Origin: an uncultured bacterium
Lineage (GTDB): Bacteria; Patescibacteriota; Saccharimonadia; UBA4664
Assembly (NCBI GenBank): GCA_963720265.1
Contig: CAVRET010000002.1
Coordinates: 71,602 to 135,601 of the forward strand
Length of the DNA stretch: 64,000 nucleotides
Direction of reading: 5' to 3'
Part shown: piece by piece, positions 1 through 64,000 of the stretch
Position numbering within the stretch: position 1 is the stretch's first letter
How the letters are laid out: the number at the start of each line of letters is the position of its first letter
The notes under the pieces: generated by a model
Seen by the model: only the letters and a program-made list of their open reading frames with translations
The model's database searches: none
What the model was told of the DNA's origin: nothing
Translations under genes and position numbers: made by a program

Positions 1-370
1 TGTTGTCAGTGTTGCCAATCTCGGTGTCACTGCTGTTAGCGTTGGCCACATTACCCGAGCCGTTGCTGCCGTCGGTTGAGCAACCGCAGTCCGAACCGTC
101 GCCGCCGACGTTGGTGTTCTTGCTGGCGGTCACGTTACCCGAACCAGCCGCCTGCTCGTTGAGGTTGCCAACTTGGGTGTCGTTCAGGTTGAACGACTGT
201 GAGCTGAGACTGTTGTTCAGCTTCACCTGGTTGTTCGAGTCAGCACCAGTGCCGCCGAAGCCGCCGGTGCCCGAGCCACCGATGTTAACACTACTGGCAG
301 CGGCAAAACCGGCCAGGCTCACGCTAGCCAAACCGATGGCTGCGTAACGAAGTACAGATGTCTTTGTCAT
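1..370 (-). CDS. secreted Asn/Thr/Gly-rich repeat protein, 5' part only (C-terminus lies beyond window start)
   Basis: Minus-strand ATG at 370-368 preceded by GAAAGGA. Translation is MTKTSVLRYAAIGLASVSLAGFAAASS... with a signal peptide, then NTNVGG and DCGCS motifs shared with the ORFs at 952-1617 and 47710-48570. It is absent from the ORF track because it has no stop in the window. The plus-strand ORF 3-347 is its antisense. Confidence 0.5.
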   Translation of the reverse strand, partial: MTKTSVLRYAAIGLASVSLAGFAAASSVNIGGSGTGGFGGTGADSNNQVKLNNSLSSQSFNLNDTQVGNLNEQAAGSGNVTASKNTNVGGDGSDCGCSTDGSNGSGNVANANSSDTEIGNTDN

Positions 371-433
371 CTGAGATCCTTTCGTTTAAGTTAGTTTATT
401 GTTTCTTTAGTACCGGGCCCGTAGGCCCGCCCT

Positions 434-949
434 TCAGTCCGACGACGACTCGTTGGTTGTTGAGCTGGTGCTAAAGACACTGGTACTAGAGAAGCTGCTT
501 GAGCTTCCATGGGTGTTCTGGCTGTTGCCATCCACCTGGGTCGAACTCCAACTATTTCCAGAATTATCAGCATTGTTGGAGTTCACATTCACATTCACGT
601 TGCGATTCCCGCCGGAATTGCTGTTGGCCGATCCATCCGAGGTCGAAACCGTGGTATCGTCGCCCGATACATCGAGCCGGCCACCACCGGGCAGATCAAC
701 ACTCGCCGAACCATCCTTCCCTATTGGGACTTGCTGGCCGTTAACATTCACACTAGTCGTAGTCTTAGTCCCTGGGGTCGCCTGGGGCGATTGCAACGGA
801 GATGGCGAAGTCGTTGCCACAGTTGACTCAGGAGCGCCGCCTTGGTCCGCCACTGCTACGGCCACCAGGCCAAGCGCCAGCGGTACTACCGGCAACAGCC
901 TCTGCAGAGTCCGTGGAATGTGAAGTTTCTGTAATCTCACCTCTCTCAT
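434..949 (-). CDS. secreted Ser/Thr/Asn-rich low-complexity protein
   Basis: ORF 434-1102 trimmed to the ATG at 949 (MREVRLQKL...), which is preceded by AAAGGAGGG with a 7-nt spacer. It has an N-terminal hydrophobic signal and an NVNVNVNSNN repeat. It starts 3 nt after the TAG stop of the upstream gene at 952. Confidence 0.5.
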   Translation of the reverse strand: MREVRLQKLHIPRTLQRLLPVVPLALGLVAVAVADQGGAPESTVATTSPSPLQSPQATPGTKTTTSVNVNGQQVPIGKDGSASVDLPGGGRLDVSGDDTTVSTSDGSANSNSGGNRNVNVNVNSNNADNSGNSWSSTQVDGNSQNTHGSSSSFSSTSVFSTSSTTNESSSD

Positions 950-951
950 AG

Positions 952-1617
952 CTATACCCTCCTTTCGTTGCGGCGACCGTAAAGTGCGCTGCCCAAACCA
1001 CCGAGCAAACTTAGCAACGCCGCCACGCCGAGCATCCCGGTAGACAGGCCGTTTGTCGCCTTCACCAATGACGCGGTTGGGGCTGCACTCGGCGCTTGCC
1101 AAGCCGCCCGCAAAGCCGACACATCAACCGGCACAAGTGCACCGGTTACCGGCAAAATCGCCGGCGCCACTGTAGCGGCACCCAGCACACTGCCGGAACC
1201 CACACCGCCGACCGGCTTGGTTACGCCGCTCACGGTCTTGCAACCGCAGTTAGCGCCACCCTGGCCCGACGCAGTGGCACTCGGTACCACAACGCTTGGC
1301 GCCTGGTTGCTGGTGTTAATCTGCGTCGTTGTGCCGTTATTGTTAGCCGCGTTGCCCGAGCCGGTACCACCAACGTTGGTGTTCTTACTGGCCGATACGT
1401 CACCGCTAACAGCTACCTGCGTATTGCCGTTCGAGACGCTCGTCACATTGAGATTCGTGTTCGAGTAATCGACCGTGTTCTCAACCTTGATCGCCTGCGT
1501 CGAGTCGGCGCCGGTGTCAGTAATGACCGCATTTGAGTCGGCCAAAGCCGAACCGGCCAACACGAGTGCCAGACTGCACGAAGCCGTCGTCACGCCCAAG
1601 ATTCGCATGGACTTCAT
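952..1617 (-). CDS. secreted repeat protein with an LPVTG-like motif and a C-terminal hydrophobic/RR tail
   Basis: Internal start MKSMRILGVTTASCSLALVLAGSALADSNA preceded by a strong RBS (AAAGGAGGAtatgcgATG). The signal peptide and the ALADSNA and NTNVGG motifs match the gene at 47710. LPVTG sits about 55 aa from the end and is followed by GMLGVAALLSLLGGLGSAL YGRRNERRV. Confidence 0.55.
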   Translation of the reverse strand: MKSMRILGVTTASCSLALVLAGSALADSNAVITDTGADSTQAIKVENTVDYSNTNLNVTSVSNGNTQVAVSGDVSASKNTNVGGTGSGNAANNNGTTTQINTSNQAPSVVVPSATASGQGGANCGCKTVSGVTKPVGGVGSGSVLGAATVAPAILPVTGALVPVDVSALRAAWQAPSAAPTASLVKATNGLSTGMLGVAALLSLLGGLGSALYGRRNERRV

Positions 1618-2718
1618 CGCATATCCTCCTTTCTTCAAAGCATTGGGGACCATTCCTACGACCATAAAAATTGGGTTATGTGGTTGCGGCGGCAACTCTA
1701 CATAACCCAACAAAAATGGTGTAGCAATTGAAGGAGAACCCTGGCTGGTTGGCGTATCACTGCGTGCTGCCGTGGCAAACCCACCCCGGCGCAACCAGAG
1801 CCCGTAAGAAGATACGAAGATGTCGAACAAAAGCACGGCCAGAGCAGTCAAGCCGGCAGCCACTGCCGGGCGCGGGATGATAGTTGTGTGCAGGACGAGC
1901 GGTTGAGGAACGGTAATCGCTGCTAGCTCAGCCGTCAGTCCTCCCAGCATGCCGTTGGACTTCGCCGGTGTCGGCGCACGAGCTGGTCCCGGAGCCGATG
2001 GTGCGGCCGGTGCCAGATCCTCAGTAAACGGCAAACGGTTGGTAATCGTCGGCTGAATTGGCAAGATCGTAGTTTGAAAGACCTCGGGCGCAGGTACAGT
2101 CTGGCCCTGACTCTGCGCCACAGGAGTCTTCACGGCGACCTCCGGAATCGCAGTCTGAGCAGAAGTAAGTTGCGGATCCGTAGTAGTAGCGTTTGAAACC
2201 GCCGATGCCGTCGCTGGAGTAGTAGTATCGCTGCTCGCAGGCTGAGTGGAGGTGGAAGTCGCTGCCGGGCTAGAAGCCGACGCCTCGCTCGTTGTGACAG
2301 GCTGAACTGCCGGTTTGTTAGTAACACCACCGGAAATAGCGCTGTTGGTATCAGTCTTACTGGAAGTTGTGGTTGTTAGCGTGCTATCGCTAGTTTGCCC
2401 ACCGGCTGACTCCGTCGGTGCAGCTGTTCCAGATGCGCCGACAGTACTGGGGTTGGAACCACTATTGTCGGCCGCAGCCGTCCCGGTTGAGTCCGAGTTT
2501 GCGGAATCAGCGGGGTCGACCGAGCTAGTAGTAACTTGATCGTTCGTCTGATGACGCACCACAGTCTGAGTTGTAGAGGTAGTTTGAGAAGTCGTGCCCA
2601 AACTGCTGCTCTCAGCAGCCAGCGCACTGCCACTCAAAACCACCACGGCTCCACCACTGGCGGCCGCCACTCCAATCGCAAATTGCACGAACCGAACCAA
2701 TCTCATTGCACCCCTCAC
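952..2718 (-). CDS. continuous 588-aa ORF: an upstream Ser/Thr-rich secreted module (TM plus RRGG near aa 300) fused in frame to the 952-1617 module
   Basis: ORF track. N-terminal signal MRLVRFVQFAIGVAAASGGAVVVLSGSALA and a long S/T-rich region. A hydrophobic LTALAVLLFDIFVSSYGLWLRRGG segment looks like the end of a sorting signal, yet no in-frame stop occurs before the next module's RBS and ATG. Confidence 0.4.
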   Translation of the reverse strand: MRGAMRLVRFVQFAIGVAAASGGAVVVLSGSALAAESSSLGTTSQTTSTTQTVVRHQTNDQVTTSSVDPADSANSDSTGTAAADNSGSNPSTVGASGTAAPTESAGGQTSDSTLTTTTSSKTDTNSAISGGVTNKPAVQPVTTSEASASSPAATSTSTQPASSDTTTPATASAVSNATTTDPQLTSAQTAIPEVAVKTPVAQSQGQTVPAPEVFQTTILPIQPTITNRLPFTEDLAPAAPSAPGPARAPTPAKSNGMLGGLTAELAAITVPQPLVLHTTIIPRPAVAAGLTALAVLLFDIFVSSYGLWLRRGGFATAARSDTPTSQGSPSIATPFLLGYVELPPQPHNPIFMVVGMVPNALKKGGYAMKSMRILGVTTASCSLALVLAGSALADSNAVITDTGADSTQAIKVENTVDYSNTNLNVTSVSNGNTQVAVSGDVSASKNTNVGGTGSGNAANNNGTTTQINTSNQAPSVVVPSATASGQGGANCGCKTVSGVTKPVGGVGSGSVLGAATVAPAILPVTGALVPVDVSALRAAWQAPSAAPTASLVKATNGLSTGMLGVAALLSLLGGLGSALYGRRNERRV

Positions 2719-2890
2719 GGAATCGGCAGTTAGTGTAAATTTTTTAGGACAAGCCCCAACCGCGTAAATGCACAGGCTTATCGAGAGAACAGATATAACT
2801 GTATCTGCACACTCTATACGGCAACATTGGACATTTTGCTAAAAGAAGCGTCGATTTTTTCAAGATTTACTGTAAGTTCGCACAACAGAG

Positions 2891-5416
2891 CTATTGGCCT
2901 TCGGTCGCAACGTCCACCTCAGGCTCGCCCACGAGCGCTACCGAAGCAACCTTGTCTCCTTCAGCCATCCGCATAATGCGCACACCTTGGGTCGCACGAC
3001 CAATAAGTGAAATGTTGGCCAGCGCCACCCGAATAACCTGACCCTGCGTAGACACCACCACAACCTCATCACTATCATTACCAATCGCGCGGACATCAAC
3101 TGTCTTACCGGTCTTGCCGGTGACGACCCCGGCCTTAATGCCGACGCCCCCTCGCGCATGGGTCGCAAACTGGTCTACCTTGGTACGCTTGCCATAGCCG
3201 TTCTGCATCACTACCAGCATTTCCATGCCAGCCCGCACAATGTCCATGCCTACCACCTCGTCACCGCTGCGTAATCGGATCCCACGCACGCCCCGGGTCG
3301 CCCGCCCCATCGGCCGCACCTCGCTCTCCTTAAACCGAATCGCCTGCGCCAGCGCGGTCGAAATAATAATCTCGTCCTTCCCGCCGGTGAGCTTCACCCA
3401 TTTAAGCTCGTCACCAGAATCGAGCTTAATCGCAATCAAACCGTTTGCACGTACGTTAGCGTAGTCAGCCAACGGCGTCTTCTTCACCGTCCCCAGTTTG
3501 GTTGTCATAAACAGATACGACTGATCGCTCTTGGCATCAAACGTAACGAGCGATGTCACCCGTTCGCCCTGGCCCAGCTGCAACAAGTTCACTACCGCCT
3601 GTCCCTTGGCCGTCCTGGACGCCGCCGGTACCTCGTATACCTTCAAACGGAACACCCGCCCCTTATTGGTGAAGAACAGCATAAAGTCGTGGTTTTGAGT
3701 CAGCACCAAGTGCTCCACCACGTCTTCTTCTTTCGTGGTCATGCCCATAATGCCTTTGCCGCCTCTGCCCTGACTCTTGTAGGTATTGGCCGGGATACGC
3801 TTAATGTAATTGCCGCTCGTGAGCGTCACTATCACCTGCTCATTCGGCACCAGCTCTTCCTCGCTGAATTTACCCAGCTCAGAGCCCACAATCTCAGTCC
3901 GGCGCTCGTCACCATACTTTGCCTTCAGTTCTTCCAATTCCTCGCGAATCACCCGCAAAATCTCAGACTCGCTAGACAGAATCTTTTCGAGCTCAGCAAT
4001 CAATTTTACAAGCTCGACCAACTCATCTTCGATCTTTTTACGTTCAAGACCTGCCAAAGTCCGAAGCTGCATGGCCAAAATCGCCCGCGCTTGAATTTCG
4101 CTTAAGGTGAACGCTTCGATCAGGTTCAGACGAGCCTCGTCAGTCGTTTGGCTGGCCCGAATCGTCTTAATCACCTCATCAATATGGTCAAGCGCAATTT
4201 TCAGGCCTTCCAGCACATGCGCTCGCTCCTTGGCTTTTCTAAGCTCAAATTCGGTCCGCCGCCGTACCACTACCTGCCGGTGCTTGAGGTATTCATGCAA
4301 CATCATTTCAAGATTAAGCACGCGCGGCTGCCGCCCGTTATCAACCAGCGCCAGCATGTTAACGTGGAATGCTGACTGCAACGGTGTCATCTTAAACAGC
4401 TGATTCAAAATCTTATTCGGATATGAATCTTTCTTCAGATCGATCACAATTTTTACACCACCGTCGCGGCTCGAGCTTTCATCACGCAGGTCGGCAATGC
4501 CCATCACCCGCTTGTCGTGCACCAGTTCAGCAATCTTCTCCACTAGGGTCGCCTTATTCACGGCATAGGGAATCTCTGTGACCACAATCTGTTCGCGACC
4601 CTTCTTGTCTTCCATGATCTCAGCCCGCGCCCGCACCACGATGCTACCGCGACCCGTACCATAGGCTTGCCGGATCGAATCCCGGCCATAAATCACCCCG
4701 CCGGTTGGGAAATCAGGTCCCTTTACATGTTTCATCAAATCATCCAGGGTCGCCTGCGGGTTATCAATGAGCTCAACGATTGCATCAGCAATCTCGGTCA
4801 AATTGTGCGGTGGAATGTTGGTCGCCATGCCGACCGCAATCCCAACCTGGCCATTTAACAGCAAATTCGGTAATTTGGCCGGCAATACCACGGGCTCACG
4901 CTTCGATCCGTCGTAATTTGGCCTAAAATCAACCGTGTCTTTCTCAATGTCGTTCAACAGCTCCTCGGTAATCGTCTGCATCCGGGCCTCGGTATAACGC
5001 ATAGCCGCCGGCGGGTCGCCGTCGAGCGAACCAAAGTTCCCTTGCCCGTCGACGAGCGGATACCGATACGAAAAATCCTGTGCTAGTCGGGCCATGGCGT
5101 CATAAATGGCAGCGTCCCCATGCGGGTGAAAATTACCCATCACATCACCAACCACCGACGCACTCTTGCGATACCTGGCTGTATGCCTGAGACCTTGCGA
5201 ATTCATGACATGGAGAATGCGCCGATGCACCGGCTTGAGCCCATCGCGCACGTCCGGCAGCGCCCGCGCCACAATCACGCTCATGGCATAGGCCAGATAG
5301 CTCGTTTCCATCTCATGCTCAAGCTTTTGCAGCCGCACCGTACCAATGTCGGTCTTAACCTGCTCAGGTTCCTCAGCCGGATTCTCTAACTCGTTCAGTT
5401 CCTTATCGTCGTCCAT
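2891..5416 (-). CDS. gyrA: DNA gyrase subunit A
   Basis: The 841-aa product contains [26 protein letters not shown] and [10 protein letters not shown], and its C-terminal beta-pinwheel repeats are present. It lies immediately downstream of gyrB. Confidence 0.95.
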
Positions 5417-5425
5417 CTTGGGTCC

Positions 5426-7525
<2,100 letters not shown>

Positions 7526-7594
7526 CTAAATCTCGTCCCATACTCATATTCATTAACAAAAACAAAAAGCTGATTGGCTTCGGCTTCACATACC

Positions 7595-7623
7595 ATTATA
7601 CCGCTCTCGGCTACCTCGAGCAA
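7595..7623 (-). promoter_or_regulatory. candidate sigma70-type promoter for gyrB
   Basis: On the minus strand: TTGCTC, a 17-bp spacer, then TATAAT, about 65 nt upstream of the gyrB ATG. A second TGGTATAAT lies further upstream. Confidence 0.4.
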
Positions 7624-7662
7624 CGTATCTATTATACCAAACAAAAAGCGTAAACGAACTAC

Positions 7663-7691
7663 TTGACAATTAATCAATAAATGATTATAAT
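7663..7691 (+). promoter_or_regulatory. consensus sigma70-type promoter, divergent from gyrB
   Basis: TTGACA at 7663-7668, an exact 17-bp spacer, and TATAAT at 7686-7691. It would drive the plus-strand genes starting at 7746 and 8153. Confidence 0.45.
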
Positions 7692-7745
7692 CATGCAACT
7701 CGTCAGCCCACTAGCCAAATCTCCCTAGGAGTGTGAACTGCACAC

Positions 7746-8036
7746 ATGACGAATGTTAACGCAGACCAGCTGGAGGCAGCTCAGCGCTCGCTCGACATCG
7801 ATCGAGCTGCGACTGAACAACTGGGCAGCCATCAGGCCGTTACGCTGATTCTGCTCGTGATAGCAGTGGGCGTTATGGGCTTCCAAAACATCTGGCTCCA
7901 GGCCGTCCATTGGCTGGCCATTACAGCCTGCCTCGTATCAGCAATCGTCCAGCTAATACGCGGCCGACGGTTGCGTCGAGGAATGCCCATGTCGGCCGCG
8001 GCTGCGCAGGACTTGATCGAAGCCGCCCGTGAGTGA
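7746..8036 (+). CDS. small two-TM membrane protein (hypothetical)
   Basis: The 96-aa ORF has two hydrophobic helices and sits downstream of the consensus promoter. Its RBS is weak or distant, so support is low. Confidence 0.3.
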   Translation: MTNVNADQLEAAQRSLDIDRAATEQLGSHQAVTLILLVIAVGVMGFQNIWLQAVHWLAITACLVSAIVQLIRGRRLRRGMPMSAAAAQDLIEAARE

Positions 8037-8152
8037 TGCGGTTTCACCGCGGGCACCCAAGCGGCGGTCGGTCGGGCATTAACGCTCTTCCGGCCGCCGC
8101 CTCGCATTTGAGCCGCTTTATTGCCCGCCGGTGATGTTGTATTATAACGCTA

Positions 8153-9682
8153 ATGTTTGAGAAAATTGTCTCGAAACTGTCGCTCTCGCCGTCGGCCGCC
8201 TCTGACCTGGCATTTTATGCGCGTCGGCTCAAGGCCGAGAGCGTTACGCGCACCTTTAGTGCCATTGCCGCCGTGCTTATTGTTGGACTGCAATTCGCAG
8301 TCATCACGGCCCCACCCACAGCTTCCAACGCCGCTTCGCCCAACGACATTATTTATGGAGGCATTGTCTCCAAAAATGATCTTCTTAACCATTACGACGA
8401 TAGCTCTGAGCTCAAAGCGCTTTACAACTACTTCGGCATTTCGCGCCAAGATATCGTCAACAGCAAAGTCACAACCATTAATTCTACAGACCACAGCTTA
8501 AAGTCGATCGGCCGCCTGCAGCACTTGTCCAGCGATCAAAAGCTCACCATTGGCGGTAACACCTACTGGTCACGCGGGCTCTACACCTGGGACACCGGTG
8601 CTAATGTCACACGCGGCTCCACCTACCAGGTACTCGAAGGCACCCGTTCCAAGGACGGTGGTTTCTTCGCGGTTATGTTTACCTGCGGCAACATCGTCTA
8701 CAAAACCATCCCGGCCCAACCGGCTCCACCGCCTCCGCCCAAGCCACCGACGCCTCCGCCCACGCCCGTGCCAACCAAGGCCGCGGTGGCCTGCAGCGAG
8801 CTCATTGGCAACGACACCACGGGCGAAACCGGTGGCCAAGCTCCGTTTACCGTCAACTATACCGGCATCGGCAGCGCCAGCGGCCAGACCATTACCGGCT
8901 ATGAGTTCGACTTTGGCGACAACGCCACGACAACACTACCCACCGGCCAAACCTCGCATACATATAATGCAGTGGGCACGTGGCTGGCCACGCTCCGCAT
9001 CCAAGGCTCAACCGGCACACTCTCAAGCATTCCCACGCTCTGCACCTTTAAGGTCAATGTTACGGCCCCGCCGGTCAGCTTCGCCCTCTCCAAGTCGGCC
9101 CTCAACTTGACCCAAAACATCGACGCCACCACTGCTCCCGCCAAGCCCGGCGATGTCATCCGCTACATTCTTGAGACCAAAAACACTGGCCAAATCGCGA
9201 GCAACTACACCGTCGTTGAGCACCTCGATTACGTTCTCCAATACGCCGACCTCACCGACGCCGGCGGCGGCACGCTCAACAATAATGTCATGACCTGGCC
9301 GGCCGCCGTCATTCAGCCCGGTGCCGTCCTCTCCGAGTCGTTCGAGGTAACGGTCAAAAACCCGATTCCAGACACACCCGTCGGCGTATCTGACCCGGCC
9401 AGTTACGACCTCACTATGAACAATGTCTATGGCAACGCGGTAAACGTCGCCGTCCAGCCGCCGATCCCGAAGCAAATCGAGGCCGCCTCGACCCAGCTGC
9501 CAGACACCGGTGCGGCCAGCAGCACATTAATAGTATTGATTGTGGCAGCGCTCACTCTCTTCTTCTACCTCCGCAACCGCCAGCTCATAACCGAAATCCG
9601 GCTCCTGCGCGGCGAACGCGGCGAATACCACGGACCGCACCACACCGGCGGACATCACCAAGGAGGTCAGCATCATGCCTGA
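8153..9682 (+). CDS. LPXTG-anchored surface protein with Pro-rich linker, PKD-like domain and DUF11/CARDB-like domain
   Basis: N-terminal signal anchor, a PPPPPKPPTPPPTPVP linker, an FDFGDN...HTY PKD-like segment and a DUF11-like repeat. The C-terminus is LPDTG followed by a hydrophobic helix and RNRQ, then an unusual extra 35-aa His-rich tail. Confidence 0.7.
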   Translation: MFEKIVSKLSLSPSAASDLAFYARRLKAESVTRTFSAIAAVLIVGLQFAVITAPPTASNAASPNDIIYGGIVSKNDLLNHYDDSSELKALYNYFGISRQDIVNSKVTTINSTDHSLKSIGRLQHLSSDQKLTIGGNTYWSRGLYTWDTGANVTRGSTYQVLEGTRSKDGGFFAVMFTCGNIVYKTIPAQPAPPPPPKPPTPPPTPVPTKAAVACSELIGNDTTGETGGQAPFTVNYTGIGSASGQTITGYEFDFGDNATTTLPTGQTSHTYNAVGTWLATLRIQGSTGTLSSIPTLCTFKVNVTAPPVSFALSKSALNLTQNIDATTAPAKPGDVIRYILETKNTGQIASNYTVVEHLDYVLQYADLTDAGGGTLNNNVMTWPAAVIQPGAVLSESFEVTVKNPIPDTPVGVSDPASYDLTMNNVYGNAVNVAVQPPIPKQIEAASTQLPDTGAASSTLIVLIVAALTLFFYLRNRQLITEIRLLRGERGEYHGPHHTGGHHQGGQHHA

Positions 9683-10262
9683 GCACGCACCCCAGCACTC
9701 TGAACACGGCGAGCATCACAAAGATACTGCTGAACTAAACTCATCCGAACAACTCGAACATGCCCAACGGCACGTCGAGGCAATGGCCAAATCCGGCGAA
9801 ACCGACTCGGCCGACCGCCGCGCTGAGCAAGCCCGCGAAATCATTCACAAGCGCGAACACGGGCCCGAACCTTCGCCCGCACCGGCCGCCGAATCCGAGC
9901 AGTCCCACGCCCGCCCATCGTTTACCCACCTCCTCAACCCCAAACTAAATTACACCGAGACCTTGGCCAGCATTCAGCACCGCCTCACTCCTATGAGCCG
10001 CTCATTTAGTAAGGTTATCCATGCCCCGGCAATCGAGAAAACCAGCGAGGCGCTCGAAAAAACGGTGGCCCGCCCATCGGTCACGGCCGGTGCCACCTGG
10101 ACCGCGCTCATCATTGGCTCCATCTTCTACTTCACGGCCCGGCGCTATGGGTATACGCTTTCCGGCTCCGAAATTGAACTCTCATTTGTTATCGGCGCCG
10201 TATTCGGCCTGTTCATCGAGTGGCTCTGGCGCACCTTCATCCGCCGGCCCCGCCACCACTGA
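9675..10262 (+). CDS. His-rich N-terminus, two C-terminal TM helices (hypothetical membrane protein)
   Basis: Its start overlaps the upstream stop (ATGCCTGA). It begins MPEHAPQHSEHGEHH and has two C-terminal hydrophobic helices. Confidence 0.5.
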   Translation: MPEHAPQHSEHGEHHKDTAELNSSEQLEHAQRHVEAMAKSGETDSADRRAEQAREIIHKREHGPEPSPAPAAESEQSHARPSFTHLLNPKLNYTETLASIQHRLTPMSRSFSKVIHAPAIEKTSEALEKTVARPSVTAGATWTALIIGSIFYFTARRYGYTLSGSEIELSFVIGAVFGLFIEWLWRTFIRRPRHH

Positions 10263-10298
10263 TAGCTTTCTTAAGCCAAATATGCTATAGTTGGCGGC

Positions 10299-10955
10299 AT
10301 GCCAAAAACAAAGCTCATCTTTTTTGATCTCGACGGCACCCTGATTGACGGCTACGAGTATATCTACTCCCATCTTTGGGACTATTTCGGCATCGACCGA
10401 ATACAGCCTCGCGCCGTCTTGCACCGCTACCTGCGGCAAGAAATCAGTTACGACGACTGGGTTGCCAATGACGTCCGTCTGCTCCAAACCGCCGGTGCGA
10501 CGAAAGCGAAGATACTCGAGGCTATCGCAACACTCACGCCCATGGCCGGCGCACGCACCGTGCTACCTCAGCTCAAAGCCAGGGGTCATAAGCTGTTCAT
10601 ACTGTCTGGTAGCATCGATCTGGTCCTCGAGGCAATGTATCCAGATTATCAAAGCCTTTTCGATAATGTTTTTATTAACCGATATGTATTTAACGAAGAT
10701 GGGCTCATTCAACATGCAATCCCAACGAAGTACGACATGGAGCGCAAGGCAGCCTGCATCATCGATACCGCCGCAGGCTACGGCATGACACTAGCTGACT
10801 GTATCTTTATCGGAGACAACGTCAACGATGTAAACGCAGCCCTCGTCGCTGGAACCTCGATCGCTTTTAACGCTAAATCCCACGAGCTCGTCCAAGTTGC
10901 CACACACCACGTTGACTCAAACGATCTGCGTGATCTTTTGCCACTAATACCGTAG
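10299..10955 (+). CDS. HAD-superfamily hydrolase (subfamily IB, phosphoserine phosphatase-like)
   Basis: Motif I is FFDLDGTLIDG and motif IV is GDNVNDVNAA. Confidence 0.75.
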   Translation: MPKTKLIFFDLDGTLIDGYEYIYSHLWDYFGIDRIQPRAVLHRYLRQEISYDDWVANDVRLLQTAGATKAKILEAIATLTPMAGARTVLPQLKARGHKLFILSGSIDLVLEAMYPDYQSLFDNVFINRYVFNEDGLIQHAIPTKYDMERKAACIIDTAAGYGMTLADCIFIGDNVNDVNAALVAGTSIAFNAKSHELVQVATHHVDSNDLRDLLPLIP

Positions 10956-10962
10956 CAGTTCC

Positions 10963-13900
10963 TCACTCGCCGATCATAACGTTGCCGTTTTCGTCCACAT
11001 AGACCTCACCCGGTGCGAGTTTCTTCGGCTTTTCGGTCTTCACCTCGTTCGATTCCATTGGCTTGGTACCGGCCGTAGGCAAAATCAGCTTGCCGGGCAC
11101 TGCAGCTCCCTCGGCTTCCCCCGTCGAGGCCTGGGCGGGCTGCTGTGGCTGCGGAGGCGGCGGCGGAGGTGCGGACGGCGGAGCCGGCTTGCTCTCCGGC
11201 GGCTCAATGACCTTTTCCTTGTGGCTACCGTGATTTGCCGGCGCGTTTTCCTTATTCTTGTCGCGGTCACGCCAGTGCCGACGCTTATTGGCCTTACGAT
11301 TATCCGTTGAAACTGGGCGCTCAGCCTTGTCATCTTTGGCCGGTTTAGTCGGTTCGGGTTCAGGAGGTGGGGCTTGGGGCGCAGCCACCACTTCACTGGG
11401 AACATCTAATTTTTGGCTAGCCTCGCGCTCAGCCCGAGCTTTAGCCACATCGTCAGCTGCCAACGATTCCGCCTGCGGTACGTCCAAGTCTAAATCGTCA
11501 GATGCTGTCTGGACCACCCCGGACACCGGCATAGCTGCAGGTTGCGGTTTCGGCACATCAGGTGGCACTCCCATCATTTGTCCCGGATGTTTAATAACGG
11601 CAGCCTCAGGCTCGGCTCGGGCTTGCTGGACTGTGAGCACCGGCTCAGGCGTAGCAGGTGCAGCCAGAGGAGATGGTGGTGTTGGCTCAGGCCGTGGGGG
11701 CGGTACAGGCTTTGGCGCAGGCACTGGCGGCAGAGGTTCGGGTGTGGGCTCACGCACAGGCTCGGGCGCAGGGGCCGGCGGTCCCTGCGAGGCCGGTTCG
11801 CGTACTGGCGCTGGCTGAGTCGGTACCGGTGGGGGCGGCGGGGGCGCGGATACCGGTACGGACTGCGGAGCTAACGCGGCCGCCTCAGCCGCCTCTTCAC
11901 GCTTCAACTCACGCTGCAATTCCTCGCGTTTCGACTCAATTGGCTCGGTCGGCTGAATCACCTTAATGCCATGATGTTCAGACACCGGGACCAGCTCTTC
12001 CTTGGGCTGCAACTTCGTCGTCTTCGGTATCGGTAACCGACGATGCCGCTCCACTGATGAATCAAGCAACGACGTTCCGACCAACGCGTCGATCTGCTTC
12101 TCGACCTCATTGATTTGCTCAGCAGCCTGCGGCTGTGGCGCCACTACCACGGGCTGAACCTCCGCCGGCTCAGGCGCAACCGGCTCAGGCGACAAGATAG
12201 GTTCAGGAGTGGATGGTGGCACGGGTCTAGGCGCCAAAGCGGGAGCCAGCCTTACAGCCGGGAGTGGCTCCGGCGCCGGTGGGGTGGGTTCTATGGCTGG
12301 TTGCTCAGGCTGAGGTTCAGGTTCCGGCACTGGTTGCGGAGCAGGTGCAGGGACTGTAACAGGAGCCGAAGACTCAGGTTCTGGTTCTAGCGCTGGTGGC
12401 GGAAGTGGAGGTTCCGGCATTGGCTCGGGTTGCGGTATAAGCTCCGGTTCCGGTTCTGGCACGGGCAGGGGCGGCGGAGTTGGCGCAGGCTCGGGCACTG
12501 TTGGCGCCGCAACCGCCGGCATTGATTGGTCAATAAACGTCACACCCGGCGGCAAACCCTCGGTTGACATCAGACCCGAATCCGCTGAGGCGGGTTGCTC
12601 CGGCGCCGGCTTCGCTCCCGGATCAAGTACTTGGATCAGGTCCTCAGCGCCCTCCTCACTCGGCTGTGGTGGGGGAGCTACTGACGGCTGCATAGCGGCA
12701 GACCCGGCAACGCTCGCCGGCAAGCCAGAATCCGCCGCCGGGCCCATCGTCGGCCGCGCCGGCGTCTTACCACCGGTAATGTCGCTCAGCGATAATGTTC
12801 CGGGCGCGCTTGGCGCACTCGACCCAACTGGAGGGCGTAATGGCGACGGGGGTGGCGGTGGCACTGGTGGAGCCTCAACCGTTACGGTTGGTGCCTGCGC
12901 CACCGGCGAAGCATACGTAGTCTCTTCCATGACAGGTAACGGCTGTGGGGGCTGTGGAATCTGCTGTACCGGCGCTACCGGTGCTGGAGGAGGTGGCATG
13001 GATGGTAAGGGTAGAGGTGGCAGTGAGACAGGGGCCGGCTGTGGTGGAGGCGGTGGCGGTACTGGAGGTGTTGGCGGCGGAGCAGGCGCAGCGGCTGACG
13101 CCACTCCTTGCCCGTACAGGTCGATCGGCTGCATTGCAGCTCCAGCAGGCTGAATGGGAGCAGGTGCCGGCGGAGGAACCGGTGCCACGGGCAACGGGGG
13201 CGCCTGAACGGCCGCTACTTGACCACCCAAGGCTCCGGCCATACCCGCGAGACCCACTTGAGTAGCGGGATTTACGGCTGCAGGCTGCGGAGCCGGTGGC
13301 GGTACGGCGACTGGTGGCGCAACCGACCGCGCCGGCCGACCTGATAGCCGGTCCAAAATATCTTGCTCGACTTGAGCCCGCGCGTGGCCGAACTTAGCCG
13401 CGCTCAGTTGCTTAATCGCCTGCCCCAGCTCCAGGTTCGCACTCCCCAACGGCGGCGAATCGCGAATCGTAAACGGTTGACTCGGCAACCCGCCAATCAT
13501 GAGCCGCATGGCCGCGTTAAAGTTTGGCAAGTTCACCAGATCCCCAGCATCAAACACCGGCGAAAATTGCTTTACCATGAACTCAGCGTCTTCCGGTCCC
13601 ATCCGGTGTGCCACAATCGTACCGATATTGCCAAACACCGCATCGCGAATCTCCGGCCTGAGTTGGCCGATAAACTGGTTCGCCACGATCAGATTCAACC
13701 GATATTTCCTAGCCTCGCTCAAAATGCTCGCAAAGCTGTCGGTCGAAAAATTCTGAAACTCATCCACGTACAGCGCAAAGTCCGGCCGCTGATCTTCCGG
13801 CACCTCAGCCCGGCTCATGGCCGCCGCCTGGAACTTAATCACAAAAATCATACCGAGCAGTTGTGAGTTGAGCTCCCCTATTCGCCCCTTGCTCAGGTTC

Positions 13901-15768
13901 ACGATCAAGATCCGCCGCTGGTCCATCACCTCGCGCAAGTTAAACGCACTCTGCGTTTGACCGATAATGTTGCGCATCATTTCGTTGTTCATGAAAGCGC
14001 CAAATTTCGATACAAACCAGCCGAGCATTTCACTCTTGTGGTAGTCGCTCGTCTGGCCCATCTCTTTCGTCCAAAAATCGATCACGGTCGGATCACGCAA
14101 GTATTTGAACTTGTTCTTGAGGTACTCGGTGTCCGTAAACACCTTCGGAATCTCAATGAATGTACTGCCGTTCGGGTCGCTCATAAGCGTCAGTGCGGCA
14201 TTCCGGTACCAATGCTCGTACCGCGGTCCGATAATACCGGTGTGTCCGGGGTCGTACAGTTTGTACAGCATGTTGATCGTTTCTTGGACAATAAAGTCCT
14301 TTTGGGATGGATCCGTAAACTCAAACAAGTTGAGCCCCAATGGATAGTCGGTGTCTGCCGGGTTAAAGTAAATTACGTCCTCAGCCCGCTCTTTGGGCAC
14401 AAGCGCCAGCAGCTTCTCGGCCGAGTCGCCGTGAGGATCAATGAAGGCAAACCCGTTGCCCGCCAGCATGTCCTGCACTGCCAGGTTTTCGAGCATAGTC
14501 GACTTACCGGTGCCAGTTTGGCCCAAAATATAGGTATGCCGTCGTCGGTCCTCAGGACTCAGCCGGATTTCCTTTTGCACACCACGAAATTCGTTGTAGC
14601 CAAACAGGAGTCCCACCGGCGACACCTGGATCGGACCATCCACCTGCTTCGACTGCATCCGCTCCACTGCCGTACTCGGTGTAAACTGCGAATCCGGCAG
14701 ATGGAATAGCGTAGCCAGTTCTTCGCTCGATAACACCCCGCCTTTCAGCTCCGGCGGGAAAAAACGAAAAATAAATGCCGTCACCAGGCCTTGCACATCA
14801 AGCGCCGGCAAAAACTTAAACCCGTTCAATCCCGGGGTATCGAACAGCGCAAACGCCGTCGCGATATCCCTCAGTTCCTGCTGACTTCTAGCCACCGAAT
14901 CGGTCGATACCACTACCCGCACCAGGGCGTCAAAACCCGGGTGTTTGGTTTTTTCCTCGATCTGCTCCACCGCCGCCAGTTCCAGATTGGAAGCCAAGGG
15001 CACGCCGGCATCTTTCTCATCTGCTCGTCTGGCCGATGGCGCTTTGAGCGCAGCCTGAACTAAATCCTGCGGGGTAAATCCGAGTCCGGCTCCGCGGCCC
15101 TTGCGCAACCCATCGGCGACCACTGCCGACCGCCTAACCCACGTCGGGTTCGCCGGCCGAAGCATGATCTGAATCGCCGCACCGTCGGTACTGCCAAGGC
15201 TGGACAAAATGGCCAAGATTGCTTCCATCGGGTCGCGCTCAAGCGTTTTGTAGGTCGCGATCGGGTAGGCGCCTTCAGTTCGTAGCACCATTTCGCCGCC
15301 CATGGTCGCAGCCAACCGCCCCTCACGGTTAAAAATGTTGTAATCCTCAGTTTCTTCCAGCCGTGCACCCGGATAGGCCGTCAGAATCGCCTGCTTCACC
15401 AGGCTCACCAGTGGCACGGGAACGGCCGCGTAAAAGTGCACCACCCCACCGTTCGCAATCAGCTCCAGCGCAATCTGCCGCTGTCCGTACAGTCTAGCCT
15501 TGACGCCGGCCGTAGCCGTGCCGGCCAGCAAGTTGTATAGCACCTCAGCCTGAGCCACCTTTTCGCGCATGACCTCGCGCACGTCCCGGCTGCCAGCCGT
15601 GGTATCCTCCGACTGCGGCGGCAAATGAATCAGGATTGGCACCATCTTTAAGCCGCGCTCAATGGCCTTGGCCCGCCTGAGTTTGCGCTTGTATGTAAAG
15701 TAGGCCACGTAGCCTAAGCCCCCGGCCAGTGCAAAGAATATCAGCACTATGACGATGATTACGCTCAC
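10963..15768 (-). CDS. giant membrane-anchored FtsK/HerA/TraG-VirD4-superfamily P-loop ATPase with ~850-aa Pro-rich C-terminal tail
   Basis: The 1601-aa product has one N-terminal TM helix, then a ~380-aa domain. The ATPase carries a Walker A (YILGQTGTGKST), an FIDPHGD motif, an FALYVDEFQNF Walker B-like motif and a KYRLNLIVANQ segment. The remainder is extreme PAPEPV low complexity ending in a short conserved tail. Confidence 0.7.
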   Translation of the reverse strand: MSVIIVIVLIFFALAGGLGYVAYFTYKRKLRRAKAIERGLKMVPILIHLPPQSEDTTAGSRDVREVMREKVAQAEVLYNLLAGTATAGVKARLYGQRQIALELIANGGVVHFYAAVPVPLVSLVKQAILTAYPGARLEETEDYNIFNREGRLAATMGGEMVLRTEGAYPIATYKTLERDPMEAILAILSSLGSTDGAAIQIMLRPANPTWVRRSAVVADGLRKGRGAGLGFTPQDLVQAALKAPSARRADEKDAGVPLASNLELAAVEQIEEKTKHPGFDALVRVVVSTDSVARSQQELRDIATAFALFDTPGLNGFKFLPALDVQGLVTAFIFRFFPPELKGGVLSSEELATLFHLPDSQFTPSTAVERMQSKQVDGPIQVSPVGLLFGYNEFRGVQKEIRLSPEDRRRHTYILGQTGTGKSTMLENLAVQDMLAGNGFAFIDPHGDSAEKLLALVPKERAEDVIYFNPADTDYPLGLNLFEFTDPSQKDFIVQETINMLYKLYDPGHTGIIGPRYEHWYRNAALTLMSDPNGSTFIEIPKVFTDTEYLKNKFKYLRDPTVIDFWTKEMGQTSDYHKSEMLGWFVSKFGAFMNNEMMRNIIGQTQSAFNLREVMDQRRILIVNLSKGRIGELNSQLLGMIFVIKFQAAAMSRAEVPEDQRPDFALYVDEFQNFSTDSFASILSEARKYRLNLIVANQFIGQLRPEIRDAVFGNIGTIVAHRMGPEDAEFMVKQFSPVFDAGDLVNLPNFNAAMRLMIGGLPSQPFTIRDSPPLGSANLELGQAIKQLSAAKFGHARAQVEQDILDRLSGRPARSVAPPVAVPPPAPQPAAVNPATQVGLAGMAGALGGQVAAVQAPPLPVAPVPPPAPAPIQPAGAAMQPIDLYGQGVASAAAPAPPPTPPVPPPPPPQPAPVSLPPLPLPSMPPPPAPVAPVQQIPQPPQPLPVMEETTYASPVAQAPTVTVEAPPVPPPPPSPLRPPVGSSAPSAPGTLSLSDITGGKTPARPTMGPAADSGLPASVAGSAAMQPSVAPPPQPSEEGAEDLIQVLDPGAKPAPEQPASADSGLMSTEGLPPGVTFIDQSMPAVAAPTVPEPAPTPPPLPVPEPEPELIPQPEPMPEPPLPPPALEPEPESSAPVTVPAPAPQPVPEPEPQPEQPAIEPTPPAPEPLPAVRLAPALAPRPVPPSTPEPILSPEPVAPEPAEVQPVVVAPQPQAAEQINEVEKQIDALVGTSLLDSSVERHRRLPIPKTTKLQPKEELVPVSEHHGIKVIQPTEPIESKREELQRELKREEAAEAAALAPQSVPVSAPPPPPPVPTQPAPVREPASQGPPAPAPEPVREPTPEPLPPVPAPKPVPPPRPEPTPPSPLAAPATPEPVLTVQQARAEPEAAVIKHPGQMMGVPPDVPKPQPAAMPVSGVVQTASDDLDLDVPQAESLAADDVAKARAEREASQKLDVPSEVVAAPQAPPPEPEPTKPAKDDKAERPVSTDNRKANKRRHWRDRDKNKENAPANHGSHKEKVIEPPESKPAPPSAPPPPPPQPQQPAQASTGEAEGAAVPGKLILPTAGTKPMESNEVKTEKPKKLAPGEVYVDENGNVMIGE

Positions 15769-15790
15769 CTCACCGACCTCGCCCTAGTCA

Positions 15791-16267
15791 CTAAGCTGCT
15801 CCGGGTTTACCTGCCGCACTACCCCCTTGGTCCTTGTCCTTCGTGTTTGGATCACCGACCGACAGTCCGTAGCGCTTCTGCAAATAGTCCTCCTGCAGCT
15901 CTTCGATTGCCTCTTCCTCGCCGTGTGGGTCGCCGGCGTGCAACCGTACCTGCTCTTCCGCCTTGTTGACCCACTCCGGCTCAATCACATCGACATCCCC
16001 GGCTACAACCGGTGTCGGCACCACACCACCGCCGCTCACCTGTGGCGGCCCACCCGGCACGGCCGCAATCGCCGCCGCTACATCGGCCGGGCTCAGTCGC
16101 TGCTGTGAGCCGCCCGTTGGCTGGCCGCCTGTCGCGGCCCCCGTCTGTGGCGACAACTCCGGCTGCGCGGGCATCTCGCCACCCATCGGTTGCATGCCTT
16201 CCGGCCGCCCGCCCTGCGGTACCTCACCCGCCCCGGTTCCATTCGTAGGCAATGGTTGCTCGTTCAT
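15791..16267 (-). CDS. Gly/Pro/Gln-rich low-complexity hypothetical protein
   Basis: A 158-aa ORF immediately upstream of, and co-directional with, the giant ATPase. It has no recognisable motif. Confidence 0.4.
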   Translation of the reverse strand: MNEQPLPTNGTGAGEVPQGGRPEGMQPMGGEMPAQPELSPQTGAATGGQPTGGSQQRLSPADVAAAIAAVPGGPPQVSGGGVVPTPVVAGDVDVIEPEWVNKAEEQVRLHAGDPHGEEEAIEELQEDYLQKRYGLSVGDPNTKDKDQGGSAAGKPGAA

Positions 16268-16316
16268 TACCCGAAATTATATCATATATCACGCTTATGC
16301 TCGAACTAACTTGGGC

Positions 16317-17768
16317 TTAGTTGTGCACCCACACTGGCGTGCCAATAGTCGTCCAACCATACAAGAACTTGGCCGTGGCCAGCGGCAAGTTCACACACCC
16401 GTGCGACCCATCGTAGTAGTACCCGAATGGACCAGATGTTTCGCCAAAGTTGCCGTTACGCCAGCTCGCATCATGCAGCCCAAAGCCCTGGTAAAATGCC
16501 ATCCAGTACTGCACAAAATCATCATAGTCGTACGCCGGACCATAGGCATAGCCCACCAAGTCCGTATCCGTCTTCTTTTGGTAAATATGAAACATCCCGG
16601 TCACAGTCGGAAAACCAGCCCCCGTCGCACCGCTCGTTATTGGCGAGTCGTAAATCACCTGGCCGTTTTGCCACACCCACAAATGCTGCTTCGATAAATT
16701 CACCTCAACGTACTGCGGCAAATTAAGCGCTGTAAGCGAGGTCGAAACCGTCGCAAAGGCCACCGGTTGCGAGGTAATCGAATACGCCAGCGGCGCCTCG
16801 TTGGTAACGGCCGCGTCGAGTGCATTTTCGAGGCCGGCCGTATCAATCGCCGTGCCGTTCACGCCTGTCCGAGTGACCTTGCTCGCACCGTTCACTATGG
16901 TCATAGTCTGATTTACCGCGGCCACATCAAGCTGCTTAGCCAGCCCCTGCACATAGCCGGCCAACTTAGAACTATCGACCTGCGGCACCAGTTTGTAAGT
17001 CAACCCGTTGGGCTGCTTGACGAAATCAAGCCACGCACCGATTTGAGCCCGCGTTGGTGTAATGGTCTGACCGTTATAGGACAACTTAACCGGTGTTGCC
17101 ATCAGCTTTGTCGCTGCCGCCAGCGTTGGCCCAAGCATCGAAACCCGAATGTCGGCCGGCTCGGCCCGCGGCACCAAGGTAAGCGCACCACTCGAATCGT
17201 TTGCAACGTTCGTCTGCACCAGCTTCTCCAAGCCAATGCGATCAACAGTCCAGCCATTCTTGTCGGGTACAGTCGTAAGTTGGCCGTTCTTCACATTCAC
17301 GGTAGCATCTACCGGCGCGACCCCAATCTTGTCCACCACACCGATCGCAAACGCATTCAGCTTTGACCAATCAAGATCATAGGCCAGCGGCACCGGATCT
17401 TGGCTGAACGGCGGCACCCAATCATCACGTCCGCTGTCATAAGCGCTATCAATCGTTGCCTCGACGTTGTATGTCACACCAAGCTGCGCCGCGCCCAGGG
17501 TGTAATGGTCGCCGCCGGCGTTCAGGTTGAGTTGAAACCCGTTTGCTTCCGCCGCCACTACCCGGCGCGCCGCCGCCAGCGACATGCCCCCCACATCCTG
17601 GCTGCCGATCACAGTCCCTGGCAGCATCCGACCGTCATACCAAGCCTGAAGTGCTAAATGCGTTGCCAGAACACAAAATACAACCGCCAGACCAATGGCC
17701 GCCAGTCGGCTGCTCGAGGTATATCCCTCACTGCCATGGAGCTCCGGCTCCAATCTCCGCCTCAGCAT
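16317..17768 (-). CDS. L,D-transpeptidase (YkuD) family protein with N-terminal TM anchor
   Basis: The C-terminal catalytic motif is YYYDGSHGCVNL (S/T-H-G-C). It has a TM anchor near the N-terminus and long beta-rich spacer domains. Confidence 0.75.
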   Translation of the reverse strand: MLRRRLEPELHGSEGYTSSSRLAAIGLAVVFCVLATHLALQAWYDGRMLPGTVIGSQDVGGMSLAAARRVVAAEANGFQLNLNAGGDHYTLGAAQLGVTYNVEATIDSAYDSGRDDWVPPFSQDPVPLAYDLDWSKLNAFAIGVVDKIGVAPVDATVNVKNGQLTTVPDKNGWTVDRIGLEKLVQTNVANDSSGALTLVPRAEPADIRVSMLGPTLAAATKLMATPVKLSYNGQTITPTRAQIGAWLDFVKQPNGLTYKLVPQVDSSKLAGYVQGLAKQLDVAAVNQTMTIVNGASKVTRTGVNGTAIDTAGLENALDAAVTNEAPLAYSITSQPVAFATVSTSLTALNLPQYVEVNLSKQHLWVWQNGQVIYDSPITSGATGAGFPTVTGMFHIYQKKTDTDLVGYAYGPAYDYDDFVQYWMAFYQGFGLHDASWRNGNFGETSGPFGYYYDGSHGCVNLPLATAKFLYGWTTIGTPVWVHN

Positions 17769-17794
17769 AGCACCAGTATAGCGCTAATGCTTTT

Positions 17795-20116
17795 TCAGTT
17801 ACCAGCCCTAAATATCGCGCCCAACTTGCGCGTCAACTTTAAGCGCACGGCCCTCTCTATCTCAGTCGCCTCTGCCTCAGTCGGAGTTCGGTCATGACGC
17901 TCCACGGTTAAACGCAAGGTCAACGCTTTCTTGCCTGTTTCAATCTGGTCACCCTGATATTCATCCACGTATGTCACCGGCTGCGGAGCAACGGCACTCT
18001 CGACTTCATGCCATGTTACGGTGAGCGGTAGCTCCGCCGTAATGTCACGGCTGATCGCCGGGAACTTCGACAATCCTGCAAACTGCTTGGGGCGACTCGC
18101 ATTTAGCAGCGGCGCCAGGTCTAATTCCAGATACGCCACCTCATCACGGATTTTCATCTCCTGCAACACTTGCGGGTGCACCTGACCAAGCTCGCCGATG
18201 CGCCGCCCCCCCACCGCGACCGATCCAGTCCGTCCAGCTGCAAAGCCGGTCGGCTCTGCTATCGATTCCACGGTTAAGGTAACGTTGAGCTCCCGCGCCA
18301 ATCCGTCAACAATACCTTTCAGTTTGGCGAAGGCACCCTTTGGCCGGCGAATGGTCACGCCCAGCCTCTGCGGCTCGTTCGGCTGTTCGCCAGGCCCTTG
18401 CTTCAAGAACACGGCCGATAGTTCGTAAAACCCAACCGCCTCTGCATAGGTCCGGTTTCGCTCCAAGACCGCCATGTGGCTCGGCCACAGTGAACTCCGT
18501 AAGTAGGCCTGCTCCTGCGATAAGGGGTTCTTTAGCTTCAAATGCTCTTGTGGCAACAACCCGGCCGCCGATAACTGGCCCTCGGAGATGAAGGCGTAGG
18601 TTGTCACCTCAAACAATCCGGCCGCAAACAACACATCCCGAAGCTGACGTCGCTTGGCTCGGTCACGATCAAAAATCACTCGCCGGGGGCGCCATGCCGG
18701 CAAGGTCGAAGGTACCTGATCGTAGCCCACTACCCGTATCACCTCTTCGGCTAAATCCTCAGCCAACCGCAAGTCGGGTCGCCACCAAGGTACCTTTGAA
18801 ACCAAAATGTGATCACCCTCTGCGATTGCCTCTATTCCGAGTCGTAACAAACATTGAACTATTTCCTTACTCGAAAAATCTCGACCCACAAACCGCTCAA
18901 GCCATATCCGATCAAATGTAATCGAATATGCTGCCGGTTTAGCTTGGAGCGCATCACTGACGCCGACAAGTCGTGCACCAGCCACTTCCGTCAGTAGCTG
19001 TTCGGCGCGCGACATTGCAAAAGCCGGCAGCTCTACCGGTAGACCACGTTCAAACCTGGCACTGGCTTCGGTCCTCAGCCCATGCCGCTGCGCCGTCTTG
19101 CGCACTGTCGCTGCGTCAAACACTGCCGCTTCCAAAAGAATCTCAGTCGTTGCGGTCGTTACCTCTGTAGCCGCTCCGCCCATGACACCGGCTAGCGCAA
19201 TCGGCCCCGATGCATCTGTAATAATCAAGTCTTCAGGTGTGAGCCGCCGCTCTACCCCGTCGAGGGTCGTAAGCTCTTCTCCCGCCTTTGCTCGCCTCAC
19301 CGCAATCGGTGGCTTCACTTTTGCAGCGTCGAACGCATGCAGCGGCTGCCCAATGTCGAGCATCACATAGTTGGTTACGTCCACCACTGGATGGATTGCC
19401 CGTACCCCGGCCGCCTGCAACCACGATAGCATGTCCTCCGGCGTCGAGACGCCTGTCTTCACTGCAAAATGTCCAAGCATATACCGGCCGGCTTCGGTTT
19501 TTTTCTCAAGTTCCGGCCCCTTGCCTGCACGCAAAGACCGCGGCTCCTCAAGCTCAATGAGCTCACCATTGGTCATCGCAGCCACCTCTCTAGCCAAACC
19601 CAGCACACTCAAAACGTCGAAGCGATTGGCCGGGGTCTTCAAGTCGATTATCGTATCCGGGGGATAAACATTCTGCACCGCAGTACCGGGAACCGCGTCA
19701 TCTGGCAGCTCCAAGATTCCCTCATGGTCGTCACCCAGGCCAAGCTCACGTTCGCTACATAGCATGCCTTCGCTAATTTCGCCGCGCAATGTAACTTTCT
19801 CGATCTTTTCGCCGTTTGGAAGGACTGCCCCAATCTGCGCCAGCGCCACTTTGAGATCGGCTCGTACGTTCGGCGCGCCGCAGACAATCCGGAAGTCGCG
19901 CGTGCCATCTGTTACGAGCACCAAATGTAGTCGATCAGCGGCTGGATGTTGAACAACTTCTTTAACCAGACCGACGACAACCTTTTTGTCAATTTCAGCC
20001 AACAGATCAACGTGCTCAATTTCCATGCCTGCCCGCGCCAAGGCCGCCACAATTTCTTCATCACTCAACATTGTGCGACGTAGCCAAGTTTTAACCCAAG
20101 CCGATGAAACCTTCAT
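17795..20116 (-). CDS. pheT: phenylalanine--tRNA ligase beta subunit
   Basis: The 773-aa product starts MKVSSAWVKTWL, as is typical of PheT, and has B3/B4 and B5 regions. It is adjacent to pheS. Confidence 0.9.
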   Translation of the reverse strand: MKVSSAWVKTWLRRTMLSDEEIVAALARAGMEIEHVDLLAEIDKKVVVGLVKEVVQHPAADRLHLVLVTDGTRDFRIVCGAPNVRADLKVALAQIGAVLPNGEKIEKVTLRGEISEGMLCSERELGLGDDHEGILELPDDAVPGTAVQNVYPPDTIIDLKTPANRFDVLSVLGLAREVAAMTNGELIELEEPRSLRAGKGPELEKKTEAGRYMLGHFAVKTGVSTPEDMLSWLQAAGVRAIHPVVDVTNYVMLDIGQPLHAFDAAKVKPPIAVRRAKAGEELTTLDGVERRLTPEDLIITDASGPIALAGVMGGAATEVTTATTEILLEAAVFDAATVRKTAQRHGLRTEASARFERGLPVELPAFAMSRAEQLLTEVAGARLVGVSDALQAKPAAYSITFDRIWLERFVGRDFSSKEIVQCLLRLGIEAIAEGDHILVSKVPWWRPDLRLAEDLAEEVIRVVGYDQVPSTLPAWRPRRVIFDRDRAKRRQLRDVLFAAGLFEVTTYAFISEGQLSAAGLLPQEHLKLKNPLSQEQAYLRSSLWPSHMAVLERNRTYAEAVGFYELSAVFLKQGPGEQPNEPQRLGVTIRRPKGAFAKLKGIVDGLARELNVTLTVESIAEPTGFAAGRTGSVAVGGRRIGELGQVHPQVLQEMKIRDEVAYLELDLAPLLNASRPKQFAGLSKFPAISRDITAELPLTVTWHEVESAVAPQPVTYVDEYQGDQIETGKKALTLRLTVERHDRTPTEAEATEIERAVRLKLTRKLGAIFRAGN

Positions 20117-21145
20117 CTAAAACTGCTCCAGGAATGCCAAGTCAGGCCGCCAAAATTCCCTCACATCACCGACATTGTAGCGAATTGCCGCTATTCGTTC
20201 CGGCCCGAATCCAAACGCAAACCCACTGTATCGCTTAGGATCAATCCCCACGTTTTTCAGCACCTGGGGATGCACCATGCCCGCGCCACCAAGCTCGACC
20301 CAACCGGTCCCATCGCACAAGCGACACATGTGCCCATCAATTTTTCCGGTTCCGTGGCAAATTACACATGTTGCATCCATCTCAACACTTGGTTCAGTGT
20401 AAGGAAAATAGTTCGGTCTAAGCCGCAGTTTTGCATCGTCACCTAATATGCCCCGCATCATTGCTTCAAGCGTCCCTTTTAAATCAGATACGCTCACGCC
20501 TTCGTCAACAACCAACCCCTCAAGCTGATAAAAACTCCACGAGTGCCTTGGATCCTCATCCTCATTCCGATAAACTTTACCCGGTGCAACAATCCGAATT
20601 GGCAACTCATCGCGATGAGCTTCCATGTAACGAATCTGCACCGTTGACGTGTGCGTGCGCGGCAAATGCGCCTCCTCCAAATAAAACGTGTCCTGCAAAT
20701 CTCTGGCCGGATGATCACGACCAACCAGCAGTGCTTCAAAATTATGCCACTCGGTTTCAACCTCAGGCCCTTCTGCCACCTGATAGCCCATTTGCCAAAA
20801 CACATCTACCAAATCATCAAGCACTGTCACAACTGGGTGGCGGTGGCCGAGACCAAGCGGCAAACCGGGCGCCGTCACATCAAGTGGTCGAGCCAGCTCG
20901 TTGCTCCAATCAGCCGCTTGGAGCTTGGACTGTCGGGCTTCCAGTGCCTCTAAGACGCGTTGTCTCACCGCATTGGCTGCCGCACCAGCCGCCGGCCGCT
21001 GGTCTGCAGGCAGCGACCCTACTGCACGTAGCTCTTTGGTCACGCTACCGTTGCGGCCCAAATATTCGACCCGCAATTCTTCGATCTCGCCAAGCGACGA
21101 AGCGGCCGTGATCCTCGCCAGCATTTGGTCCTGATTCATGGCCAT
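20117..21145 (-). CDS. pheS: phenylalanine--tRNA ligase alpha subunit
   Basis: Class II aaRS motifs FPYTEPSVEMD and GWVELGGAGMVHP are present. It is directly upstream of pheT. Confidence 0.9.
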   Translation of the reverse strand: MAMNQDQMLARITAASSLGEIEELRVEYLGRNGSVTKELRAVGSLPADQRPAAGAAANAVRQRVLEALEARQSKLQAADWSNELARPLDVTAPGLPLGLGHRHPVVTVLDDLVDVFWQMGYQVAEGPEVETEWHNFEALLVGRDHPARDLQDTFYLEEAHLPRTHTSTVQIRYMEAHRDELPIRIVAPGKVYRNEDEDPRHSWSFYQLEGLVVDEGVSVSDLKGTLEAMMRGILGDDAKLRLRPNYFPYTEPSVEMDATCVICHGTGKIDGHMCRLCDGTGWVELGGAGMVHPQVLKNVGIDPKRYSGFAFGFGPERIAAIRYNVGDVREFWRPDLAFLEQF

Positions 21146-21540
21146 CGTAACCTCACATACACTTCAACAATTCCTAACAACAATGCCAGTAGTATACCAT
21201 CAAGCGTACTCAACTGATGAAGCGAACTTAAGGCCAGCAGCCCGGTCACCCAACCGCTAGCCAACAAACCTTGCCGCCATGAGTAGCGCAAGCGGTTAAG
21301 GCCGGTCGCGTGAACATGCAAAAACCATTTAACGGCATAAAGTACCAGGCAAATGGCCGCCGCCATTGTCACGAGTAACACCAAAAACCACAGTGTAACG
21401 CCGAGTGGTCCGAGCCCCAATGGATTGGTGAAAACCAGGCTCAGGCCAATCGCTGCGGCACCGATGATTAAACTTAGTACCAGTACACTCAACCAACCAA
21501 CAACAGTCACGTAACCCTCACCGTTAACGGTTACGCTCAT
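21136..21540 (-). CDS. four-TM membrane protein (hypothetical), first gene of the pheST operon
   Basis: The ORF track gives 21136-21588. I prefer the internal ATG (MSVTVNGEGYV...) with a GGAG RBS, because the longer start falls inside a terminator stem. It overlaps the pheS start by 10 nt. Confidence 0.45.
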   Translation of the reverse strand: MSVTVNGEGYVTVVGWLSVLVLSLIIGAAAIGLSLVFTNPLGLGPLGVTLWFLVLLVTMAAAICLVLYAVKWFLHVHATGLNRLRYSWRQGLLASGWVTGLLALSSLHQLSTLDGILLALLLGIVEVYVRLRWP

Positions 21541-21575
21541 TATCGCACTCCGCACAGTGCGTTCGCAAACAGCGC

Positions 21576-21607
21576 AAAAACCGTCCACCGGGTGTATCGG
21601 TGGACGG
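21576..21607 (-). terminator. rho-independent terminator/attenuator hairpin just upstream of the membrane-protein/pheST operon
   Basis: A 10-bp stem CCGTCCACCG/CGGTGGACGG with a 7-nt loop is followed on the minus strand by TTTTT. It lies about 36 nt before the preferred start at 21540. Confidence 0.5.
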
Positions 21608-21829
21608 GGAAAAATAAGTCCAGAGTTACGGGCCGAACAAGCATCCGTTATATGTGTAATTGACGCGTCGGCCCGTAAGGGGATCTCTACCCATGGGTCG
21701 CATTGCGTTACTTCCTTGTTAGAGGTTGTTGGCTCAATGTTTGTTTTTGAGTAAAGATTTTGGTTTGTGAACTTGCGCGCAACGTTTTTAGTTATCGTTT
21801 GTTAATTGCGTAAAGCAAGTTCATAGTGA

Positions 21830-22190
21830 CTTCCTCCTGCCCGTTCGGGCAGCCGGAAGGCAGCCGGCTACAATCAGGGATTGCAACCGCTTGCCCTCCG
21901 ACTCTCGTATTAGCGACCTTTGGCGCGCCGTCCTAGTTTGGGCCTAGGACAAAAAGGTGGCGGACGATAGTAGGGTGAACCCAGGTTAGAAATAAGGGGG
22001 ATACCTCTAACCAGGGCTGACCCTACCATCTGGGAAGGAGTTGAAGTAAGAGACTGGACTGTCAACGAACTTGGCCATAACTTAGCACAAGCGTGATAGA
22101 TTGTCAATTTCCCTACCCTGCTCTAACTGCATGTGAGGATTACCTACACGTAGGCAAAAAACGACGACTTCGTTGTAATTTTGATCTCCG
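21830..22190. other. GC-rich structured island inside a 700-bp AT-rich intergenic region (candidate ncRNA or leader; identity not assignable)
   Basis: Many nested stems are visible. Examples are CTGCCCG/GGGCAG, AGCCGG-GGAA-loop-CCGGCT, GTCCTAG/CTAGGAC, CCAGGTTAGA/TCTAACCAGG and GTAGGGT/ACCCTAC. A hairpin plus T-run lies at about 22157-22185 on the plus strand. No RNase P, SRP, tmRNA or T-box consensus was found. Confidence 0.25.
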
Positions 22191-22306
22191 TTCTATCGGA
22201 CGATGTTGATTTAAAAACAACACCCAGCCTCAAACTAACAAGTGCCTCGCAAGAGTAGAATCACAATTAGAATACGAACGGCTTAAATACGCAAAGGTCG
22301 CAAAGC

Positions 22307-23299
22307 CTAGACGAGACCAAGCCGCTCCTTAACCACGGTCAGCTTGGCATTGGCCAGCTCACTCGCCCGCCACCAGCCGTGCTCCAAGGCCTTATCAATA
22401 CGCTCGTTATCATCTTTCATCAGCTGCTGGAATGTGTGCTGCAGCGGCTTCAGCGTATGTACCACCAAATCAGCCAAGTCTTCCTTGAAATCGCCGTAGC
22501 CTCTTCCGGCATACTTTTCTTCAAGCTCAGGGATAGTCTTCCCGCTCAGCACCGACATGATCACCAGGAGATTCGTCAGCGCTGGCTTGTCCGGACCGCT
22601 TGCCACCTGACTACCGGAGTCGGTAACGGCGCGCATGATCTTCTTCCGAATCAACCCCTCGTCATCGGTCAACAGGATAGAGCCGCTGAGATCTTCATCG
22701 CTCTTGCTCATTTTGCGGGTGGGATCCTGCAAGTCCATAATGCGCGCCCCCTCCTCCTGAACCACCGGCTCCGGCACACGAAACGTATCGCCATGGATAT
22801 TGTTAAACCGGGTCGCGATATCACGCGTCAGTTCTACATGCTGTTTCTGATCATCGCCAACCGGCACTTCATCTGCATCGTAGAGTAAAATGTCAGCCGC
22901 CATCAATACCGGGTAATCATACAAGCCAACCAACTGGCCCTCGGGCCCAAACTTCTGAGCCTTATCTTTAAACTGGGTCATACGATTGAGCTCACCCACG
23001 GTCGTGTAGTTGTTAAAAATCCAGGTTAGCTCCGAGTGAGCCGGCACTTGCGACTGCATGAAGATGTATGAGTGGTCATGGTCAACTCCAGAAGCCAACA
23101 ACCAGGCCACTGCCGCCCGGCTGTTGTGCTTGAGCTCCTTTGGGTCAGGCCGAACCGTGAGAGCATGCAGATTTGGCACAAAGAAAAAGTGCTCGCTTCC
23201 CGACTCAGCACTCATCTCACCCCAGCGTCTGAGTGCGCCCAAGTAATTACCCAGTGTTAAATCACCCGTTGGCTTTACACCTGACACAACTCGCTTCAC
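22307..23299 (-). CDS. trpS: tryptophan--tRNA ligase
   Basis: The N-terminus is MKRVVSGVKPTGDLTLGNYLGA (HIGH-region variant) and a KMSKS motif is present. Confidence 0.9.
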   Translation of the reverse strand: MKRVVSGVKPTGDLTLGNYLGALRRWGEMSAESGSEHFFFVPNLHALTVRPDPKELKHNSRAAVAWLLASGVDHDHSYIFMQSQVPAHSELTWIFNNYTTVGELNRMTQFKDKAQKFGPEGQLVGLYDYPVLMAADILLYDADEVPVGDDQKQHVELTRDIATRFNNIHGDTFRVPEPVVQEEGARIMDLQDPTRKMSKSDEDLSGSILLTDDEGLIRKKIMRAVTDSGSQVASGPDKPALTNLLVIMSVLSGKTIPELEEKYAGRGYGDFKEDLADLVVHTLKPLQHTFQQLMKDDNERIDKALEHGWWRASELANAKLTVVKERLGLV

Positions 23300-23342
23300 T
23301 CTCGTACTCCTTTACCTTGGCGTTGGCCTTATTATAGCGTCA

Positions 23343-24407
23343 TTAATCGTCGACGGCAGGCCGCTCCAACGTCAGAGGTTCAATACTCGGCGTCGTATCC
23401 GAAATTCTGACCACATCCTTATCAACCTTCTTGAGCTCACGATGTGCCGCGTTAAAGTGATTCACCGTCGTTCCAAGTGAGTTGCCGAGTTTTTGCATGT
23501 ATTGCTCATGCGCCGCCATATGCTGGCCCAACTCTCCCACTCGCTTTTGAATGTCCTTGGTCTTCTCCTCGATTTGTAAGCTCCTGAGGCCTTGTATGAC
23601 TGTCTGCAAGTAGGCCATGAAGCTGGTTGGACTAACAATAATCACCCGCTTGTCCCGAAACGCGTATTCGATCAGATCACGGGCATTCGTTTGCAATGTG
23701 CCCACTTTATTAATCAATAAGTCGTAATAAATCGCTTCACTCGGGATAAACATAAAAGCAAAATCCATCGTATCCTCATTCGGCCGGATGTATTTCGCTG
23801 TTTCATCAATCCGCTGCTTTAAGTCGGATTTAATCGCCTTGATGAGGGCCTCCTGTTTGTCGTGGTCTTTTTCTTCCACTAGCCGGTTATAATTCTCAAG
23901 CGAAAACTTCGAATCTACCGGCAACATAAGCCCGCGGTCAAGCCGAATCACTGCGTCGACAATCTCGCCGTCACCAAATTTGTATTGCAGTTCAAACCGC
24001 TCTGGAGGCAACACATTCTCAAGCACACTCTGCAAGAAATACTCACCCAATACACCGCGCTGTTTGGGATTTTGTAGTGTATTTTGCAACAGCTTAAGCT
24101 CATCGGTAATACTCATGACCCGCTTGTTGCTCTCTTTTAATTCAGTTAAATCGCGCGTCACCTCGCCAATCAACCTACTCGATGCCGCAAACTGCCGGCT
24201 CATCGCCTCATTCATGGCCGCACTCGACTTATCCAGTCGCTCGTTCAACGTATTATGAATCCCCTGCAGATCCTGTTTAATGAGCCCCAGTGCGGCATCA
24301 TTCTTCTCCCCCTCTCTAAGAGCTTGGATTTGCCTGCCCAACACCAGCACCACAGCAACAAAACCAATGACAATCACCACCGCCACAACTATCAAAAGCA
24401 TCATCAT
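23343..24407 (-). CDS. rmuC: DNA recombination protein RmuC
   Basis: N-terminal TM helix, a long coiled coil, and the C-terminal FMFIPSEAIYYDLL and VSPTSFMAYL RmuC signature. Confidence 0.85.
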   Translation of the reverse strand: MMMLLIVVAVVIVIGFVAVVLVLGRQIQALREGEKNDAALGLIKQDLQGIHNTLNERLDKSSAAMNEAMSRQFAASSRLIGEVTRDLTELKESNKRVMSITDELKLLQNTLQNPKQRGVLGEYFLQSVLENVLPPERFELQYKFGDGEIVDAVIRLDRGLMLPVDSKFSLENYNRLVEEKDHDKQEALIKAIKSDLKQRIDETAKYIRPNEDTMDFAFMFIPSEAIYYDLLINKVGTLQTNARDLIEYAFRDKRVIIVSPTSFMAYLQTVIQGLRSLQIEEKTKDIQKRVGELGQHMAAHEQYMQKLGNSLGTTVNHFNAAHRELKKVDKDVVRISDTTPSIEPLTLERPAVDD

Positions 24408-24779
24408 AGAGCTACTATATCAGCGCCCTATCTTCCGAACAACACCCAAACAGCCTAAGACAAAGTAAGCGATCCTTTTGTCGCATAAGATATGACATTA
24501 TCCAGTGATTTTTTGGCTTTGTAGAGGAAAAGATTTTTAAAACTTTGACAAGAAACTCAGCCCGAACAAACGATGTTATGGTATGTTTTTGCAAATTAGA
24601 CCGATAGACGTTGTCGTCCTACGATTATGGGGTAACCAAAAAGGCCGGTACGTCTACCGACCATCGGCCATTTGGCTGCTAGGACCGTATCAAGATCGTC
24701 GCAATCTTTGTGGCGATCTTTTTGATCGCTAGCCACGCCAAGTCGCAAGTTTTTGCGACTAAAACGCTGGCGATCCATT

Positions 24780-25360
24780 AACCCCGCGAGGAACCCCGGA
24801 GCTTGCTCCGGGGAGGGATAGCGCCGGCGAGCACCTGTCCGCCTCTGGTGGACACAGCAGTCTTTCATTAGCACAATGGTGGTATGGACGTTCAAATCGG
24901 TGCCCACTGTCGGTATCAGATTCGGTACCATTTGGTATGGGGTGTCAAACTTCGACGCAAGGTACTGCTAGCCAACCGCAGCCAATACTTAAAGCGGGTG
25001 CTTGTCGAGATAGCCCAGGCTTACGACTGGGAGCTGGAAGCTGTTGGCACCGATGACGACCATGTCCATGTATTTATAGGTGCTCATCCAAAAATCGCGC
25101 CAGAGAAGTTGGTACAGATCTTAAAAAGCAAGAGCGCACGGGCCTTGTTTGTCCAGTTTCCCGAAGTCAAACAGTTCTTGTGGGGCGGTGCGATGTGGAG
25201 TGTCGGCTATTACATTAGGACCGTCTCTGACGGTCCGTTGGAAGGAGTTATAAAGACGTATGTTGAGCAACAAGGTAAGCACCGACCCACTCAGGCCAAA
25301 TCGTACCAACTGAAGCTGGTGCCCTAAGTGACAACCACGGAGCTTGCTCCGTGGGGGTGT
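24780..25360 (+). mobile_element. IS200/IS605-family insertion sequence (tnpA only)
   Basis: tnpA is flanked by near-identical direct-orientation hairpins. CCCCGGAGCttgCTCCGGGG lies at 24794-24813 and CCACGGAGCttgCTCCGTGG at 25335-25354. This is the typical subterminal LE/RE structure of Y1-transposase IS elements. Confidence 0.6.
24884..25327 (+). CDS. tnpA: IS200-like Y1 (HUH) transposase TnpA
   Basis: The 147-aa product contains YHLVWGVKLRRKVL, an HUH motif (DHVHVFI) and the catalytic-Tyr region (MWSVGYYI). Confidence 0.8.
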   Translation: MDVQIGAHCRYQIRYHLVWGVKLRRKVLLANRSQYLKRVLVEIAQAYDWELEAVGTDDDHVHVFIGAHPKIAPEKLVQILKSKSARALFVQFPEVKQFLWGGAMWSVGYYIRTVSDGPLEGVIKTYVEQQGKHRPTQAKSYQLKLVP

Positions 25361-25598
25361 CTTTGAAAGACCTACACGAGAAGGAGCCGGACAATCTCGT
25401 CCATGCTGGCCTCCGTGTTTATATTGGTTTTAAACGGAGGCGGTGTAACCCGCACCTCCAATAAACCACAAGAATTTTAGCTTTTAGCTTGACGATATTG
25501 ATTATATCCGTAAATGTATTCGAATGTGTTGTTAATACCACAACAAAGCCATATTTTGGCTTAAGTCAGTCCGCCGATGCTATGAGGGGTCACTCGAC

Positions 25599-26054
25599 CT
25601 AAACTATAGCTTTCAATAAACCGTCGATGCCCCGCTCAAACGCCGTCTCATCCTGCACACTCAAACGCTCAAATAATTCCTTTTGTCGCCGTGCCATCAT
25701 TGCCGCCGCCTCCCCCACTGCCTGCTTCCCTCGATCGGTCAAAGCTAGTACGTTCTCGCGCTTGCTCTTCGGATGCGGCTGCTGGATTACGAGCCCGCGT
25801 GTACCAAGTACTTCAACCTGCCGCGTTACAACTGCCGGCGTTACGTCCAAATAGCTGGCCAGCTCTCGCTGGCTCGCCTCGCCGAGTACGGCCAGCCCAT
25901 CAAGCAGCCTAAATTGAGAAAAGGTCAGCGCGAAGCTGACCTTTAACTCTGACTCCACCTCTCGCTCGAGGCTATTTGCGACTCGGGCGATTTTGTTGAG
26001 AAGTGATTTCTCAAATTTTGATTGAGAATTCCTTACCTGCACATTGAACTCCAT
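25599..26054 (-). CDS. MarR-family transcriptional regulator
   Basis: A winged HTH is present (FSQFRLLDGLAVLGEASQRELASYLDVTPAVVTRQVEVL). The ORF track extends to 26165 using a TTG. The internal ATG (MEFNVQ...) gives the typical ~150-aa size and has an AGGGG RBS. Confidence 0.7.
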   Translation of the reverse strand: MEFNVQVRNSQSKFEKSLLNKIARVANSLEREVESELKVSFALTFSQFRLLDGLAVLGEASQRELASYLDVTPAVVTRQVEVLGTRGLVIQQPHPKSKRENVLALTDRGKQAVGEAAAMMARRQKELFERLSVQDETAFERGIDGLLKAIV

Positions 26055-26353
26055 AAACAATATACCCCTAAATAATTTAGGGGTCAACAGTTTTCCCTCA
26101 CGATTTATCCACATGCTATCCCCCATCCGCGGCGCCAAACCGAACACCCAACCTAAATCCGTCAACTCTATCTGACAGTAAGCACGCTCCAGGATACGAC
26201 AGCATTAGAAATGCTATATTTTCCGAAATTCCGACTTAAAGTAAGGCTGAATCATATAGTATTTCTCTATTTATTAAATTAATGCATCTCGCAAGCTTAG
26301 GGATGCTAAAATAACAAAGCTGAAAAAGCCGACTTGAAAGGCGGTGTACCTAC

Positions 26354-26557
26354 ATGCCTGAAACCAATTGGATCGCCAGGCGGCACAGCGGAGGCCACTC
26401 CACCTATGCCACTGCCGAACACGCCGACTCGACCAACCAGACTACCCTAAGAGGACTGGCCATGCGCTTTCCAACCGAAGGACAGGCGAAGAAGGTTTTC
26501 GCCGACATGAACCCTGGCGAGCAAGCGCTATGGGAGACCCTCGAGGTACACAACTAA
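26354..26557 (+). CDS. small hypothetical protein (67 aa)
   Basis: It has an RBS-like AAAGG upstream and ends 8 nt before a perfect 16-bp stem hairpin. Support is weak. Confidence 0.25.
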   Translation: MPETNWIARRHSGGHSTYATAEHADSTNQTTLRGLAMRFPTEGQAKKVFADMNPGEQALWETLEVHN

Positions 26558-26564
26558 GTCCAGC

Positions 26565-26602
26565 CTGAACTCTTCCGGGGTTCATCCCCCGGAAGAGTTC
26601 AG
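26565..26602. repeat. perfect 16-bp stem hairpin (terminator-like, no U-tract; REP/IS200-end-like core)
   Basis: CTGAACTCTTCCGGGG ttcatc CCCCGGAAGAGTTCAG. Its CCGGGG...CCCCGG core resembles the IS200 end hairpins. Confidence 0.45.
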
Positions 26603-26776
26603 ATCCAGTTCGTGATTAAGTTAAAATTACTTTAACTACTTCTCTTTCTTTTAAAGTTTATTAAAAAATTCGATAATAATAAGGTTGCAGCGTGATTGAA
26701 TTATCATTTTTTTGGCCAACGATAATGTTATAAAAACTGAAATTATTGCAGAAATTAAGTGTGATTTGGCAACATT

Positions 26777-26807
26777 AAAACCGCCTACGTCGACGTTAGG
26801 CGGTTTT
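26777..26807. terminator. bidirectional rho-independent terminator
   Basis: AAAA-CCGCCTAcgtcgacgtTAGGCGG-TTTT is near-palindromic and sits between the convergent small ORF and vapC. Confidence 0.4.
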
Positions 26808-26812
26808 AATGT

Positions 26813-26844
26813 TCGTCCTGTGCGGCCAGCTTCGAAACTGGCAC
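26813..26844. repeat. direct repeat copy 1 (30/32 identical to 27625-27656), flanking the vapBC cassette
   Basis: TCGTCCTGTGCGGCCAGCTTCGaAACTGGcAC. The repeat contains the internal hairpin CCAGcTTC/GAAcTGG. Confidence 0.5.
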
Positions 26845-26854
26845 ACCTCAGATG

Positions 26855-27253
26855 CTACAAGCCCTCTATGATGATCTCATCAAGACGAAGATTGGTAAGC
26901 ATTTTATCGTTAGTAATAAAGACCTCAGCCTTATGCTCAACTGCGGTTGCAATGTGAACAGCGTCATAACCATAAACCGCCCTCCCATAATGCTTAGTCA
27001 ATTCAATCGCACGCTCGCAGATCCTTAAACTAACTGGCATAAACTTAGTTGCGCCCAAATCCCGCAATGCAGCTACTAGCTCAGTAGGATCGCCTTCCTG
27101 CAACATCACGCCCGTAAGAAGCTCTTGCCACGCTAGAACTGATAATACAGCTCCCTCATGCTCGCCTCTCTGCACAATAGATTGTGCCGCTTTTGACCAG
27201 GAACTTGTGCCTTCGAGAGCGTAGATCAGTATATTTGTGTCGTAGGCTATCAC
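26855..27253 (-). CDS. vapC: PIN-domain toxin VapC
   Basis: It starts MIAYDTNILIY and has conserved acidic residues. It overlaps the antitoxin stop by 4 nt. Confidence 0.8.
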   Translation of the reverse strand: MIAYDTNILIYALEGTSSWSKAAQSIVQRGEHEGAVLSVLAWQELLTGVMLQEGDPTELVAALRDLGATKFMPVSLRICERAIELTKHYGRAVYGYDAVHIATAVEHKAEVFITNDKMLTNLRLDEIIIEGL

Positions 27254-27528
27254 GATTTAAGTCTGGGTTGCATTGAATCACGCAACGTCCTAGTGTATTC
27301 GGCCGCATCTTGACCACGATTAGTCCATAGACCAGGAAGAGTACCGAAACGCCTCTCGATGGGCAGCTTCTCAGAAATCTTTAGATCGCCGTCATCCGTG
27401 ACAGTAACCGTAATCCGAGACCCAGGTTTTAAATTGAGCTGCTCACGCAAGTTCCTAGGCAAAGTAACCTGACTCTGCGACGAAACCTTTAGTGTGTAGG
27501 AAGTGTTCTTCATACACTGAATATACAT
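27250..27528 (-). CDS. vapB: AbrB/SpoVT/MazE-type antitoxin (VapB)
   Basis: A swapped-hairpin barrel motif is present (YTLKVSSQSQVTLPRNLREQLNLKPGSRITV). An alternative start lies at 27513 (MKNTSY...). Confidence 0.7.
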   Translation of the reverse strand: MYIQCMKNTSYTLKVSSQSQVTLPRNLREQLNLKPGSRITVTVTDDGDLKISEKLPIERRFGTLPGLWTNRGQDAAEYTRTLRDSMQPRLKS

Positions 27529-27624
27529 GATAATGGTACTAAAGTAAAGGTAAACGATTTACTTTATATATGACAGCTCAATCGTAAACATCTTGTCTGC
27601 ACAATAAAAGCATAAGAATCTTGG

Positions 27625-27656
27625 TCGTCCTGTGCGGCCAGCTTCGGAACTGGGAC
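27625..27656. repeat. direct repeat copy 2 (partner of 26813-26844)
   Basis: TCGTCCTGTGCGGCCAGCTTCGgAACTGGgAC. Confidence 0.5.
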
Positions 27657-27667
27657 GACTTATCCAA

Positions 27668-28231
27668 TTAGGACTTCGTAAATAGCTCCTCAGTGTCCTT
27701 CAAAAATACATCCAGCATATCCTTCTCCGACAGCCCCTTGTTCTTGTGCCCCAAATCAGTACGCATACACAGAATCACTCGAGCCGCCGCCTTCAACACA
27801 TTTTGGCTATCAGCAACGGCTGACCGCCGGAACTCAACAAATGCCTTTAGCGTGTTATCACTCCACCAAAGAGACCCATTTACCATCGCGCTTCTTAGCA
27901 TATCTCTTACGAAATTCAGATCTTTTGCCTTATCCGGGTCCTGAGTCACGGCCCAAATGTCACTCATAAACTTCGAGCAGACTTCCTCCTTTCTCTGCGC
28001 CTGCTGGGCTTGAATCTGGAGTTCCCGATCTTTCAGCTTTGTTGACCGTGCCACCCAAACCGATCCCCCTACAGTAAGCACTGCCACGACCAGGGTAACA
28101 TTGAGGTGCTTTAGATCAGCTCCAAAACTCTGCCAGAGCCATCTCAAGAATAATAATGCCAACACTAATAGCCCCAACGAAACGACCAAACCGAGCATAA
28201 TCTGTGCTTTCGACGGCTTAACTCTAGCCAT
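27668..28231 (-). CDS. membrane protein, two N-terminal TM helices (hypothetical)
   Basis: A 187-aa ORF with no recognisable motif, in the low-GC island. Confidence 0.4.
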   Translation of the reverse strand: MARVKPSKAQIMLGLVVSLGLLVLALLFLRWLWQSFGADLKHLNVTLVVAVLTVGGSVWVARSTKLKDRELQIQAQQAQRKEEVCSKFMSDIWAVTQDPDKAKDLNFVRDMLRSAMVNGSLWWSDNTLKAFVEFRRSAVADSQNVLKAAARVILCMRTDLGHKNKGLSEKDMLDVFLKDTEELFTKS

Positions 28232-28284
28232 ATATCGTACCTCTTACCTTAATTCTCTAGCGCAACACTATACAGTCTGCGCAC

Positions 28285-28575
28285 CTATTTCTGATTTTTC
28301 TGCGTACACGTACTGTATGGAAGACAAAACTGATTGAATATCGTGCCAGCACTTTTGAGCAATGCAGCTCCAAAGAATAATGTGGCGAGTATAACCGCGA
28401 TGCCTATCGCGCAAGCCATCATCTGCCCCGGACTAAACTTACGCAACTCAGCCAGAAAGTTACGCCTTGGGTGAGGTTTCGGCTTTCTATCGACACGCTC
28501 AACTATCCGAGCTTGCCGGATGTCCGGAATTTTAGGATTCTTTGCACGCCTGAGGTCGCGCATAACTCGTAGCAT
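28285..28575 (-). CDS. small membrane protein (hypothetical)
   Basis: A 96-aa ORF with one TM helix. Support is weak. Confidence 0.3.
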   Translation of the reverse strand: MLRVMRDLRRAKNPKIPDIRQARIVERVDRKPKPHPRRNFLAELRKFSPGQMMACAIGIAVILATLFFGAALLKSAGTIFNQFCLPYSTCTQKNQK

Positions 28576-28926
28576 GATGGTTGATAACCCTCATATCTCC
28601 CATCGCTACGGCACTACTACCAAAGGTTCACCTATCCAAAAAATACTCTCTGTAAAGCCATAAAATTGGCTTCAGGCTATTGAACGGCCTACAAATTTCT
28701 GTTAACCTTTGGTTACGTCACAGTAGACTTAGGGGGATGATTAATTTTTCAAAATCTGACAAAAGATCTGGAGCTAAGGGGGCAAAGCGTCGCCAAACAC
28801 GTACCCCTATTTTTGTCATGTGTTATCATTCCTCCTACTGTGATTTAGTAATACTCCGGCCTTACCGCTTATGCTTGGCTTTGCAAAGCCACTAAAGCTA
28901 ATGACGGTTACATTATGGCCCGGCCC

Positions 28927-28962
28927 ATAGCCTCCTGACAAGTGGAGGCTATTTATTTTGGC
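28927..28962 (+). terminator. rho-independent terminator with no obvious upstream CDS (possible sRNA 3' end)
   Basis: ATAGCCTCC tgacaagt GGAGGCTAT followed by TTATTTTGGCGTCTTTTTTT. Confidence 0.4.
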
Positions 28963-29083
28963 GTCTTTTTTTATTCACGCCTATACTAGTCACACTACCT
29001 TATCTGATATACCCTGCCATCAGTAGACAGTGACCACATCTCGGTAGTCTCGATACCCTGCCTAGCTCTACATATGATATATT

Positions 29084-29812
29084 TTGCCCATGCTAACAAA
29101 ACAACAGATTATCGATGAGATTAAGCGCACTGCCAGTGACAACGAAGGCAAACCATTGGGAGAGCGCAAGTTCAAAAGCGAAACCGGTATCAGCTCATGG
29201 GATTGGGGCAAGTATTGGGCAAGGTTTGGTGATGCACGGAGAGAAGCTGGTTTTGAGCCCAACCAAAGAAATGTCGCCTATGAGGACGAGGTATTAAATG
29301 AGAAAGCCGTTGAGTTGATACGTAGCTTAGGCAAGCTACCCACATATCGCGAACTACATCTAGCCTCGGTGAATGACCTGGACTTTCCATCCATTCACGC
29401 GTTTCGAAGGCGTTATACGACTATACCTGGCCTTATCGAGGGGTTATACGAGTTCTATAAAGGCAAAGATGGCTATCAAGACATAGTTAGCCTTTGTATA
29501 CCTGTACTAGAGAACACTGTTGGGGCACCAGCTACTGCAAAAGATAACGCTAGTGCCGGTGAAGTTTACCTTGTCAAATCGGGCCGCTATTACAAGATCG
29601 GCATGACTCGTGACATTGTACGACGAGGAAGTGAACTTAGGATTCAGCTTCCAGAGCGAATGGACTTGATTCATTCAATTACTACCGATGACCCGAGTGG
29701 CATTGAATCCTACTCGCACAGACGTTTTGAGCCTAAGCGAATGAACGGTGAATGGTTTGACCTCACTTCTACCGAAGTTAAGGCATTTAAGCGTTGGAAG
29801 CGGATATACTAA
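29084..29812 (+). CDS. T5orf172/GIY-YIG-like (MUG113) domain protein
   Basis: The C-terminal half contains VYLVKSGRYYKIGMT...EL, a conserved His and an EWF motif, the T5orf172 hallmark of phage and mobile-element proteins. Confidence 0.6.
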   Translation: MPMLTKQQIIDEIKRTASDNEGKPLGERKFKSETGISSWDWGKYWARFGDARREAGFEPNQRNVAYEDEVLNEKAVELIRSLGKLPTYRELHLASVNDLDFPSIHAFRRRYTTIPGLIEGLYEFYKGKDGYQDIVSLCIPVLENTVGAPATAKDNASAGEVYLVKSGRYYKIGMTRDIVRRGSELRIQLPERMDLIHSITTDDPSGIESYSHRRFEPKRMNGEWFDLTSTEVKAFKRWKRIY

Positions 29813-30010
29813 GCGTACACTCTTTCAATTTCAGCTAGATCTGGTATCCTCTCTTTTTCTAAGAAGGAGGATTCAGTTTATGATGACTAACAACCGTATC
29901 TCAGCCCTTCCGACGGCTATTCAAATCATGTGGTCCACAGAGCGGGCTGAATCGCTTGGGGGACATGTCGGACGGCCAGATGTGCATGTGACTTATATAC
30001 AGGCTTATTC

Positions 30011-30808
30011 GTGATGACTACACAAGCCTTACCTACAACTGCGTATGTTAAGCGTCGTGCCTATGAACTAAGCGAGCGTGATCTTGCAATTCTCCAAACG
30101 TTAGCAAAAGTGAGGTTAGCGACCACTCGACAGTTACAGAGGTTACATGTTTATGAAGGCACTCCAATTGGTAACGCTCGAGTAACCGCTAGAGTCCTTA
30201 AACGGTTAGCAGATAACCAGATCCTCATTCGATTGCCCCGACAGGTTGGTGGTATAAGGGCGGGATCAGCGAGCATAGTGTTCACATTGGCTCGTCCTGC
30301 CATAGCATTACTCAACCCAGAATCGACCACGATAAGGACGCCATCCATTCCCGGCGACCAATACGTTGGTCACGCCCTGGCCGTCACTGAGCTGTATGCG
30401 AACTTAAAAGAAATCGAACGCGCTGGTCTGCTAACTGTAGTCCTATTTAAAGTTGAGCCGCGGCGGTCCGTCTCGATGTATATGAGCCGTAAACTACTGC
30501 GCCCAGACGCTTATGCCAAGATTCACATTGGCCAATACTCATACTCCTGGTTCATTGAAATGGATTTAGCAACTGAGCGTCGGCCGCAATTGAGACAAAA
30601 AATAGATAGCTACCTCAGGTACTGGGGTAACGGTAAGGAGCAGGCTCGCAACAGAGTATTCCCGAAAGTCCTTTTCTTAGTCCCCGACAGTAATCGCAAG
30701 ACGCTACTTGAAGAACTCATTATGCATGTACCTAGCTATGCGAGAGAACTGTTTCAAGTTGAACTGATTCAAGACTCACAAAACACTTTGAGTAAAGAGC
30801 ACGACTAA
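30011..30808 (+). CDS. replication-relaxation (Replic_Relax)-like protein
   Basis: N-terminal wHTH (LSERDLAILQTLAKVRLATTRQLQRL), a length of about 265 aa, and a position next to a recombinase. Family assignment is inference. Confidence 0.5.
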   Translation: MMTTQALPTTAYVKRRAYELSERDLAILQTLAKVRLATTRQLQRLHVYEGTPIGNARVTARVLKRLADNQILIRLPRQVGGIRAGSASIVFTLARPAIALLNPESTTIRTPSIPGDQYVGHALAVTELYANLKEIERAGLLTVVLFKVEPRRSVSMYMSRKLLRPDAYAKIHIGQYSYSWFIEMDLATERRPQLRQKIDSYLRYWGNGKEQARNRVFPKVLFLVPDSNRKTLLEELIMHVPSYARELFQVELIQDSQNTLSKEHD

Positions 30809-30896
30809 GCAAGCAGAACCGCATCGTGAAAGCTCCTTGCTTCCAGTTCCTGATCTGGTATCCTCTCTGATCCAATAACCAGGAGCAACCAAGCCT

Positions 30897-32714
30897 ATGA
30901 AGCAAGCCGTTATTTACGTTCGAGTCAGCACACTCGGCCAAGCTAAGCGAGACCGCGACCCTGAGGGCTACTCTATCCCCGCTCAGCGCGAAGCTTGTAC
31001 CCGAAAAGCCGAAAGCTTAGAAGCTACCGTTATCGCCGAATACGTAGATGCCGGTGAATCTGCCCGCTCTGCTGACCGTACGGAGCTACAACGTATGTTG
31101 AACTTTTTGCAACAGAATAGGTCTGTTGACTACGTAATCGTCCATAAAGTCGACCGTTTAGCCCGTAATCGTGAGGACGACGTTAATATCAACCTCGCCA
31201 TTCGCAAAGGTGGAGCCAAGCTTGTCTCATGTACTGAAAACATCGATGAAACCCCCTCCGGTCGTCTAGTCCATGGCATCATGGCTACCATCGCCGACTT
31301 CTATTCCTCCAATCTGGCCGCCGAAGTCGCCAAAGGCATGACCCAAAAAGCCAAGACCGGCGGCACAGTCACGCGCGCTCCACTCGGTTACACTAACCGT
31401 CACGAGCTTACCGATGGGCATGACATTCGCTGGGTGGATATCGATGAGAGCCGCGCCGATCTCGTCCGACTGGCTTTCAAGCTGTATGCCACCGGCGACT
31501 ACTCGCTAGTTGCCCTCGCAGAGATCTTAACTAAGAAGGGCTTACTATCGCGTGCGACCAAGCGCCACTCTGAACACGCTCTCACCAAAACCACGCTGGC
31601 GCAAATGTTAGCCAACCCGTATTACACCGGCATCACCACCTACCAAGGCGTTGAGTACCCCGGCAAGCACCCGGCGCTTATCGATCCTGGCCTCTTCGGG
31701 CAGGTTCAAGACGTACTAAAGGCCCGCTTAATTGGCGAAAAACAACGGGTGCACATGCATTACCTCAAGGGCACAATCTTCTGTGGCCGCTGCGGCTCAC
31801 GGCTGTGCGTGACTTACCAGAAACAACAATACTTGTACTACTTCTGTCTCGGTCGCTCCAAGAACAACGGTTGCACTCTACCTTACCTAAATGCCGACGA
31901 CATCGAAACCCAAATCACGCGCTATTACTCCCTGATTAAGCTAAGTAAAGCTGAAGGTGAGCATGTCCGCTCAGAAGTCCACACCTACATCAAAGAAAAC
32001 CAGGCCGACTTTACTACTGAGGCCAAGCGGCAACGGCTGCTGCTTGAACAGCTTGAAGCCGAGCATGCGAAATTGCTCCAAGCCTACTACGCCGGTTTTA
32101 TGCCACTCGATACCTTCGGTGCCGAGCAAAGCCGCATAGCAACCGCCAAACAACACGCCACTGAAACACTCGCCACAGCCGAGCAAGGATTTGACGACGT
32201 GGCTGGTAAATTAGACCAGGCCTTACATCTAATGCAAAACTGGAGTGAAGTGTATGAGGAAGCTCCCAAACGGCTCAGGCGCAAGCTGAACCAAGCCTTC
32301 TTTGAGGCTATCTATGTTCAAGAATCCGATGATCTCGTTACAACAAATGGGTCGCAACTGACCGAGCCATTCGCGGGCATTATGACGATCTCTGGCAGGC
32401 CTCGTGCCGCAATAACCAAAATGACTGCTCAGGTACGAAAAAACCAACCTGTTCGGTCGGTCCCTTCGAACATACCTGTTTTTTATACAGAAGGTTCCAA
32501 AGCGGAACCTCTGGTCGGGGTGAGAGGACTTGAACCTCCGACCTCAGCGACCCGAACGCTGCGCGCTTCCAACTGCGCCACACCCCGAAGGCCTCTGAAC
32601 CAAATAATAATAACCTTAAATTGCGAAGTTTGCCAGTCTAAGACCGCCCAAACCAGAACGGACGTGGCACTCTCACCTCATCGCCAGCGGGTCGGGCGCG
32701 TCTGGTTGAAGTGA
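30897..32714 (+). CDS. large serine recombinase (resolvase/invertase N-domain, recombinase domain, zinc ribbon)
   Basis: It starts MKQAVIYVRVSTLGQ with the catalytic Ser. It has the DRLARN motif, a recombinase domain and a CGRCGSRLCV...FCLG zinc ribbon. The last ~70 codons of the ORF run antisense through tRNA-Pro, so the true C-terminus is uncertain. Confidence 0.85.
   Translation: MKQAVIYVRVSTLGQAKRDRDPEGYSIPAQREACTRKAESLEATVIAEYVDAGESARSADRTELQRMLNFLQQNRSVDYVIVHKVDRLARNREDDVNINLAIRKGGAKLVSCTENIDETPSGRLVHGIMATIADFYSSNLAAEVAKGMTQKAKTGGTVTRAPLGYTNRHELTDGHDIRWVDIDESRADLVRLAFKLYATGDYSLVALAEILTKKGLLSRATKRHSEHALTKTTLAQMLANPYYTGITTYQGVEYPGKHPALIDPGLFGQVQDVLKARLIGEKQRVHMHYLKGTIFCGRCGSRLCVTYQKQQYLYYFCLGRSKNNGCTLPYLNADDIETQITRYYSLIKLSKAEGEHVRSEVHTYIKENQADFTTEAKRQRLLLEQLEAEHAKLLQAYYAGFMPLDTFGAEQSRIATAKQHATETLATAEQGFDDVAGKLDQALHLMQNWSEVYEEAPKRLRRKLNQAFFEAIYVQESDDLVTTNGSQLTEPFAGIMTISGRPRAAITKMTAQVRKNQPVRSVPSNIPVFYTEGSKAEPLVGVRGLEPPTSATRTLRASNCATPRRPLNQIIITLNCEVCQSKTAQTRTDVALSPHRQRVGRVWLK
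32512..32587 (-). tRNA. tRNA-Pro (anticodon CGG)
   Basis: Manual cloverleaf: acceptor CGGGGTG/CACCCCG, U8, D-stem GCGC/GCGC, anticodon stem CAGCG/CGCTG with loop TTCGGGT, T-arm GGAGG-TTCAAGT-CCTCT, discriminator A, and an encoded CCA. Length is 76 nt. Confidence 0.85.
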
Positions 32715-33120
32715 ATTTACGCTCAATAACTCCCGGCCAGTTCTCTTTCAGCCAACGCTTCTGCTGCAGATACAATTCGAGCAGCCCGCGCTCGGCAAAC
32801 TCACGTCGCATCACCCCGCCCGCGTGGGGATGTCGTTGCGCCTGCTCCAGGGGTGAGTTAAACCCGTGGGCGTAGTGCGTCAGCTCATGAAAGACCGTTG
32901 CTTCAACCACATATTCTGGGATGTCTGGATCCTTAAAAAGTGAATTAACTACGATGAGACTCGTCTTGCCGTCATCCGGGTCTAGACTAATCGAACCTAA
33001 CCTACGCTTGGCACGCCGGCCAAACACGATTCGTACATCGTTTGCCTGGGGCACATCCTGAAAGTAGTTGTCCCAAATCTTATCGAGCATCTCTTGCAGC
33101 CAAGCTTCATCGCGCTTCAC
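32638..33120 (-). CDS. SprT-like/DUF45-type HExxH zinc metallopeptidase-like protein
   Basis: The only motif is VFHELTHYAHGF (HExxH). It overlaps the helicase stop by 4 nt, which suggests an operon. Confidence 0.5.
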   Translation of the reverse strand: MKRDEAWLQEMLDKIWDNYFQDVPQANDVRIVFGRRAKRRLGSISLDPDDGKTSLIVVNSLFKDPDIPEYVVEATVFHELTHYAHGFNSPLEQAQRHPHAGGVMRREFAERGLLELYLQQKRWLKENWPGVIERKFTSTRRARPAGDEVRVPRPFWFGRS

Positions 33121-36026
33121 GGCTCGGTCTCCGATGTCAAAGCCAGCTCAAGCAGCTCATCACGCTCGCCGGTCCCATAAAACTGAATTGCAGCGCAACG
33201 ATGCAGTGGCGACGGATTGGGCGCAAACTCACGCGCCCGAATACTATCTGCCAATTTGACCAGTTTTTCGCGATGATGCTTCATGATCGTGTCGGTTAAT
33301 ACCGCCGTTCCCTCAATACCTGTTACCACATAATCTAGCACAACCTGAGCCGGTGGCGTGCCTTTCAGCGACTCATACGCGAGCGCATACGTTCTAAGCT
33401 GTAAGTCGTCCTTGGCCTTCTTGGACAATTTCTCCACGTCCGTCTTGGTGCGCCCGGTCTTAAAATCCCGTAACTCCACACCATCCGCAAGCTGAAATAT
33501 CGCGTCGATTTTTCCCCGCAGTCGCAGCCTTGCCTCCGCCACCTCAAGTCGTATTGGCACCTCGCTGCCAATAAGCACGCGCTGCGTGTGTGCTTCTCGC
33601 TCGATAAAACGGCCCAACGTTTCGCGCGCCAGGCGATGGTCAGCATCAGCGTCCTCACGGCGTTCGTAGCCTCGGTCGCTCCACAGCTCTTCCAGCCAGT
33701 CCCCGGGTTCTTGCGGCGCGAGCCTCTGTCCAGTCAGCCGAGCCTTATAATAGCGCTCGAATACCTTATGTAACGCATTCCCAAAGGTGATCTGCGGGCC
33801 AATCGGTTGTTTTATTTGCAACACATGCGCCAAATAAAACTCGAACGGGCAATACTCATACGATGCCAAACCCGTCGCACTGATATCCAAGGTTCCGTCA
33901 GCCGCCTCAAACGGTAATCTAGCGGATTGATCTGACTGCTGTTGCAAAGGATAATACTTTTGCAGTGTCTTAATAACATCTCCAAGGTGATCTCCCGCCA
34001 CACTCGGGGTAGCATCGGTCTGTTCTGTCCGCTCATCACCAAACAACTCGCCTACCAGCCGGCTAACCCGTTGACGCCCACCACCGGCTGAGCCGCCAAC
34101 GGCCGCACTCACGAACAGCTGACGCTTGGCCCGTGTTACCCCCACATACAGCAGGCGCCGAAACTCGTGCTCGGCCGGCAGTATGTCGTGGGGCTGGAGC
34201 GCTTCCGGAAGATCACGAATTGCATGATGGGCCTTTGACCATGCCCGCTGAGTACAACCAATCAAATAAACAGTGCCAAACTCAAGCCCCTTGGCAGCAT
34301 GGACCGTAAGCAGCTGCACCCCGGCCGCGTCGCCAATCGGTTCGGCCACTTCCACAGTCGGCGGCTTCGGAAAGGTTGCCACATACTCAGAAAGCTTCGG
34401 CTCGATCGCTACGCTTTCAAAATCTTGCATTTGGTCAAGCCAGCGCTGCAGATCTTCAAACACTCTCACCATTCTGGGACTTACCGCGGCCTGCCGCTGC
34501 CATGACTCAGCCAGGCCAGTTTCGAATACGAGCCGATATAGCAATTGACTAACCGGTAGCTCCACCGCCCACTCACGCCACAGGCCCAACTGGGAAGTTA
34601 GCGCCCGAGCATCTTCACCCGCATCAGTCGCCAAAGCCTCCTCGATGCCGATAAGTGCCTCCTGACTGGCTGTCACAACTGCCTGCACTCGATCCGCCGG
34701 CCACCCGAGGACAGGTCCCATCATGATATGGCTCATCGCCGCATCGTCAGTTTGCCATAACAGCCATCGCAGCAAGAACCACAGCCCAATCAATTCCGGC
34801 TGCTCAAAAATATTCACCCGGGTCGACAAGGCAAATGGTAGCCCGCGCTGACGCAAGAGCCTGCCCAGCGCGGCCAAGGGTGCGTGTTGAGCCGACAGCA
34901 CGGCAATTTGGTCTGAAGGTACACCCATTTGCAACTGCTCGTATATATGAGAGGCCACACGCTCAAGTTCCTCGTAGCTGTTGGAGTACGCGCTAAAGTC
35001 AATCGTAGCCTCATCATTGTTCGCGATTAAACGTTTATTAAGTCCAAGCTTAGATTCAAGTCGTTCCGGATTATTGTTCACTACCATTCGGTAGGCCGCA
35101 TCAAGAATCTGCTGACCGGAACGATAATTGTGTACTAGTGTAATCGGTTGGCTAATTGAGAAATGTTGTGAAAAATTCAATATATTTCGAATATCCGCAC
35201 CTCGAAAACCGTAAATTGCTTGGTCATCGTCACCAACTGCAAACAAATTCCCCGTCGGCGAAACCAGTTTGCGCAGGAGCTGATCCTGCACGGGGTTCGT
35301 ATCCTGATACTCGTCTACCAAAACGTAGGCATACTCATGCTGCAGCTGCTCAGCCACGTTCGGCCGCTGCCGCATGATCTCAAGCGGCACCCCGAGCTGG
35401 TCGTTGTAGTCATATGTTCCAGTCTCTACTTTGAGCTCCTCATAAAGCCGATATAGCCGTGCGAGGTCAGCCTGCTCAACCACTGCCTGAGGGTGTAAGT
35501 CACCTGGTTCCGCCTCAAGCTCGGCCAGATAGTGAGCATAATCAGCTACACTCACACCGGCATTTTGGAGCTGTCCAATATAGGCAACGATCCCCTCGAG
35601 AAACTCAAACATATCCTGTTGCGGGCCAAAATACTTCAGGTCTACCCGATCAATGTGTTGCTTCATGAGCAACGCTTTTTGCGTGTCGTTGAGGAGTCCG
35701 CCTGAAATCGAACGCCCGATGTGACTCGCAAACCTGCCTAATAATTCCGCGCCAAAAGCATTAAACGTCATCACCGGAACCTGAAAAGACTCCCAGCCTA
35801 TGAGCTCATAAAGCCGCTCCTCCATCTCTCGAGCCGCCTTTTCTGTAAATGTCAGGGCCAGGATTTGACCCGGCCGGGCGCGCCCGGATCGAATCAGGTA
35901 AGCAATTCGATGAGTAATAACCCGGGTTTTACCGGTACCGGCGCCTGCTACGACCAGCAGCGGTCCGGTACCGTGCTCGGCAGCCGCTCGCTGCTCGTCA
36001 TTGAGTCCGGCCAGAATATCGTCCAT
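33117..36026 (-). CDS. UvrD/AddA-like SF1 helicase with C-terminal PD-(D/E)xK (RecB-like) nuclease domain
   Basis: The start is LNDEQRAAAEHGTGPLLVVAGAGTGKT (Walker A) and helicase motifs I-VI are present. A C-terminal RecB-family nuclease region follows (YEYCPFEFY..., DAIFQL..., RDFKTG). Confidence 0.8.
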   Translation of the reverse strand: MDDILAGLNDEQRAAAEHGTGPLLVVAGAGTGKTRVITHRIAYLIRSGRARPGQILALTFTEKAAREMEERLYELIGWESFQVPVMTFNAFGAELLGRFASHIGRSISGGLLNDTQKALLMKQHIDRVDLKYFGPQQDMFEFLEGIVAYIGQLQNAGVSVADYAHYLAELEAEPGDLHPQAVVEQADLARLYRLYEELKVETGTYDYNDQLGVPLEIMRQRPNVAEQLQHEYAYVLVDEYQDTNPVQDQLLRKLVSPTGNLFAVGDDDQAIYGFRGADIRNILNFSQHFSISQPITLVHNYRSGQQILDAAYRMVVNNNPERLESKLGLNKRLIANNDEATIDFSAYSNSYEELERVASHIYEQLQMGVPSDQIAVLSAQHAPLAALGRLLRQRGLPFALSTRVNIFEQPELIGLWFLLRWLLWQTDDAAMSHIMMGPVLGWPADRVQAVVTASQEALIGIEEALATDAGEDARALTSQLGLWREWAVELPVSQLLYRLVFETGLAESWQRQAAVSPRMVRVFEDLQRWLDQMQDFESVAIEPKLSEYVATFPKPPTVEVAEPIGDAAGVQLLTVHAAKGLEFGTVYLIGCTQRAWSKAHHAIRDLPEALQPHDILPAEHEFRRLLYVGVTRAKRQLFVSAAVGGSAGGGRQRVSRLVGELFGDERTEQTDATPSVAGDHLGDVIKTLQKYYPLQQQSDQSARLPFEAADGTLDISATGLASYEYCPFEFYLAHVLQIKQPIGPQITFGNALHKVFERYYKARLTGQRLAPQEPGDWLEELWSDRGYERREDADADHRLARETLGRFIEREAHTQRVLIGSEVPIRLEVAEARLRLRGKIDAIFQLADGVELRDFKTGRTKTDVEKLSKKAKDDLQLRTYALAYESLKGTPPAQVVLDYVVTGIEGTAVLTDTIMKHHREKLVKLADSIRAREFAPNPSPLHRCAAIQFYGTGERDELLELALTSETEP

Positions 36027-36098
36027 ACTTCTATCTTATCAGGTGAGTCGAATCGCATATGTGAAGAAAATGCTATAATTAAGCATAAGAGGTGCGAT

Positions 36099-38147
36099 GT
36101 GGCTGAAGTGATTACCCAGACAGCTAGGCTTACCCCGTACGCCAAACGTCCAAAGCAGGCTTCCGGATTTGTCACCGCCTATTATTATGAGCCGATGGCC
36201 ACGGATCCTGGATTTGACCGCGGCAATCTTTATGCTGTCATTGAAGTACTGGTCACCGGACGTGCCAGCGAGGATGTTGCGAACCTCATCATCGATACCA
36301 TTGGCGACTACTATTACAATCAACCTGATACTGCCCACGCCGATGCCTCATCCCGTTTCGAAGGTGCGATTCGTGCGGTTAACCATGAGCTCGGAGCCCA
36401 CGTCAACCGAGGTAACGCTGCTTGGATTGGCAAGCTCAGCGCCGTTGTCGCAGTTGAAGTCGACGGTGAACTCCATGTTGCTCAAAGCGGATCCGGCGAA
36501 GCCTTTTTATACCGTGGTAGTTCACACACCCGCATTACCACCACACCAACCAACCGCCCTGCCTCACCCACAAAAACCTTTGGCTCCATTGCCAGCGGAC
36601 AACTCGAGATCGGCGACCGCATCTTGCTTGCCACGCCGGCGCTCATCCACCAGATTCCACTCGAGCGCCTGCAGAGCATTATTGGCGGCGCCAATCCTAA
36701 TACCGTGATTGCCGAATTTCATGACCTGCTTGACGGCACCAGTGCAGACCGTATTGCTGCGCTCGTCGTTGAGATCACCACACCTGAGCTCGCAGCCCTC
36801 AGGGTCAGGTCTGAACAGCCGAGTGAAATCCACTTAGCCCCGGCAGAAAGCCCACTTGTGGTTGCTAAACACGTCGCCGCCCCCCTCGCCCACAATACCG
36901 CCGACTCAACGAAAAAAATTGCCGGAAAACTGCATATAGGATGGAAAAGCCTTCGTCCACGCCTCAGAGCGGCCGGGCTTGCGGTAGCCGAGCGCATCCG
37001 TAATTTGCTTGGCAGTCGTCGCGGCCGAATCGGCTTGTTGGCAGGAGTAGTCGTGCTTGTGACGCTTATTGGGCTGGCGATTTGGCACCAGGCCGACACC
37101 GGTTCAGACACCGCGCTTCTTAACTCCTACCAAGCAGCCTATTCCGAATACACTCATGCCCAGCAACAACTAAGTGCAGGCGAAAAGCCGGCCGCGCAGG
37201 AATCACTCAACTCTGCCCAGCAGCAATTGGCCGAGCTCACAGCCAAACAGGCAGTGCTCAACCGTGAGCTCGCCAAGGCCAAGCAGCTATCGCCAGGCGA
37301 GCCACGAACATTATCCGCTCTAAAAGTTCTCATTGCTGCTTCACTGAATCAAATTGCCGGCCTTGTTGAAGTAAACGCTACAACAGTCGCATCTCTACCA
37401 AGCACCAACGCCCAAGCCAAACAATTCGAAATTTACCATGGCGAAGCCTACATATTTGACGCAAGCAACGACAACAAACTGACAATCGTAAATCTATCAA
37501 CCGGCGCTCTCGTCGCTTCAAATGCCAAAACGAGTCAGCTCGGTGTAGTAGTAGATACAGCGATATCTGCCAGCGATACTGGGATTTACATCCTCACGGC
37601 CCAGCCGTCCGTCTGGTTCTATAGCTTCGCGACCGACGACATCACAAGTGTAGGCACGTCCGCGAACAACTGGCCATCCGCTGAAGCCATCGGTTCATTC
37701 GGCACCAACCTCTATCTACTCGTAAACGGCTCCGTCATTAAGTACACCAAAACCGGCGATACCTATTCAAGCGGCAAGCCTGAAGTTGTGCCGACCAACA
37801 GCACACCGTCCACCAGCCTCGCTGTTGACGGCTCAATTTACATTGCCACGACAACCAGCCTAAATCGTTATTTCGGCGGCACGCTCTCGGGTGCGGCAGC
37901 TCTGCCAACCGGCATCACAAAGCTGGTTCATCTGCGCTCGACCGACAACACCACTCTCATCATCGGCACCGATTCGCCGGCCGGACGCATCGCGCTTTGG
38001 TCTGACACTGGCAACTCGCCGGCATTCAAGGAACAGATCAGCCTGAACCACGTCGCGACTATTTACGGCGCAAACTATGATCAGACAACCGACCTTATGT
38101 ATGCCACAAGCGGTGGCACACTCCTCAGTTTCCCTTACAGTCAGTAA
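36099..38147 (+). CDS. membrane protein with cytoplasmic PP2C-like phosphatase domain, one TM and a large extracytoplasmic domain
   Basis: A GTG start is preferred (AGAGG RBS with 6-nt spacer, TATAAT at 36074-36079). The ORF-track start at 35865 overlaps the helicase. PP2C-like motifs include LSAVVAVEVDGELHVAQSGSGEAFLY and GDRILLATPAL. A TM helix IGLLAGVVVLVTLIGLAIW is followed by a coiled coil and a beta-rich C-terminus. Confidence 0.5.
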   Translation: MAEVITQTARLTPYAKRPKQASGFVTAYYYEPMATDPGFDRGNLYAVIEVLVTGRASEDVANLIIDTIGDYYYNQPDTAHADASSRFEGAIRAVNHELGAHVNRGNAAWIGKLSAVVAVEVDGELHVAQSGSGEAFLYRGSSHTRITTTPTNRPASPTKTFGSIASGQLEIGDRILLATPALIHQIPLERLQSIIGGANPNTVIAEFHDLLDGTSADRIAALVVEITTPELAALRVRSEQPSEIHLAPAESPLVVAKHVAAPLAHNTADSTKKIAGKLHIGWKSLRPRLRAAGLAVAERIRNLLGSRRGRIGLLAGVVVLVTLIGLAIWHQADTGSDTALLNSYQAAYSEYTHAQQQLSAGEKPAAQESLNSAQQQLAELTAKQAVLNRELAKAKQLSPGEPRTLSALKVLIAASLNQIAGLVEVNATTVASLPSTNAQAKQFEIYHGEAYIFDASNDNKLTIVNLSTGALVASNAKTSQLGVVVDTAISASDTGIYILTAQPSVWFYSFATDDITSVGTSANNWPSAEAIGSFGTNLYLLVNGSVIKYTKTGDTYSSGKPEVVPTNSTPSTSLAVDGSIYIATTTSLNRYFGGTLSGAAALPTGITKLVHLRSTDNTTLIIGTDSPAGRIALWSDTGNSPAFKEQISLNHVATIYGANYDQTTDLMYATSGGTLLSFPYSQ

Positions 38148-38168
38148 CAAAGCAGCCCTAAGTCGCAG

Positions 38169-39911
38169 CTACAGCCGCTCAGGCGCCGCAATCGACAGCA
38201 AACGCAAGCCGCTTACTAACACGTCGGCATACGCGCGAACGAGCCCTAGCCTTACATCTTCACGCTTATCGCCGACCACCCGATTCTGCTCGTAAAAACG
38301 ATTGAACGCTTGTGCCAATTCATAGAGGTATGTGCAAACGTAGTGCGGCATAAGCTCATCGACCGCTTGTTGTACGACACTGGGATATTGCGCGATCATC
38401 CGGGCGAGCGATCGTTCCATTGGCTCAAATCCAGTGCCCAGCCAGTCAGCTGTGTGGTCTGCCCCGCTGTCCGCTTTCGCCAAAATGCTTCTCGCCCTGG
38501 CATGGGCGTACTGCAAATACGGCCCGCTATTGCCCTCAAGCGAAATCGACTCTTTGGGGACATATGTCACATCGCCGCCGATGCGCGTTTTCAAAAAGGC
38601 ATACTTGACCGCGCCGAGCACCGACTCGTCAGTCGCCTCTCGACCGGCGTCCTTAAACGCAGCCGCGGTCATGTCGAGCACTTCAGTCGCGCGAATAATG
38701 TTGCCTTCCCTGCTGCTCATGCGCTCACCTCCGCCAAGCTTCAGCTTGCCGTGAGGTATATGCGTGGTAGCACGAGCCAGTTTTGGCCAAAATTGCTCAA
38801 TCGCCTTCAGCACCACTTGCATGTATTGCATCTGCTCGTAGTCAGTCAAAATTACCGAACGATCAAAGTGATAGTCTTCATTCTTCTTCTCAATGAGACC
38901 AACATCTTTGGTCTCATACGTCGGCAACCCCTGTCTGGTAATAAACACCCGCGTGTGCAGGCCATACTTCTCACCGCGGAATACTACGGCTCCGTCCGAC
39001 TCATCAAAGACCGTACCGATATGCTTCTTGACCTCGGCCAGACCGGGCCCTGCCACCTCGCTTTCCGGATAATATTTCTCCAACCTGGTACCGAATCTGG
39101 CATAAAAGGCGTCAAACGCCTCGTAACTCCATCGGCGACAGGTCCAATAAATCTGCGCCACCGGTGAAGTGTGGTCGCGGGTTGCGTGAATTTCATACAC
39201 ACGTTTATTAAGTGCCACGATTTCGGCCTTCGCCTTGTCGTCTTTCTGATAGGCCCGCTCACCCTCAACGTACCGCGCCGCCAACCATTGCGCCCGCTGT
39301 GACGGTTCGATTTCAGCCAATCCGTCCGGCTGCTCACCACCCAGTGCCTGCACAATCGCCCACATGGTTTTACCCACATGCAATCCCACATCGCCGCCGA
39401 AATTCACCCGATGCACATCGCCGCCGGCCAGCTCCATCAAATTCGCCACTGCATCACCCACAACTGTCGTATATACATGTCCGGCATGTAAAACTTTAAA
39501 CGGATTAGCATCGGAATACTCTGCCACCACTACTTGGCCGGCATAATTTACCGGGCGAAACTCAGCTGCACTAGCCGTGAGTTCAGCCAGCGCCTCATCA
39601 CGCAGTGTCATATTAATGAATCCCGGCCCGGCTACCTCAATTCGCTCAAGCTGTGGTACGCGCCGCTTGAGCTCACTGGCCAAGTCGGCCGCCAGTTCGC
39701 GCGGCACCCGCCCCGCATCCTTCGCGTAAATCATGGCAGCATTCGTGGCGAAGTCACCAAAACCAACCTCGCCGGCCCAACTCACATCTAGCCGCTGACG
39801 ATCAAGCTGATCAGAGCCGATTACCTCAGCCGTGGCTTCCAAAATGCTACGTTTTAGTTCTTGTAAGGTCATGTCCGCCCGATTATACCAATCCAAACCG
39901 GGTAAAACCAC
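38169..39911 (-). CDS. argS: arginine--tRNA ligase
   Basis: Class I motifs are LHAGHV and MSSREGN (a KMSK variant), with a DALR-type C-terminus. The likely true start is the ATG at about 39872, immediately downstream of TGGTATAAT. Confidence 0.9.
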   Translation of the reverse strand: MVLPGLDWYNRADMTLQELKRSILEATAEVIGSDQLDRQRLDVSWAGEVGFGDFATNAAMIYAKDAGRVPRELAADLASELKRRVPQLERIEVAGPGFINMTLRDEALAELTASAAEFRPVNYAGQVVVAEYSDANPFKVLHAGHVYTTVVGDAVANLMELAGGDVHRVNFGGDVGLHVGKTMWAIVQALGGEQPDGLAEIEPSQRAQWLAARYVEGERAYQKDDKAKAEIVALNKRVYEIHATRDHTSPVAQIYWTCRRWSYEAFDAFYARFGTRLEKYYPESEVAGPGLAEVKKHIGTVFDESDGAVVFRGEKYGLHTRVFITRQGLPTYETKDVGLIEKKNEDYHFDRSVILTDYEQMQYMQVVLKAIEQFWPKLARATTHIPHGKLKLGGGERMSSREGNIIRATEVLDMTAAAFKDAGREATDESVLGAVKYAFLKTRIGGDVTYVPKESISLEGNSGPYLQYAHARARSILAKADSGADHTADWLGTGFEPMERSLARMIAQYPSVVQQAVDELMPHYVCTYLYELAQAFNRFYEQNRVVGDKREDVRLGLVRAYADVLVSGLRLLSIAAPERL

Positions 39912-39934
39912 TCTCGGCCAGCTATAATAGCGCC

Positions 39935-40375
39935 ATGAAAGTTCTGGCCAAAAATCGTCGCTCCACCTTCGACTACGACCTCTCGCAGCGGCTTATCGCT
40001 GGCTTGGTGCTGACCGGAACCGAAACCAAAAGCATTAAGTCTGGAGCCGTCAGTCTCAAGGGCTCATTTGTGATACTGCGAAATAATGAGGCGTTTCTCA
40101 CCGGCGCCCATATCACGCCGTACGCACCAGCGGCCGGGCAAACACAGTCCGACCCCTCTCGCTCTCGCAAGCTACTGCTCCACCAACGCGAGCTGGCACA
40201 ACTTGTGGCACACAAGCAAGCCGGCTTAAGCGTTGTCCCTACTGCTTTGTTGTTGGACCGCAATTTGATTAAGCTTGAAATCGGCATCGGCCGGGGCAAG
40301 AAACGCTACGACAAACGAGCCGACATTAAACGCCGTGACACCGAACGAGACATTGCCAGACACCTTAAACGCTAA
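39935..40375 (+). CDS. smpB: SsrA-binding protein
   Basis: MKVLAKNRRSTFDYDL...GTETKSIK is a typical SmpB N-terminus, and the C-terminal tail is basic. Confidence 0.9.
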   Translation: MKVLAKNRRSTFDYDLSQRLIAGLVLTGTETKSIKSGAVSLKGSFVILRNNEAFLTGAHITPYAPAAGQTQSDPSRSRKLLLHQRELAQLVAHKQAGLSVVPTALLLDRNLIKLEIGIGRGKKRYDKRADIKRRDTERDIARHLKR

Positions 40376-40490
40376 TGTTTGCAAAAAGCTAAAAAACTTG
40401 CTTGACGGGCACGACATTGAGCGTTAATCTAGCAATAGGTACCTGCACAAAAAAAGTACTCAAAACAAAAAAGAACAAACTCCATCACCC

Positions 40491-40524
40491 GAAAACGGCT
40501 CCACCAAGGGCCGTTTTCGTTTGT
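40491..40524 (+). terminator. rho-independent terminator after smpB
   Basis: GAAAACGGC tccaccaagg GCCGTTTTC followed by GTTTGTG. Confidence 0.5.
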
Positions 40525-40606
40525 GACAGAAAATGCAACGCTCCCCAATTCCGCTTGTGCTTGCATGTCGGGGTCCAAGTACTAAAATTGTGGATTCGCT
40601 TGTGAA

Positions 40607-41356
40607 TTGGTCAATAACACTATGTCAGTTTCAGTATTCAGCCACCCAGCTGCGTCGTCGTCTTATCTTGCCCAGCCACACCCCCAGCGCCCGCTTTATC
40701 GCTGGCCTAATTTGCATGCCGTCATCGCAGAGGTTAGGCGGCGCCACCCGCTCATAATTTGGAGGACATCGTTAGCACTCTTGCTTTGGACCAGCGCCAA
40801 TGCCAGCATTAGCTACCTCCTTCATAAGCCGCTCTTACCATACGCGCAAACCATTGCCAGCGTCGCCTCAGCCCAACCGGCAGCCACGCCCACGACTACC
40901 AGCGCCAAAGCCCCTGCAGCCGCCACAGCGTCGTCTCCGGCCGTCAAATTGGCCACGGCCACCACGGTCGCTTCGCCCCCGGCTACGAACCTTAGCTCAG
41001 ATGCCATCGGCCAAATTCTTGCCCCCATTGCCATGGCTCCGGACTACACCTATCCCAACGACTACGACTGGGGCAATTGCACCTGGTATGTCGCCGGTCG
41101 TCGTCGCGTACCTAATAACTGGGGCAACGCTGACAACTGGTACTACGCCGCCAAAGCCGACGGCTGGAATACTGGCACGACCCCGGCCGTGGGCGCCATT
41201 GCCACCACCGAAGCCGGTCCCTACGGCCACGTCGCCCTTGTAGAGCGCATCTCAGCTGACTACACGCAAGTCTATGTCTCAGAGATGAATTACATCGGCA
41301 CCGGCGTTAAAAGCTACCGCTGGGTCGCTGCAAGCTCTTTCAGGTACATTTACTAA
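40607..41356 (+). CDS. CHAP-domain cell-wall hydrolase with N-terminal TM and Ala/Pro-rich linker
   Basis: GNCTWYVAGRR supplies the catalytic Cys and GPYGHVALVERI the His. Confidence 0.75.
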   Translation: MVNNTMSVSVFSHPAASSSYLAQPHPQRPLYRWPNLHAVIAEVRRRHPLIIWRTSLALLLWTSANASISYLLHKPLLPYAQTIASVASAQPAATPTTTSAKAPAAATASSPAVKLATATTVASPPATNLSSDAIGQILAPIAMAPDYTYPNDYDWGNCTWYVAGRRRVPNNWGNADNWYYAAKADGWNTGTTPAVGAIATTEAGPYGHVALVERISADYTQVYVSEMNYIGTGVKSYRWVAASSFRYIY

Positions 41357-41377
41357 CTCTTTGCTAAAATAACCTTC

Positions 41378-42754
41378 ATGAACCCCAAGCGCTGGCGCCC
41401 CGAACTCGCAGGACTCATAGCGGCTGCGTTTCTAACCCGTTTTTGGGATGTCTTTAGTCCGCATGCCACGGTCTTTGACGAAATCTACTTCAAGACTTTC
41501 CCGGCACACTACCTTGATCACCGCTATTTTTTTGATATTCACCCCCCGCTCGGCAAACTAATCCTGGCCGGCTTTGCCAAACTACTCGGCTACACACCTG
41601 CGCAAATGCTCGGCGGTACACCGGTGGGCATGCGGCTCTTGCCCGCGTTTGCCGGTGCCCTATTGGTACCACTCATGTGGGGTATCTTGCGTCGTTTTGG
41701 CGCCTCCCGGCCTTTTGCCTTCACGGCAGCGTTTCTCGTCCTTTGCGACAATGCCCTCCTGGTTGAGTCACGTTTCATCTTAATGGACTCAATGCTCCTC
41801 TTAGCCGGACTCGGTGCTCTCTATTTCTACCTCGTCACACGTAGCACAACCGGCCGGGGACGCTGGCTCTGGCTCGTCCTCACAGCCATGAGCGCAGGCA
41901 TTGCGGTAAGCATCAAGTGGACTGGCGCCAATGCTCTAGCAGTGATATTTCTGGTCTGGCTCTGGGATCAGCGGAGTCTCGGTGCAAGTTGGACCCGCCG
42001 AGCGGGAGAGCTCGCTCTCATCGTGCTCATACCAGCCGTTATTTATCTGTCTAGCTTTTGGGCCCACTTCGCACTTTTGCCACATTCCGGCGACGGCGAT
42101 GCTTTTATGAGCCCGGCCTTCCAAGCCACACTGGTCGGTAATCCGTATTACAACCCCCATGCCCACATGAGTTTCTGGCAAAAATTCATTGAGCTCAATA
42201 AGGAAATGTACGAAGCCAGCGCCACCCTCACGGCCACGCACCCGTATGGTTCGAAATGGTACACCTGGCCGCTCGAAATCCGCCCCGTCTACTATTGGGA
42301 AGGCAAGGTCCTGCCGAACGGCACCCAAGGCAACATCTATCTGCTCGGCAATCCCGTTATTTGGTGGGGCTTATGGGTTGCACTCATTTCCGGAGCCTTT
42401 TATGCCGTCACGAATCGGCACAAATTGCAGCCGCAAACCAGGTTCGCGCTTGTTGTTACCGCAGTAGCATACCTCATCAATCTCGTGCCCTTTATTGGTG
42501 TTACCCGGGTCATGTTCCTGTATCACTACCTGTTTGCGTTCCTCTATAGCATCATATTCGTGGTGATGCTCATCAACGATCTCGCAACCGATAAACACGG
42601 TCACACCCTAGTCCAACCGGCCGCTAGGCGCCGTCTCGCAGCGGTACTCATACTTGTTGCCCTTGGATTCATCTACTTCGCCCCTATAAGCTACGGAACT
42701 CCGTTATCGCCGGCCGGCCTGCAGGCCCGCATGTGGCTCCATTCCTGGCGCTAA
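41378..42754 (+). CDS. GT39 (PMT/ArnT-like) polyprenol-phosphate-dependent mannosyltransferase family membrane protein
   Basis: Multi-TM protein with an FDEIYF loop-1 DE motif and an overall PMT-like topology. Confidence 0.7.
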   Translation: MNPKRWRPELAGLIAAAFLTRFWDVFSPHATVFDEIYFKTFPAHYLDHRYFFDIHPPLGKLILAGFAKLLGYTPAQMLGGTPVGMRLLPAFAGALLVPLMWGILRRFGASRPFAFTAAFLVLCDNALLVESRFILMDSMLLLAGLGALYFYLVTRSTTGRGRWLWLVLTAMSAGIAVSIKWTGANALAVIFLVWLWDQRSLGASWTRRAGELALIVLIPAVIYLSSFWAHFALLPHSGDGDAFMSPAFQATLVGNPYYNPHAHMSFWQKFIELNKEMYEASATLTATHPYGSKWYTWPLEIRPVYYWEGKVLPNGTQGNIYLLGNPVIWWGLWVALISGAFYAVTNRHKLQPQTRFALVVTAVAYLINLVPFIGVTRVMFLYHYLFAFLYSIIFVVMLINDLATDKHGHTLVQPAARRRLAAVLILVALGFIYFAPISYGTPLSPAGLQARMWLHSWR

Positions 42755-42757
42755 GAG

Positions 42758-42786
42758 TTGACAAACTATACTTGTTATGTTAATTT
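42758..42786 (+). promoter_or_regulatory. candidate promoter plus long structured leader for the methyltransferase-pilB unit
   Basis: TTGACA, a 17-bp spacer, TAATTT. A long-range hairpin GGTTCCTGGTAA...TTACCGGGAACC follows in a ~150-nt leader. Confidence 0.3.
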
Positions 42787-42930
42787 GCCTACACCCAAAC
42801 GAAAGGAACTATATGGGTATTAACCACGCAATCAAATTCTAGGTTCCTGGTAACAAGCTCCTAATCCACTTTAGAAGTTTATTACCGGGAACCTCATCGG
42901 GAGTTTCCCAGGCTAGGAAGGCATACGCCA

Positions 42931-43662
42931 ATGTCCTATGACCAATCAGCCAGACTCGGTGTCTACGACGCAATCTATACGCACATGAAGAGCTACCCAA
43001 ACGAGGCCGCCAGGCTCGTTGAGCTTATCGGCCAATATCTGCAGACGAACTCGAAGAGCATCCTCATGGTAGCCCCCGGCACCGGCCTGCACGAGTATAC
43101 CCTGCTTAAACTCGGCTACCCGAATATCACTGGGCTCGACCAAAGCCCTGCCATGCTCGAAGTAGCCCGCGGGCGTAACCCCGGTGTTACCTATCACCAG
43201 GGCAATATGCAGGACTTCAACCTGGGGCAGCAATACGCGGTTGTCGCCAACCTGTTCAGCGCCATCGGCCACATCGGACCAAACGAGCTACATAAAACCA
43301 TTCGGACGCACGCCCGGCACACGCTGCCCGGCGGGGTGATCATTATCGAGCCCTGGATAATGCCGCACATGTGGCAGCCCGACCACCTTACCTACAACGT
43401 CGTAAACGAACCCAGCCGACTCATCGTCCGCACATCAAGAAGTACGCTTCGCGACGGCAACATCACCGAGGTTGAGCTGAGCCATCTCGTGGTAACGCCT
43501 GAGCGAAGTGAGTACTTCGTCGAGCGCCACACACTCACCATGTTCACCGAGGAGGAATTTATGGCCGCTTTTCAGGCCGCCGGCCTCAAAGTCTGGTACC
43601 TTCCCGAGGGGCTAAGCGGTAATGGCCGAGGCATATTTATCGGCCGCCAACCCCTGCGCTGA
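42931..43662 (+). CDS. class I SAM-dependent methyltransferase
   Basis: Motif I is ILMVAPGTGLHEY, with post-I and II motifs. Its stop overlaps the pilB ORF. Confidence 0.75.
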   Translation: MSYDQSARLGVYDAIYTHMKSYPNEAARLVELIGQYLQTNSKSILMVAPGTGLHEYTLLKLGYPNITGLDQSPAMLEVARGRNPGVTYHQGNMQDFNLGQQYAVVANLFSAIGHIGPNELHKTIRTHARHTLPGGVIIIEPWIMPHMWQPDHLTYNVVNEPSRLIVRTSRSTLRDGNITEVELSHLVVTPERSEYFVERHTLTMFTEEEFMAAFQAAGLKVWYLPEGLSGNGRGIFIGRQPLR

Positions 43663-43741
43663 GGTTCTCGCACAACCCGGTACCCGCAGCTGGCAGGCTG
43701 CGGGTACCGGGGAGAGACACCCATGGTGTACCATAAGAAGC

Positions 43742-45319
43742 ATGGACGACGCCGATCGTGATGAAATTGAAGCCGCGGCCAAGGATTTTGCCGACCAGAT
43801 AGCACTACCCTATTTTGATACGCGGCCGGAAATCAACCTAAAACCGTTGGTTGGCAAGCTCACCCTAGCTGGTATGCAGGCCTACGGTATTGTGCCATTG
43901 GCCCTAAACGAAGACAAATTGACACTTGGTACGAGCGAGGTGACCGACCGCGGCCAGCTTGAATCCCTGCGCCAACGTTTGGCCGGCTATGATATTGAAT
44001 ACGTTTTTATCTCACAGTACGCTTGGAACCGGTTAATGAACCGCTACACTATCGCGCCCAACCAAGATGCTATCGACAGAGGCGACTTCAGTGCCCTGTC
44101 CAACCAACTCGCTAATATCGAACCCAAATTCATGTTTGAACCTTTGGCTCAACTGGCGTACCAGTTCGGCGCGTCCGACATCCACATTGAGCCCAGCGCC
44201 GACGACGCCCGCATCCGGCTCCGTATCGACGGTACACTGCACCCCATTGTTACCATACCCCATGACCGCTACGAGCTCTTCGCGTCCGACCTCCAGATGC
44301 GCGCCGGCGTCAAATGGGGCGGTGACGAACCGCAAGGCGGCCGTGTCAGTATGACGGTGATCAACAACGACGGCGACGAGCTACCGCTCAACATGCGGCT
44401 TGAGACCATACCCTCGCTGCATGGCGAAGACGTGGTGGTTCGTCTTTTCAACATCAGTGTCAAATATCTCAACCTCGATAATCTCCACCTCAGCGCCGAA
44501 CAGACCAAAACTCTGCTCCGCAGTGTCGCCCATCCACGCGGCCTCGTGCTATGTGTCGGTCCCACCGGCTCTGGTAAAACCTCTACTCTCTATTCGGTAA
44601 TGAACTATCTCAATAATCCTGAGGTTAAAATCGTTACGCTCGAAGACCCGGTTGAATACGAACTTTCCGGCATCAGCCAAGTTTCGGTCCACACCGACAA
44701 TCACGAGCTCTTCATGTCCGAGCTCCGAGCGGTTTTGCGCGAGGATCCCAATATCATTATGATCGGGGAGATTAGAGACGCTGATACGGCCAAGACAGCC
44801 CTCCAGGCCGCGCTCACCGGCCACCTCGTGCTTTCGACCTTCCACGCCGCCAATGCCTCTGCCGCCATCTCGCGCCTCATGGACATGATTGGTGAAAACC
44901 CACTCCTGGCCTCGTCAGTCAAACTCATTATGGCCCAGCGCCTTGTCCGCCGCCTGTGTCCGGTCTGCAAGAAGACCTACACGCCCAGCAAGGAAGAATT
45001 ACTACAAATCAAAACCGCGTTCGATAATCTGCCGGAAAGCCGGCGCCCGTCATTGGAACATATCAAGCTGGCTAAGCCGGTCGGCTGTGACGTCTGTCAC
45101 CACTTCGGCTACCAAGGCCGCATTAGCGTAGTTGAGCAACTCGAGATCACGCCCTCAATGCAAGATCTGATTGCGCACGGGACCGCTGCAACCACCGCTA
45201 CTGCCCTTGAGCAAGCCGCTATTAAAGAAGGCTTGGTCACGCTGCTGCAGGACGGCATTAGCAAGGCTTTGCAGCGCGAAACGACACTCGAAGAGGTCTA
45301 CTCACAAATCGGCGAGTAA
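43742..45319 (+). CDS. pilB: type II secretion/type IV pilus assembly ATPase (GspE/PilB family)
   Basis: Walker A is GPTGSGKTSTLYS. The protein has TLEDPVEYEL Asp and His boxes and a tetracysteine motif (CPVCKK...CDVCHHFGYQGR). The ORF track starts at 43622; the start here is an internal ATG. Confidence 0.8.
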   Translation: MDDADRDEIEAAAKDFADQIALPYFDTRPEINLKPLVGKLTLAGMQAYGIVPLALNEDKLTLGTSEVTDRGQLESLRQRLAGYDIEYVFISQYAWNRLMNRYTIAPNQDAIDRGDFSALSNQLANIEPKFMFEPLAQLAYQFGASDIHIEPSADDARIRLRIDGTLHPIVTIPHDRYELFASDLQMRAGVKWGGDEPQGGRVSMTVINNDGDELPLNMRLETIPSLHGEDVVVRLFNISVKYLNLDNLHLSAEQTKTLLRSVAHPRGLVLCVGPTGSGKTSTLYSVMNYLNNPEVKIVTLEDPVEYELSGISQVSVHTDNHELFMSELRAVLREDPNIIMIGEIRDADTAKTALQAALTGHLVLSTFHAANASAAISRLMDMIGENPLLASSVKLIMAQRLVRRLCPVCKKTYTPSKEELLQIKTAFDNLPESRRPSLEHIKLAKPVGCDVCHHFGYQGRISVVEQLEITPSMQDLIAHGTAATTATALEQAAIKEGLVTLLQDGISKALQRETTLEEVYSQIGE

Positions 45320-46120
45320 TTGCTGGCCGCGCCACAAAGCTCCACGCAAGCCGGCTTCGTCACCTAATTTCGCCCGCACGAGCTTCGGTTCATGCTGCCA
45401 TACCTCCGGCCATGCAGCCAGATCATTACGCAGGCGCTCAAGATCAATATCTTTCATCATGCTGCCGCCAAACACCACAACCGTTGGCATCCAGTACAAC
45501 ATCATGTTGTACAAACCTCGCGCCAGATAGCCGGTTTCGGCCAGCCAAACAGCCCTCTCTTTGATAGTCGCCGGAGGCCGCCCAAAATGGTCTTCCATCG
45601 CACGGCCACTGGTCATTGCCTCCAGCGACGTTGGCCGGCCGGCAATATCACCCACCAGCTGACCGCCAAGTTCAAACCGCGCCACCGTCGGGTCAGGTTG
45701 GCCGTCCACCATGCGCACAAAATTCACGCCCGTGCTAACGGTCACATACACCATCACGCCACGCTGTATGCCGGCTCCCAGGTGCGCTTCGCCAATACCC
45801 GCCATTACCGCGTCATTCTCGACTCGCACTGGGCACGCAAATGCCTCCTCGAGCCGTCGTTTGACCGGCACACCCAGCCACGCTGTTAAGTTGGCTTCAA
45901 GCACCAAACGCCCCTCAGCACCCTCACGCTGGGCCCTCATGCCTCCCACCACGGCATCCAACTTGGCATCACCCACCACGGTTCGCATTTGGGCCACCAG
46001 CCGATCAAAACCATCACTGTGATGGTCGGTCGCGAGATGCACCACATTTCCGAGCTGATTACCATCGGCCAAGGCCAGACGGGTATTGGTGGCGCCGATA
46101 TCAAATAGGAGGACGCTCAT
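45302..46120 (-). CDS. ROK-family sugar kinase (glucokinase-like)
   Basis: N-terminal LLFDIGATNTRLAL ATP-binding motif and ROK-like central region. Confidence 0.7.
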   Translation of the reverse strand: MSVLLFDIGATNTRLALADGNQLGNVVHLATDHHSDGFDRLVAQMRTVVGDAKLDAVVGGMRAQREGAEGRLVLEANLTAWLGVPVKRRLEEAFACPVRVENDAVMAGIGEAHLGAGIQRGVMVYVTVSTGVNFVRMVDGQPDPTVARFELGGQLVGDIAGRPTSLEAMTSGRAMEDHFGRPPATIKERAVWLAETGYLARGLYNMMLYWMPTVVVFGGSMMKDIDLERLRNDLAAWPEVWQHEPKLVRAKLGDEAGLRGALWRGQQLLADL

Positions 46121-46133
46121 CCTCGTATGCCGT

Positions 46134-47489
46134 TCACGTCGATCGCTTCACGTTGGGCAAATTAAGCTTCTCGCCAACCCGCTTCAGCGTCCGCCGGGGG
46201 TTTCGCACGAGCTGGCCGAGCGGCGACACGGTGACAGACGACGAGCGGTTAATGTGCGGCATTTCATCAATCCGCAGATAGCGCTGGCAAAACCGGTCAA
46301 ACACCGCGTTTGACCACCCAAAGCCCGGGTGCGTCGGGTAGACCCCCTCCATTGGCGGCTCATCCGGGTTCACCACGTTGTACTTTTCGAGAAACTCGCC
46401 CTTTTGCTCAAACCACACTAGGTTAGTTTCAAGCCACTTGCGCGCGATTCGTTCCGCCGCTACATGATAGTCGTACCGCTCCATAGCTTCGACTGCAATG
46501 AAGTGAAGCGGCGCCCACCCGTTCGGAAATGCCCATTGCACTGGAATTGGGCTTTCTATTTCCGGCTGATCGGCCGTTGTCACTAATCCGCCCTTATACT
46601 CGAATTTATCCAAATTCTGCATGATCCGCTCAGCGGTCTTGGCATCATCCATGCCGGCCCACATTGGAAAAAACGCCGCCAGCGACCACACTGGTCCGCG
46701 CTTGCCCGCCATATAGTCAAAATCGAAGTAACAACCCTTGTCCTCGTCCCAGAGATACTTCAGCATCATGTTTTTGCGCGCCAGAGCCCGTTTGGTCCAC
46801 TCAGCTGCCTCCTCGGTCTCGCCCAAAATCAAGGCCGCTTCAGCAAAGTCCCGCTCGTATTTGTACAGCAAAGCGTTCAAGTCAACAGGCAAAAACGACA
46901 ACGCTCGCCGGTCAAACCGGGTCGTCATATCCCAGCCACTCTCCGCTTCAGCCAGATCGTTCAGCACGTTAATGTCATACCACCGCGACAGTCCGTGGAA
47001 CACCTGCCGCCAATTCGGATGCGTCGTCCCCATCCATACCGTCCGGTACTCGTCTTTCGCAATTGTCATGGCCTGATCCAGCCAACGCTTGTTTCGCTCT
47101 ATCTGATAAACAAGCATGATGAAGCTGGTCAAAAACGGCGCCTGCGACCGCGACGTATGATACAGCCGGCCCGAATTAGGTATAATCCCAAACCGTTGCT
47201 GCAAGTCCAGCAGGTTCTCGACAATCCCTTTAATCAAATATTCGCGCTCAGTGCCCAGCAGACCCTGAGCTTGAAAGTAGCTGTCCCAGTAGTAGATTTC
47301 CTCAAACTGATGGCCTTTGCCGGTGTCAAAGCTCGGCACAAAGTACGGGTTCGGCAAACCTACTAACGTACCGTCGTCATGCGGCCGAAAGCGCTCTAGC
47401 TTCTTCCAGTAAGCATCAATGTACTCGAGTGCAGGCTTTAAGCGCTGCGGGCTAAACTGTGGTCCTAATTGTGAATTCTGTGTCGTCAT
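46134..47489 (-). CDS. trehalase (GH37-like)
   Basis: Signature EEIYYWDSYFQAQGLL matches the GH37 consensus (ExYYWDSYW). Confidence 0.65.
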   Translation of the reverse strand: MTTQNSQLGPQFSPQRLKPALEYIDAYWKKLERFRPHDDGTLVGLPNPYFVPSFDTGKGHQFEEIYYWDSYFQAQGLLGTEREYLIKGIVENLLDLQQRFGIIPNSGRLYHTSRSQAPFLTSFIMLVYQIERNKRWLDQAMTIAKDEYRTVWMGTTHPNWRQVFHGLSRWYDINVLNDLAEAESGWDMTTRFDRRALSFLPVDLNALLYKYERDFAEAALILGETEEAAEWTKRALARKNMMLKYLWDEDKGCYFDFDYMAGKRGPVWSLAAFFPMWAGMDDAKTAERIMQNLDKFEYKGGLVTTADQPEIESPIPVQWAFPNGWAPLHFIAVEAMERYDYHVAAERIARKWLETNLVWFEQKGEFLEKYNVVNPDEPPMEGVYPTHPGFGWSNAVFDRFCQRYLRIDEMPHINRSSSVTVSPLGQLVRNPRRTLKRVGEKLNLPNVKRST

Positions 47490-47709
47490 TTGGCTTATTC
47501 GCGCGCCGGCAACCCGGCTAAGTGGTTATGCTGTCTTACTTAGAGGTTATCGTGCTCACTAATATCTGTAAAGCCGTGAGCCGTTACAGGCCATGGTTAT
47601 TCTTACAGACCGAAAACGTCCGACCCCGGCCATCTCTTGGCACTTTACCTACTGAAGTCCAATTTCCAGATGAGTATCGTGGAAAACGGTGTAGTAATAA
47701 CAAGGAGGA

Positions 47710-48570
47710 GTGTGTATGAATCAACTGTTCGTCCGTCTGGCAGCCAGCGGGGTATTTGCGCTTGGGCTTGGAGCCACAGCCCTGGCCGACAGCAATGCCA
47801 GCATTGGCATGACCGGAGCAAACTCGACGAATACAATTACTAACCGCAGCACGAACTCGTGGATGTCCACGAACCTAAACCGGGCTGAGATTGGTAATTG
47901 GAACAACCAAAACGCCAAATCTGGCAACGTCTGGGTAACTCGCAACACCAACGTCGGCGGCGGAGTTGCGAGCGGCTGGGCCGGCAACGATAATAACACC
48001 GATAACCAAGTTTCGTTCGATAACAACGGCACCGGACCAGTATGGTTAGGCCCTAGCGGCGGCGACTCAGCCGTCATAACCAACACCGGAGCAAACTCAG
48101 ACAACCGTATCAACCAAAGCACCAATAACCGCTTCAGCCAAACCAACGTCAACGACGTCACGGCCACAAACAACAACGATCAGTCCGCCAGATCAGGCAA
48201 CGTTGACGTCGCCTATAATACCAATGTCGGCGGCCCGGTTACAAGCGGCAATGTGTCTAACCAAAATGCCACCACCAACTCGTTTGATATCACGAATCAA
48301 ACGCCGGATGTAAGTTTTGCGAGCAGTAATCCAAACATGTTCCAAATCTCAGACACCGGCTATGGCTCAAACAACCGTATCAACTCGAGTACCAACAACA
48401 GTTTCCGCAGCCTAAACGACAATCAGGTTACGATCGCAAACGACAACCAGCAAACTGCCCGCTCTGGCAATGTCAGCGTGATCGGCAATACCAACGTCAA
48501 TGGCCCGGTCTCAAGCGGAAACGTCAGCAACACTAACTCAACCCAAAACACGGTCAACATAAACAACTAA
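47710..48570 (+). CDS. secreted Asn/Thr-rich repeat protein (paralog of the 1-2718 cluster)
   Basis: Strong RBS AAGGAGGAGTGTGT-ATG. The signal peptide ends in ALADSNASIG. Repeated TNVGG(P)V(T/S)SG and NQSTNN units fill the rest. Confidence 0.6.
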   Translation: MCMNQLFVRLAASGVFALGLGATALADSNASIGMTGANSTNTITNRSTNSWMSTNLNRAEIGNWNNQNAKSGNVWVTRNTNVGGGVASGWAGNDNNTDNQVSFDNNGTGPVWLGPSGGDSAVITNTGANSDNRINQSTNNRFSQTNVNDVTATNNNDQSARSGNVDVAYNTNVGGPVTSGNVSNQNATTNSFDITNQTPDVSFASSNPNMFQISDTGYGSNNRINSSTNNSFRSLNDNQVTIANDNQQTARSGNVSVIGNTNVNGPVSSGNVSNTNSTQNTVNINN

Positions 48571-48634
48571 CTCTCTGGGTCTTTTGCCCCACACCCGGCA
48601 ACGATGAGCCTGTGACAACGAGGCTCATCGTTTG

Positions 48635-49726
48635 TTATTGGTTCAAAATTGTCTGAGCCTTTTGCTGCATAGCGCTGAAATTCCCCCCAATCGGCAGCAA
48701 ATCACTTGAATCAGGCGCATCGGTCAACAAACCACCCGGAGCCGTTGAATACACGAACTGCACAGGATTGTTCTTCTGCGCCTGTTGCCAGCCCACAGCA
48801 AATTCCGCCAGCTGCACCGACCCCAGATCGGTCGTCACGTTATTGCGCACGGCTGAAGCGATTTTTTGCATGGTCATCGGGTTTAGCAGTACCTGTGGGG
48901 TCAAAATCTTGGCCCGCACCAAATTAAGTACCTCTTGCTGGCGGGCAGCCCGACCAAAATCATTACCACATGTCCCTTTGCGGCACCTTACATATTCAAG
49001 CGCCAGCGCTCCGTCCATGTGCTGCTCGCCCGGCTTAATGTCGAGACCGCAGACCTTATATTGGTTATTCGCGCATGGATACTCCGGATCTTCAAGCTCC
49101 TGCGTAACGTTCACATTAATCCCCCCGACGGCATCAACAATATCGCTCAGTCCGGTGAAGTCGGTCAGCACGTAGTAATTAATGGGGATCCCCAGCGTAT
49201 TGCTCACGGTTTGCTCCGCCAGAGCGGGTCCACCTTCAGCGTTGGCGGCATTAATCTTCGATACCCCATAGCCGGGCACATCCACCCGCAAATCGCGCGG
49301 GACGCTCAATTGCGCGGCCCGTTTCGTTTTTGTGTTCAAGCTCAGCACCATCATGGTATCGGATAGGTTCTGGCCGGCATGCCCGGGATCACCAACACCG
49401 AGTACTAAGATGTTAGTTCGGCCGCTATCGTCAGTACTCAATCCGCTAAAGCTAATGGGCTGCGTTGAAATTTTTGCAACGTATTGAGTCAAAAACGCTG
49501 CGTATCCAAGAAATGCGACCACAATCAGGAGCAACGACCACCGTAATACCCTAAACACCCGCTTCCGACGCGGCCGGTGCACCCGCGGTGGCCGTTGTGG
49601 CAGCCGCTCATCTTCACTCGGCTGAACACCCGCCGCCGTGCTTTCGAGATACTGCTCAGGAGTCGGCATATAGTGACTCGAACCTGCCACCTTATCATGA
49701 GCCACGCCGTCAAGCCGTTTTTTCAT
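48635..49726 (-). CDS. LytR-CpsA-Psr (LCP) family phosphotransferase
   Basis: N-terminal TM followed by the LCP core (MMVLSLNTKTKRAAQLSVPRDLRVDVPGYGVSKINAA). Confidence 0.8.
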   Translation of the reverse strand: MKKRLDGVAHDKVAGSSHYMPTPEQYLESTAAGVQPSEDERLPQRPPRVHRPRRKRVFRVLRWSLLLIVVAFLGYAAFLTQYVAKISTQPISFSGLSTDDSGRTNILVLGVGDPGHAGQNLSDTMMVLSLNTKTKRAAQLSVPRDLRVDVPGYGVSKINAANAEGGPALAEQTVSNTLGIPINYYVLTDFTGLSDIVDAVGGINVNVTQELEDPEYPCANNQYKVCGLDIKPGEQHMDGALALEYVRCRKGTCGNDFGRAARQQEVLNLVRAKILTPQVLLNPMTMQKIASAVRNNVTTDLGSVQLAEFAVGWQQAQKNNPVQFVYSTAPGGLLTDAPDSSDLLPIGGNFSAMQQKAQTILNQ

Positions 49727-49788
49727 CGTGAGAATAACCTTATTACCCGCATTATACCCCGATAAATCAAAATTCTGCCTTTGCTATA

Positions 49789-50973
49789 ATGCCCGTAACC
49801 ATGAAGATCCTACTCGTCACCGAGAGCTACTGGCCCAATGCCGACGGTGGCGCCTTATTTGAACGCCGCCTCGTGCTCGGATTAATTAACCGCGGTCATA
49901 AACTAAGTGTTTGGACCCCGGGTACCAAACTGAGCTCATATGACGAACAAGACGGTGCATACACCATCCATCGCGAAAAATCCGTCCGCTTTATTGTTAA
50001 TCCGAAATACCGAGTAAGCTACTGGCCGTTCCTGCGCGCGCGCAAGCTTATCCGCGCTGAGCGGCCGGACGTTATTCACATTCACAACTTCTGGTTCCTA
50101 GGCTTAAGCGCCATGTGGTGGGCGAAGCGCTATCGCATTCCCATTATCGCAACCAATCACTTCATGCCTGAAAACGCCCTGCTTAACTTACGGTTCCTCA
50201 GGCCGGTTGCCAAACCGGCCGGTCGCATGGTTTGGTCGTATCTGGTAAAACTTCACAATCGTTGTAATTTTGTCACCAGCCCGACCCAAACAGCCGTAAA
50301 TCTACTACTGAAACACGGCCTAACCGCACCCGTTGAGGCCATAACCAACGGCATTGACACAAATGTCTTCAAACCGGACCTCGATACAACTGCAGTCCAA
50401 GAGAAATACCGGTTGCCCAAAGATCAGCCGATTATCCTCTACCTCGGCCGCGTTGACGGCGAGAAGCGCCTGGACCTCCTCGTGTCTGCCATCACTGAAG
50501 TCAAACCGCCGGCTCACCTTGTCATTGCCGGCTTCGGAGTGGCCCAAAAGACACTTGAGCAACAAGCAGCCAAGCTCGGCATCACTGATCGTGTCACCTT
50601 CACCGGCTACATCGATGAAGACGACAAAGCCGCGATCTACAACACTGCAACCGTATTTGCTATCTCGTCACCGGCTGAGCTGCAGAGCATTGTCCTGCTC
50701 GAGGCCATGGCATCAGCACTTCCGCTCGTGGCTGTAGATGTCGCCGCCCTCAGCGAGCTCTGCCGGAATGGCGAAAACGGCTATCTCTTCACTCGCGACG
50801 ACTGGCACGCCCTGGCCGCCGCTCTCAACCACCTCCTTGCCAACCCCAGGCTCGCCCACCGCTTCGGTCAAGCCAGCCGCCGCATCGTCGAACAGTCACA
50901 CAGCACAAACTACACCTTCGATCGCTACGAAGCCGCCTACGAGCGCCTCGTCACTTCACGCTCACAAGTGTAA
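49789..50973 (+). CDS. glycosyltransferase family 4 (GT-B, group 1)
   Basis: C-terminal EX7E-like region (LLEAMASALPLVAVDVAALSELCRNGENGYLF). Confidence 0.8.
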   Translation: MPVTMKILLVTESYWPNADGGALFERRLVLGLINRGHKLSVWTPGTKLSSYDEQDGAYTIHREKSVRFIVNPKYRVSYWPFLRARKLIRAERPDVIHIHNFWFLGLSAMWWAKRYRIPIIATNHFMPENALLNLRFLRPVAKPAGRMVWSYLVKLHNRCNFVTSPTQTAVNLLLKHGLTAPVEAITNGIDTNVFKPDLDTTAVQEKYRLPKDQPIILYLGRVDGEKRLDLLVSAITEVKPPAHLVIAGFGVAQKTLEQQAAKLGITDRVTFTGYIDEDDKAAIYNTATVFAISSPAELQSIVLLEAMASALPLVAVDVAALSELCRNGENGYLFTRDDWHALAAALNHLLANPRLAHRFGQASRRIVEQSHSTNYTFDRYEAAYERLVTSRSQV

Positions 50974-51652
50974 CGTCAAACACCAGCACCGCATTGGCCG
51001 GCACCTGCGGGCTCTTGCCCTGCGAGCCATACCCCACGCTCGGCGGCACGATAATACGCCGTTCACCACCAACCTTCATCCCAAATACCCCCTCCTGAAA
51101 TCCCACGATCACGTTCGAAGAGCCAACCGTAAAGGTATAGGGGTCTCCAGAGGTGGCGGCGTCAAATTCCGTTCCATTTGTCAGCCAAGCCGTATATTCA
51201 ACCGTTACAACACTACCCTTCGCCACTGTCGTACCGGTCCCAGGCTGAGTATCGATATAAAGCGCGTCCGCGTTCGTTGCATACTTGTCGTATACACTAA
51301 ACCCGCTCGGATCCGGCAGCGAATTCGAGCTCGAATTCGAGCCTGAGTCCGAACCCCCGCTCGAATCACCGCTGCTCTCATTCTGGCCACTACTCGTCTG
51401 ATCACCCTCCACTGACCCTTGGCTCCCACCGTTCGTCACTTCCAACCCGTTGAAAGGCGTCGGGGTCGGCGAACCCGTAAGCGGAATCGCTGTCCCGTCA
51501 TTATTCGGATTCAAATTTGCTGCCAGCTTTCCCCCGCTCGCACTGGCTGTTGTATCATTCCGATGTAAAAATAACCACGCCACCACGCCAAATCCTACGA
51601 GTACCCCCGCACCAACCGTCACACCACTAAACTTCACCCACCTACGCATCAC
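50951..51652 (-). CDS. FKBP-type peptidyl-prolyl cis-trans isomerase, TM-anchored with Ser-rich linker
   Basis: The C-terminal FKBP domain contains GSVVTVEYTAWLTNGTEFD...GFQEGVFGMKVGGERRIIVPP...VFDVTLVSV. Confidence 0.75.
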   Translation of the reverse strand: MMRRWVKFSGVTVGAGVLVGFGVVAWLFLHRNDTTASASGGKLAANLNPNNDGTAIPLTGSPTPTPFNGLEVTNGGSQGSVEGDQTSSGQNESSGDSSGGSDSGSNSSSNSLPDPSGFSVYDKYATNADALYIDTQPGTGTTVAKGSVVTVEYTAWLTNGTEFDAATSGDPYTFTVGSSNVIVGFQEGVFGMKVGGERRIIVPPSVGYGSQGKSPQVPANAVLVFDVTLVSVK

Positions 51653-51705
51653 GTCCGATTGTATCAGAAAAGCCCTTATGACACTCTGAGGTTGTTTACA
51701 AATCG

Positions 51706-52668
51706 TTACAGTTCTAACGAACGCGGCGCAAGTAGGGCTTCTAGCTCTATCATCAAACGCTCGCCGAGCCGATCCGCAGACTCTTTCGTAATACCGCCGA
51801 TGTGAGGAGTAATGACCACGTTGTTTGAGTTAACCATCTCCTGAATACGCGGGTCAGCCTTGCTTATATTAAACGGCTCACCCTCAATTACATCCAGTGC
51901 AGCACCAGCCAATTTTTTCTCATATAGCGCCTCAGCCACGGCCAAGGTATCTACTACCACGCCACGGCCAACGTTTACTAGGATTGCATCGGGCTTCATA
52001 CGAGACAGCGCTGATGAACCAATCATATGCTCCGTGTCATTGCTAGCCGGAACGGCCACTACCAGAAAATCTGCCTTAGCCAAAACCTCGTTAAAGCCCC
52101 AAAACTTTTGCAGTCCCAACTGCTTTGCTCGCTCCACACTGGGATTTTTAGTATATGCCACAACATTCATCTCAAATCCATGCCCAATATTAATCAATTC
52201 ACGCCCAATATTGCCTGCGCCAATTATCCCAATGGTCTTGCCGGCCAACTCATCACCCTCAAAGTACTGAAAATCCCAACCTCCGCCTCGCGCATAGTTG
52301 TTTGCCATTGGCACCTTCCTGAGCAAACTAATTAATATCGCGAACGCCATCTCGGCCACACCGCGCGCGTTATACCCCGGAAAATTAACCACCTTGATCC
52401 CTCGCTGCGCACAGTACTCGGTGTCAATGTGGTCGGTACCCACGCTCGTCGTAATAATGGCTCGCAGCTTCGGCCATTTGCGCAGCACAGTCTTATACTG
52501 AGAGAGGTCGGTCACGATAATGTCCGCGTCCTTGCCACGTTCCGATAATTCTGCTTCGTCGGCAGCAAACTCCGAGTACTGTTCTACTTCCAACCCTGGT
52601 AGGCGACATATACGCTCAACTATCTCAGGCGTCAGTACAACTGGCGGATCTGTAAATACGAGATTCAT
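51706..52668 (-). CDS. D-isomer-specific 2-hydroxyacid dehydrogenase (NAD-dependent), canonical
   Basis: GIIGAGNIGRE NAD motif; catalytic Arg (VGRGVVVD), Glu (LDVIEGEP) and His (ITPHIGG) are all present. Confidence 0.8.
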   Translation of the reverse strand: MNLVFTDPPVVLTPEIVERICRLPGLEVEQYSEFAADEAELSERGKDADIIVTDLSQYKTVLRKWPKLRAIITTSVGTDHIDTEYCAQRGIKVVNFPGYNARGVAEMAFAILISLLRKVPMANNYARGGGWDFQYFEGDELAGKTIGIIGAGNIGRELINIGHGFEMNVVAYTKNPSVERAKQLGLQKFWGFNEVLAKADFLVVAVPASNDTEHMIGSSALSRMKPDAILVNVGRGVVVDTLAVAEALYEKKLAGAALDVIEGEPFNISKADPRIQEMVNSNNVVITPHIGGITKESADRLGERLMIELEALLAPRSLEL

Positions 52669-53921
52669 CGTGCACTTCTCCCCAATTTCAGCTGCTTGAG
52701 AATAGCTAGGACCTCTTGGTTATTGCGCGCCATCGACTGCTTCGTATAAAAGCCGAGCTCAGGGGTTATCACTACGTTGGGAAAATTCATAATCTTACGA
52801 TACTTACTGGCCGGAAAATTATTAAAAATCCCGACCGCATCGGCGAAATAATCGAGAGCGATCGCGATAATATCTCTTGAAATTATCAGCTCTCGCAACA
52901 AATCAACGTCTAAATCGAGTGAATAGCTCAAGAACAGAAAGTACTTTGCTCTCATTTTCCTGTTCATCAAATTTGGACCAAGTTCAACCATCGCATTCAA
53001 ATCCTCGGGGAAAATCACGACATCACAGGAGTGAAAGAGCTCACTTAGGGGCGTATATGCTGCTACGCCCAAATCACCGGGAGGCAAAGATGTCTGATCC
53101 GGATCGCAAACCATTACCCCACAACCAAAAGCTCTCAGCAGCGGTATGATCTCGCGGCCTTCGCGCTTTACACCTACAACTCCAACAGTTTTCCCGTGTA
53201 GCTCCTCCGACACAAAACCGCGGTAATCAAACTGGCCCAGCCTCAGTGCCTCTGCCGCCGGATATAGAGGCCGCAAGACGTGGAATAACGAGGCAAACAC
53301 AAACTCAGTTCTGGCAGCTTTCTTGTAATATTCATACGGCGTCAAGGAACGCACCTCAATGCCCAACTCACGACACGCCTCAACGTCGACCATCTCCGTA
53401 GTTATCGAGGCTGTCACAATACACTTCAGCCTAGGGCACTTCATCAGCATTTGCTTATCTATGGCGACGGAAAAAAATGTCACTACCACGTCAGCATCAG
53501 AACATCGCAAAATAAACGCCTCCGGGCTGATGCGCACTGGTGAATCAGGGTAGCTCACCACTTCGTAGTCGCTGAGTTGATCGAGTGCCTCTTTCGACAA
53601 CACGTACCAGTCGCAAAAAACCAGTTTGGGCTTCTTGCCAGCCACCGTTGACCTTGGTGAATCCAATAGGAGCTCAGTTAGAGCCCGCTGCTGCTCCGCA
53701 ATCACTTTTTGCAGCCTGGAAGTCTCTGCTACTCGGTAAATAACCCGCCGTGTCGATACCTTCACCTCCTCAAGTACCCCCTTGTGAACCAGTGATTGCA
53801 GCTGATAATGCAACGTTGAGCGGTGCATTTGCAAATCCCGTGCTAAATTAGGCAAGGTCGCATGGCCCCGTTCTTGTATAGCCCGTATCGTTTTTGTCTC
53901 TTCCGGCGAAATCAAAAGCAT
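52665..53921 (-). CDS. wHTH DNA-binding domain fused to a catalytically degenerate D-2-hydroxyacid-dehydrogenase-like domain
   Basis: N-terminal wHTH (ATLPNLARDLQMHRSTLHYQLQSLVHKGVLE). The C-terminus has a Rossmann motif (GKTVGVVGVKREG) but reads TPELG instead of TPH, and lacks the catalytic Arg and Glu. Its stop overlaps the start of the canonical paralog. Confidence 0.6.
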   Translation of the reverse strand: MLLISPEETKTIRAIQERGHATLPNLARDLQMHRSTLHYQLQSLVHKGVLEEVKVSTRRVIYRVAETSRLQKVIAEQQRALTELLLDSPRSTVAGKKPKLVFCDWYVLSKEALDQLSDYEVVSYPDSPVRISPEAFILRCSDADVVVTFFSVAIDKQMLMKCPRLKCIVTASITTEMVDVEACRELGIEVRSLTPYEYYKKAARTEFVFASLFHVLRPLYPAAEALRLGQFDYRGFVSEELHGKTVGVVGVKREGREIIPLLRAFGCGVMVCDPDQTSLPPGDLGVAAYTPLSELFHSCDVVIFPEDLNAMVELGPNLMNRKMRAKYFLFLSYSLDLDVDLLRELIISRDIIAIALDYFADAVGIFNNFPASKYRKIMNFPNVVITPELGFYTKQSMARNNQEVLAILKQLKLGRSAR

Positions 53922-53989
53922 TTTCTCATCCTAAAGCGTTTCTTTAGTTTTGTAAAATTAATTTAGTATTTAGTTTAAATTTATTCTCT

Positions 53990-54017
53990 ATTATGTATGA
54001 AAATTTTCATACATAAT
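53990..54017. promoter_or_regulatory. 28-bp perfect AT-rich palindrome (candidate operator)
   Basis: ATTATGTATGAAAATTTTCATACATAAT. It lies about 70-95 bp upstream of the wHTH-dehydrogenase start, in the promoter region between it and ssrA. Confidence 0.4.
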
Positions 54018-54086
54018 AAAATGCAACGAGCTCAATAGGCCTTAGCCGTAATCAAAAAAACCCCAGCACGTTGGCTAAGGCTCTTT

Positions 54087-54464
54087 TGGTGGAGCTGCGG
54101 GGAATTGCACCCCGGTCCGCCGAGTCACACGACAGCGCACTACAGGTTTAGTCTACCTGGGAGTCTTAGCCAAGCGTCTGTGAGCAGACGAAACGGCGCT
54201 TGGAGCAGCCTCAAATCTTAGGGTTCGAGCAGAGGCGCACTCGAAACTGCAACCCGATAAATTGACACCGGCGAACCCCTACCGGGTATCAGGTGCCGAT
54301 GGCTTTCGTTATTAGGCGAAAGCAGGAGCGAGCGAAGGCATGCTAAAAGCAGACTTCACCCGCGAAAGAAAGTTGGCAATTGAGCTAACTTGATGGAATC
54401 TGACGTTTGCCTCCGACCTGCGCGTATGTCCTGTAAAATTCCCGACGTCGAAGCTGATCAGCCC
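54087..54464 (-). ncRNA. ssrA: tmRNA (ssrA)
   Basis: The 5' end is GGGGCUGAUCAGCUUCGACGUCGGG (E. coli begins GGGGCUGAU...UUCGACGGG). The 3' end is GGACCGGGGUGCAAUUCCCCGCAGCUCCACCA (E. coli ends ...CCAGCUCCACCA). The acceptor stem has the G3-U70 Ala identity pair. An internal tag frame ends ...PSLAPAFA-TAA-TAA. Confidence 0.8.
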
Positions 54465-54647
54465 CACGTTTATGGACCAAAGTATAGCATATTGAGCTAA
54501 TTGAGGCAAGAATAAGCATAAGAAGTGTTGTGGTAAAAACGACGTTTTAACAAAAACTGCTTGCCTGTGTCCAAGCTTTTTGGTGCAACCGCCGAAGCAC
54601 TATGGCAGCCGCTTCCCTACCATTATGGGCATAAGGAGGAACGTTAA

Positions 54648-54884
54648 ATGACATACGACGAAGAACTAGACTACTTGGAAGATGATGAGATGATGACAGC
54701 TGACCTCAGCGACGACAGTGCCGAAGCTGACGCTGCTGACACCTTCGGTGAGCGACTCGACTACGACATCGACGAGACCCTAACCGAGGACGAGGCCACG
54801 CCAGACGGCGAGGAAGACGAGGCTATCAGCACGACGCCCGAGGACCTAGTCGGCGAGGAGGTCGAGGATCATCGAGCCTTCTAG
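54648..54884 (+). CDS. small highly acidic protein (78 aa, about 40% Asp/Glu)
   Basis: Strong RBS AAGGAGGaacgttaa-ATG. A strong terminator follows immediately. No recognisable domain. Confidence 0.5.
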   Translation: MTYDEELDYLEDDEMMTADLSDDSAEADAADTFGERLDYDIDETLTEDEATPDGEEDEAISTTPEDLVGEEVEDHRAF

Positions 54885-54897
54885 TAGTTACTAGCTG

Positions 54898-54936
54898 AAA
54901 AAACGCGGCCGCATGATTATCTCGGCCGCGTTTTTT
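54898..54936 (+). terminator. rho-independent terminator (bidirectional-looking)
   Basis: AAAAAACGCGGCCG catgattatct CGGCCGCGTTTTTT. Confidence 0.6.
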
Positions 54937-54952
54937 GCGCTAAAATAACGTT

Positions 54953-56242
54953 ATGAGAATTGGCGTCTTCACAGACCGGTATCTCCCCCAGACCGATGGA
55001 GTGTCCGTAGCCGTCGAAATCATGCGGACCGAGCTGGAGAAAATGGGCCACGAGGTCTATATTTTGGCGCCTCGCCCCAGCTGGCGCTATCGTGAACGCT
55101 CACCGCGCATTATCCGCTTCGCAGCGGTCAAAGGCTTATTTTTTGATGACTATCTCATGACTTTTTACTTCCCTTTCCAAGCTACCCGCCAGATCGATAA
55201 ATTGAACCTCGACATTGTTCACTTCCAAACTCCAGGGCAAATTGGGCTTTTGGGAGCCTATTACGCCATTCATGCCAGTAAACCACTCATCACCACATAT
55301 CACACCGATTTGGTCGAATACATCAAGCATTACCCGAAGGTCATTGTTGGGACGATTGCGCTAGCAGCCTTAGCGCCGGCCATCGTGGATGGGCACTTTG
55401 AGGATTATCGCAGGAATCTTGTCGCCATGATGCCCAAACGCAACATTGCTCAATGGCACGAAAAGATTGTCATCCATGGCCTTACGCTCCTGCACAATCA
55501 CTGCGATCTGGTCATCGCACCCTCGGACAAAATCAAACAACAGCTCGAATCATTTGGAACTACAACCGAGGTGAAAGTTTTAGCCTCCGGAATTGACAAA
55601 ATTACAACAACAGATGCCGACATCGAGCATTGGCGACATGAGCTTAACTATGCCGCTTCAGACAAAGTTATCATCTTTGTTGGGCGTATTGGAACCGAAA
55701 AAAATATTGGGCTGCTGATTCGCAGCTTCAACATCGTTGCCAGACGGAACTTAAACGCCAAGCTCCTCATTATTGGTGCCGGCGATGACCTCACGTTTTT
55801 CAAAACCCAAGCCTCAGAGTCACCTTATGCCGACCGGATTACATTTACCGGACAAATCGAAAATTCACGTCTCGGCGCGCTGTACGGCCTCTCAACTGTC
55901 CTTGGTTTCCCAAGTCTGAGTGAGACCCAAGGCCTTGTTGTGAACGAAGCTGTAGCCGCCGGTTTACCCGTTGTAATGATCGAACACGACATCACAACAG
56001 CTGTAATTGAGGGAGAAAATGGCTTTTTCGCACGCAATTCGGCCAGAGATTTTGCCGCCAAACTCCTCCGAATCATTTCCGATCAAGACCTACAGCACCG
56101 CTTTTCCGGGCGTAGTCTCGAGCTGGCGACCAAAGTTACGGCCGCCAAGCAAACAGCTAAACTCCTCGGCCTCTACCACGAAACCGCCGAGCTTCACCAA
56201 GCTAAGATCCGCGCCCGCTCGGGTACCGCTGTGTCGCGCTAG
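54953..56242 (+). CDS. glycosyltransferase family 4 (diacylglycerol glycosyltransferase-like)
   Basis: It begins MRIGVFTDRYLPQTDGVSVAV, as is typical of GT4. The C-terminal EX7E region is LVVNEAVAAGLPVVMIEHD. Confidence 0.8.
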   Translation: MRIGVFTDRYLPQTDGVSVAVEIMRTELEKMGHEVYILAPRPSWRYRERSPRIIRFAAVKGLFFDDYLMTFYFPFQATRQIDKLNLDIVHFQTPGQIGLLGAYYAIHASKPLITTYHTDLVEYIKHYPKVIVGTIALAALAPAIVDGHFEDYRRNLVAMMPKRNIAQWHEKIVIHGLTLLHNHCDLVIAPSDKIKQQLESFGTTTEVKVLASGIDKITTTDADIEHWRHELNYAASDKVIIFVGRIGTEKNIGLLIRSFNIVARRNLNAKLLIIGAGDDLTFFKTQASESPYADRITFTGQIENSRLGALYGLSTVLGFPSLSETQGLVVNEAVAAGLPVVMIEHDITTAVIEGENGFFARNSARDFAAKLLRIISDQDLQHRFSGRSLELATKVTAAKQTAKLLGLYHETAELHQAKIRARSGTAVSR

Positions 56243-57024
56243 TTGACAGGACCAGCGGCCTCCCAGGCCACACTAAATAGCGCCCTCAGCCCGGCCGCCA
56301 ACGCATCGCTCCGCACTGCTAAGCCTATCGGGTTGGCAGCGCCAAGCGACAGCATCAAGATATTGTCGCCGGCAATCGTGAAATCACCGGTCATTGGAAA
56401 CATATCGCGCGGCAGCCAGCGCGATTGGTGATACGTTCCGTCGCTCACACTTTTGAGCAACGGTCCCGCTTCAGCCGTATACAAAAACCGGCTCTTGAGG
56501 CCGGTTTTGCGCCGCCACTGAGTTGCCATCTCGGCTCGAAACTCCGGAACATAGTTAAGCAGCAAATCCAGGTTGCTGAATCCATATACCGTATCCACTT
56601 GCGGCCCTCGCTCTTGCTGCAAAAAGGCGTTAAGGATAGTTTTAATACCGGCTGTGCTGTCGTAAAACTTCACATCCGGAGAATCCCTGGGTAATGATCG
56701 CAACGACTGCAAATCATCCAGCACCTGCGTAAAGCTATGCTGTTGCCGTTTGAGCTCCAATTCCCGCTTCTGGAGCAAGCGTTGTAGCCTAACCGGCTCT
56801 TCGGCCACAAACAGCGTTTTCTTACCCCTCACGGCCTGCGTCACGAGCCCCAGAGCCACCAGCGACTCCAATACCACATATGTGGTCACCCGTTTAATAC
56901 CGGCTTGCACTGCAATGTTCTGGACAGATGCCGGACCGAGCTGCAAACACGCAATATAGACCGAGGCCTCTTTATTGCTCAGGCCCAACTCCTCAATTCT
57001 TGGAACCAGGTGCCGGTTATTCAT
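56239..57024 (-). CDS. TrmB-family sugar-responsive transcriptional regulator
   Basis: N-terminal TrmB HTH (LGLSNKEASVYIACLQLGPASVQNIAVQAGIKRVTTYVVLESL) and a C-terminal sensor domain. Confidence 0.75.
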   Translation of the reverse strand: MNNRHLVPRIEELGLSNKEASVYIACLQLGPASVQNIAVQAGIKRVTTYVVLESLVALGLVTQAVRGKKTLFVAEEPVRLQRLLQKRELELKRQQHSFTQVLDDLQSLRSLPRDSPDVKFYDSTAGIKTILNAFLQQERGPQVDTVYGFSNLDLLLNYVPEFRAEMATQWRRKTGLKSRFLYTAEAGPLLKSVSDGTYHQSRWLPRDMFPMTGDFTIAGDNILMLSLGAANPIGLAVRSDALAAGLRALFSVAWEAAGPVN

Positions 57025-57100
57025 ATCGAGATTATATCAGCATATTACATTTTCGGATTTCGTTCGGTATTATCAAGTTCACCTGGCTTGGAGGCTACAA

Positions 57101-57322
57101 TGCTTGGCTGCCCTAGCCATAAACCGCTTAAATCTATCAGCCCGCGGCTACAACCGCATGCTCAAAATCGCCCGCACCGTTGCCGATCTGGATAGCTCTC
57201 CAAATATTGAAGTGAATCATTTTTCTGAGGCGTTACAATACCGGCCACGTCTAAAGCAGGCCAACGCAGTGAGCATCACCACTCAAGCCACACCGGTTAT
57301 ATCAGCTAACACTAAACGATGA
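57101..57322 (+). pseudogene. comM: remnant of comM/yifB (Mg-chelatase-like AAA ATPase), C-terminal ~50 codons only
   Basis: LNLSARGYNRMLKIARTVADLDSSPNIEVNHFSEALQYRP matches the conserved ComM C-terminus (LSARGYHRILKVARTIADL...HLAEALQYR). No N-terminal AAA or Lon parts are present, and the ORF overlaps the trmB end. Confidence 0.55.
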
Positions 57323-57661
57323 ATACACGCTGTTGCCGATCCCGGTGTGAGCAAAGAGGTACCAAAGGACAAGCTCAAGTGCTACTAGACAAACCGCAAA
57401 GACGGCAATCCGCCGCACATCTTTACCAACGTAAGAAAAGTCGCGGGCGCCAATCGCAACCACGCCCCTACTACTAGCGGATGATACCTGCTTGCGTGGA
57501 CCAACAGCTTCCCCCGGCCTCGTTTCCGCCGACCTATCACGACCCCCGGCCAGCTCCAAACCGGCCGCAACCGTTGGCTCCGTATATTTAAAACGATGCT
57601 TCTTAGATTGCTTCTTCTTCGCCATTGGCGACATAGTATCACATCTGGAACAGCGCGGCAC
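57302..57661 (-). CDS. basic N-terminus, C-terminal TM helix (hypothetical)
   Basis: A 119-aa ORF. The likely start is the internal MSPMAKKKQSKK or MAKKKQ. Support is weak. Confidence 0.35.
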   Translation of the reverse strand: MPRCSRCDTMSPMAKKKQSKKHRFKYTEPTVAAGLELAGGRDRSAETRPGEAVGPRKQVSSASSRGVVAIGARDFSYVGKDVRRIAVFAVCLVALELVLWYLFAHTGIGNSVYSSFSVS

Positions 57662-57728
57662 GTCAGTTGCACTGGTGCACGCACAAACTCTATACTGTGA
57701 AGGAACAAACAGGATGTGATGGTTATTT

Positions 57729-58196
57729 ATGGTAGTACCGATCGCAGTCGCGATACTGGCGCTTGTACTCGCAGCCTACAGTGTAAACGAAAATATACGC
57801 CTCAAGCGTCGCTTTCAGGCAGCGCTCGGCGGTACTAGCCCAAAGTCACTTGAAAGTCTGCTCACCGACCACCTCGCCAGGGTTAATGAAGTGGATCAAC
57901 GGCTCGTTATTCTAGACGATAAATACACGCGGCTTACCGATATGAGTAGTCTCGCGTCGCAAAAAATCTCAATCGTTCGCTTCAACCCGTTCGGCGACAC
58001 CGGCGGCGACCAGAGCTTCAGCTTAGCCGTCCTCGACGCACACGATTCCGGTTATATCTTAAGCAGCATCCACGGTCGCACTGGCACCCGAGTTTACGTA
58101 AAGCCAATCGACTTTGGTAAAAGTAAGTACACGCTTTCAACCGAGGAGCAGCAGGCGTTGTCGCAAGCAATGAAGCGTATACCCAAGGTCGCATAA
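57729..58196 (+). CDS. DUF4446-like protein with N-terminal TM
   Basis: Contains FNPFGDTGGDQSFSLAVLD and YVKPIDFGKS, which are typical of DUF4446. Confidence 0.6.
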   Translation: MVVPIAVAILALVLAAYSVNENIRLKRRFQAALGGTSPKSLESLLTDHLARVNEVDQRLVILDDKYTRLTDMSSLASQKISIVRFNPFGDTGGDQSFSLAVLDAHDSGYILSSIHGRTGTRVYVKPIDFGKSKYTLSTEEQQALSQAMKRIPKVA

Positions 58197-58214
58197 TCGC
58201 AGGAGGTCATTTTC

Positions 58215-58613
58215 ATGGCACGTAGAACACAAGATGAAGCTCTAGGTGTAATCGGTTCCGAAACCTTCATTGGCTCAGGAGTTGTTGTTAAAGGCAACCT
58301 CGCGAGCGATTCGGACATCACCATTGATGGTAATCTCGAAGGCGATATCAAGGCCGGCGGTGATGTCACGGTCGGTATCAACGCTCGCATTACTGCCAAT
58401 ATTGCAGCCACCAACGTAACAGTCGCCGGCACGGTAGTCGGCAGCATAATCGCCAGCGGTGAGGCCAGAATTGCTGAAAGCGGACACGTGAAGGGCGATA
58501 TCACAGCCGGCGGCCTAGCAATTAGCTCCGGCGGAGTCTTCATTGGCAACAGCCGCATGGAAGCCGGGCCTCGCCTGTCGCATCATAGCGATTCTGACAC
58601 CCCAAGGAGCTAG
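58215..58613 (+). CDS. bactofilin (CcmA/DUF583) cytoskeletal protein
   Basis: Beta-helical repeats: GNLASDSDITIDGNLEGDIKAGGDVTVG and GTVVGSIIASGEARIAESGHVKGDITAGG. Confidence 0.8.
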   Translation: MARRTQDEALGVIGSETFIGSGVVVKGNLASDSDITIDGNLEGDIKAGGDVTVGINARITANIAATNVTVAGTVVGSIIASGEARIAESGHVKGDITAGGLAISSGGVFIGNSRMEAGPRLSHHSDSDTPRS

Positions 58614-58627
58614 CAGGCCCAGCCGCC

Positions 58628-59521
58628 ATGTACTACTACGTCGTCAATCCAGCTGCGGGCCGCGGTCAAGTCAAGAACCTCCAAGATAAAATAAGAACTC
58701 GTCTCGACGAGCTCCAAATCCGCGGCGAGTGGGCTAAAACGACCGGGCCCGGAGACGCCACTCGCATGACCAAAGCCGCCGTTGCCAGCGGCAAGTACAC
58801 GACGATTGTTGCGGTCGGCGGCGACGATACCGTCAACGAAGTCATTAACGGTATCGACGAGCAAAATGTTGCGGTCGGCATCATTCCGATTGGAAATACT
58901 AATCGTGTCGCAACCCAGCTTGGAATTATCACCTGGCCACAAGCCTGCGAGGCCCTGGCAGCCCGCCGACTAACCGGTTACTCTCTGATTGCCGCCGGGC
59001 AAAAATTCTTTTTATCAACCCTCACGATCGGCTTTGAAACCGACCTCGACAAAACAGTCGACACCAGCGACCCCGGGTGGCGCGCCAGAACCAAACAGTT
59101 CACCGAGAGCTTCGGGCAGGCCAGACGATATCAAACCCTCCACTGTCGCATCGATGTTGATGGCGAGTACAAACTCGAGTCCGACTTTTTTACCCTCGGC
59201 ATTACGAATCAAAAGTTCCTCAATCCCCTAGCCGAAAACCGACTGATCGTGTCGATTAGCGACCATCCAGGACGAAGTCTGGGCCTCGGCCGATTCGTCT
59301 GGCAAACCCTGCGCAACCGCACTGGAGTTGTGTCTGACGCGCCCACCACCCGATTTCTGGCCGACCGCGTCGTTATCGACACCGAACCATCGACCGGCAT
59401 CACGGTCGACGGCAAAGTCGCCGGACGCACCCCAATCGCTATCCGACTGACCGACCGCCGCATTCGCTTCGTCACTGAAAAAATCGTGGCCGATTTCAAA
59501 GGCGCCGTCGCAACCAACTAA
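58628..59521 (+). CDS. diacylglycerol/lipid kinase catalytic-domain protein (YegS/DgkB-like)
   Basis: The DAGK_cat motif is IVAVGGDDTVNEVINGI...VGIIPIGNTN. Confidence 0.8.
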   Translation: MYYYVVNPAAGRGQVKNLQDKIRTRLDELQIRGEWAKTTGPGDATRMTKAAVASGKYTTIVAVGGDDTVNEVINGIDEQNVAVGIIPIGNTNRVATQLGIITWPQACEALAARRLTGYSLIAAGQKFFLSTLTIGFETDLDKTVDTSDPGWRARTKQFTESFGQARRYQTLHCRIDVDGEYKLESDFFTLGITNQKFLNPLAENRLIVSISDHPGRSLGLGRFVWQTLRNRTGVVSDAPTTRFLADRVVIDTEPSTGITVDGKVAGRTPIAIRLTDRRIRFVTEKIVADFKGAVATN

Positions 59522-59523
59522 CC

Positions 59524-60688
59524 CTGAACCACCCCACACTTCCTTGAGCTGCAACTAAAAAGACGACACACTGTTTTCTGTCCACTTCAAAACAAACAGG
59601 AAAACAAATATGTCGTCACCCAATATTGTACGGGGTATCCGTACTCGTATACAAAAGCAATTAATGCCCAGTGTGCCGAGCCGTTGGCGGACGCAGCTGT
59701 CGTTTGGCCTGCAGGCATACGGACTTAGAGCTTTCCAGAGCGCCAGTGGCAATGCCCGCATGGTAGTGGCCAACCCCCACACCGGTCTGCGTAAGGCAGA
59801 GCGCATGTTCCAAAACACCGCCTTTACCGACCAGCTCGGAGAGGTTTTTGACCAGCTGGCGCTCGTCAAACCACGCAGCTATGTAAATGTAGATCACTCG
59901 GACATGCATGGGCTCACAGCCTTGGTAGGTGCCGTACAAACCCGGAAGGGCAGATCCCTCCCTTGTATGGTTGAGACCACTTACGCTCACCATATTCCTG
60001 CCCACGAGAATGCCGCTCCGCACTGGAAGAAACTCAGAGCTGCCATGCAAGCGGCCCGCCGGCAGCAGTCTTTTACCGAGCATACCGTCACTAGCCTCCA
60101 AGCCATGGCTGACCGGCTCGGCTTCTGGCCCCGACTGGTCTTTGACCGCGGTTTTGGCAACCGGTCCATTGTGACGCATCTAGCAGCAGCAAACGCTACC
60201 TTCTATGTCCGCCTCAAGGCAGGGCGATATGTTGAATGTGACGGCGAGGTGACCGAGGTTAGTTCCTTAGTAGACCGGGATACCACGGTCCAGATATATG
60301 GACTGACTCTCCGGGTTATCCGCTCGCCCAAAAGCCGGCGTGCCAAAGAGTCCTGGTACATACTCACTAACGATTTCAGAAGCAGTCGAACTAAGATTAT
60401 CCGAATTTACTACCACCGATTCGAGATTGAAGAGACCTTTCGGGACATTAAACACATCTTTGAGTACAAACGCACCAGGTTAACCAAGCCGCATAACCTA
60501 AAGCTCATCTTGTGGCTGGTCAGCCTTGGCATTGCACTACTTTATCTGGAAACGAAGCCCACTAAACAAACCGTGACAAGCGCCAACCCCAAGAAGCAAA
60601 CGTCCTGGCTCCGCCAGGCCTACGAGCAACTGCAGCAGGCGTTAACCGAGCAGGTCTGGGGCGGGGTGTGAAGTGTGGGGTGGTTCAG
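59524..60688 (+). mobile_element. IS4-family (IS4/IS1634-like) insertion sequence with 19-bp perfect terminal inverted repeats and a 9-10 bp target-site duplication
   Basis: IRL is CTGAACCACCCCACACTTC at 59524-59542. IRR is its exact reverse complement at 60670-60688. The flanking direct repeats are CAACTAAACC at 59514-59523 and CAACTAACC at 60689-60697; the duplication includes the TAA stop of the upstream kinase gene. Confidence 0.8.
59610..60671 (+). CDS. IS4-family DDE transposase
   Basis: Candidate DDE residues lie in NVDHSD, VFDRGFGN and EIEETF. The C-terminal YHRFEIEETFRDIKHIF matches the Y-x2-R-x3-E-x6-K signature. Confidence 0.8.
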   Translation: MSSPNIVRGIRTRIQKQLMPSVPSRWRTQLSFGLQAYGLRAFQSASGNARMVVANPHTGLRKAERMFQNTAFTDQLGEVFDQLALVKPRSYVNVDHSDMHGLTALVGAVQTRKGRSLPCMVETTYAHHIPAHENAAPHWKKLRAAMQAARRQQSFTEHTVTSLQAMADRLGFWPRLVFDRGFGNRSIVTHLAAANATFYVRLKAGRYVECDGEVTEVSSLVDRDTTVQIYGLTLRVIRSPKSRRAKESWYILTNDFRSSRTKIIRIYYHRFEIEETFRDIKHIFEYKRTRLTKPHNLKLILWLVSLGIALLYLETKPTKQTVTSANPKKQTSWLRQAYEQLQQALTEQVWGGV

Positions 60689-60754
60689 CAACTAACCATT
60701 GACCCCTTAGCCTCAAACTGCTATAGTACGGTCGAGCTTTTAAGGAGAGGTCAG

Positions 60755-61309
60755 ATCAACAAAATCCGCTTGAACCGTGAGATTACCGCCCAAACTGTGC
60801 GTTTGGTTGATAGTGACGGTTCTCAGCTCGGCATCGTCAGCCTCAGAGAGGCGCTCGATGCGGCAGCCGAAGCGGACCTCGACCTGGCCGAAATCGCTCC
60901 TAGCGCCAACCCTCCGGTTGTAAAAATTCTGGACTGGGGTAAATATCGCTACGAGCAAACTAAGCAGCAGGCCAAAAACCGCAAGGCTCAAAAGCAAGTT
61001 GAAGTAAAGCAAGTCCGTCTTGGGCTGAAAATCGGTCAGCACGATCTTGATGTTAAGCTCGATCGCGTTCGCCGCTTTCTGTCTCAAGGCAATAAGGTCA
61101 AAATCAGCCTCCTCTTCCGAGGTCGCGAAATTACCCACCCAGACCTCGGCTATGCTATTCTAGCCAGGGTCATGGACCAGCTATCCGATGTTGCTACGCA
61201 AGAGCAGGCTCCGCAGCTCTCCGGCCGTGATTTAAATATGATTGTAGGATTAAGAAAAGATGCCAAAGCTCAAGACTCACAAAGGAATGGCGAAGCGGAT
61301 CAAGCTTAG
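60755..61309 (+). CDS. infC: translation initiation factor IF-3
   Basis: INKIRLNREITAQTVRLVDSDGSQLGIVSLREAL matches the IF-3 N-domain. The ORF track starts at 60668, inside the IS right end. The native start is more likely the non-AUG ATC at 60755, 6 nt after AGGAGA, as infC commonly uses AUU or AUC. Confidence 0.75.
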   Translation: MNKIRLNREITAQTVRLVDSDGSQLGIVSLREALDAAAEADLDLAEIAPSANPPVVKILDWGKYRYEQTKQQAKNRKAQKQVEVKQVRLGLKIGQHDLDVKLDRVRRFLSQGNKVKISLLFRGREITHPDLGYAILARVMDQLSDVATQEQAPQLSGRDLNMIVGLRKDAKAQDSQRNGEADQA

Positions 61310-61460
61310 CGCCAACGGCAAGCTCATGCGTCGCCGCGCCTTTCGCAACCACATGCTAACCAAAAAACAGGCTTCCACCAAGCGCGAATATGTGAAAGAG
61401 TTCGAGATTTCTAGCGGTGACGCAGCCAACGTTAGAGTTATGTTAGGGACGTACAAATGA
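61260..61460 (+). CDS. rpmI: 50S ribosomal protein L35
   Basis: [31 protein letters not shown]. Confidence 0.9.
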
Positions 61461-61804
61461 GAGTCAAGCGCGGAGTTACCAGCCACGCCAAGCACAACCG
61501 TCTGCGAGCCCAGACCAAAGGTTACAGTCTTGTCCGGCACTCAAGCGTACGGCAAGCCCGCCAGGCAGTCCTCAAGGCGCTCCAGTACCAATATCGCGAC
61601 CGGCGCAACAAAAAACGCGACCTGCGCTCACTTTGGATTACCCGTATCAATGCCGCTGTGCGACCCTTCGGCCTGTCCTACTCGACCTTCATGGGCGCGC
61701 TTAAAAAAGCCGGCATCAGCCTCGATCGCAAAATTCTAGCTGAGCTCGCCGTCAGCCAGCCCACAGCCTTTGAAGCTATCGTAAAGGCCTCAAAAGCCAA
61801 ATAA
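61457..61804 (+). CDS. rplT: 50S ribosomal protein L20
   Basis: [23 protein letters not shown]...[23 protein letters not shown]. Confidence 0.9.
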
Positions 61805-61822
61805 CAATCTTATCGACGAACA

Positions 61823-61863
61823 CGCAGAGCCCCCATTAAAACATGGGGGCTCTGCGTTTGATA
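61823..61863 (+). terminator. rho-independent terminator after rplT
   Basis: CGCAGAGCCCCCA ttaaaaca TGGGGGCTCTGCG followed by TTTG. Confidence 0.6.
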
Positions 61864-61983
61864 GCGCGCTCGCACCATAAAATGAAGCTTATGACGATTA
61901 GATTTGGCAGCTTGGCTCTTTGAAGCTGCTCTAGGTCAACTTCGCTCAAAAACCGGTCTTCAGCTCGTCCGGGGTCATAGTAT

Positions 61984-63114
61984 TCATGACTGCCTCTTGG
62001 CTTCAAACTTCTTCCATTCAGCGTCCACAAACTCGCGCATGCGGAGTCGGAATACCTCGACATCAAATTCGCGTGCACGAGCCCGTATCTTATCATTGTC
62101 CAACTGCATACTCTCAAACCGCCTGACTGCAGCGATTAGCGCTTCCGGAGACTGCTCCTTAAACAACACTCCGGTCTCGCCGTCAGTCACATACTCGGGC
62201 GCCCCGCCGGCACTATAGGCAATTACCGGCGTACCTGCGGCCATCGCTTCAAGCGGAACAATGCCAAAATCCTCTTCCGGTGGGAATACAAAAGCCTTCG
62301 CGCCAGCCATCAAGCGATTACGCTCATCATCGGGCACCCAACCCAGAAACGAAATATTAACCTTTGCTCTAGCCTTGAGAGCAGCGAGCTCTTCGCCAAT
62401 TCCGACCACCTTAAGCTCAAGTCCCAATTCGTTGAACACATCAATTGCTAGATCAATGCGTTTACTCGCCACCTGTCTGGATACAATTACGTAATAATTT
62501 CCCCGAGTTCGTGGCGTTTTTAACAACGGTTGAGTAGAAACCGGCGGATATATTACGGCTGAATCTCGATGATAATAGCGTTTAATGCGCTTCTGGATAA
62601 AGGCCGAATTCGCTACGTACACATCAACGCCCTGAGCACCCTTATAGTCAACCCGGCGGAGAATACCGATCACCAGTGGGAAAACTATTCGTCCCAGCCA
62701 ATTAAAATAACCAAACGGCATATGTTCAAGCCGCCATTCGTAATCCGACCAATAATAGCGCACGGGCGTATGGCAGTAGCAGATGTGCAAAGTATTAGCT
62801 CCGGTCTTAACATACTTGGCTTCTGCCGCACACGACGAAATAACCAGATCGTATTCGCTCATATCAAGCGTCTTAAATGGTAATCCGAGAAAAATCGGGA
62901 AGAGCTGATGTTTATGCTTAAGCAAAGGAATCTTATCTAAAAACGTGGTACGAACGTCTGCCTTTGCAAACTCAGGAAACTTATCCGGAATGTAGGCAGC
63001 TGTGTATATCGGCGCTTCAGGCCACATTCGATGTAGTTCATACAACACAGTCTCCGCCCCACCTCTGGATACCAGCCAGTGATGGGCCAAAGCAACCCTA
63101 AGTTTAGGCATCAA
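61984..63114 (-). CDS. glycosyltransferase family 4
   Basis: The C-terminal GT-B motif is FVFPPEEDFGIVPLEAMAAGTPVIAYSAGGAPEYVTDGETGVLF. Confidence 0.8.
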   Translation of the reverse strand: MMPKLRVALAHHWLVSRGGAETVLYELHRMWPEAPIYTAAYIPDKFPEFAKADVRTTFLDKIPLLKHKHQLFPIFLGLPFKTLDMSEYDLVISSCAAEAKYVKTGANTLHICYCHTPVRYYWSDYEWRLEHMPFGYFNWLGRIVFPLVIGILRRVDYKGAQGVDVYVANSAFIQKRIKRYYHRDSAVIYPPVSTQPLLKTPRTRGNYYVIVSRQVASKRIDLAIDVFNELGLELKVVGIGEELAALKARAKVNISFLGWVPDDERNRLMAGAKAFVFPPEEDFGIVPLEAMAAGTPVIAYSAGGAPEYVTDGETGVLFKEQSPEALIAAVRRFESMQLDNDKIRARAREFDVEVFRLRMREFVDAEWKKFEAKRQS

Positions 63115-63887
63115 TAAGCTCCCTCATGCCGAAATATTGCCAGCACCGTCTTGAACAATATTTTTGCATCCAGCGTTAAGCTCCAATTCTCAACATAGTA
63201 GATGTCCAACTTCACCCGGTCCTCATAACTCAAGTCGCTACGACCTGATATTTGCCACAATCCTGTCGCGCCGGGCTTTAAGGCCAAGAAGCTTGCTCCG
63301 TGAGACCCATAATGCTCAAGCTCAGCCGGAACAATCGGACGCGGCCCCACCATACTCATATCACCAAACAGCACATTGAAAAGCTGTGGAAGCTCATCCA
63401 GGCTCAGTTTGCGTAAGAATCCTCCAAGCTTGCTCACGCGAGGATCGTTATCAAGTTTCTGTAGCTTGTCAAACTCCGGTATGAGCTCGGGCCGGCCCAT
63501 CGCTCGAAACGTATCAGCAGCAGTCTTGTACGGCCTGTCAGGGCCGTCGCAGTACTTCCATGCCATTGTACGAAACTTTAAGACATACAATTCTTTACCA
63601 TTCCTACTCAGACGGCGATGACGGTACAGAATAGGGCCGCTCGAATCAGCCAGTTTCTCGGCAATCGCAATGGCAACGAAGAGCGGTGACAGAATAATAA
63701 TGCCAAATGTTGCACCAACTACATCAAATATCCTTTTCACCACCCTACCCCAACCCTCCAGGGGTGTGAGTCTAAGCTCGATCATCGGCAAACCCGCCAG
63801 ACTCCCAAACGCGGCATTAGAGGCATACAGGCCAAACTGGTTCGCAACAAAGCGGTAGCCAATGTGCTCGTTTGTCGCATAGTTCAC
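63111..63887 (-). CDS. polyprenyl-phosphate sugar phosphotransferase (bacterial sugar transferase, WbaP/EpsL-like catalytic domain)
   Basis: Contains LDELPQLFNVLFGDMSMVGPRP and GLWQISGRSDLSYEDRVKLDIYYVENWSL. It overlaps the GT4 start by 4 nt, which suggests an operon. Confidence 0.8.
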   Translation of the reverse strand: MNYATNEHIGYRFVANQFGLYASNAAFGSLAGLPMIELRLTPLEGWGRVVKRIFDVVGATFGIIILSPLFVAIAIAEKLADSSGPILYRHRRLSRNGKELYVLKFRTMAWKYCDGPDRPYKTAADTFRAMGRPELIPEFDKLQKLDNDPRVSKLGGFLRKLSLDELPQLFNVLFGDMSMVGPRPIVPAELEHYGSHGASFLALKPGATGLWQISGRSDLSYEDRVKLDIYYVENWSLTLDAKILFKTVLAIFRHEGAY

Positions 63888-64000
63888 TATCGCCAGGATA
63901 TCGCCCTGCTCAAGCGCAGAATCAGCCTGAATAATGTCGTCGATCGGATATTTCCGCTTTAAGTGGGTTAGAGCCGACTCGAAGTCGTTATATACCGGCA

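Follow-up and report, generated by a model that had tools for sequence, protein, structure and literature searches.

Results

A conserved gene set adjoins gyrBA in one clade of soil Saccharimonadia

The window, that is, the whole 64,000-nucleotide stretch of DNA analysed here, comes from a soil Saccharimonadia (CPR) bacterium. Directly downstream of gyrB-gyrA it carries four genes on the minus strand, termed A, B, C and D: gene A at 1618-2706, gene B at 952-1617 (221 aa), gene C at 434-949 (171 aa) and gene D at 1-370, where it is truncated by the edge of the window. The description of A rests on an alignment of nine orthologues, tblastn and hydropathy, and that of B on comparison with homologues, motif counts and hydropathy. 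A and B occupy a single uninterrupted ORF (952-2706, minus strand) with a 584-aa product; called mechanically, this ORF reaches a GTG at 2718, and the ATG at 2706 is supported as the start of A because homologues begin with MRL…. A further gene, E, lies on the plus strand at 47716-48570 (284 aa counted from its ATG), flanked by a trehalase gene on one side and an LCP (LytR_cpsA_psr) gene on the other.

The minus-strand order gyrB-gyrA-A-B-C-D forms a conserved operon in 22 Saccharimonadia loci, and the synteny gyrA-A-B-C-D, with or without a further gene F behind it, was kept in each locus of sufficient length. A was detected at all loci by tblastn, with E values from 1e-80 to 1e-14. A scan of positions 1-3200 for promoters and terminators gave nothing better than background. 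By hydropathy, all four genes encode a signal-peptide-like or signal-anchor-like N-terminus. The signal peptides and the secreted or surface nature ascribed to these genes by the initial annotation stand, in that the products are envelope proteins; A and C do not belong to the same family as the others. Searches of the literature for Saccharibacteria surface proteins or LPXTG, for the Saccharimonadia gyrA region and for Patescibacteria Asn-rich secreted proteins returned no relevant paper. The locus is a conserved envelope operon, wholly uncharacterised, next to gyrBA in one clade of Saccharimonadia from soil.

A domain of about 80 residues unites B, D and E

The products of B, D and E share an Asn/Thr/Gly-rich domain of ~80 aa with the consensus I.nTGpdS.N…N.N.V.V.N.N.Q.A.SG.a.V..NT.GG…SG.A.N. 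An HMM of this domain, run over the whole window, found one copy in B, two in D, three in E and none in A or C. In composition-corrected BLASTP the three proteins were mutually similar (E 1e-11 to 1e-15), in agreement with the HMM matches. These results bear out the proposal that B, D and E form one real family, and the further relative proposed at 47710-48570 is indeed present, as gene E.

The initial annotation had gone further and described an expanding family of surface proteins, with four or five paralogues in tandem and two of these merged. The genes do look alike at first sight: all four have an N-terminal signal-like sequence and low-complexity regions rich in Asn, Ser, Thr and Gly, and uncorrected BLASTP of A or C against the others gave E values of 1e-4 to 1e-11. 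Composition correction, however, removed the similarities of A and C or reduced them to the signal peptide, with E values of 0.004 or worse. The domain HMM had no match in either protein and found B, D and E alone in the whole window; moreover, both A and C belong to conserved orthologue families of their own, with different architecture. The motifs ALADSNA, NTNVGG and CGC, held to be common to all modules, were found in B, D and E and were absent from A and C, and CGC or CxC occurred in just 9 of 53 B homologues (motif count). Relatedness is accordingly limited to B, D and the distant E, with A and C similar merely in signal peptide and composition. No expansion was visible, as the gene order A-B-C-D(-F) and the domain counts (one in B, two in D) were identical in all examined loci; copy number and gene order are fixed across the clade. 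Combined, these results leave a tandem array of paralogues with hardly any likelihood.

An exhaustive search of 1.84 billion cluster representatives with the domain profile gave 669 matches at E<=1e-3, and Saccharimonadia was the sole organism named among them. In 137 of 154 family members, the protein terminates exactly at the domain end. PDB profile searches built on 6 or on 78 sequences of the domain gave nothing below E=2, and Pfam/NCBIfam scans of the ten largest proteins of the family gave no meaningful match; the lone near-match in family scans was Fervidolysin_SD2 (E 0.047, below its cut-off). AF2 modelled B, from 53 sequences, at pLDDT 56.8, with the C-terminal helix alone confident, and E, from 4 sequences, at pLDDT 27.6, with no confident model of the domain. 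As judged from these searches, the ~80-aa segment is a new, lineage-restricted secreted domain with no relative in Pfam, NCBIfam or the PDB.

Architecture of the individual proteins

Gene A encodes a type-I membrane protein whose cytoplasmic tail is conserved. Its signal peptide is followed by a variable ectodomain rich in Thr, Ala, Ser and Pro, a conserved juxtamembrane segment (consensus L.IQP.IT…DLA…PSAP…PAKS.G), a transmembrane helix and a conserved cytoplasmic tail of ~45 residues (RRGGFATAARSD…FATP.LLGYV…SP.LMV). In the alignment of nine orthologues, conservation stops after SP.LMV and the final ~15 codons are variable. The hydrophobic segment followed by RRGG that had been noted at the end of A is present in the sequence; what had been taken for a sorting signal is instead a transmembrane anchor preceding the conserved cytoplasmic tail. 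Pfam/NCBIfam scans of A and the nine A orthologues were without meaningful match. Since all conserved motifs of A are intact, the possibility that it is a pseudogene was dismissed.

B opens with a signal peptide (ALA|DS), after which comes a single copy of the ~80-aa domain (1294-1542). A Gly-rich linker that includes NCGC and an LPVTG motif (1141-1155) follow, and then the conserved PVDVSALRAAW, a transmembrane helix near the C-terminus (~982-1050) and RRNERRV as the tail. The 54 B homologues among the matches listed are all of 196-284 aa, in round figures about 200-250 aa, and 52 of these 54 span at least 81% of B as stand-alone proteins. The motif, here written LPx[T/V]G, was compared in 53 family members: LPEVG was found in 19, LPVTG in 16 and other forms in the rest, position 4 was Thr in ~45% and Val in ~55%, and only L, P and G were invariant. 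It sits 60-65 residues from the C-terminus, and the polar or amphipathic segment PVDVSALRAAW(H)PQ, ~35 residues, lies between motif and helix. The initial annotation had rightly seen an LPVTG placed unusually far from the C-terminus, although the distance in the window is 62 residues rather than about 55. B had no match at E<=1 to the LPXTG-anchor models TIGR01167 and PF00746 in the Pfam/NCBIfam scans, and a crude scan of the window ORFs (64 kb of a ~1.1-Mb genome) for a TLxTC-type sortase signature found nothing convincing. Taken at the level of sequence, the LPVTG of B is not a canonical sortase signal, and B is held in the membrane by its C-terminal helix.

Small and rich in Ser and Asn, the product of C has an N-terminal signal or anchor and is either secreted or anchored; BLASTP, the domain HMM and its own orthologues place it in a distinct family that lacks the ~80-aa domain. 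The product of D is secreted; it bears a signal peptide and two domain copies. It is complete in locus L032 (216 aa), where the first copy carries a DCGC insertion and the protein ends, without an anchor, exactly where the second copy ends. E likewise lacks an anchor; its signal peptide (ALA|DS) is followed by three domain copies in tandem. The F protein is ~775 aa long and unanchored; D, E and F carry 2-4 domains each. Pfam/NCBIfam scans of B, C, D and E were without meaningful match.

The A-B junction in the window and in related loci

The ORF runs on the minus strand from 2718 (GTG) or 2706 (ATG) to 952 with no stop between A and B, the read-through sequence at the junction being …NALKKGGYAMKSMR…. 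The start signals of B are all there: a ribosome-binding site (AAAGGAGGA, 1624-1632), a spacing of 7 nt, a start codon (ATG) at 1617 and a signal peptide of its own. Both the missing stop and the second set of start signals had been described in the initial annotation. The exact 584-aa ATG-start product is on record from NCBI and ENA sources, on a contig of 1,108,292 bp and on a Logan contig; exact protein look-ups of the 588-aa GTG-start product, of the 221-aa B and of P0055 found none of the three on record. The independent Logan de Bruijn assembly of ERR11523669 matches positions 1-4831 of the window (4831 bp) at 100% identity, junction included, an agreement at assembly level, as both assemblies may rest on the same reads.

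Comparison of the junction in 22 loci revealed 13 ATGA overlaps, 7 stops located 2-85 nt before the ATG of B and 2 in-frame stop-less junctions, that of the window and that of L007; the loci are phylogenetically related, so that this tally does not count independent events. L007 reaches the stop-less state via a different sequence, and the two linkers are unlike each other (NALKKGGYA in the window, RHSQKGGFI in L007). In L027, A is in the frame of B, yet has a stop. Beneath the end of A lies a block conserved as DNA (GGTTCCCAAYGCTTnnAGAAAGGAGGA in 19 loci; GGTCCCCAATGCTTTGAAGAAAGGAGGA in the window, 1624-1651, minus strand) that contains the Shine-Dalgarno sequence (SD) of B. Depending on the genome, A reads this block in three frames, as VPNAYRKEEMR*, as FPTLTERRIRI* or as …IERRK*. 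The spacer from GCTT to AAGGAGG is 5 nt in most relatives and 6 nt in the window, L001 and L005; in L001 and L005, the usual frame is regained by other indels upstream. The block of the window also contains a C4 run (1645-1648). A hairpin masking the SD by pairing with the conserved UUCCC was considered and rejected on inspecting the pairing.

Discussion

We consider it likely that window positions 1-2706 hold four separate envelope-protein genes, A to D, in a conserved operon of one Saccharimonadia clade, and that the apparent fusion of A and B is a frame variant. An ATGA stop/start overlap is a classic arrangement for translational coupling, and in most relatives A ends at the TGA that overlaps the ATG of B. 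The final ~15 codons of A appear to be free of protein constraint while lying on a nucleotide-conserved block that holds the strong SD of B. Small indels would then shift the frame of A over the block; two of the frames would lead to a stop at or near the ATG of B, and the third, which is that of B itself, may have none. In the window, one extra base in the block would put the tail of A in this third frame, so that the usual TGA of the overlap is not read and A runs in frame into B. Of the two options offered by the initial annotation, a lost stop thus comes closer, with a 1-nt indel as its cause, and an assembly error is unlikely in view of the identical Logan assembly and of L007.

Translation of B most likely still starts from its own SD and ATG, both of which are kept. 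Ribosomes started on A would yield an A-B polyprotein, for which hydropathy and charge suggest a workable topology: the helix of A would pass from outside to inside, a positively charged cytoplasmic loop of ~65-75 residues would follow, and the signal peptide of B would lead from inside to outside, its intact ALA|DS site being available to signal peptidase. We propose that the stop-less state is tolerated because the A and B parts could both reach their normal positions. It may nevertheless be mildly deleterious or recent, given that ATGA is strongly over-represented (13/22 loci).

The missing stop could also be an artefact, with a spurious base in the C4 run or in GAAGAAAGG (1628-1636) hiding the real stop of A. 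One base fewer, leaving CCC in the run or turning GAAGAAAGG into GAGAAAGG, would restore a stop: without one C, A ends in …MVPML* with a TGA 23 nt before the ATG of B, and without one A it ends in VPNALRKEDMR* with an ATGA overlap, near the class consensus VPNAYRKEEMR*. The C run differs from that of the nearest relative, L001, by a single base, and a stop is present in 20 of the 22 loci. On the other hand, the homopolymers concerned are just 3-4 nt long, the Logan assembly gives the same sequence, and the 6-nt spacer recurs in L001 and L005, so that this base is not peculiar to the assembly of the window; L007, moreover, is stop-less by a different sequence. The rest of the window has no broken genes, and its coding density of 88% and normal gene lengths give no sign of widespread indel error. 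A systematic sequencing error common to both assemblies is possible, but we judge an artefact improbable overall. Slightly less probable still is a selected fusion, in which A and B would form one obligate membrane protein of two parts, or a polyprotein that signal peptidase cuts, with an advantage of the fusion itself such as a fixed 1:1 stoichiometry. An in-frame junction without a stop has arisen at least twice (window and L007), the topology and the intact signal peptide and cleavage site of B are compatible with it, and the shared +1 insertion suggests persistence over some evolutionary time. Yet a true fusion should have lost the downstream start signals or conserved its linker, whereas the SD, spacing and ATG of B are fully kept as in unfused relatives and the linker residues differ between the two loci; two fused junctions in 22, together with L027, are in our informal judgement no more than random frame drift might produce.

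The frame variant has a practical consequence, as the recorded 584-aa protein is best handled as two genes, A and B; homology transfer from the joined product would mislead. The junction further provides a case in which a gene tail lying over the initiation region of its neighbour drifts through all three frames, the stop-less one included, without obvious harm. None of these findings overturns current understanding.

Secreted proteins confined to one lineage are candidate components of the surface structures that bring these episymbionts into contact with their hosts. Anchored B and unanchored D, E and F may, tentatively, be joint building blocks of a coat or fibre on the cell surface, a role suggested by the signal peptides, the anchored versus free architecture and the many family members that end at the domain end, though not supported by the AF2 models. 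A bolder reading, which we hold to be improbable, combines a self-assembling Saccharimonadia-specific module with a new tail signal and a natural A-B polyprotein. The one-domain anchored B would nucleate or tether polymers of unanchored D, E and F, and the poor AF2 monomer models would reflect a fold formed only on assembly. The LPx[T/V]G-PVDVSALRAAW-helix-RR tail would act as a novel type of signal for envelope sorting or processing, and signal peptidase would resolve the polyprotein at its internal signal peptide.

Comparison with known systems

The A-B pair resembles ATGA-coupled gene pairs in that the TGA of A lies over the ATG of B in 13 of the 22 related loci, with a strong SD inside the end of A; the window retains this SD, its spacing and the ATG. 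It departs from them in the window and in L007, where the upstream stop is absent and A shares the frame of B, so that no termination occurs; coupling there would be plain read-through, giving a fusion product beside internally initiated B. The junction of the window would be a derived, stop-less variant of the overlap.

In the canonical LPXTG signal of Gram-positive sortase substrates, Thr is conserved at position 4, and the motif lies within about 35-40 residues of the C-terminus, directly followed by a hydrophobic segment of ~20 residues and a short basic tail. B has a literal LPVTG, a later hydrophobic helix and the basic tail RRNERRV. Its motif, however, is more distant from the C-terminus (60-65 residues) and separated from the helix by PVDVSALRAAW, Val stands at position 4 in ~55% of homologues, and neither TIGR01167 nor PF00746 matches B.

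The curli subunits CsgA and CsgB are built of Gln/Asn/Gly-rich beta-solenoid repeats, and the domain shares with them a superficial alternating Asn/Gln/Gly/Ser/Ala pattern (Q.A.SG.a.V..NT.GG…SG.A.N) and possibly the logic of anchored plus secreted subunits. In contrast, hhalign of the domain profile against a CsgA sequence gave a probability of 0.1%, the Pfam scan had no Curlin_rpt (PF07012) match, and the host appears monoderm-like, with no CsgG/E/F-type secretion genes nearby.

The Streptomyces chaplins (Pfam DUF320) comprise long, cell-wall-anchored forms and short, secreted ones. They differ from B, D and E in sequence, with no detectable similarity and no Pfam match at E<=1 for the three proteins (DUF320, PF03777); the domain described here is Asn/Thr/Gly-rich rather than hydrophobic, and the anchor of B is a transmembrane helix, accompanied by an atypical LPx[T/V]G, instead of a sortase signal. 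The likeness is one of analogy, in the layout of genes and domains: in both systems, a small secreted domain is found in an anchored protein (here B) and in unanchored ones (here D and E, with two or three copies), encoded by clustered, lineage-specific genes.

Results

Downstream of gyrB (5426-7525, 699 aa) and the adjacent gyrA (2891-5416, 841 aa), the minus strand encodes four envelope proteins, A to D. A and B share a single long ORF (952-2718), of which A forms the upstream part (1618-2706) and B the downstream part (952-1617); they are followed by C (434-949) and by D, which starts at 370 and is truncated by the window edge. As the initial annotation had stated, no in-frame stop separates A from B, and the elements it described on either side of the junction are present. 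A starts with a signal peptide; its hydrophobic helix (AVAAGLTALAVLLFDIFVS) leads into RRGG, and its tail is conserved. B is preceded by its own ribosome binding site (AAAGGAGGA, 1624-1632), separated by 7 nt from an ATG at 1617 that opens a typical signal peptide, MKSMRILGVTTASCSLALVLAGSALA|DS. Between the stop of C at 434 and the start of D at 370, the minus strand contains a GC-rich inverted repeat (CGGGCC…GGCCCG, ~405-430) without a T-run, which could form an mRNA-processing or stabilising hairpin setting the relative levels of D.

The four modules had been regarded as paralogues, a view that holds for only part of them. B, D and the distant protein E (47710-48570) are mutually related (E-values of 1e-11 to 1e-15, composition-corrected BLASTP) through a domain of ~80 aa with the local consensus ITDTGADSNN.I…TNLN.T.V.N.N.Q.A.SGNV.A..NTNVGG.V.SGNA.N.N.T, of which E has three tandem copies by BLASTP. 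Matches of A and C to the domain proteins were confined to the signal peptide or driven by composition (0.004 or worse after correction), and a domain HMM run over all window ORFs matched just B, D and E. Complete D, taken from a contig overlapping the window edge, is 216 aa long with two domain copies, and ends exactly where the second copy ends. The cysteine motif (NCGC in B at 1237-1248, DCGC in D at 76-87) proved not to be a feature of the whole family: CxC (CGC, CNC or CDC), which in B lies in a Gly-rich linker and might form a disulfide, bind metal or serve otherwise, is limited to 9 of the 53 B homologues (among them P0002, P0003, P0008, P0017, P0024, P0027, P0030 and P0037), and apart from the DCGC of D in the window genome, cysteine is absent from this site in all remaining family members.

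Searching for homologues of B gave 54 proteins with lengths of 196-284 aa, including 52 stand-alone proteins spanning at least 81% of B; the few with a named source are from Candidatus Saccharimonadia. In the contigs of these homologues and in loci fetched from genome and metagenome collections, the gene order is invariant: gyrB-gyrA-A (~260-345 aa)-B (~220 aa)-C (~170 aa)-D (~200 aa)-F (~775 aa). As gyrA is 84-88% identical among loci, they form one fairly narrow clade. The domain count is always one in B and two in D; F, which has no Pfam match, has three or four weak, divergent copies (L002 7982-10306, L006 6957-9215, L007 6871-9228, L008 6923-9253, L011 6899-9223). F is encoded after D in every relative and is expected just past the left edge of the window, where a signal-peptide ORF at the end of the Logan contig L032, beginning MKYRRWIATLLL, is probably the start of its counterpart. 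Searches of Pfam and NCBIfam gave zero matches for the proteins encoded after gyrA. The fixed gene order and copy numbers point to a conserved operon and not, as had been proposed, to a locally expanding array.

The LPVTG motif of B (residues 155-159) is indeed unusually far from the C-terminus, with 62 residues remaining (~55 in the initial annotation). The 53 B homologues share the form LPx[T/V]G (T in ~45%, V in ~55%), always 60-65 residues from the C-terminus, and in all of them it precedes PVDVSALRAAW(H)PQ, which is conserved, then a spacer, a transmembrane helix and RR.ERRV. Given this variation at position 4, the distance, and the absence of matches in B to the LPXTG-anchor models of Pfam and NCBIfam, B lacks the features that define a sortase substrate and this assignment was rejected. 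The conserved tail may act as a signal of another kind, for processing or for interaction.

The A-B junction was resolved in 22 loci. In 13 of them the TGA of A overlaps the ATG of B (ATGA), in 7 A stops 2-85 nt upstream of this ATG, and in 2, the window and L007 (CAZGZY010000016.1), A is in the frame of B and stop-less. These frequencies were taken from DNA loci because the protein search with B may under-report fused forms; the 584-aa A-B product (P0059) is in the protein collection yet was missed by that search. The prevalence of ATGA suggests that the overlap is favoured.

Protein conservation of A stops at the motif SP.LMV(A/S)(D/E), and the ~15 codons beyond it overlie a ~27-nt block, GGTTCCCAAYGCTTnnAGAAAGGAGGA, located upstream of the ATG of B (1624-1651, minus strand) and at the equivalent position in L001-L029. 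The block is conserved at the nucleotide level even between loci that share just ~40-60% identity in the B protein, and A reads it in three frames depending on the genome (VPNAYRKEEMR*, FPTLTERRIRI*, …IERRK*, and the frame of B itself), indicating a constraint on DNA or RNA and not on the peptide of A. Most simply, this constraint is the translation-initiation region of B; since the block continues for ~15 nt past the Shine-Dalgarno sequence, it may have an additional role, for instance as an RNA element or as a binding site for a protein.

The distance between GCTT and AAGGAGG is 6 nt in the window and 5 in most loci, and the extra base recurs in L001 and L005, the two loci most closely related to the window, which regain the ATGA frame via other indels further upstream (for example GGTCCCCAATG in the window versus GATTCCAATG in L001). 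Removing one A of GAAGAAAGG from the window would give VPNALRKEDMR* and the ATGA overlap, nearly what is typical of the other class. The most parsimonious history would be a single +1 insertion in the ancestor of the three lineages, for which those of L001 and L005 later compensated and that of the window did not.

An assembly error at the junction, the other option raised initially, is improbable. The Logan assembly of ERR11523669 (L032, 5401 bp) is 100% identical to positions 1-4831, junction included, and an NCBI/ENA contig of 1,108,292 bp is likewise a recorded source of the identical 584-aa protein. Homopolymers at the junction are just 3-4 nt long, and the window has 88% coding density, no signs of scattered frameshifts and intact long genes (gyrA, gyrB, pheT and a 1601-aa ORF). 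Furthermore, L007 is stop-less as well, through a clearly different sequence.

Elsewhere in the window, minus-strand ORFs of 1601 aa (10963-15768) and 158 aa (15791-16267), both without a Pfam match, adjoin the gene (16317-17768) of an L,D-transpeptidase that carries a peptidoglycan-binding domain, next to pheT (773 aa, 17795-20116); the 1601-aa ORF may encode another large envelope protein. A tRNA-Pro(CGG) gene (32512-32587) and the tmRNA gene (54087-54465) are on the minus strand. GC content is ~0.45 at 26000-30000 versus ~0.55 elsewhere, which might reflect acquired DNA or ribosomal-protein/RNA genes.

Discussion

The joined A-B ORF is a real but fairly ordinary feature and not a new kind of system: within a conserved envelope operon, a frame variant of one base links two genes into a single ORF. 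B retains its full set of initiation signals, together with an intact signal peptide and AxA cleavage site. Translation of B would start at its own ATG, as in relatives, while ribosomes started on A would run on into B to give the 584-aa product. In this product the helix of A would be oriented from outside to inside, the A-B loop of ~65-75 residues, with RR… and …KK, would remain cytoplasmic, and the signal peptide of B would re-insert from inside to outside, so that signal peptidase could cut after ALA and free normal mature B. With topology and cleavage compatible in this way, the stop-less state would be near neutral, which fits its presence in 2 of 22 loci.

The results serve annotation and point to a new lineage-specific secreted domain. 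The family search by profile proposed initially was run exhaustively against 1.84 billion cluster representatives and gave 669 proteins at E<=1e-3 (246 at E<=1e-10), with Candidatus Saccharimonadia as the only organism names attached. The majority have two copies (~195 aa, as in D) or three (~285 aa, as in E), and the highest count is six. Among 154 proteins examined, 137 terminate exactly where a domain copy does, and a hydrophobic segment at the C-terminus is present in just 2. E is flanked on the minus strand by a GH37-like trehalase (46134-47489) and a LytR_cpsA_psr (LCP) protein (48635-49726); as enzymes of the LCP type link polymers to the cell wall, this neighbour fits a cell-envelope context. 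Profile searches of the PDB with the domain found nothing, and AF2 gave no confident model; the alternating pattern N.N.V.V.N.N.Q.A.SG and long strands predicted at low confidence suggest a beta-rich unit. Our best guess, a tentative one, is that the domain proteins form a surface coat or fibre. Comparing the domain with a CsgA sequence gave a negative result, and the arrangement described here, one anchored and several free multi-copy members, is like that of chaplins and curli in logic only.

Follow-up and report, generated by a model that had tools for sequence, protein, structure and literature searches.

The question raised by this locus is whether a structured element in front of the phenylalanyl-tRNA synthetase genes is a regulatory leader of the pheST operon or a gene in its own right. 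The element lies in a gap of the analysed stretch of DNA (64,000 nucleotides, below referred to as the window), and all gene neighbours of the gap are encoded on the minus strand:

24407-23343, minus strand: RmuC
23299-22307, minus strand: TrpRS (trpS), followed by the gap that holds the RNA
21510-21136, minus strand: first gene of the operon, for a small membrane protein of 124 aa, with a GTG start and the Shine-Dalgarno sequence GAGGG at 21519-21515
21145-20117, minus strand: PheS, 3' of the small membrane protein gene
20116-17795, minus strand: PheT, with an L,D-transpeptidase gene next to it

Among 185,579 species genomes, the closest relatives of this PheS come from Saccharimonadia (CPR/TM7) MAGs, at 58-77% identity. 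The initial annotation had noticed a GC-rich island of nested helices in the gap (21830-22140) and a minus-strand hairpin with a U-tract 36 nt before the first operon gene, and had offered two readings: an independent small RNA, or a pheST leader, divergent or novel, that has an attenuator.

Several properties of the gap point to an RNA gene. No conserved open reading frame was found in 21511-22306, and indels in the homologue alignment are not multiples of three. The GC content is 0.56-0.61 at 21800-21950, compared to 0.38-0.47 in the flanks. Relative to shuffled sequences, the segment 21800-22160 folds with a z-score of -6.6 on the minus strand and -2.2 on the plus strand, while for the full 500 nt (22073-21574) the corresponding values are -10.2 and -4.5. 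Many conserved G-U pairs would become A-C mismatches on the plus strand, and G-U pairs likewise place the first hairpin, H1, on the minus strand. The GC-rich helical island is thus real and belongs to the minus strand, but its helices occupy positions 21838-22031, and 22032-22107 is leader and promoter. In the other direction, structure does not stop where the AT-rich part of the gap begins: it runs 3' via H5, P6, and H4 to the terminator. Since the helices continue this far, the island and the terminator constitute one unit of ~500 nt. The ends of the RNA gene were set from the promoter and the terminator, with the 5' end ~7 nt after the -10 box and the 3' end at the U-tract. In 5' to 3' order, the helices are H1, H2, H3, H3b, H5, P6, and H4, followed by a linker and the terminator. 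The elements of the unit, with pairing statistics from the homologue alignment, are as follows:

22107-22079, minus strand: predicted promoter P1, sigma-70-type consensus, TTGACA-N14-TGC-TAAGTT
22032-22107, minus strand: leader and promoter, not helices
22072-21576, minus strand: whole RNA gene, ~497 nt, fold z-score -10.2, with full-length homologues at 26 loci
22059-22070, minus strand: 5' motif GUUCGUUGA(A/C)AG, given also as GUUCGUUGACAG (alignment A2)
22031-22053, minus strand: pyrimidine-rich leader, 3' of the 5' motif
22031-21966, minus strand: H1, 26-bp hairpin (26 pairs, 98.6% of cells paired, 10 changed on both sides)
21958-21916, minus strand: H2, hairpin extended at its base by 5-6 bp (12 pairs, of which 11 changed on both sides; 93% of cells paired)
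21902-21852, minus strand: H3, long hairpin whose asymmetric internal loop is conserved (14 pairs, 98.5% of cells paired, 8 changed on both sides)
21851-21838, minus strand: H3b, small CCC/GGG hairpin (alignments A2 and A3) whose stem is nearly invariant, so that no covariation signal is possible
21837-21826, minus strand: purine motif GG(A/G)GGAAGU (GGAGGAAGU), 3' of H3b (alignments A2 and A3)
21822-21769, minus strand: H5, variable hairpin, present in the minimum-free-energy fold of the window sequence
21758-21749 with 21692-21683, minus strand: P6, 10-bp helix (7 of 10 pairs change on both sides)
21676-21628, minus strand: H4, stacked outer 8-bp and inner 7-bp stems (99% of cells paired)
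21607-21576, minus strand: intrinsic terminator of the RNA gene, 10-bp hairpin at 21607-21581 (8 G-C pairs, loop of 7) with T5 running to 21576
21568-21539, minus strand: predicted promoter P2 of the membrane-protein/pheS/pheT operon, -35-like TTGCGA at 21568-21563, TGC and GATAAT at 21547-21539

Eight Saccharimonadia MAG loci have a conserved version of the gap upstream of pheS, and 18 more loci came from scanning metagenome contigs with TTAGANNTATCCCCCTTANTTCTAA, the 25-mer of highest conservation. The resulting family of 27 sequences (the window and 26 Saccharimonadia loci from MAGs and metagenomes) aligns from promoter to terminator throughout. The 22 specified bases of the 25-mer, which lies in H1, are invariant in the 18 metagenome sequences by search design; an independent measure of its invariance is provided by the nine remaining sequences (those found through PheS, and the window), where only three single-base deviations occur. 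No second copy or repeat of the RNA was found in the window or in 98 loci, and no similar sequence in phage, plasmid, or viral collections. At the matching locus of other Saccharibacteria the RNA is absent (in L078, RmuC and the membrane protein gene are only 38 nt apart). The RNA thus appears, on the sequences compared, to be single-copy and restricted to one group of Saccharimonadia.

The comparative alignment proposed in the initial annotation as a check revealed extensive covariation. Approximately 85 base pairs in eight helices are conserved among the 27 sequences, with compensatory changes in more than 50. For H1, H2, and H3 together (46 pairs), 98.1% of cells are paired and 23 pairs change on both sides; for P6, H4, and the terminator (33 pairs), the corresponding numbers are 91.6% and 20. 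In slid-partner controls 30-55% of cells were paired, values 2-3 times lower. The observed covariation score was reached by none of the 500 shuffles in each of three sets (H1-H3; P6, H4, and the terminator; the base of H2). Covariation in these three sets establishes that the gap holds a genuine structured RNA family.

The individual helices differ in what they conserve. H1 carries an invariant apical region, GGUAUCCCCCUUAUUUC, with the loop at 21993-22003; its C-rich apical loop, UAUCCCCCUUA, is an 11-nt sequence with C5 that is invariant in all independently retrieved homologues. The loop of H2 follows the pattern G-Y-CCA-W-R, and all six pairs of the basal extension change on both sides; the hairpin is missing from the six most divergent homologues. 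H5, where the alignment is poor, has 65% of cells paired compared to 25-41% in slid controls. P6 encloses a variable A-rich insert that is reduced to a 4-nt loop in one homologue (L005). In H4, G-C is swapped to C-G in seven sequences and U-A to C-G in nine, the junction and loop bases GAC, CAAUUACACA, and UUC are conserved, and some homologues contain an extra hairpin within the element. A hairpin with a U-run ends every homologue, with differing sequences, and eight of eight counted terminator pairs change on both sides; the minus-strand hairpin and U-tract noted initially are confirmed.

Pairing between the pyrimidine-rich leader and the GGAAG motif was statistically modest (p = 0.012; z-score against shuffles -1.0). 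Such a helix, weakly supported as it is, would close a multi-helix junction around H1-H3b. Another long-range helix, between the 5' leader and the pre-terminator linker, is seen in the minimum-free-energy fold of the window sequence; it can be formed in the window and L006 only, the comparison of cognate with non-cognate pairs gave p = 0.11, and the helix was rejected.

Transcription of the RNA would start at P1. This predicted promoter consists of a -35 element TTGACA (22107-22102), a 14-nt spacer, and an extended -10 element, TGC followed by TAAGTT (22087-22079, with the -10 hexamer at 22084-22079), and is located ~55 nt upstream of the first helix. The pattern TTGACA-N14-TGN-TANNNT occurs twice in the window, with 0.06 occurrences expected. 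Nearly all homologues have the promoter in front of the RNA, with conserved hexamers and a variable spacer, and the tmRNA gene of the window has the same layout, TTGCCT-N14-TGC-TATACT. The RNA gene is therefore predicted to have a promoter of its own.

The downstream operon is predicted to have a separate one. An extended -10 element (TGCGATAAT; also given as TGNNATAAT, 21547-21539) is conserved between the RNA terminator and the first operon gene. It reads TG(C/A)GATAAT, or TGNCATAAT in more distant homologues, and is followed by UAAGCGUGAG and a GTG start. The ATG at 21540, from which the distance of 36 nt had been counted, overlaps this conserved -10 box. Based on the alignment of homologues (VTVVGWL... 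in the window, VSVLGWL... in homologues) and on the Shine-Dalgarno sequence GAGGG that precedes it, the GTG at 21510 is most likely the start of the gene, which places the terminator ~65 nt upstream, with the promoter in between. Neither Pfam nor NCBIfam gave a match to the 124-aa membrane protein; a homologue of it is encoded by the gene that precedes pheS in those Saccharibacteria that lack the RNA. Thus, P1 would initiate synthesis of a minus-strand RNA of ~0.5 kb that folds into the conserved helix series H1, H2, H3, H3b, H5, P6, and H4 and is ended by the strong intrinsic terminator at 21607-21576, while the genes for the small membrane protein, PheS, and PheT would be transcribed from P2.

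That the RNA and the operon are separate units is also indicated by their behaviour when other genes are inserted between them. In L005, an opposite-strand 395-aa open reading frame, and in L089, an opposite-strand DUF6879 gene, lies between the RNA terminator and the membrane protein gene; in both loci, the extended -10 element and the UTR motif adjoin the membrane protein gene and not the RNA. In L082, opposite-strand open reading frames flank the RNA on both sides, and neither the membrane protein gene nor pheS is present in the 940 nt available downstream. Unlinked RNA was seen in two of the 18 loci that were retrieved by the RNA motif alone, i.e., independently of context. At 23 of 27 loci the operon follows the RNA directly, on the same strand, though the genomes are related (PheS 58-77% identical to that of the window) and share gene order, so that synteny is weak evidence either way. 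The assignment of the RNA to the trpS 3' UTR was rejected, since L006 has no trpS and in L094 a decarboxylase gene is located between trpS and the RNA. With a promoter and a terminator of its own, a separate operon promoter, and unlinked loci, the hairpin at 21607-21576 is best read as the end of an RNA gene and not as an attenuator. We conclude that the element is probably a stand-alone structured ncRNA, as the second suggestion of the initial annotation had it. The position directly upstream of the operon in most loci is such that some read-through may couple the RNA to the operon.

How far can the alternative, a cis-acting leader, be defended? In a riboswitch or attenuator, transcription from P1 would be stopped or released at 21607-21576 depending on a signal, and the operon would be controlled in this way. 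In 23 of 27 loci the RNA is on the strand of the operon and immediately precedes it, which fits such a role, as does the highly conserved junction domain H4, which is located 20-30 nt before the terminator, where an aptamer might be expected. Yet the terminator and the gene are separated by a conserved promoter, which moves with the gene, and the RNA, including its terminator, is intact in L005, L089, and L082, where it is impossible for it to lead pheST. The 5' arm of the terminator varies freely although the sequence upstream of it is nearly invariant, and no antiterminator was detected: across 25 terminators, three of them mis-picked, the best upstream pairing of the 5' arm equals that of shuffled sequences (mean z-score -0.2). 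At ~480-500 nt the RNA is far longer than known leaders, and it matches no cis-regulatory Rfam family. Control of the operon in cis is, we believe, unlikely, and the suggestion of a divergent or novel pheST leader, the main reading of the initial annotation, is not supported; the missing T-box and leader-peptide signatures also contradict it.

Two special forms of this reading have precedents at pheS. A divergent T-box leader would sense uncharged tRNA-Phe, and pheS is controlled by T-boxes in Firmicutes. Our analysis bears this out for Clostridium and Erysipelothrix: as a positive control, RF00230 scored 95-118 bits upstream of pheS in L031, L066, and L064 (two Clostridium loci and one Erysipelothrix locus), with the gathering score being 93 bits. 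The RNA studied here resembles a T-box leader in being a structured coding-strand RNA upstream of pheS with an intrinsic terminator at its end, and in the window UUC followed by A is present on the 3' side of H1. However, this position is CUC, UUU, or UCC in homologues, is mostly paired, and is part of a nearly continuous helix and not of a specifier loop. RF00230 had no match in 21400-22450 at E <= 10, and seven homologous loci gave none at E <= 1. The T-box sequence AAUUAGGGUGGNACCGCG, which in T-box leaders lies in an antiterminator bulge, had no match in the window at up to three mismatches, in agreement with the initial failure to find the T-box consensus. An antiterminator was not found, three loci carry the RNA apart from pheST, and the RNA is about twice as long as a T-box leader, with a promoter between it and the operon and with persistence when unlinked. 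The T-box reading fails on four defining features and is refuted; we leave it a barely appreciable probability.

The pheST operon of E. coli is controlled by the pheM leader-peptide attenuator, which the RNA recalls by its position upstream of pheS and by the terminator before the operon. In contrast to pheM, the RNA has no conserved short open reading frame, no run of Phe codons, and no alternative hairpins that overlap the terminator. Reading frames in the region of the pheM type are not conserved in presence or frame and have 0-3 Phe codons each, never in a run. The only recurring candidate, a small open reading frame that extends from a conserved AGGAA..AUG to a UAA within H4, was rejected: it is open in ~8 of 25 homologues, in different frames, and usually has one or two scattered Phe codons.

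The RNA was also compared with known families. A scan of the whole window at the Rfam gathering threshold revealed nothing relevant to the gap; elsewhere in the window, Rfam 15 matched one tmRNA and one tRNA only. The Rfam scan for T-box, RNase P, 6S, and SRP models that had been recommended for the gap gave no family at E <= 10, and seven homologous loci gave none of relevance at E <= 1. The initial annotation had named assignment to a known Rfam family and lack of conservation as outcomes that would speak against its reading; the region is conserved and has no Rfam family. No covariance-model match to OLE, ROOL, GOLLD, raiA, HEARO, or any riboswitch was obtained, Rfam scans detected no 6S, RNase P, or SRP RNA, and neither Rfam nor ARAGORN identified a tRNA-like gene in the region. 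The sole match from scans of the region and loci, to a snoRNA, fell within the membrane-protein gene and was due to chance. Four likenesses were noted and dropped, all without Rfam support: GAUGACGCG, as in E. coli 4.5S RNA, and UACGAGAG, as in the sarcin-ricin loop, were short or not conserved in homologues, and a likeness between the 16S 3' tail and the H1 loop, as well as a ZTP-like ACUGGCG, was due to chance or not conserved.

A housekeeping RNA of CPR bacteria (6S, RNase P RNA, or SRP RNA) might have diverged so far that Rfam models miss it, and 6S RNAs notoriously escape homology searches. The strong promoter of the stable-RNA type, similar to that of the tmRNA gene, and the presence of a single copy agree with this interpretation, which we nonetheless regard as highly improbable: none of these families matched even at E <= 10, and the fold is a chain of local hairpins. 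Missing from it are the closing stem between the 5' and 3' ends and the central bubble typical of 6S RNA, the P4 pseudoknot and the conserved regions of RNase P RNA, and the domain IV motif of SRP RNA. The RNA is, besides, 2.5 times longer than 6S RNA and missing at the locus in other Saccharibacteria (L078). Lowest of all is the probability that the region consists of one or more small protein genes, or of a remnant of a repeat or mobile element. Short open reading frames with Shine-Dalgarno-like sequences do occur in the window sequence (a 10-aa frame after AGGAGG and a 25-aa frame that ends in H4), but the 25-aa frame is open in only ~8 of 25 homologues, in different frames, and AGGAGG is part of the purine motif and has no conserved open reading frame after it. 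A repeat or mobile remnant is opposed by the lack of a second copy in the window or loci and of any match to phages, plasmids, or viruses.

Any specific mode of action of the stand-alone ncRNA is much less certain than its stand-alone nature. By analogy with other large structured RNAs, and given its size, the number of conserved helices, and its invariant unpaired segments, the RNA probably acts in trans, either in complex with protein (RNP) or as an RNA with tertiary structure of another kind. The H1 loop UAUCCCCCUUA, the H4 junction and loop (the conserved 3' junction), and the GGAAG motif are invariant in sequence and unpaired, and are therefore likely sites of contact with a partner. The C5 loop of H1 could also pair with G-rich or Shine-Dalgarno-like sequences, and the RNA could then be a base-pairing regulatory sRNA whose invariant C-rich loop binds such regions of target mRNAs. 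C-rich loops of RsaE/RoxS and of S. aureus RNAIII are known to pair with G-rich and Shine-Dalgarno regions, and the RNA shares with them an exposed invariant C-rich hairpin loop, the 11-nt apical sequence being the same in independently retrieved homologues, as well as, by prediction, a promoter of its own and a Rho-independent terminator. However, it is much larger and far more structured than these RNAs, its 500 nt and ~85 conserved pairs going far beyond the needs of seed pairing. In the 64-kb window we found no convincing site of complementarity, AAGGGGG being scattered there and not at start codons, and, to our knowledge, CPR genomes generally lack Hfq. We consider a base-pairing function unlikely.

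The RNA is closer in general appearance to OLE, ROOL, GOLLD, and raiA, large structured bacterial ncRNAs whose functions are unknown or emerging (PMC3413148, PMC12265935, PMC12286853). The similarity extends to the length of several hundred nucleotides, the many covarying helices, the invariant unpaired nucleotides, the narrow phylogenetic range, and, as predicted here, a separate transcription unit. As with ole and oapA, the RNA is usually located directly upstream of a gene for a small membrane protein. It differs from these RNAs in consisting mostly of local hairpins with few supported long-range helices, and in having no Rfam match. A further difference is that the membrane protein gene belongs here to the pheST operon, occurs without the RNA in other Saccharibacteria, and stays with pheS when the RNA is separated. 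A tentative, and for now doubtful, proposal is that the RNA represents an undescribed class of ~0.5 kb structured RNA with its own biochemical role in one Saccharimonadia lineage of CPR. Such a role may, for example, be played by an OLE-like ribonucleoprotein that works with the adjacent small membrane protein. It may also be linked to aminoacyl-tRNA synthetase function, an example suggested by the fixed place between trpS and pheST and by the CCA loop of H2, which resembles the tRNA-Trp anticodon.

In the literature on structured RNAs of Saccharibacteria and Patescibacteria, we found no large lineage-specific structured RNA, and Rfam 15 contains no match. The RNA is of a familiar kind, an orphan structured RNA of bacteria, but stands out by its size and by its presence in a CPR lineage whose genome is very small; it becomes a further candidate for the group of large bacterial RNAs that have no assigned function, of which few are listed so far. 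CPR/Patescibacteria have tiny genomes with little non-coding DNA. A single-copy RNA of ~500 nt with a strong predicted promoter and ~85 conserved pairs is costly in a genome of ~1 Mb, and is therefore probably important for the lineage. The analysis also corrects an easy mis-annotation, prompted by position, of the RNA as a T-box or attenuator of pheST.

A further conserved element is located upstream of P1:

22205-22221, minus strand: conserved upstream block, palindrome GTTG-N9-CAAC, with GTTG and CAAC columns invariant in alignment A1

This block is kept in L006, which has no trpS, and adjoins the -35 box in L008 and L009; judging from these features, it is possibly an operator or a UP-type site of the RNA gene.

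Two conserved blocks were found upstream of the RNA gene's promoter, at 22205-22221 and 22142-22155 on the minus strand, in the alignment of homologous loci that covers this region (columns 165-265):

Minus strand, block with a GTTG-N9-CAAC palindrome, TTTGTGCATAAATGTTGAAA..CAACA
Minus strand, second block, a small hairpin with a T-run ahead of it

In the loci of two relatives (L008 and L009), the palindrome directly adjoins the -35 box; the window's copy of the palindrome block is degenerate in its first half. The palindrome may serve the RNA gene as a regulator-binding site.

The loop of hairpin H2 of the RNA (21930-21950, minus strand) comprises 7 nt, G-Y-C-C-A-W-R, and its CCA is invariant in all homologues that have H2 (18 of 18). 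Because the hairpin is missing from six homologues, it lies outside the RNA core. The loop resembles the anticodon loop of tRNA-Trp, and trpS adjoins the RNA gene. In many homologues, the terminator loop holds a GNRA-capped mini-hairpin, GCCGUGAGGC. One homologous locus, L001, carries a near-identical terminator sequence, GACGAATGCCGTGAGGCATGCACTTGAGCGGCTTTTTT, twice (8-43 and ~790-830), one copy being located 3' of trpS and the other where the RNA gene ends.

The pheS-pheT operon begins with the following gene:

21136-21510, minus strand, predicted membrane protein of 124 aa

No Pfam or NCBIfam family was found for this protein. The 3' end of its gene overlaps the start of pheS, and its position ahead of pheS is kept across Saccharibacteria, including those that lack the RNA (loci L078 and L040).

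Besides the promoter of the RNA gene, the window contains only one perfect match to TTGACA-N14-TGN-TANNNT, in region 42758-42930 of the plus strand, which is followed by:

Within 42758-42930, plus strand, 9-codon ORF (MGINHAIKF) with a Shine-Dalgarno sequence, 3' of the promoter
About 42841-42893, plus strand, long hairpin after this ORF
42931-43662, methyltransferase-like ORF directly downstream of the hairpin

This arrangement could serve control of the leader-peptide or attenuator type, or it could encode a small RNA.

Other RNA genes in the window, and a promoter, are:

54087-54465, minus strand, tmRNA gene (89.9 bits)
About 54512-54484, minus strand, tmRNA promoter, TTGCCT-N14-TGC-TATACT
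32515-32587, minus strand, one tRNA gene

Many imperfect, GGNGGN-rich direct repeats (families D1-D4 and D7) occupy ~11100-13320 and suggest a large gene for a glycine-rich repetitive protein. A palindromic 25-mer, AACCCCGGAGCTTGCTCCGGGGAGG, is present in two copies that are 88% identical (24792-24816 and 25333-25357). The two are probably related hairpins or terminators on either side of a 111-aa ORF region.

What the first reader, a model, noticed from the sequence alone, without database searches (positions are those of the whole stretch)
24408..32590. Low-GC integrative island ending at tRNA-Pro
Between the core genes rmuC and the tRNA-Pro/helicase region lies ~8 kb of lower-GC DNA. It contains a transposase, a MarR regulator, a vapBC toxin-antitoxin pair, two hypothetical membrane proteins, a T5orf172/GIY-YIG-like protein, a Replic_Relax-like protein and a large serine recombinase that ends at the 3' end of tRNA-Pro. 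That gene content is typical of integrative mobilisable or actinomycete-ICE-like elements. Such elements are rarely documented in reduced CPR-type genomes. The intergenic segments 26170-26850 and 27530-29080 are strongly AT-rich. I found no copy of the tRNA 3' end as an att direct repeat.
Basis: partly seen in the sequence, partly recalled or inferred. Interest (0 to 1): 0.6.

Follow-up and report, generated by a model that had tools for sequence, protein, structure and literature searches.

The report
Serine-integrase mobile island at tRNA-Pro

Summary
The low-GC island is real: GC is 47.8% against 54.9±2.3% elsewhere (z −3.1), and it is the strongest tetranucleotide outlier in the window. 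All gene calls were confirmed. The 8.2-kb span, however, contains three separate things.

1. An IS200 copy is inserted between rmuC and marR.
2. marR is a core gene, syntenic in relatives.
3. A layered insertion lies at the 3' end of tRNA-Pro(CGG), from about 26810 to 32517.

The layered insertion consists of an 0.8-kb vapBC unit and a 4.9-kb element. The element encodes two small membrane proteins, a T5orf172/MUG113 protein, a small ORF, a Replic_Relax (MOBC-type) relaxase and an intact large serine recombinase (LSR).

Attachment sites were found. A 35-nt element arm (P') occurs at 26810-26844 and at 27622-27656. It joins a 6-bp core, TGGTCG, which is also the tRNA's ACCA end at 32512-32517. 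The attP core lies inside the LSR reading frame, so integration swaps the protein's tail: 554 aa in the free form, 605 aa when integrated.

Relatives carry different stacks at the same tRNA. Of 116 full-length LSR homologues, 82 also read into a tRNA, including one from Rhodococcus. The same genome carries a larger sister element at tRNA-Val.

Verdict: a tRNA-targeting, LSR-driven integrative mobilisable element in an accretion array. This is a new variant of a known kind.

The parts
24794..25354 (+). IS200-type insertion sequence. tnpA is at 24884-25327, with flanking hairpins CCCCGGAGCTTGCTCCGGGG (24794-24813) and CCACGGAGCTTGCTCCGTGG (25335-25354). It is an independent insertion, not part of the tRNA island.
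   Evidence: Pfam Y1_Tnp E = 6.5e-33. NCBIfam transpos_IS200 scores 126 bits against a cutoff of 55. The marR-rmuC gap is 1191 nt here but 16-45 nt in L001, L002 and L082. Logan contig L091 ends exactly at 25335.
25599..26165 (-). MarR-family regulator. It is a core gene, not island cargo.
   Evidence: Pfam MarR/MarR_2. It is found next to rmuC at 64-76% aa identity in L001, L002, L082, L087 and L092.
26166..26809 (.). AT-rich filler of unknown origin (43% GC). It holds a 67-aa ORF (26354-26557, +) and two strong hairpins (26565-26602 and 26771-26813). It has no counterpart in relatives.
   Evidence: The ORF was called as a gene in L091. No family hits.
26810..26844 (+). Older, probably dead att junction: a mutated core TGTTCG (26810-26815) followed by the element arm P' (TCCTGTGCGGCCAGCTTCGAAACTGG, 26816-26841).
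   Evidence: It is the 35-nt direct repeat of 27622-27656 at 91% identity. Pattern search found 2 matches against 0 expected. The same arm follows recombinase 3' remnants in L082 and L085.
26855..27528 (-). vapBC type II toxin-antitoxin pair: vapC (PIN) at 26855-27253 and vapB (AbrB/MazE) at 27250-27528, overlapping by 4 nt. It is the surviving content of an older unit bounded by P' on one side and a degenerate P-like arm (Y) on the other.
   Evidence: Pfam PIN E = 1.6e-17 and MazE_antitoxin E = 9e-12. The same [P'-vapC-vapB-Y] unit occurs in L082 and L085; L093 carries vapC-vapB with the Y-like arm and a P' variant on the vapB side only. In L092 the pair sits 155 nt from the tRNA.
27580..27656 (+). 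attL of the 4.9-kb element: left arm Y (..AAAAGCATAAGAATCT, ending at 27621), core TGGTCG (27622-27627), element arm P' (27628-27653).
   Evidence: Similarity to the recombinase-tRNA junction and to the P-P' junctions of L082 and L085 switches exactly at the core.
27668..28575 (-). Two small predicted membrane proteins of unknown function (187 aa at 27668-28231; 96 aa at 28285-28575). They are cargo of the element.
   Evidence: Hydrophobic segments. No Pfam, NCBIfam or PADLOC family; one marginal PHROG hit. The corresponding positions in L082 and L085 hold different genes.
29084..29812 (+). MUG113/T5orf172 (GIY-YIG-like nuclease fold) domain protein. Cargo; function not established.
   Evidence: Pfam MUG113 E = 5.8e-16 and T5orf172 E = 4e-7. 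PHROG hits are all of unknown function apart from one weak endonuclease hit. No credible PADLOC hit.
29838..29854 (+). Copy 1 of the perfect 17-nt repeat GATCTGGTATCCTCTCT. It lies 25 nt upstream of the small ORF and relaxase operon and is a candidate shared operator or promoter element.
29880..30014 (+). 44-aa ORF immediately upstream of, and overlapping, the relaxase gene. Unknown function; a candidate accessory or directionality factor by inference only.
   Evidence: Called as a gene in L091. Preceded by AAGGAGG and the 17-mer. No family hit for the enclosing 88-aa ORF 29748-30014.
30011..30808 (+). Replic_Relax protein (PF13814), a member of the MOBC relaxase / nicking-type replication initiator family. 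It is the element's mobilisation or replication function.
   Evidence: Pfam E = 1e-31 over 191/191 profile positions. PHROG 9381 'replication initiation by nicking', E = 1e-21. PF13814 is equated with MOBC relaxases in PMC5357655. It is 36-40% identical to the Replic_Relax proteins of L082, L084, L085 and L088.
30852..30868 (+). Copy 2 of the 17-nt repeat, 28 nt upstream of the recombinase start codon. It is conserved at the same place in L082 and L085.
30897..32714 (+). Intact large serine recombinase. Residues 1-540 are element-encoded. The last 65 residues are read-through across the att core into antisense tRNA-Pro and host DNA. The free (attP) form is predicted to be 554 aa.
   Evidence: Pfam Resolvase, Recombinase and Zn_ribbon_recom. 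Catalytic-domain residues are invariant in the alignment, including S11. Reconstruction. The homologue P0002 ends with the predicted attP-form tail EPLVVLCGQLRNWD.
32470..32517 (+). attR: element arm P (..GGTTCCAAAGCGGAACCTC, with GGTTCC...GGAACC at 32493-32509) plus the core TGGTCG (32512-32517), which is the complement of the tRNA's CGACCA 3' end.
32512..32587 (-). tRNA-Pro(CGG), intact. Its acceptor 3' strand and T-arm form the host arm (B') of the attachment site.
   Evidence: ARAGORN. Rfam tRNA at 61.9 bits. The same tRNA occupies this locus in L001, L002, L057, L082, L086 and L092.

Best explanation
Window positions ~26810-32517 are a two-layer accretion array at the 3' end of tRNA-Pro(CGG). 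It was built by a tRNA-targeting large serine recombinase (LSR).

The tRNA-proximal layer (27622-32517, 4.9 kb) is a complete integrative mobilisable element. It carries an intact LSR, a MOBC-type Replic_Relax relaxase/nicking initiator with a small upstream ORF, and three cargo genes.

Its attP (P-TGGTCG-P') lies inside the 3' end of the LSR gene. Recombination takes place within the 6-bp core that is also the tRNA's discriminator-CCA end. The tRNA therefore stays intact, no tRNA direct repeat is produced, and the LSR tail changes from a 14-residue element-encoded end (554 aa in total) to a 65-residue read-through (605 aa).

The distal layer (26810-27621) is what remains of an earlier insertion: P', vapC, vapB and a degenerate P-like arm (Y). 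The addictive toxin-antitoxin pair probably kept it in place.

New arrivals insert at the tRNA-proximal junction and push older ones outward. Transfer between cells would need a coupling protein and a pore supplied in trans. The same genome has a sister element with a TraG/TrwB-type coupling protein at tRNA-Val.

Shown: the gene families, the repeated arms, the break-points of similarity, the variable occupancy in relatives, and the clade-wide tRNA overlap. Inferred: the crossover position within the core, present-day activity, the order of the insertions, and mobilisation in trans.
For: 1. Composition is a clear outlier.

2. Synteny. Relatives have helicase-SprT-tRNA-Pro-[variable]-MarR-RmuC-TrpRS, and more distant Saccharibacteria have SprT next to RmuC. 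None of 80 species-representative loci has the LSR or the P' arm.

3. att anatomy. P' is repeated at 26816-26841 and 27628-27653 (2 matches, 0 expected). In L082 and L085 the LSR 3' end continues as ...GGAACCTCTGGTCG|TCCTGTGCGGCC... (P-P'). At the tRNA it continues as ...TGGTCG|GGGTGAGAGG. Similarity therefore switches exactly at TGGTCG.

4. The reconstructed attP-form LSR is 554 aa, which matches homologue lengths of 547-555 aa. The homologue P0002 really does end in EPLVVLCGQLRNWD.

5. Clade property. 82 of 116 full-length homologues carry an antisense-tRNA peptide (G[FLI]EP..) in the last 90 residues. None does in any of five N-terminal control windows. DNA confirms the overlap with tRNA-Val (L084, L090) and tRNA-Arg (Rhodococcus, L088). 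The geometry is identical in all of them: GGTTCnnAA, 11 nt, the tRNA end TGGT, then the antisense T-loop 17 nt inside.

6. Accretion. L082 has three successively shorter LSR 3' remnants (704, 238 and 79 nt), each followed by P', at increasing distance from the tRNA.

7. Variable occupancy at the same tRNA.
- L092, the closest relative (TrpRS and RmuC 90%), has vapBC plus only a 95-nt LSR stub.
- L086 has only an AbiE unit between a P' site and the tRNA.
- The JGI contig has other cargo.

8. Incongruent similarity. Against L082, LSR is 88%, VapB 93% and VapC 84% identical, whereas helicase is 51%, MarR 65% and SprT 73%. Against L092, vapBC is ~82% but TrpRS and RmuC are 90%.

9. The LSR is intact here, with conserved catalytic residues, and both cores are TGGTCG.

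10. Replic_Relax belongs to the MOBC relaxase family. Sister elements with a coupling protein occur in the same 1,108,292-bp genome and in Rhodococcus.
Against: - There is no direct evidence of excision or of a circular form. The two short-read contigs of the source sample break inside the tRNA (window 32520 and 32541). A shared tRNA k-mer from co-occurring relatives explains that equally well.
- No unoccupied site matching the predicted post-excision junction (Y-TGGTCG-tRNA) was found in the metagenome scan.
- The closest relative, L092, has an LSR stub at the tRNA rather than a virgin site. The new element therefore seems to have entered an already occupied, attR-like junction. Canonical serine integrases (phiC31, Bxb1, A118; my own knowledge) do not do this without a directionality factor.
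- The LSR genes at this locus are split in three relatives, so the lineage may be mostly decaying.
- The element has no coupling protein or pore genes, and no directionality factor was identified.
- The window's Replic_Relax is only ~40% identical to those of L082 and L085, although the LSRs are 80-88% identical. The element is therefore a mosaic, and its left part could have been acquired by homologous recombination rather than by site-specific insertion.
Confidence: 0.7

Rival explanations
1. The short units bounded by P' and a P-like arm are non-autonomous cassettes that the LSR inserts in trans at the tRNA-proximal junction. Examples are vapBC here and in L082 and L085 (in L093 only the vapB-side junction was seen), an HD-domain gene in L082, and AbiE in L086. 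On this view they are not relics of decayed LSR elements. Each insertion would regenerate a usable site next to the tRNA.
For: - The [P'-vapC-vapB-Y] unit has the same ~0.8-kb extent and both arms in three genomes with different left neighbours; L093 adds vapBC with a Y-like arm on the vapB side only.
- The 18-nt Y arm plus P' is 93% identical next to two unrelated genes, vapB and an HD_3 gene.
- In L086 an AbiEii/AbiEi unit lies between Z-TGGTCG-P' and Y2-TGGTCG-tRNA, with no LSR nearby.
- In L085 a nearly full LSR element lies distal to the vapBC unit. That is odd if vapBC is the relic of a younger element.
- vapBC similarity is incongruent with the host phylogeny.
Against: - Y grades into the P arm: P is GCGGAACCTC, L093 has GAGGAACATA, and Y is TAAGAATCT. 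L092 has a 95-nt LSR stub in the place of Y. This is what decay of an LSR 3' end would give.
- No circular cassette and no cassette at another tRNA was seen.
- Toxin-antitoxin genes are exactly what is expected to survive deletion of the rest of an element.
- L086 and L087 are short contigs, so an LSR elsewhere in that genome cannot be assessed.
Confidence: 0.25
2. The whole 26810-32517 segment (5.7 kb, including vapBC) is one element that integrated once. On this view vapBC is its stabilisation module, and the inner Y-TGGTCG-P' site is an internal fossil or duplicate inherited with it. The outer site at 26810-26844 is the true attL.
For: - P' at 26816-26841 lies directly beside vapC, and the LSR/P arm is at the other end.
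- In L085 vapBC follows directly after LSR-P-P', which is the order expected in a circular element.
- L082 shows alternating short and LSR-bearing units that could each be such composites.
Against: - The outer core is TGTTCG, not TGGTCG. It no longer matches the tRNA-side core and would block serine-recombinase exchange if the changed base lies in the crossover dinucleotide.
- In L092 vapBC is present without the 4.9-kb part, and in L086 another short unit stands alone.
- vapBC (83% nt) and the LSR (88% nt) are both conserved against L082, but the DNA between them is unrelated.
Confidence: 0.15
3. The array is an immobile fossil, inherited vertically at this tRNA in one Saccharimonadia lineage and now only decaying. 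The intact LSR reading frame is either chance survival or a domesticated function.
For: - The LSR is split in L082/L083, in L085 and in the JGI contig.
- Stubs and remnants are common.
- The same locus is occupied in every close relative seen.
- No excision evidence was obtained.
Against: - The LSR here is full-length, all family-invariant residues are present, and both cores match.
- The mobile genes are much more similar between the window and L082 than the flanking core genes are.
- The cargo differs completely between relatives.
- Composition is still far from the genome's.
Confidence: 0.12
4. One reading: one ~8.2-kb integrative island stretching from rmuC to tRNA-Pro, including the transposase and MarR.
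For: GC is lowered over the whole span (48.4%), and all the listed genes are present.
Against: - marR sits next to rmuC in five relatives, whatever lies at the tRNA.
- IS200 has its own hairpin ends and fills a spacer that is 16-45 nt elsewhere.
- The neighbouring core genes TrpRS and RmuC are themselves only 50.8% GC.
- The att arms delimit 26810-32517.
Confidence: 0.03

Closest known systems
Integrative and mobilisable elements (IMEs) with a serine integrase and a MOBC (PF13814) relaxase, as catalogued in streptococci (Coluzzi et al. 2017, PMC5357655; review PMC5704250)
   Same: The gene logic is the same: its own integrase plus a relaxase-type protein, no coupling protein or pore, a small size, and variable cargo. 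PF13814 is listed there as the Rel_PF13814/MobC relaxase superfamily.
   Different: The streptococcal serine-integrase IMEs reported there do not target tRNA ends. In that catalogue tRNA 3' ends are targets of tyrosine integrases. The host phylum differs. The LSR here is under 31% identical to any LSR in the phage and plasmid collections.
Mycobacterium AICEs whose serine recombinases integrate into a tRNA-Leu gene (Ghinet et al. 2011, PMC3218068)
   Same: A large serine recombinase mediates integration into a tRNA gene in an actinobacterial-type integrative element. The authors call this rare. The Rhodococcus relative found here (L088, at tRNA-Arg) shows that the clade lives in Corynebacteriales-type hosts too.
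   Different: AICEs are defined by an FtsK/TraB-type translocase and RepSA/RepAM/Prim-Pol replication genes, and none is present here. The relatives carry a TraG/TrwB-type coupling protein and Replic_Relax instead. I could not fetch the Mycobacterium proteins, so membership of the same LSR clade is untested.
SCC elements of staphylococci (SCCmec and composite islands; CcrAB/CcrC large serine recombinases). Comparison from my own knowledge.
   Same: In both, an LSR inserts DNA at the extreme 3' end of a conserved gene without inactivating it. New units stack in tandem at the same junction. Recombinase-less units bounded by the same site sequences sit in the stacks. The best NCBIfam hits of this LSR are CcrB, XisF and CcrC, all far below their cutoffs.
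   Different: The target is a tRNA rather than rlmH(orfX). There is one LSR rather than the CcrA/CcrB pair. The attP core is inside the recombinase gene. A relaxase gene is present. The phylum is different.
Tycheposons and tRNA-proximal island growth in Prochlorococcus (Hackl et al., bioRxiv 10.1101/2020.12.28.424599)
   Same: The island-building model is the same. Elements enter at the tRNA, older ones are pushed distally and degrade, and fragmented integrases are scattered along the island. 27 of the 937 elements there carry a large serine recombinase.
   Different: Nearly all tycheposons use tyrosine recombinases and leave partial-tRNA direct repeats, whereas here there is none. The hallmark genes, host and habitat all differ.
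Canonical phage serine integrases (A118/LI, Bxb1, phiC31) and their att-site rules. From my own knowledge: Rutherford et al. 2013; Van Duyne and Rutherford 2013.
   Same: The domain architecture is the same. The sites are short and quasi-palindromic around a small core, and there is no long direct repeat. The P' arm carries its T-loop-like motif 4-5 bp farther from the core than the tRNA arm does. That is the sense and size of the known attP/attB half-site offset.
   Different: The P arm has the same spacing as the tRNA arm, so attP is asymmetric here. The target is a tRNA end. attP is embedded in the integrase ORF. The stacks imply use of an already occupied junction, which canonical integrases avoid.
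SSV-type archaeal integrases (tyrosine family) with attP inside the int gene, targeting tRNA genes. From my own knowledge.
   Same: The attachment site lies inside the integrase's own coding sequence and the target is a tRNA gene, so integration alters the integrase gene.
   Different: These belong to a different recombinase superfamily. SSV integration splits int into two parts, whereas here only the last 14 codons are exchanged and the enzyme core stays intact.

Membership tests
Large serine recombinase (serine integrase) | N-terminal resolvase catalytic domain with the nucleophilic serine | tested here: met
   PF00239 E = 1.4e-31 over residues 4-156. S11, R9 and the other catalytic-domain residues fall in invariant columns of a 16-sequence alignment.
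Large serine recombinase (serine integrase) | C-terminal recombinase domain plus zinc-ribbon domain | tested here: met
   PF07508 E = 1.7e-13 (residues 186-276) and PF13408 E = 1.3e-11 (residues 290-343).
Large serine recombinase (serine integrase) | Coiled-coil motif inserted in the zinc-ribbon domain, which controls directionality | not tested
   Residues ~350-450 are conserved among homologues, but no coiled-coil or structure prediction was run.
Large serine recombinase (serine integrase) | Short att sites with a 2-bp crossover and no long direct repeats | tested here: inconclusive
   Similarity break-points confine the exchange to a 6-bp core, TGGTCG, and no tRNA repeat exists. The crossover dinucleotide cannot be fixed from sequence alone.
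Integrative and mobilisable element (IME) | Encodes its own integrase and is delimited by att sites | tested here: met
   An intact LSR, with attL at 27622-27656 and attR at 32470-32517.
Integrative and mobilisable element (IME) | Carries a relaxase and/or oriT but lacks a complete conjugation apparatus | tested here: met
   Replic_Relax/MOBC. No coupling protein, VirB4 or pore genes lie between 27622 and 32517. An oriT was not identified.
Integrative and mobilisable element (IME) | Excises, and is transferred by a helper conjugative element | not testable with these tools
   This needs read-level junction analysis or experiments. A candidate helper with a TraG/TrwB-type coupling protein is in the same genome.
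Actinomycete ICE (AICE) | FtsK/SpoIIIE-type TraB double-strand DNA translocase | tested here: not met
   No such domain occurs in any ORF of the island. The larger relatives carry TrwB/TraG-type coupling proteins instead.
Actinomycete ICE (AICE) | RepSA, RepAM or Prim-Pol replication module | tested here: not met
   Only PF13814 Replic_Relax was found. The AICE criteria are taken from PMC3218068.
Actinomycete ICE (AICE) | Site-specific integration in a tRNA gene | tested here: met
   Integration is at the 3' end of tRNA-Pro(CGG).
T4SS-type ICE | Coupling protein plus VirB4-type ATPase and mating-pore genes | tested here: not met
   All are absent from 26810-32517.
Type II toxin-antitoxin, VapBC | PIN-domain toxin preceded by an overlapping small AbrB/MazE-fold antitoxin gene | tested here: met
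   PF01850 and PF04014. The genes overlap by 4 nt (27250-27253).
IS200/IS605 insertion sequence | Y1 (HUH) transposase with subterminal hairpins and no terminal inverted repeats | tested here: met
   The NCBIfam IS200 equivalog scores 126 bits against a cutoff of 55. Related 20-nt hairpins lie on each side of tnpA. The exact ends were not mapped.
Prophage or phage satellite | Capsid, terminase, portal, tail or lysis genes, or satellite hallmark genes | tested here: not met
   PHROG hits are limited to a nicking replication initiator and unknown-function families. No relative was found in IMG/VR or in the phage collection above 31% identity.
Tycheposon | tRNA-targeting tyrosine recombinase of the tycheposon clade, with partial-tRNA direct repeats | tested here: not met
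   The recombinase is of the serine type and there is no partial tRNA repeat. Only the island-growth model is shared.

The most novel reading that the evidence does not exclude
The LSRs of this clade have evolved to recognise the universal 3' end of tRNA genes (discriminator-CCA plus the T-arm) through an attP embedded in their own coding sequence. Because the host-side flank matters little, an already occupied junction stays usable. This would turn the tRNA end into a serine-recombinase 'landing pad' that captures successive elements and integrase-less toxin-antitoxin/defence cassettes in trans, in a way functionally analogous to SCC composite islands or an integron platform. The same element family would circulate between Saccharibacteria and Actinobacteria. 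Some cultured Saccharibacteria are known to live as epibionts on Actinobacteria (my own knowledge; not established for this lineage), which would give a route for gene flow between episymbiont and host.
Probability: 0.25. Interest if true: 0.8.

Novelty: new variant of a known kind. Interest (0 to 1): 0.6.

Why it matters
**For CPR biology.** Saccharibacteria have ~1-Mb genomes, and literature searches found no description of integrative mobilisable or conjugative elements in them. This genome carries two related serine-recombinase elements at two tRNA genes. One has a coupling-protein gene, and relatives occur in Rhodococcus. That gives a concrete, testable vehicle for horizontal transfer into and out of these episymbionts.

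**For recombinase biology.** tRNA genes are classically tyrosine-integrase targets, and serine-recombinase use of tRNA genes has been called rare (PMC3218068). Here 82 of the 116 closest full-length homologues, out of more than 4000 database proteins matching at E ≤ 1e-10, read into a tRNA end, and the four junctions checked at DNA level share one fixed geometry. This offers a natural series of LSRs whose target is a near-universal sequence. It also poses a puzzle: how does a serine integrase re-use an occupied site?

**For annotation.** The C-terminal 10-65 residues of many database entries for this clade are antisense-tRNA read-through, not real conserved protein sequence.

Tried and rejected
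- **Exact look-up of the 605-aa LSR.** It is not on record.
- **IMG/VR scans.** Neither the LSR nor a degenerate P-P' pattern found a relative. There is therefore no evidence that this is a virus.
- **Phage and plasmid collections.** They hold only distant LSRs, at most 32% identical and over the N-terminal part only.
- **Metagenome scan for the predicted post-excision site** (Y-TGGTCG-tRNA). No match.
- **Contig breaks of the source sample's short-read assembly, as a hint of population heterogeneity.** The breaks fall inside the tRNA (32520 and 32541) and at the IS200 hairpin (25335). Repeated k-mers explain them equally well, so I did not count them as evidence of excision.
- **Classifying the left arms (Y, Z, X2) as attB-type or attP-type by motif spacing.** Z contains GGTCAAGT, a mirror of the T-arm motif, but at the wrong distance. 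Y has only AAAGC..GAAT. I judged this inconclusive and dropped it.
- **An 'alternation rule'** in which cassettes enter by attL x attR and elements by attP x attB. I rejected it as a strict rule, because in L082 two LSR-type units abut directly at a P-P' junction (site at 6802).
- **Defence-system annotation of the cargo.** PADLOC gave nothing credible. Rfam found only the tRNA.
- **A prophage reading.** Rejected, because there are no structural or lysis genes.
- **The second low-GC stretch (52-55.5 kb).** It encodes ordinary dehydrogenases and a glycosyltransferase and shows no sign of mobility.

Full report
**1. What organism and locus this is.**
A scan of species-representative genomes with the RmuC protein returned almost only Saccharimonadia/Saccharibacteria (TM7, CPR) assemblies. 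The best hits were 82% and 78% identical. Exact-protein look-ups place the window on a single 1,108,292-bp contig, held by NCBI and ENA, from the sample that also gave the Logan run ERR11523669.

**2. Checking the observation.**
- Composition. The window averages 53.7% GC. The finding span has 48.4% and 26166-32517 has 47.8%. Equal-length windows outside the span average 54.9% (sd 2.3; n = 173), and none is as low (z = -3.1). The strand-symmetric tetranucleotide distance from the rest of the window is highest at 26001-31000: 0.325 against a mean of 0.168, sd 0.048.
- Genes. The two hypothetical proteins have two and one strongly hydrophobic segments.
- tRNA. ARAGORN and Rfam find one tRNA in the region, tRNA-Pro(CGG), at 32512-32587 on the minus strand.
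- Three corrections are needed.
  - The recombinase ORF (30897-32714) does not stop at the tRNA. It reads antisense through all of it.
  - 27530-29080 is coding, not intergenic.

**3. Synteny separates three things.**
I ran tblastn with the window's proteins against 80 related loci. ORF and tRNA listings followed for the two closest species representatives.
- L001 and L002 have helicase-SprT-tRNA-Pro(CGG)-[variable]-MarR-RmuC-TrpRS. More distant Saccharibacteria have SprT next to RmuC.
- MarR lies beside RmuC at 64-76% identity in L001, L002, L082, L087 and L092. It is therefore a core gene.
- The MarR-RmuC spacer is 16-45 nt in relatives but 1191 nt here. The extra DNA holds an IS200 Y1 transposase flanked by two related 20-nt hairpins at 24794-24813 and 25335-25354. 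This is a separate insertion.
[quoted passage not shown] It holds an amine-oxidase-like gene in L001, about 0.8 kb in L002, and about 6.3 kb here.

**4. Attachment sites.**
The key came from L082, a 189-kb contig of a related genome found through a 94%-identical recombinase fragment.
- The window's recombinase-plus-tRNA segment matches L082 at 88% nt identity. The last 79-704 nt of the recombinase gene also match three further places in L082. In addition, 32-42-nt pieces at window 26810-26841 and 27612-27657 match several L082 sites.
- Reading these out shows one architecture. At the tRNA the recombinase 3' end runs ...GGTTCCAAAGCGGAACCTC TGGTCG GGGTGAGAGGACTTGAACC. I call the left part arm P, then comes the core, then the tRNA, which is arm B'. 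At the internal L082 sites and in L085 the same arm P and core are followed instead by TCCTGTGCGGCCAGCTTCGGAACTGG, which is arm P'.
- In the window, P' occurs twice in direct orientation, at 26816-26841 and 27628-27653 (2 matches, 0 expected by shuffling). Each copy follows a core: TGTTCG for the first and TGGTCG for the second.
- The core TGGTCG is the complement of the tRNA's CGACCA end.
- Similarity among P-P', P-B' and Y-P' junctions therefore switches within these 6 bp. A serine recombinase with a 2-bp crossover would leave exactly this, and it explains why there is no tRNA direct repeat. That the exchange occurs there is an inference from the break-points. The dinucleotide itself is not determined.

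**5. The attP core is inside the recombinase gene.**
- Joining the element-side sequences (P from 32517 leftwards, P' from 27628 rightwards) gives an ORF of 554 aa ending ...EPLVVLCGQLRNWDDLSN. The integrated gene is 605 aa, and its last 65 residues are antisense tRNA and host DNA.
- Homologues are typically 547-555 aa.
- The 79%-identical homologue P0002, whose gene abuts a P-P' junction in L085, ends ...EPLVVLCGQLRNWDTNTFE. The reconstruction predicts that tail up to ...RNWD; the last residues differ because P0002 lies in a different flank.

**6. This is a property of the whole recombinase clade.**
- In the alignment of the LSR with 15 selected full-length homologues, most sequences end in ...GS....LV...G(L/F/I)EP(P/A)T....
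- GFEP/GLEP is the translation of the antisense T-arm (GGA TTC GAA CC). The LV comes from the xTG GTx core, and the GS from a GGTTC motif.
- 82 of 116 full-length homologues have the G[FLIVM][EKD]P motif in their last 90 residues. None has it in any of five 90-residue control windows from the N-terminal 450 residues.
- At DNA level, the three further loci I examined all have the recombinase 3' end overlapping the 3' end of an antisense tRNA: tRNA-Val in L084 and L090, and tRNA-Arg in L088 from a Rhodococcus assembly. With the window's tRNA-Pro junction that makes four.
- The geometry is the same in all four junctions. GGTT(C/T)nnA(A) ends 11 nt before the tRNA end. The junction begins TGGT, which is the complement of the discriminator A plus CCA. 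The antisense T-loop motif begins 17 nt inside the tRNA.
- In P' the corresponding motif (TTCGGAAC) lies 4-5 bp farther out. From my own knowledge of A118/LI-type integrases, the sense and size of this offset match the known difference between attP-type and attB-type half-sites. Arm P, however, has the tRNA-like spacing. I record that asymmetry as unexplained.

**7. What the element encodes.**
Between attL (core 27622-27627) and attR (core 32512-32517) lie 4.9 kb, containing:
- two small membrane proteins;
- a MUG113/T5orf172-domain protein;
- a 44-aa ORF;
- a Replic_Relax protein;
- the recombinase.

Replic_Relax matches PF13814 over the full profile and the PHROG 'replication initiation by nicking'. 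In the IME literature PF13814 is equated with the MOBC relaxase superfamily (PMC5357655).

A perfect 17-mer, GATCTGGTATCCTCTCT, precedes both the small-ORF/relaxase operon and the recombinase gene. It is conserved upstream of the recombinase in L082 and L085. This suggests common regulation, by inference.

There is no coupling protein, VirB4 or pore gene, and no FtsK/TraB, RepSA, RepAM or Prim-Pol gene. By content this is therefore an IME, not an AICE or an ICE.

Larger relatives do carry a TraG/TrwB-type coupling protein next to Replic_Relax, a DNA methyltransferase, an HTH regulator and the recombinase. These are L084 at tRNA-Val and the Rhodococcus locus L088 at tRNA-Arg. The recombinase of L084 (P0008) is recorded on a contig of 1,108,292 bp, the same length as the contig holding the window's proteins, and it comes from the same sample. 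The host genome therefore almost certainly carries both elements. Whether the larger one acts as a helper is conjecture.

**8. The distal layer and the stacks in relatives.**
vapBC (26855-27528) is bracketed by P' on the vapC side and, on the vapB side, by an arm I call Y (..AAAAGCATAAGAATCT), the core, and the next P'. The same unit with the same ends occurs in L082 and L085; L093 carries vapBC with a Y-like arm, the core and a P' variant on the vapB side only, with no P' found beyond vapC.
- L082 is a five-unit stack. From the tRNA outwards it holds:
  - a near-complete element with a split recombinase;
  - a 704-nt recombinase remnant;
  - the vapBC unit;
  - a 238-nt remnant;
  - an HD-domain gene unit;
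  - a 79-nt remnant.

  Every junction is P-P' or Y-P'. Remnants shorten with distance from the tRNA, which fits entry at the tRNA side, as in the tycheposon model.
- L092 is the closest relative by core genes (TrpRS and RmuC 90%). It has MarR-NT5C-TauE-vapC-vapB, then a 95-nt recombinase stub with arm P, then the tRNA, and no 4.9-kb element.
- L086 and L087 have only an AbiEii/AbiEi pair between a Z-core-P' site and a Y2-core-tRNA junction.
- A JGI contig has other cargo and a split recombinase at the same locus.
- Y resembles a worn-down arm P. P is GCGGAACCTC, L093 has GAGGAACATA, L092's stub has GCGGAATCTC, and Y is TAAGAATCT. I therefore favour the view that the short toxin-antitoxin units are relics of older elements. 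The alternative, that they are cassettes moved in trans, is not excluded, and I list it as a rival and as the basis of the novel case.

**9. Evidence for movement rather than simple vertical descent.**
- Against L082 the mobile genes are much more similar (recombinase 88%, VapB 93%, VapC 84%) than the flanking core genes (helicase 51%, MarR 65%, SprT 73%, the 760-aa neighbour 41%).
- Against L092 the relation is reversed: vapBC is about 82% identical while TrpRS and RmuC are 90%.
- Cargo differs entirely among relatives.
- The window's Replic_Relax is only about 40% identical to those of L082 and L085, although the recombinases are 80-88% identical. The elements are therefore mosaics.
- None of the 80 species-representative RmuC loci contains the recombinase or P'.

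**10. What is not shown.**
- I have no read-level evidence of excision.
- The short-read contigs of the source sample break inside the tRNA and at the IS200 hairpin. Repeats explain this as well as heterogeneity does.
- Canonical serine integrases do not use an occupied junction, yet the stacks and L092 imply that this happens here. The mechanism is open.
- No directionality factor was identified.
- The recombinase is split in three relatives, so many copies are decaying.

**11. Comparison with what is known.**
- Serine-recombinase integration into tRNA genes has a precedent in eight Mycobacterium AICEs at tRNA-Leu. The authors described this as rare (PMC3218068). A few tycheposons carry large serine recombinases.
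- Searches of the held literature found nothing on such elements in Saccharibacteria. They also found no description of a recombinase clade whose attP lies in its own 3' coding end at tRNA termini. The library is incomplete, so this is absence of evidence only.
- Functionally the closest analogue I know is the staphylococcal SCC system. It too has an LSR, a target at the 3' end of a conserved gene, tandem composite islands, and recombinase-less units. This comparison is from memory and was not tested here.

**12. Verdict.**
The finding is real and its interpretation is largely right in kind. It is wrong in extent and in treating the span as a single island.

What is there is a 4.9-kb IME, apparently intact, driven by a serine recombinase and integrated at the CCA end of tRNA-Pro(CGG). 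It is stacked on a vapBC relic, with an unrelated IS200 and a core marR to the left.

I rate it a new variant of a known kind, with interest 0.6. The interest rests on:
- the clade-wide tRNA-end targeting with attP inside the gene;
- the stacking at an occupied site;
- the presence of two such elements in a ~1.1-Mb CPR genome, with relatives in Actinobacteria.

Noticed in passing
window 24408-25598: An IS200-type element (tnpA 24884-25327, with hairpins at 24794-24813 and 25335-25354) sits in the marR-rmuC spacer. It is a single copy in the window. However, the source sample's short-read contig L091 ends exactly at the 25335 hairpin, which suggests more copies elsewhere in the genome or community. 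About 390 nt between rmuC and the left hairpin (24408-24793) are unexplained.
   Followed up: partly
window 10963-15768 (minus strand), within the high-GC stretch ~11000-13500: A 1601-aa ORF whose only Pfam signal is a sub-threshold HerA/DUF87 ATPase match (E = 4e-4, 20.9 bits against a cutoff of 23.2). It lies in DNA of 63-66% GC against a window mean of 54%. This is the second strongest tetranucleotide outlier in the window. It may be another horizontally acquired gene.
   Followed up: partly
L084 (Logan ERR11523669_424380), same 1,108,292-bp genome as the window: A second element of the same recombinase clade (49% identity) sits at tRNA-Val(TAC). It carries a TraG/TrwB-type coupling protein, Replic_Relax, an N6/N4 DNA methyltransferase and an HTH regulator. 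The Rhodococcus locus L088 at tRNA-Arg(TCT) has the same gene order plus ArdA and an ImmA-like peptidase.
   Followed up: partly
protein database entries P0005-P0120 (homologues of window 30897-32714): The annotated C-termini of most members of this recombinase clade are antisense-tRNA read-through (G[FLI]EP.. peptides). Their lengths depend on where a stop codon happens to fall. This is an annotation artefact that could mislead alignments and domain definitions.
   Followed up: yes
window 29838-29854 and 30852-30868: A perfect 17-nt direct repeat, GATCTGGTATCCTCTCT, lies upstream of the relaxase operon and of the recombinase gene. The recombinase-proximal copy is conserved in L082 and L085. 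It is a likely shared operator or promoter element. No binding protein has been identified.
   Followed up: partly
window 26354-26602: An orphan 67-aa ORF is followed by a perfect 16-bp-stem hairpin (26565-26602). It sits in AT-rich DNA between marR and the oldest att site. It has no homologue in any fetched locus and no family hit.
   Followed up: partly
L086 366-2015 and L087 (JGI Ga0302325/Ga0302326): In a relative (RmuC 84%), the slot at tRNA-Pro holds only an AbiEii toxin gene (Pfam E = 7e-27) and an upstream 215-aa partner. Z-TGGTCG-P' bounds them on one side, and the tRNA core bounds them directly on the other. This is a recombinase-less toxin-antitoxin unit sitting at the tRNA.
   Followed up: partly
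window 51700-56300: A second mildly low-GC stretch (48-49%) encodes two D-2-hydroxyacid dehydrogenase-family proteins, one of them with an IclR-type HTH, and a GT4 glycosyltransferase. There are no mobility genes, so it looks like ordinary chromosomal variation.
   Followed up: partly
L001 6189-7286 and L082 11729-12655: Some relatives carry an extra gene of about 310-365 aa with unknown function. In L001 it lies between SprT and tRNA-Pro; in L082 it lies between tRNA-Pro and SprT. It is absent in the window. The other flank of the tRNA is therefore also variable.
   Followed up: no
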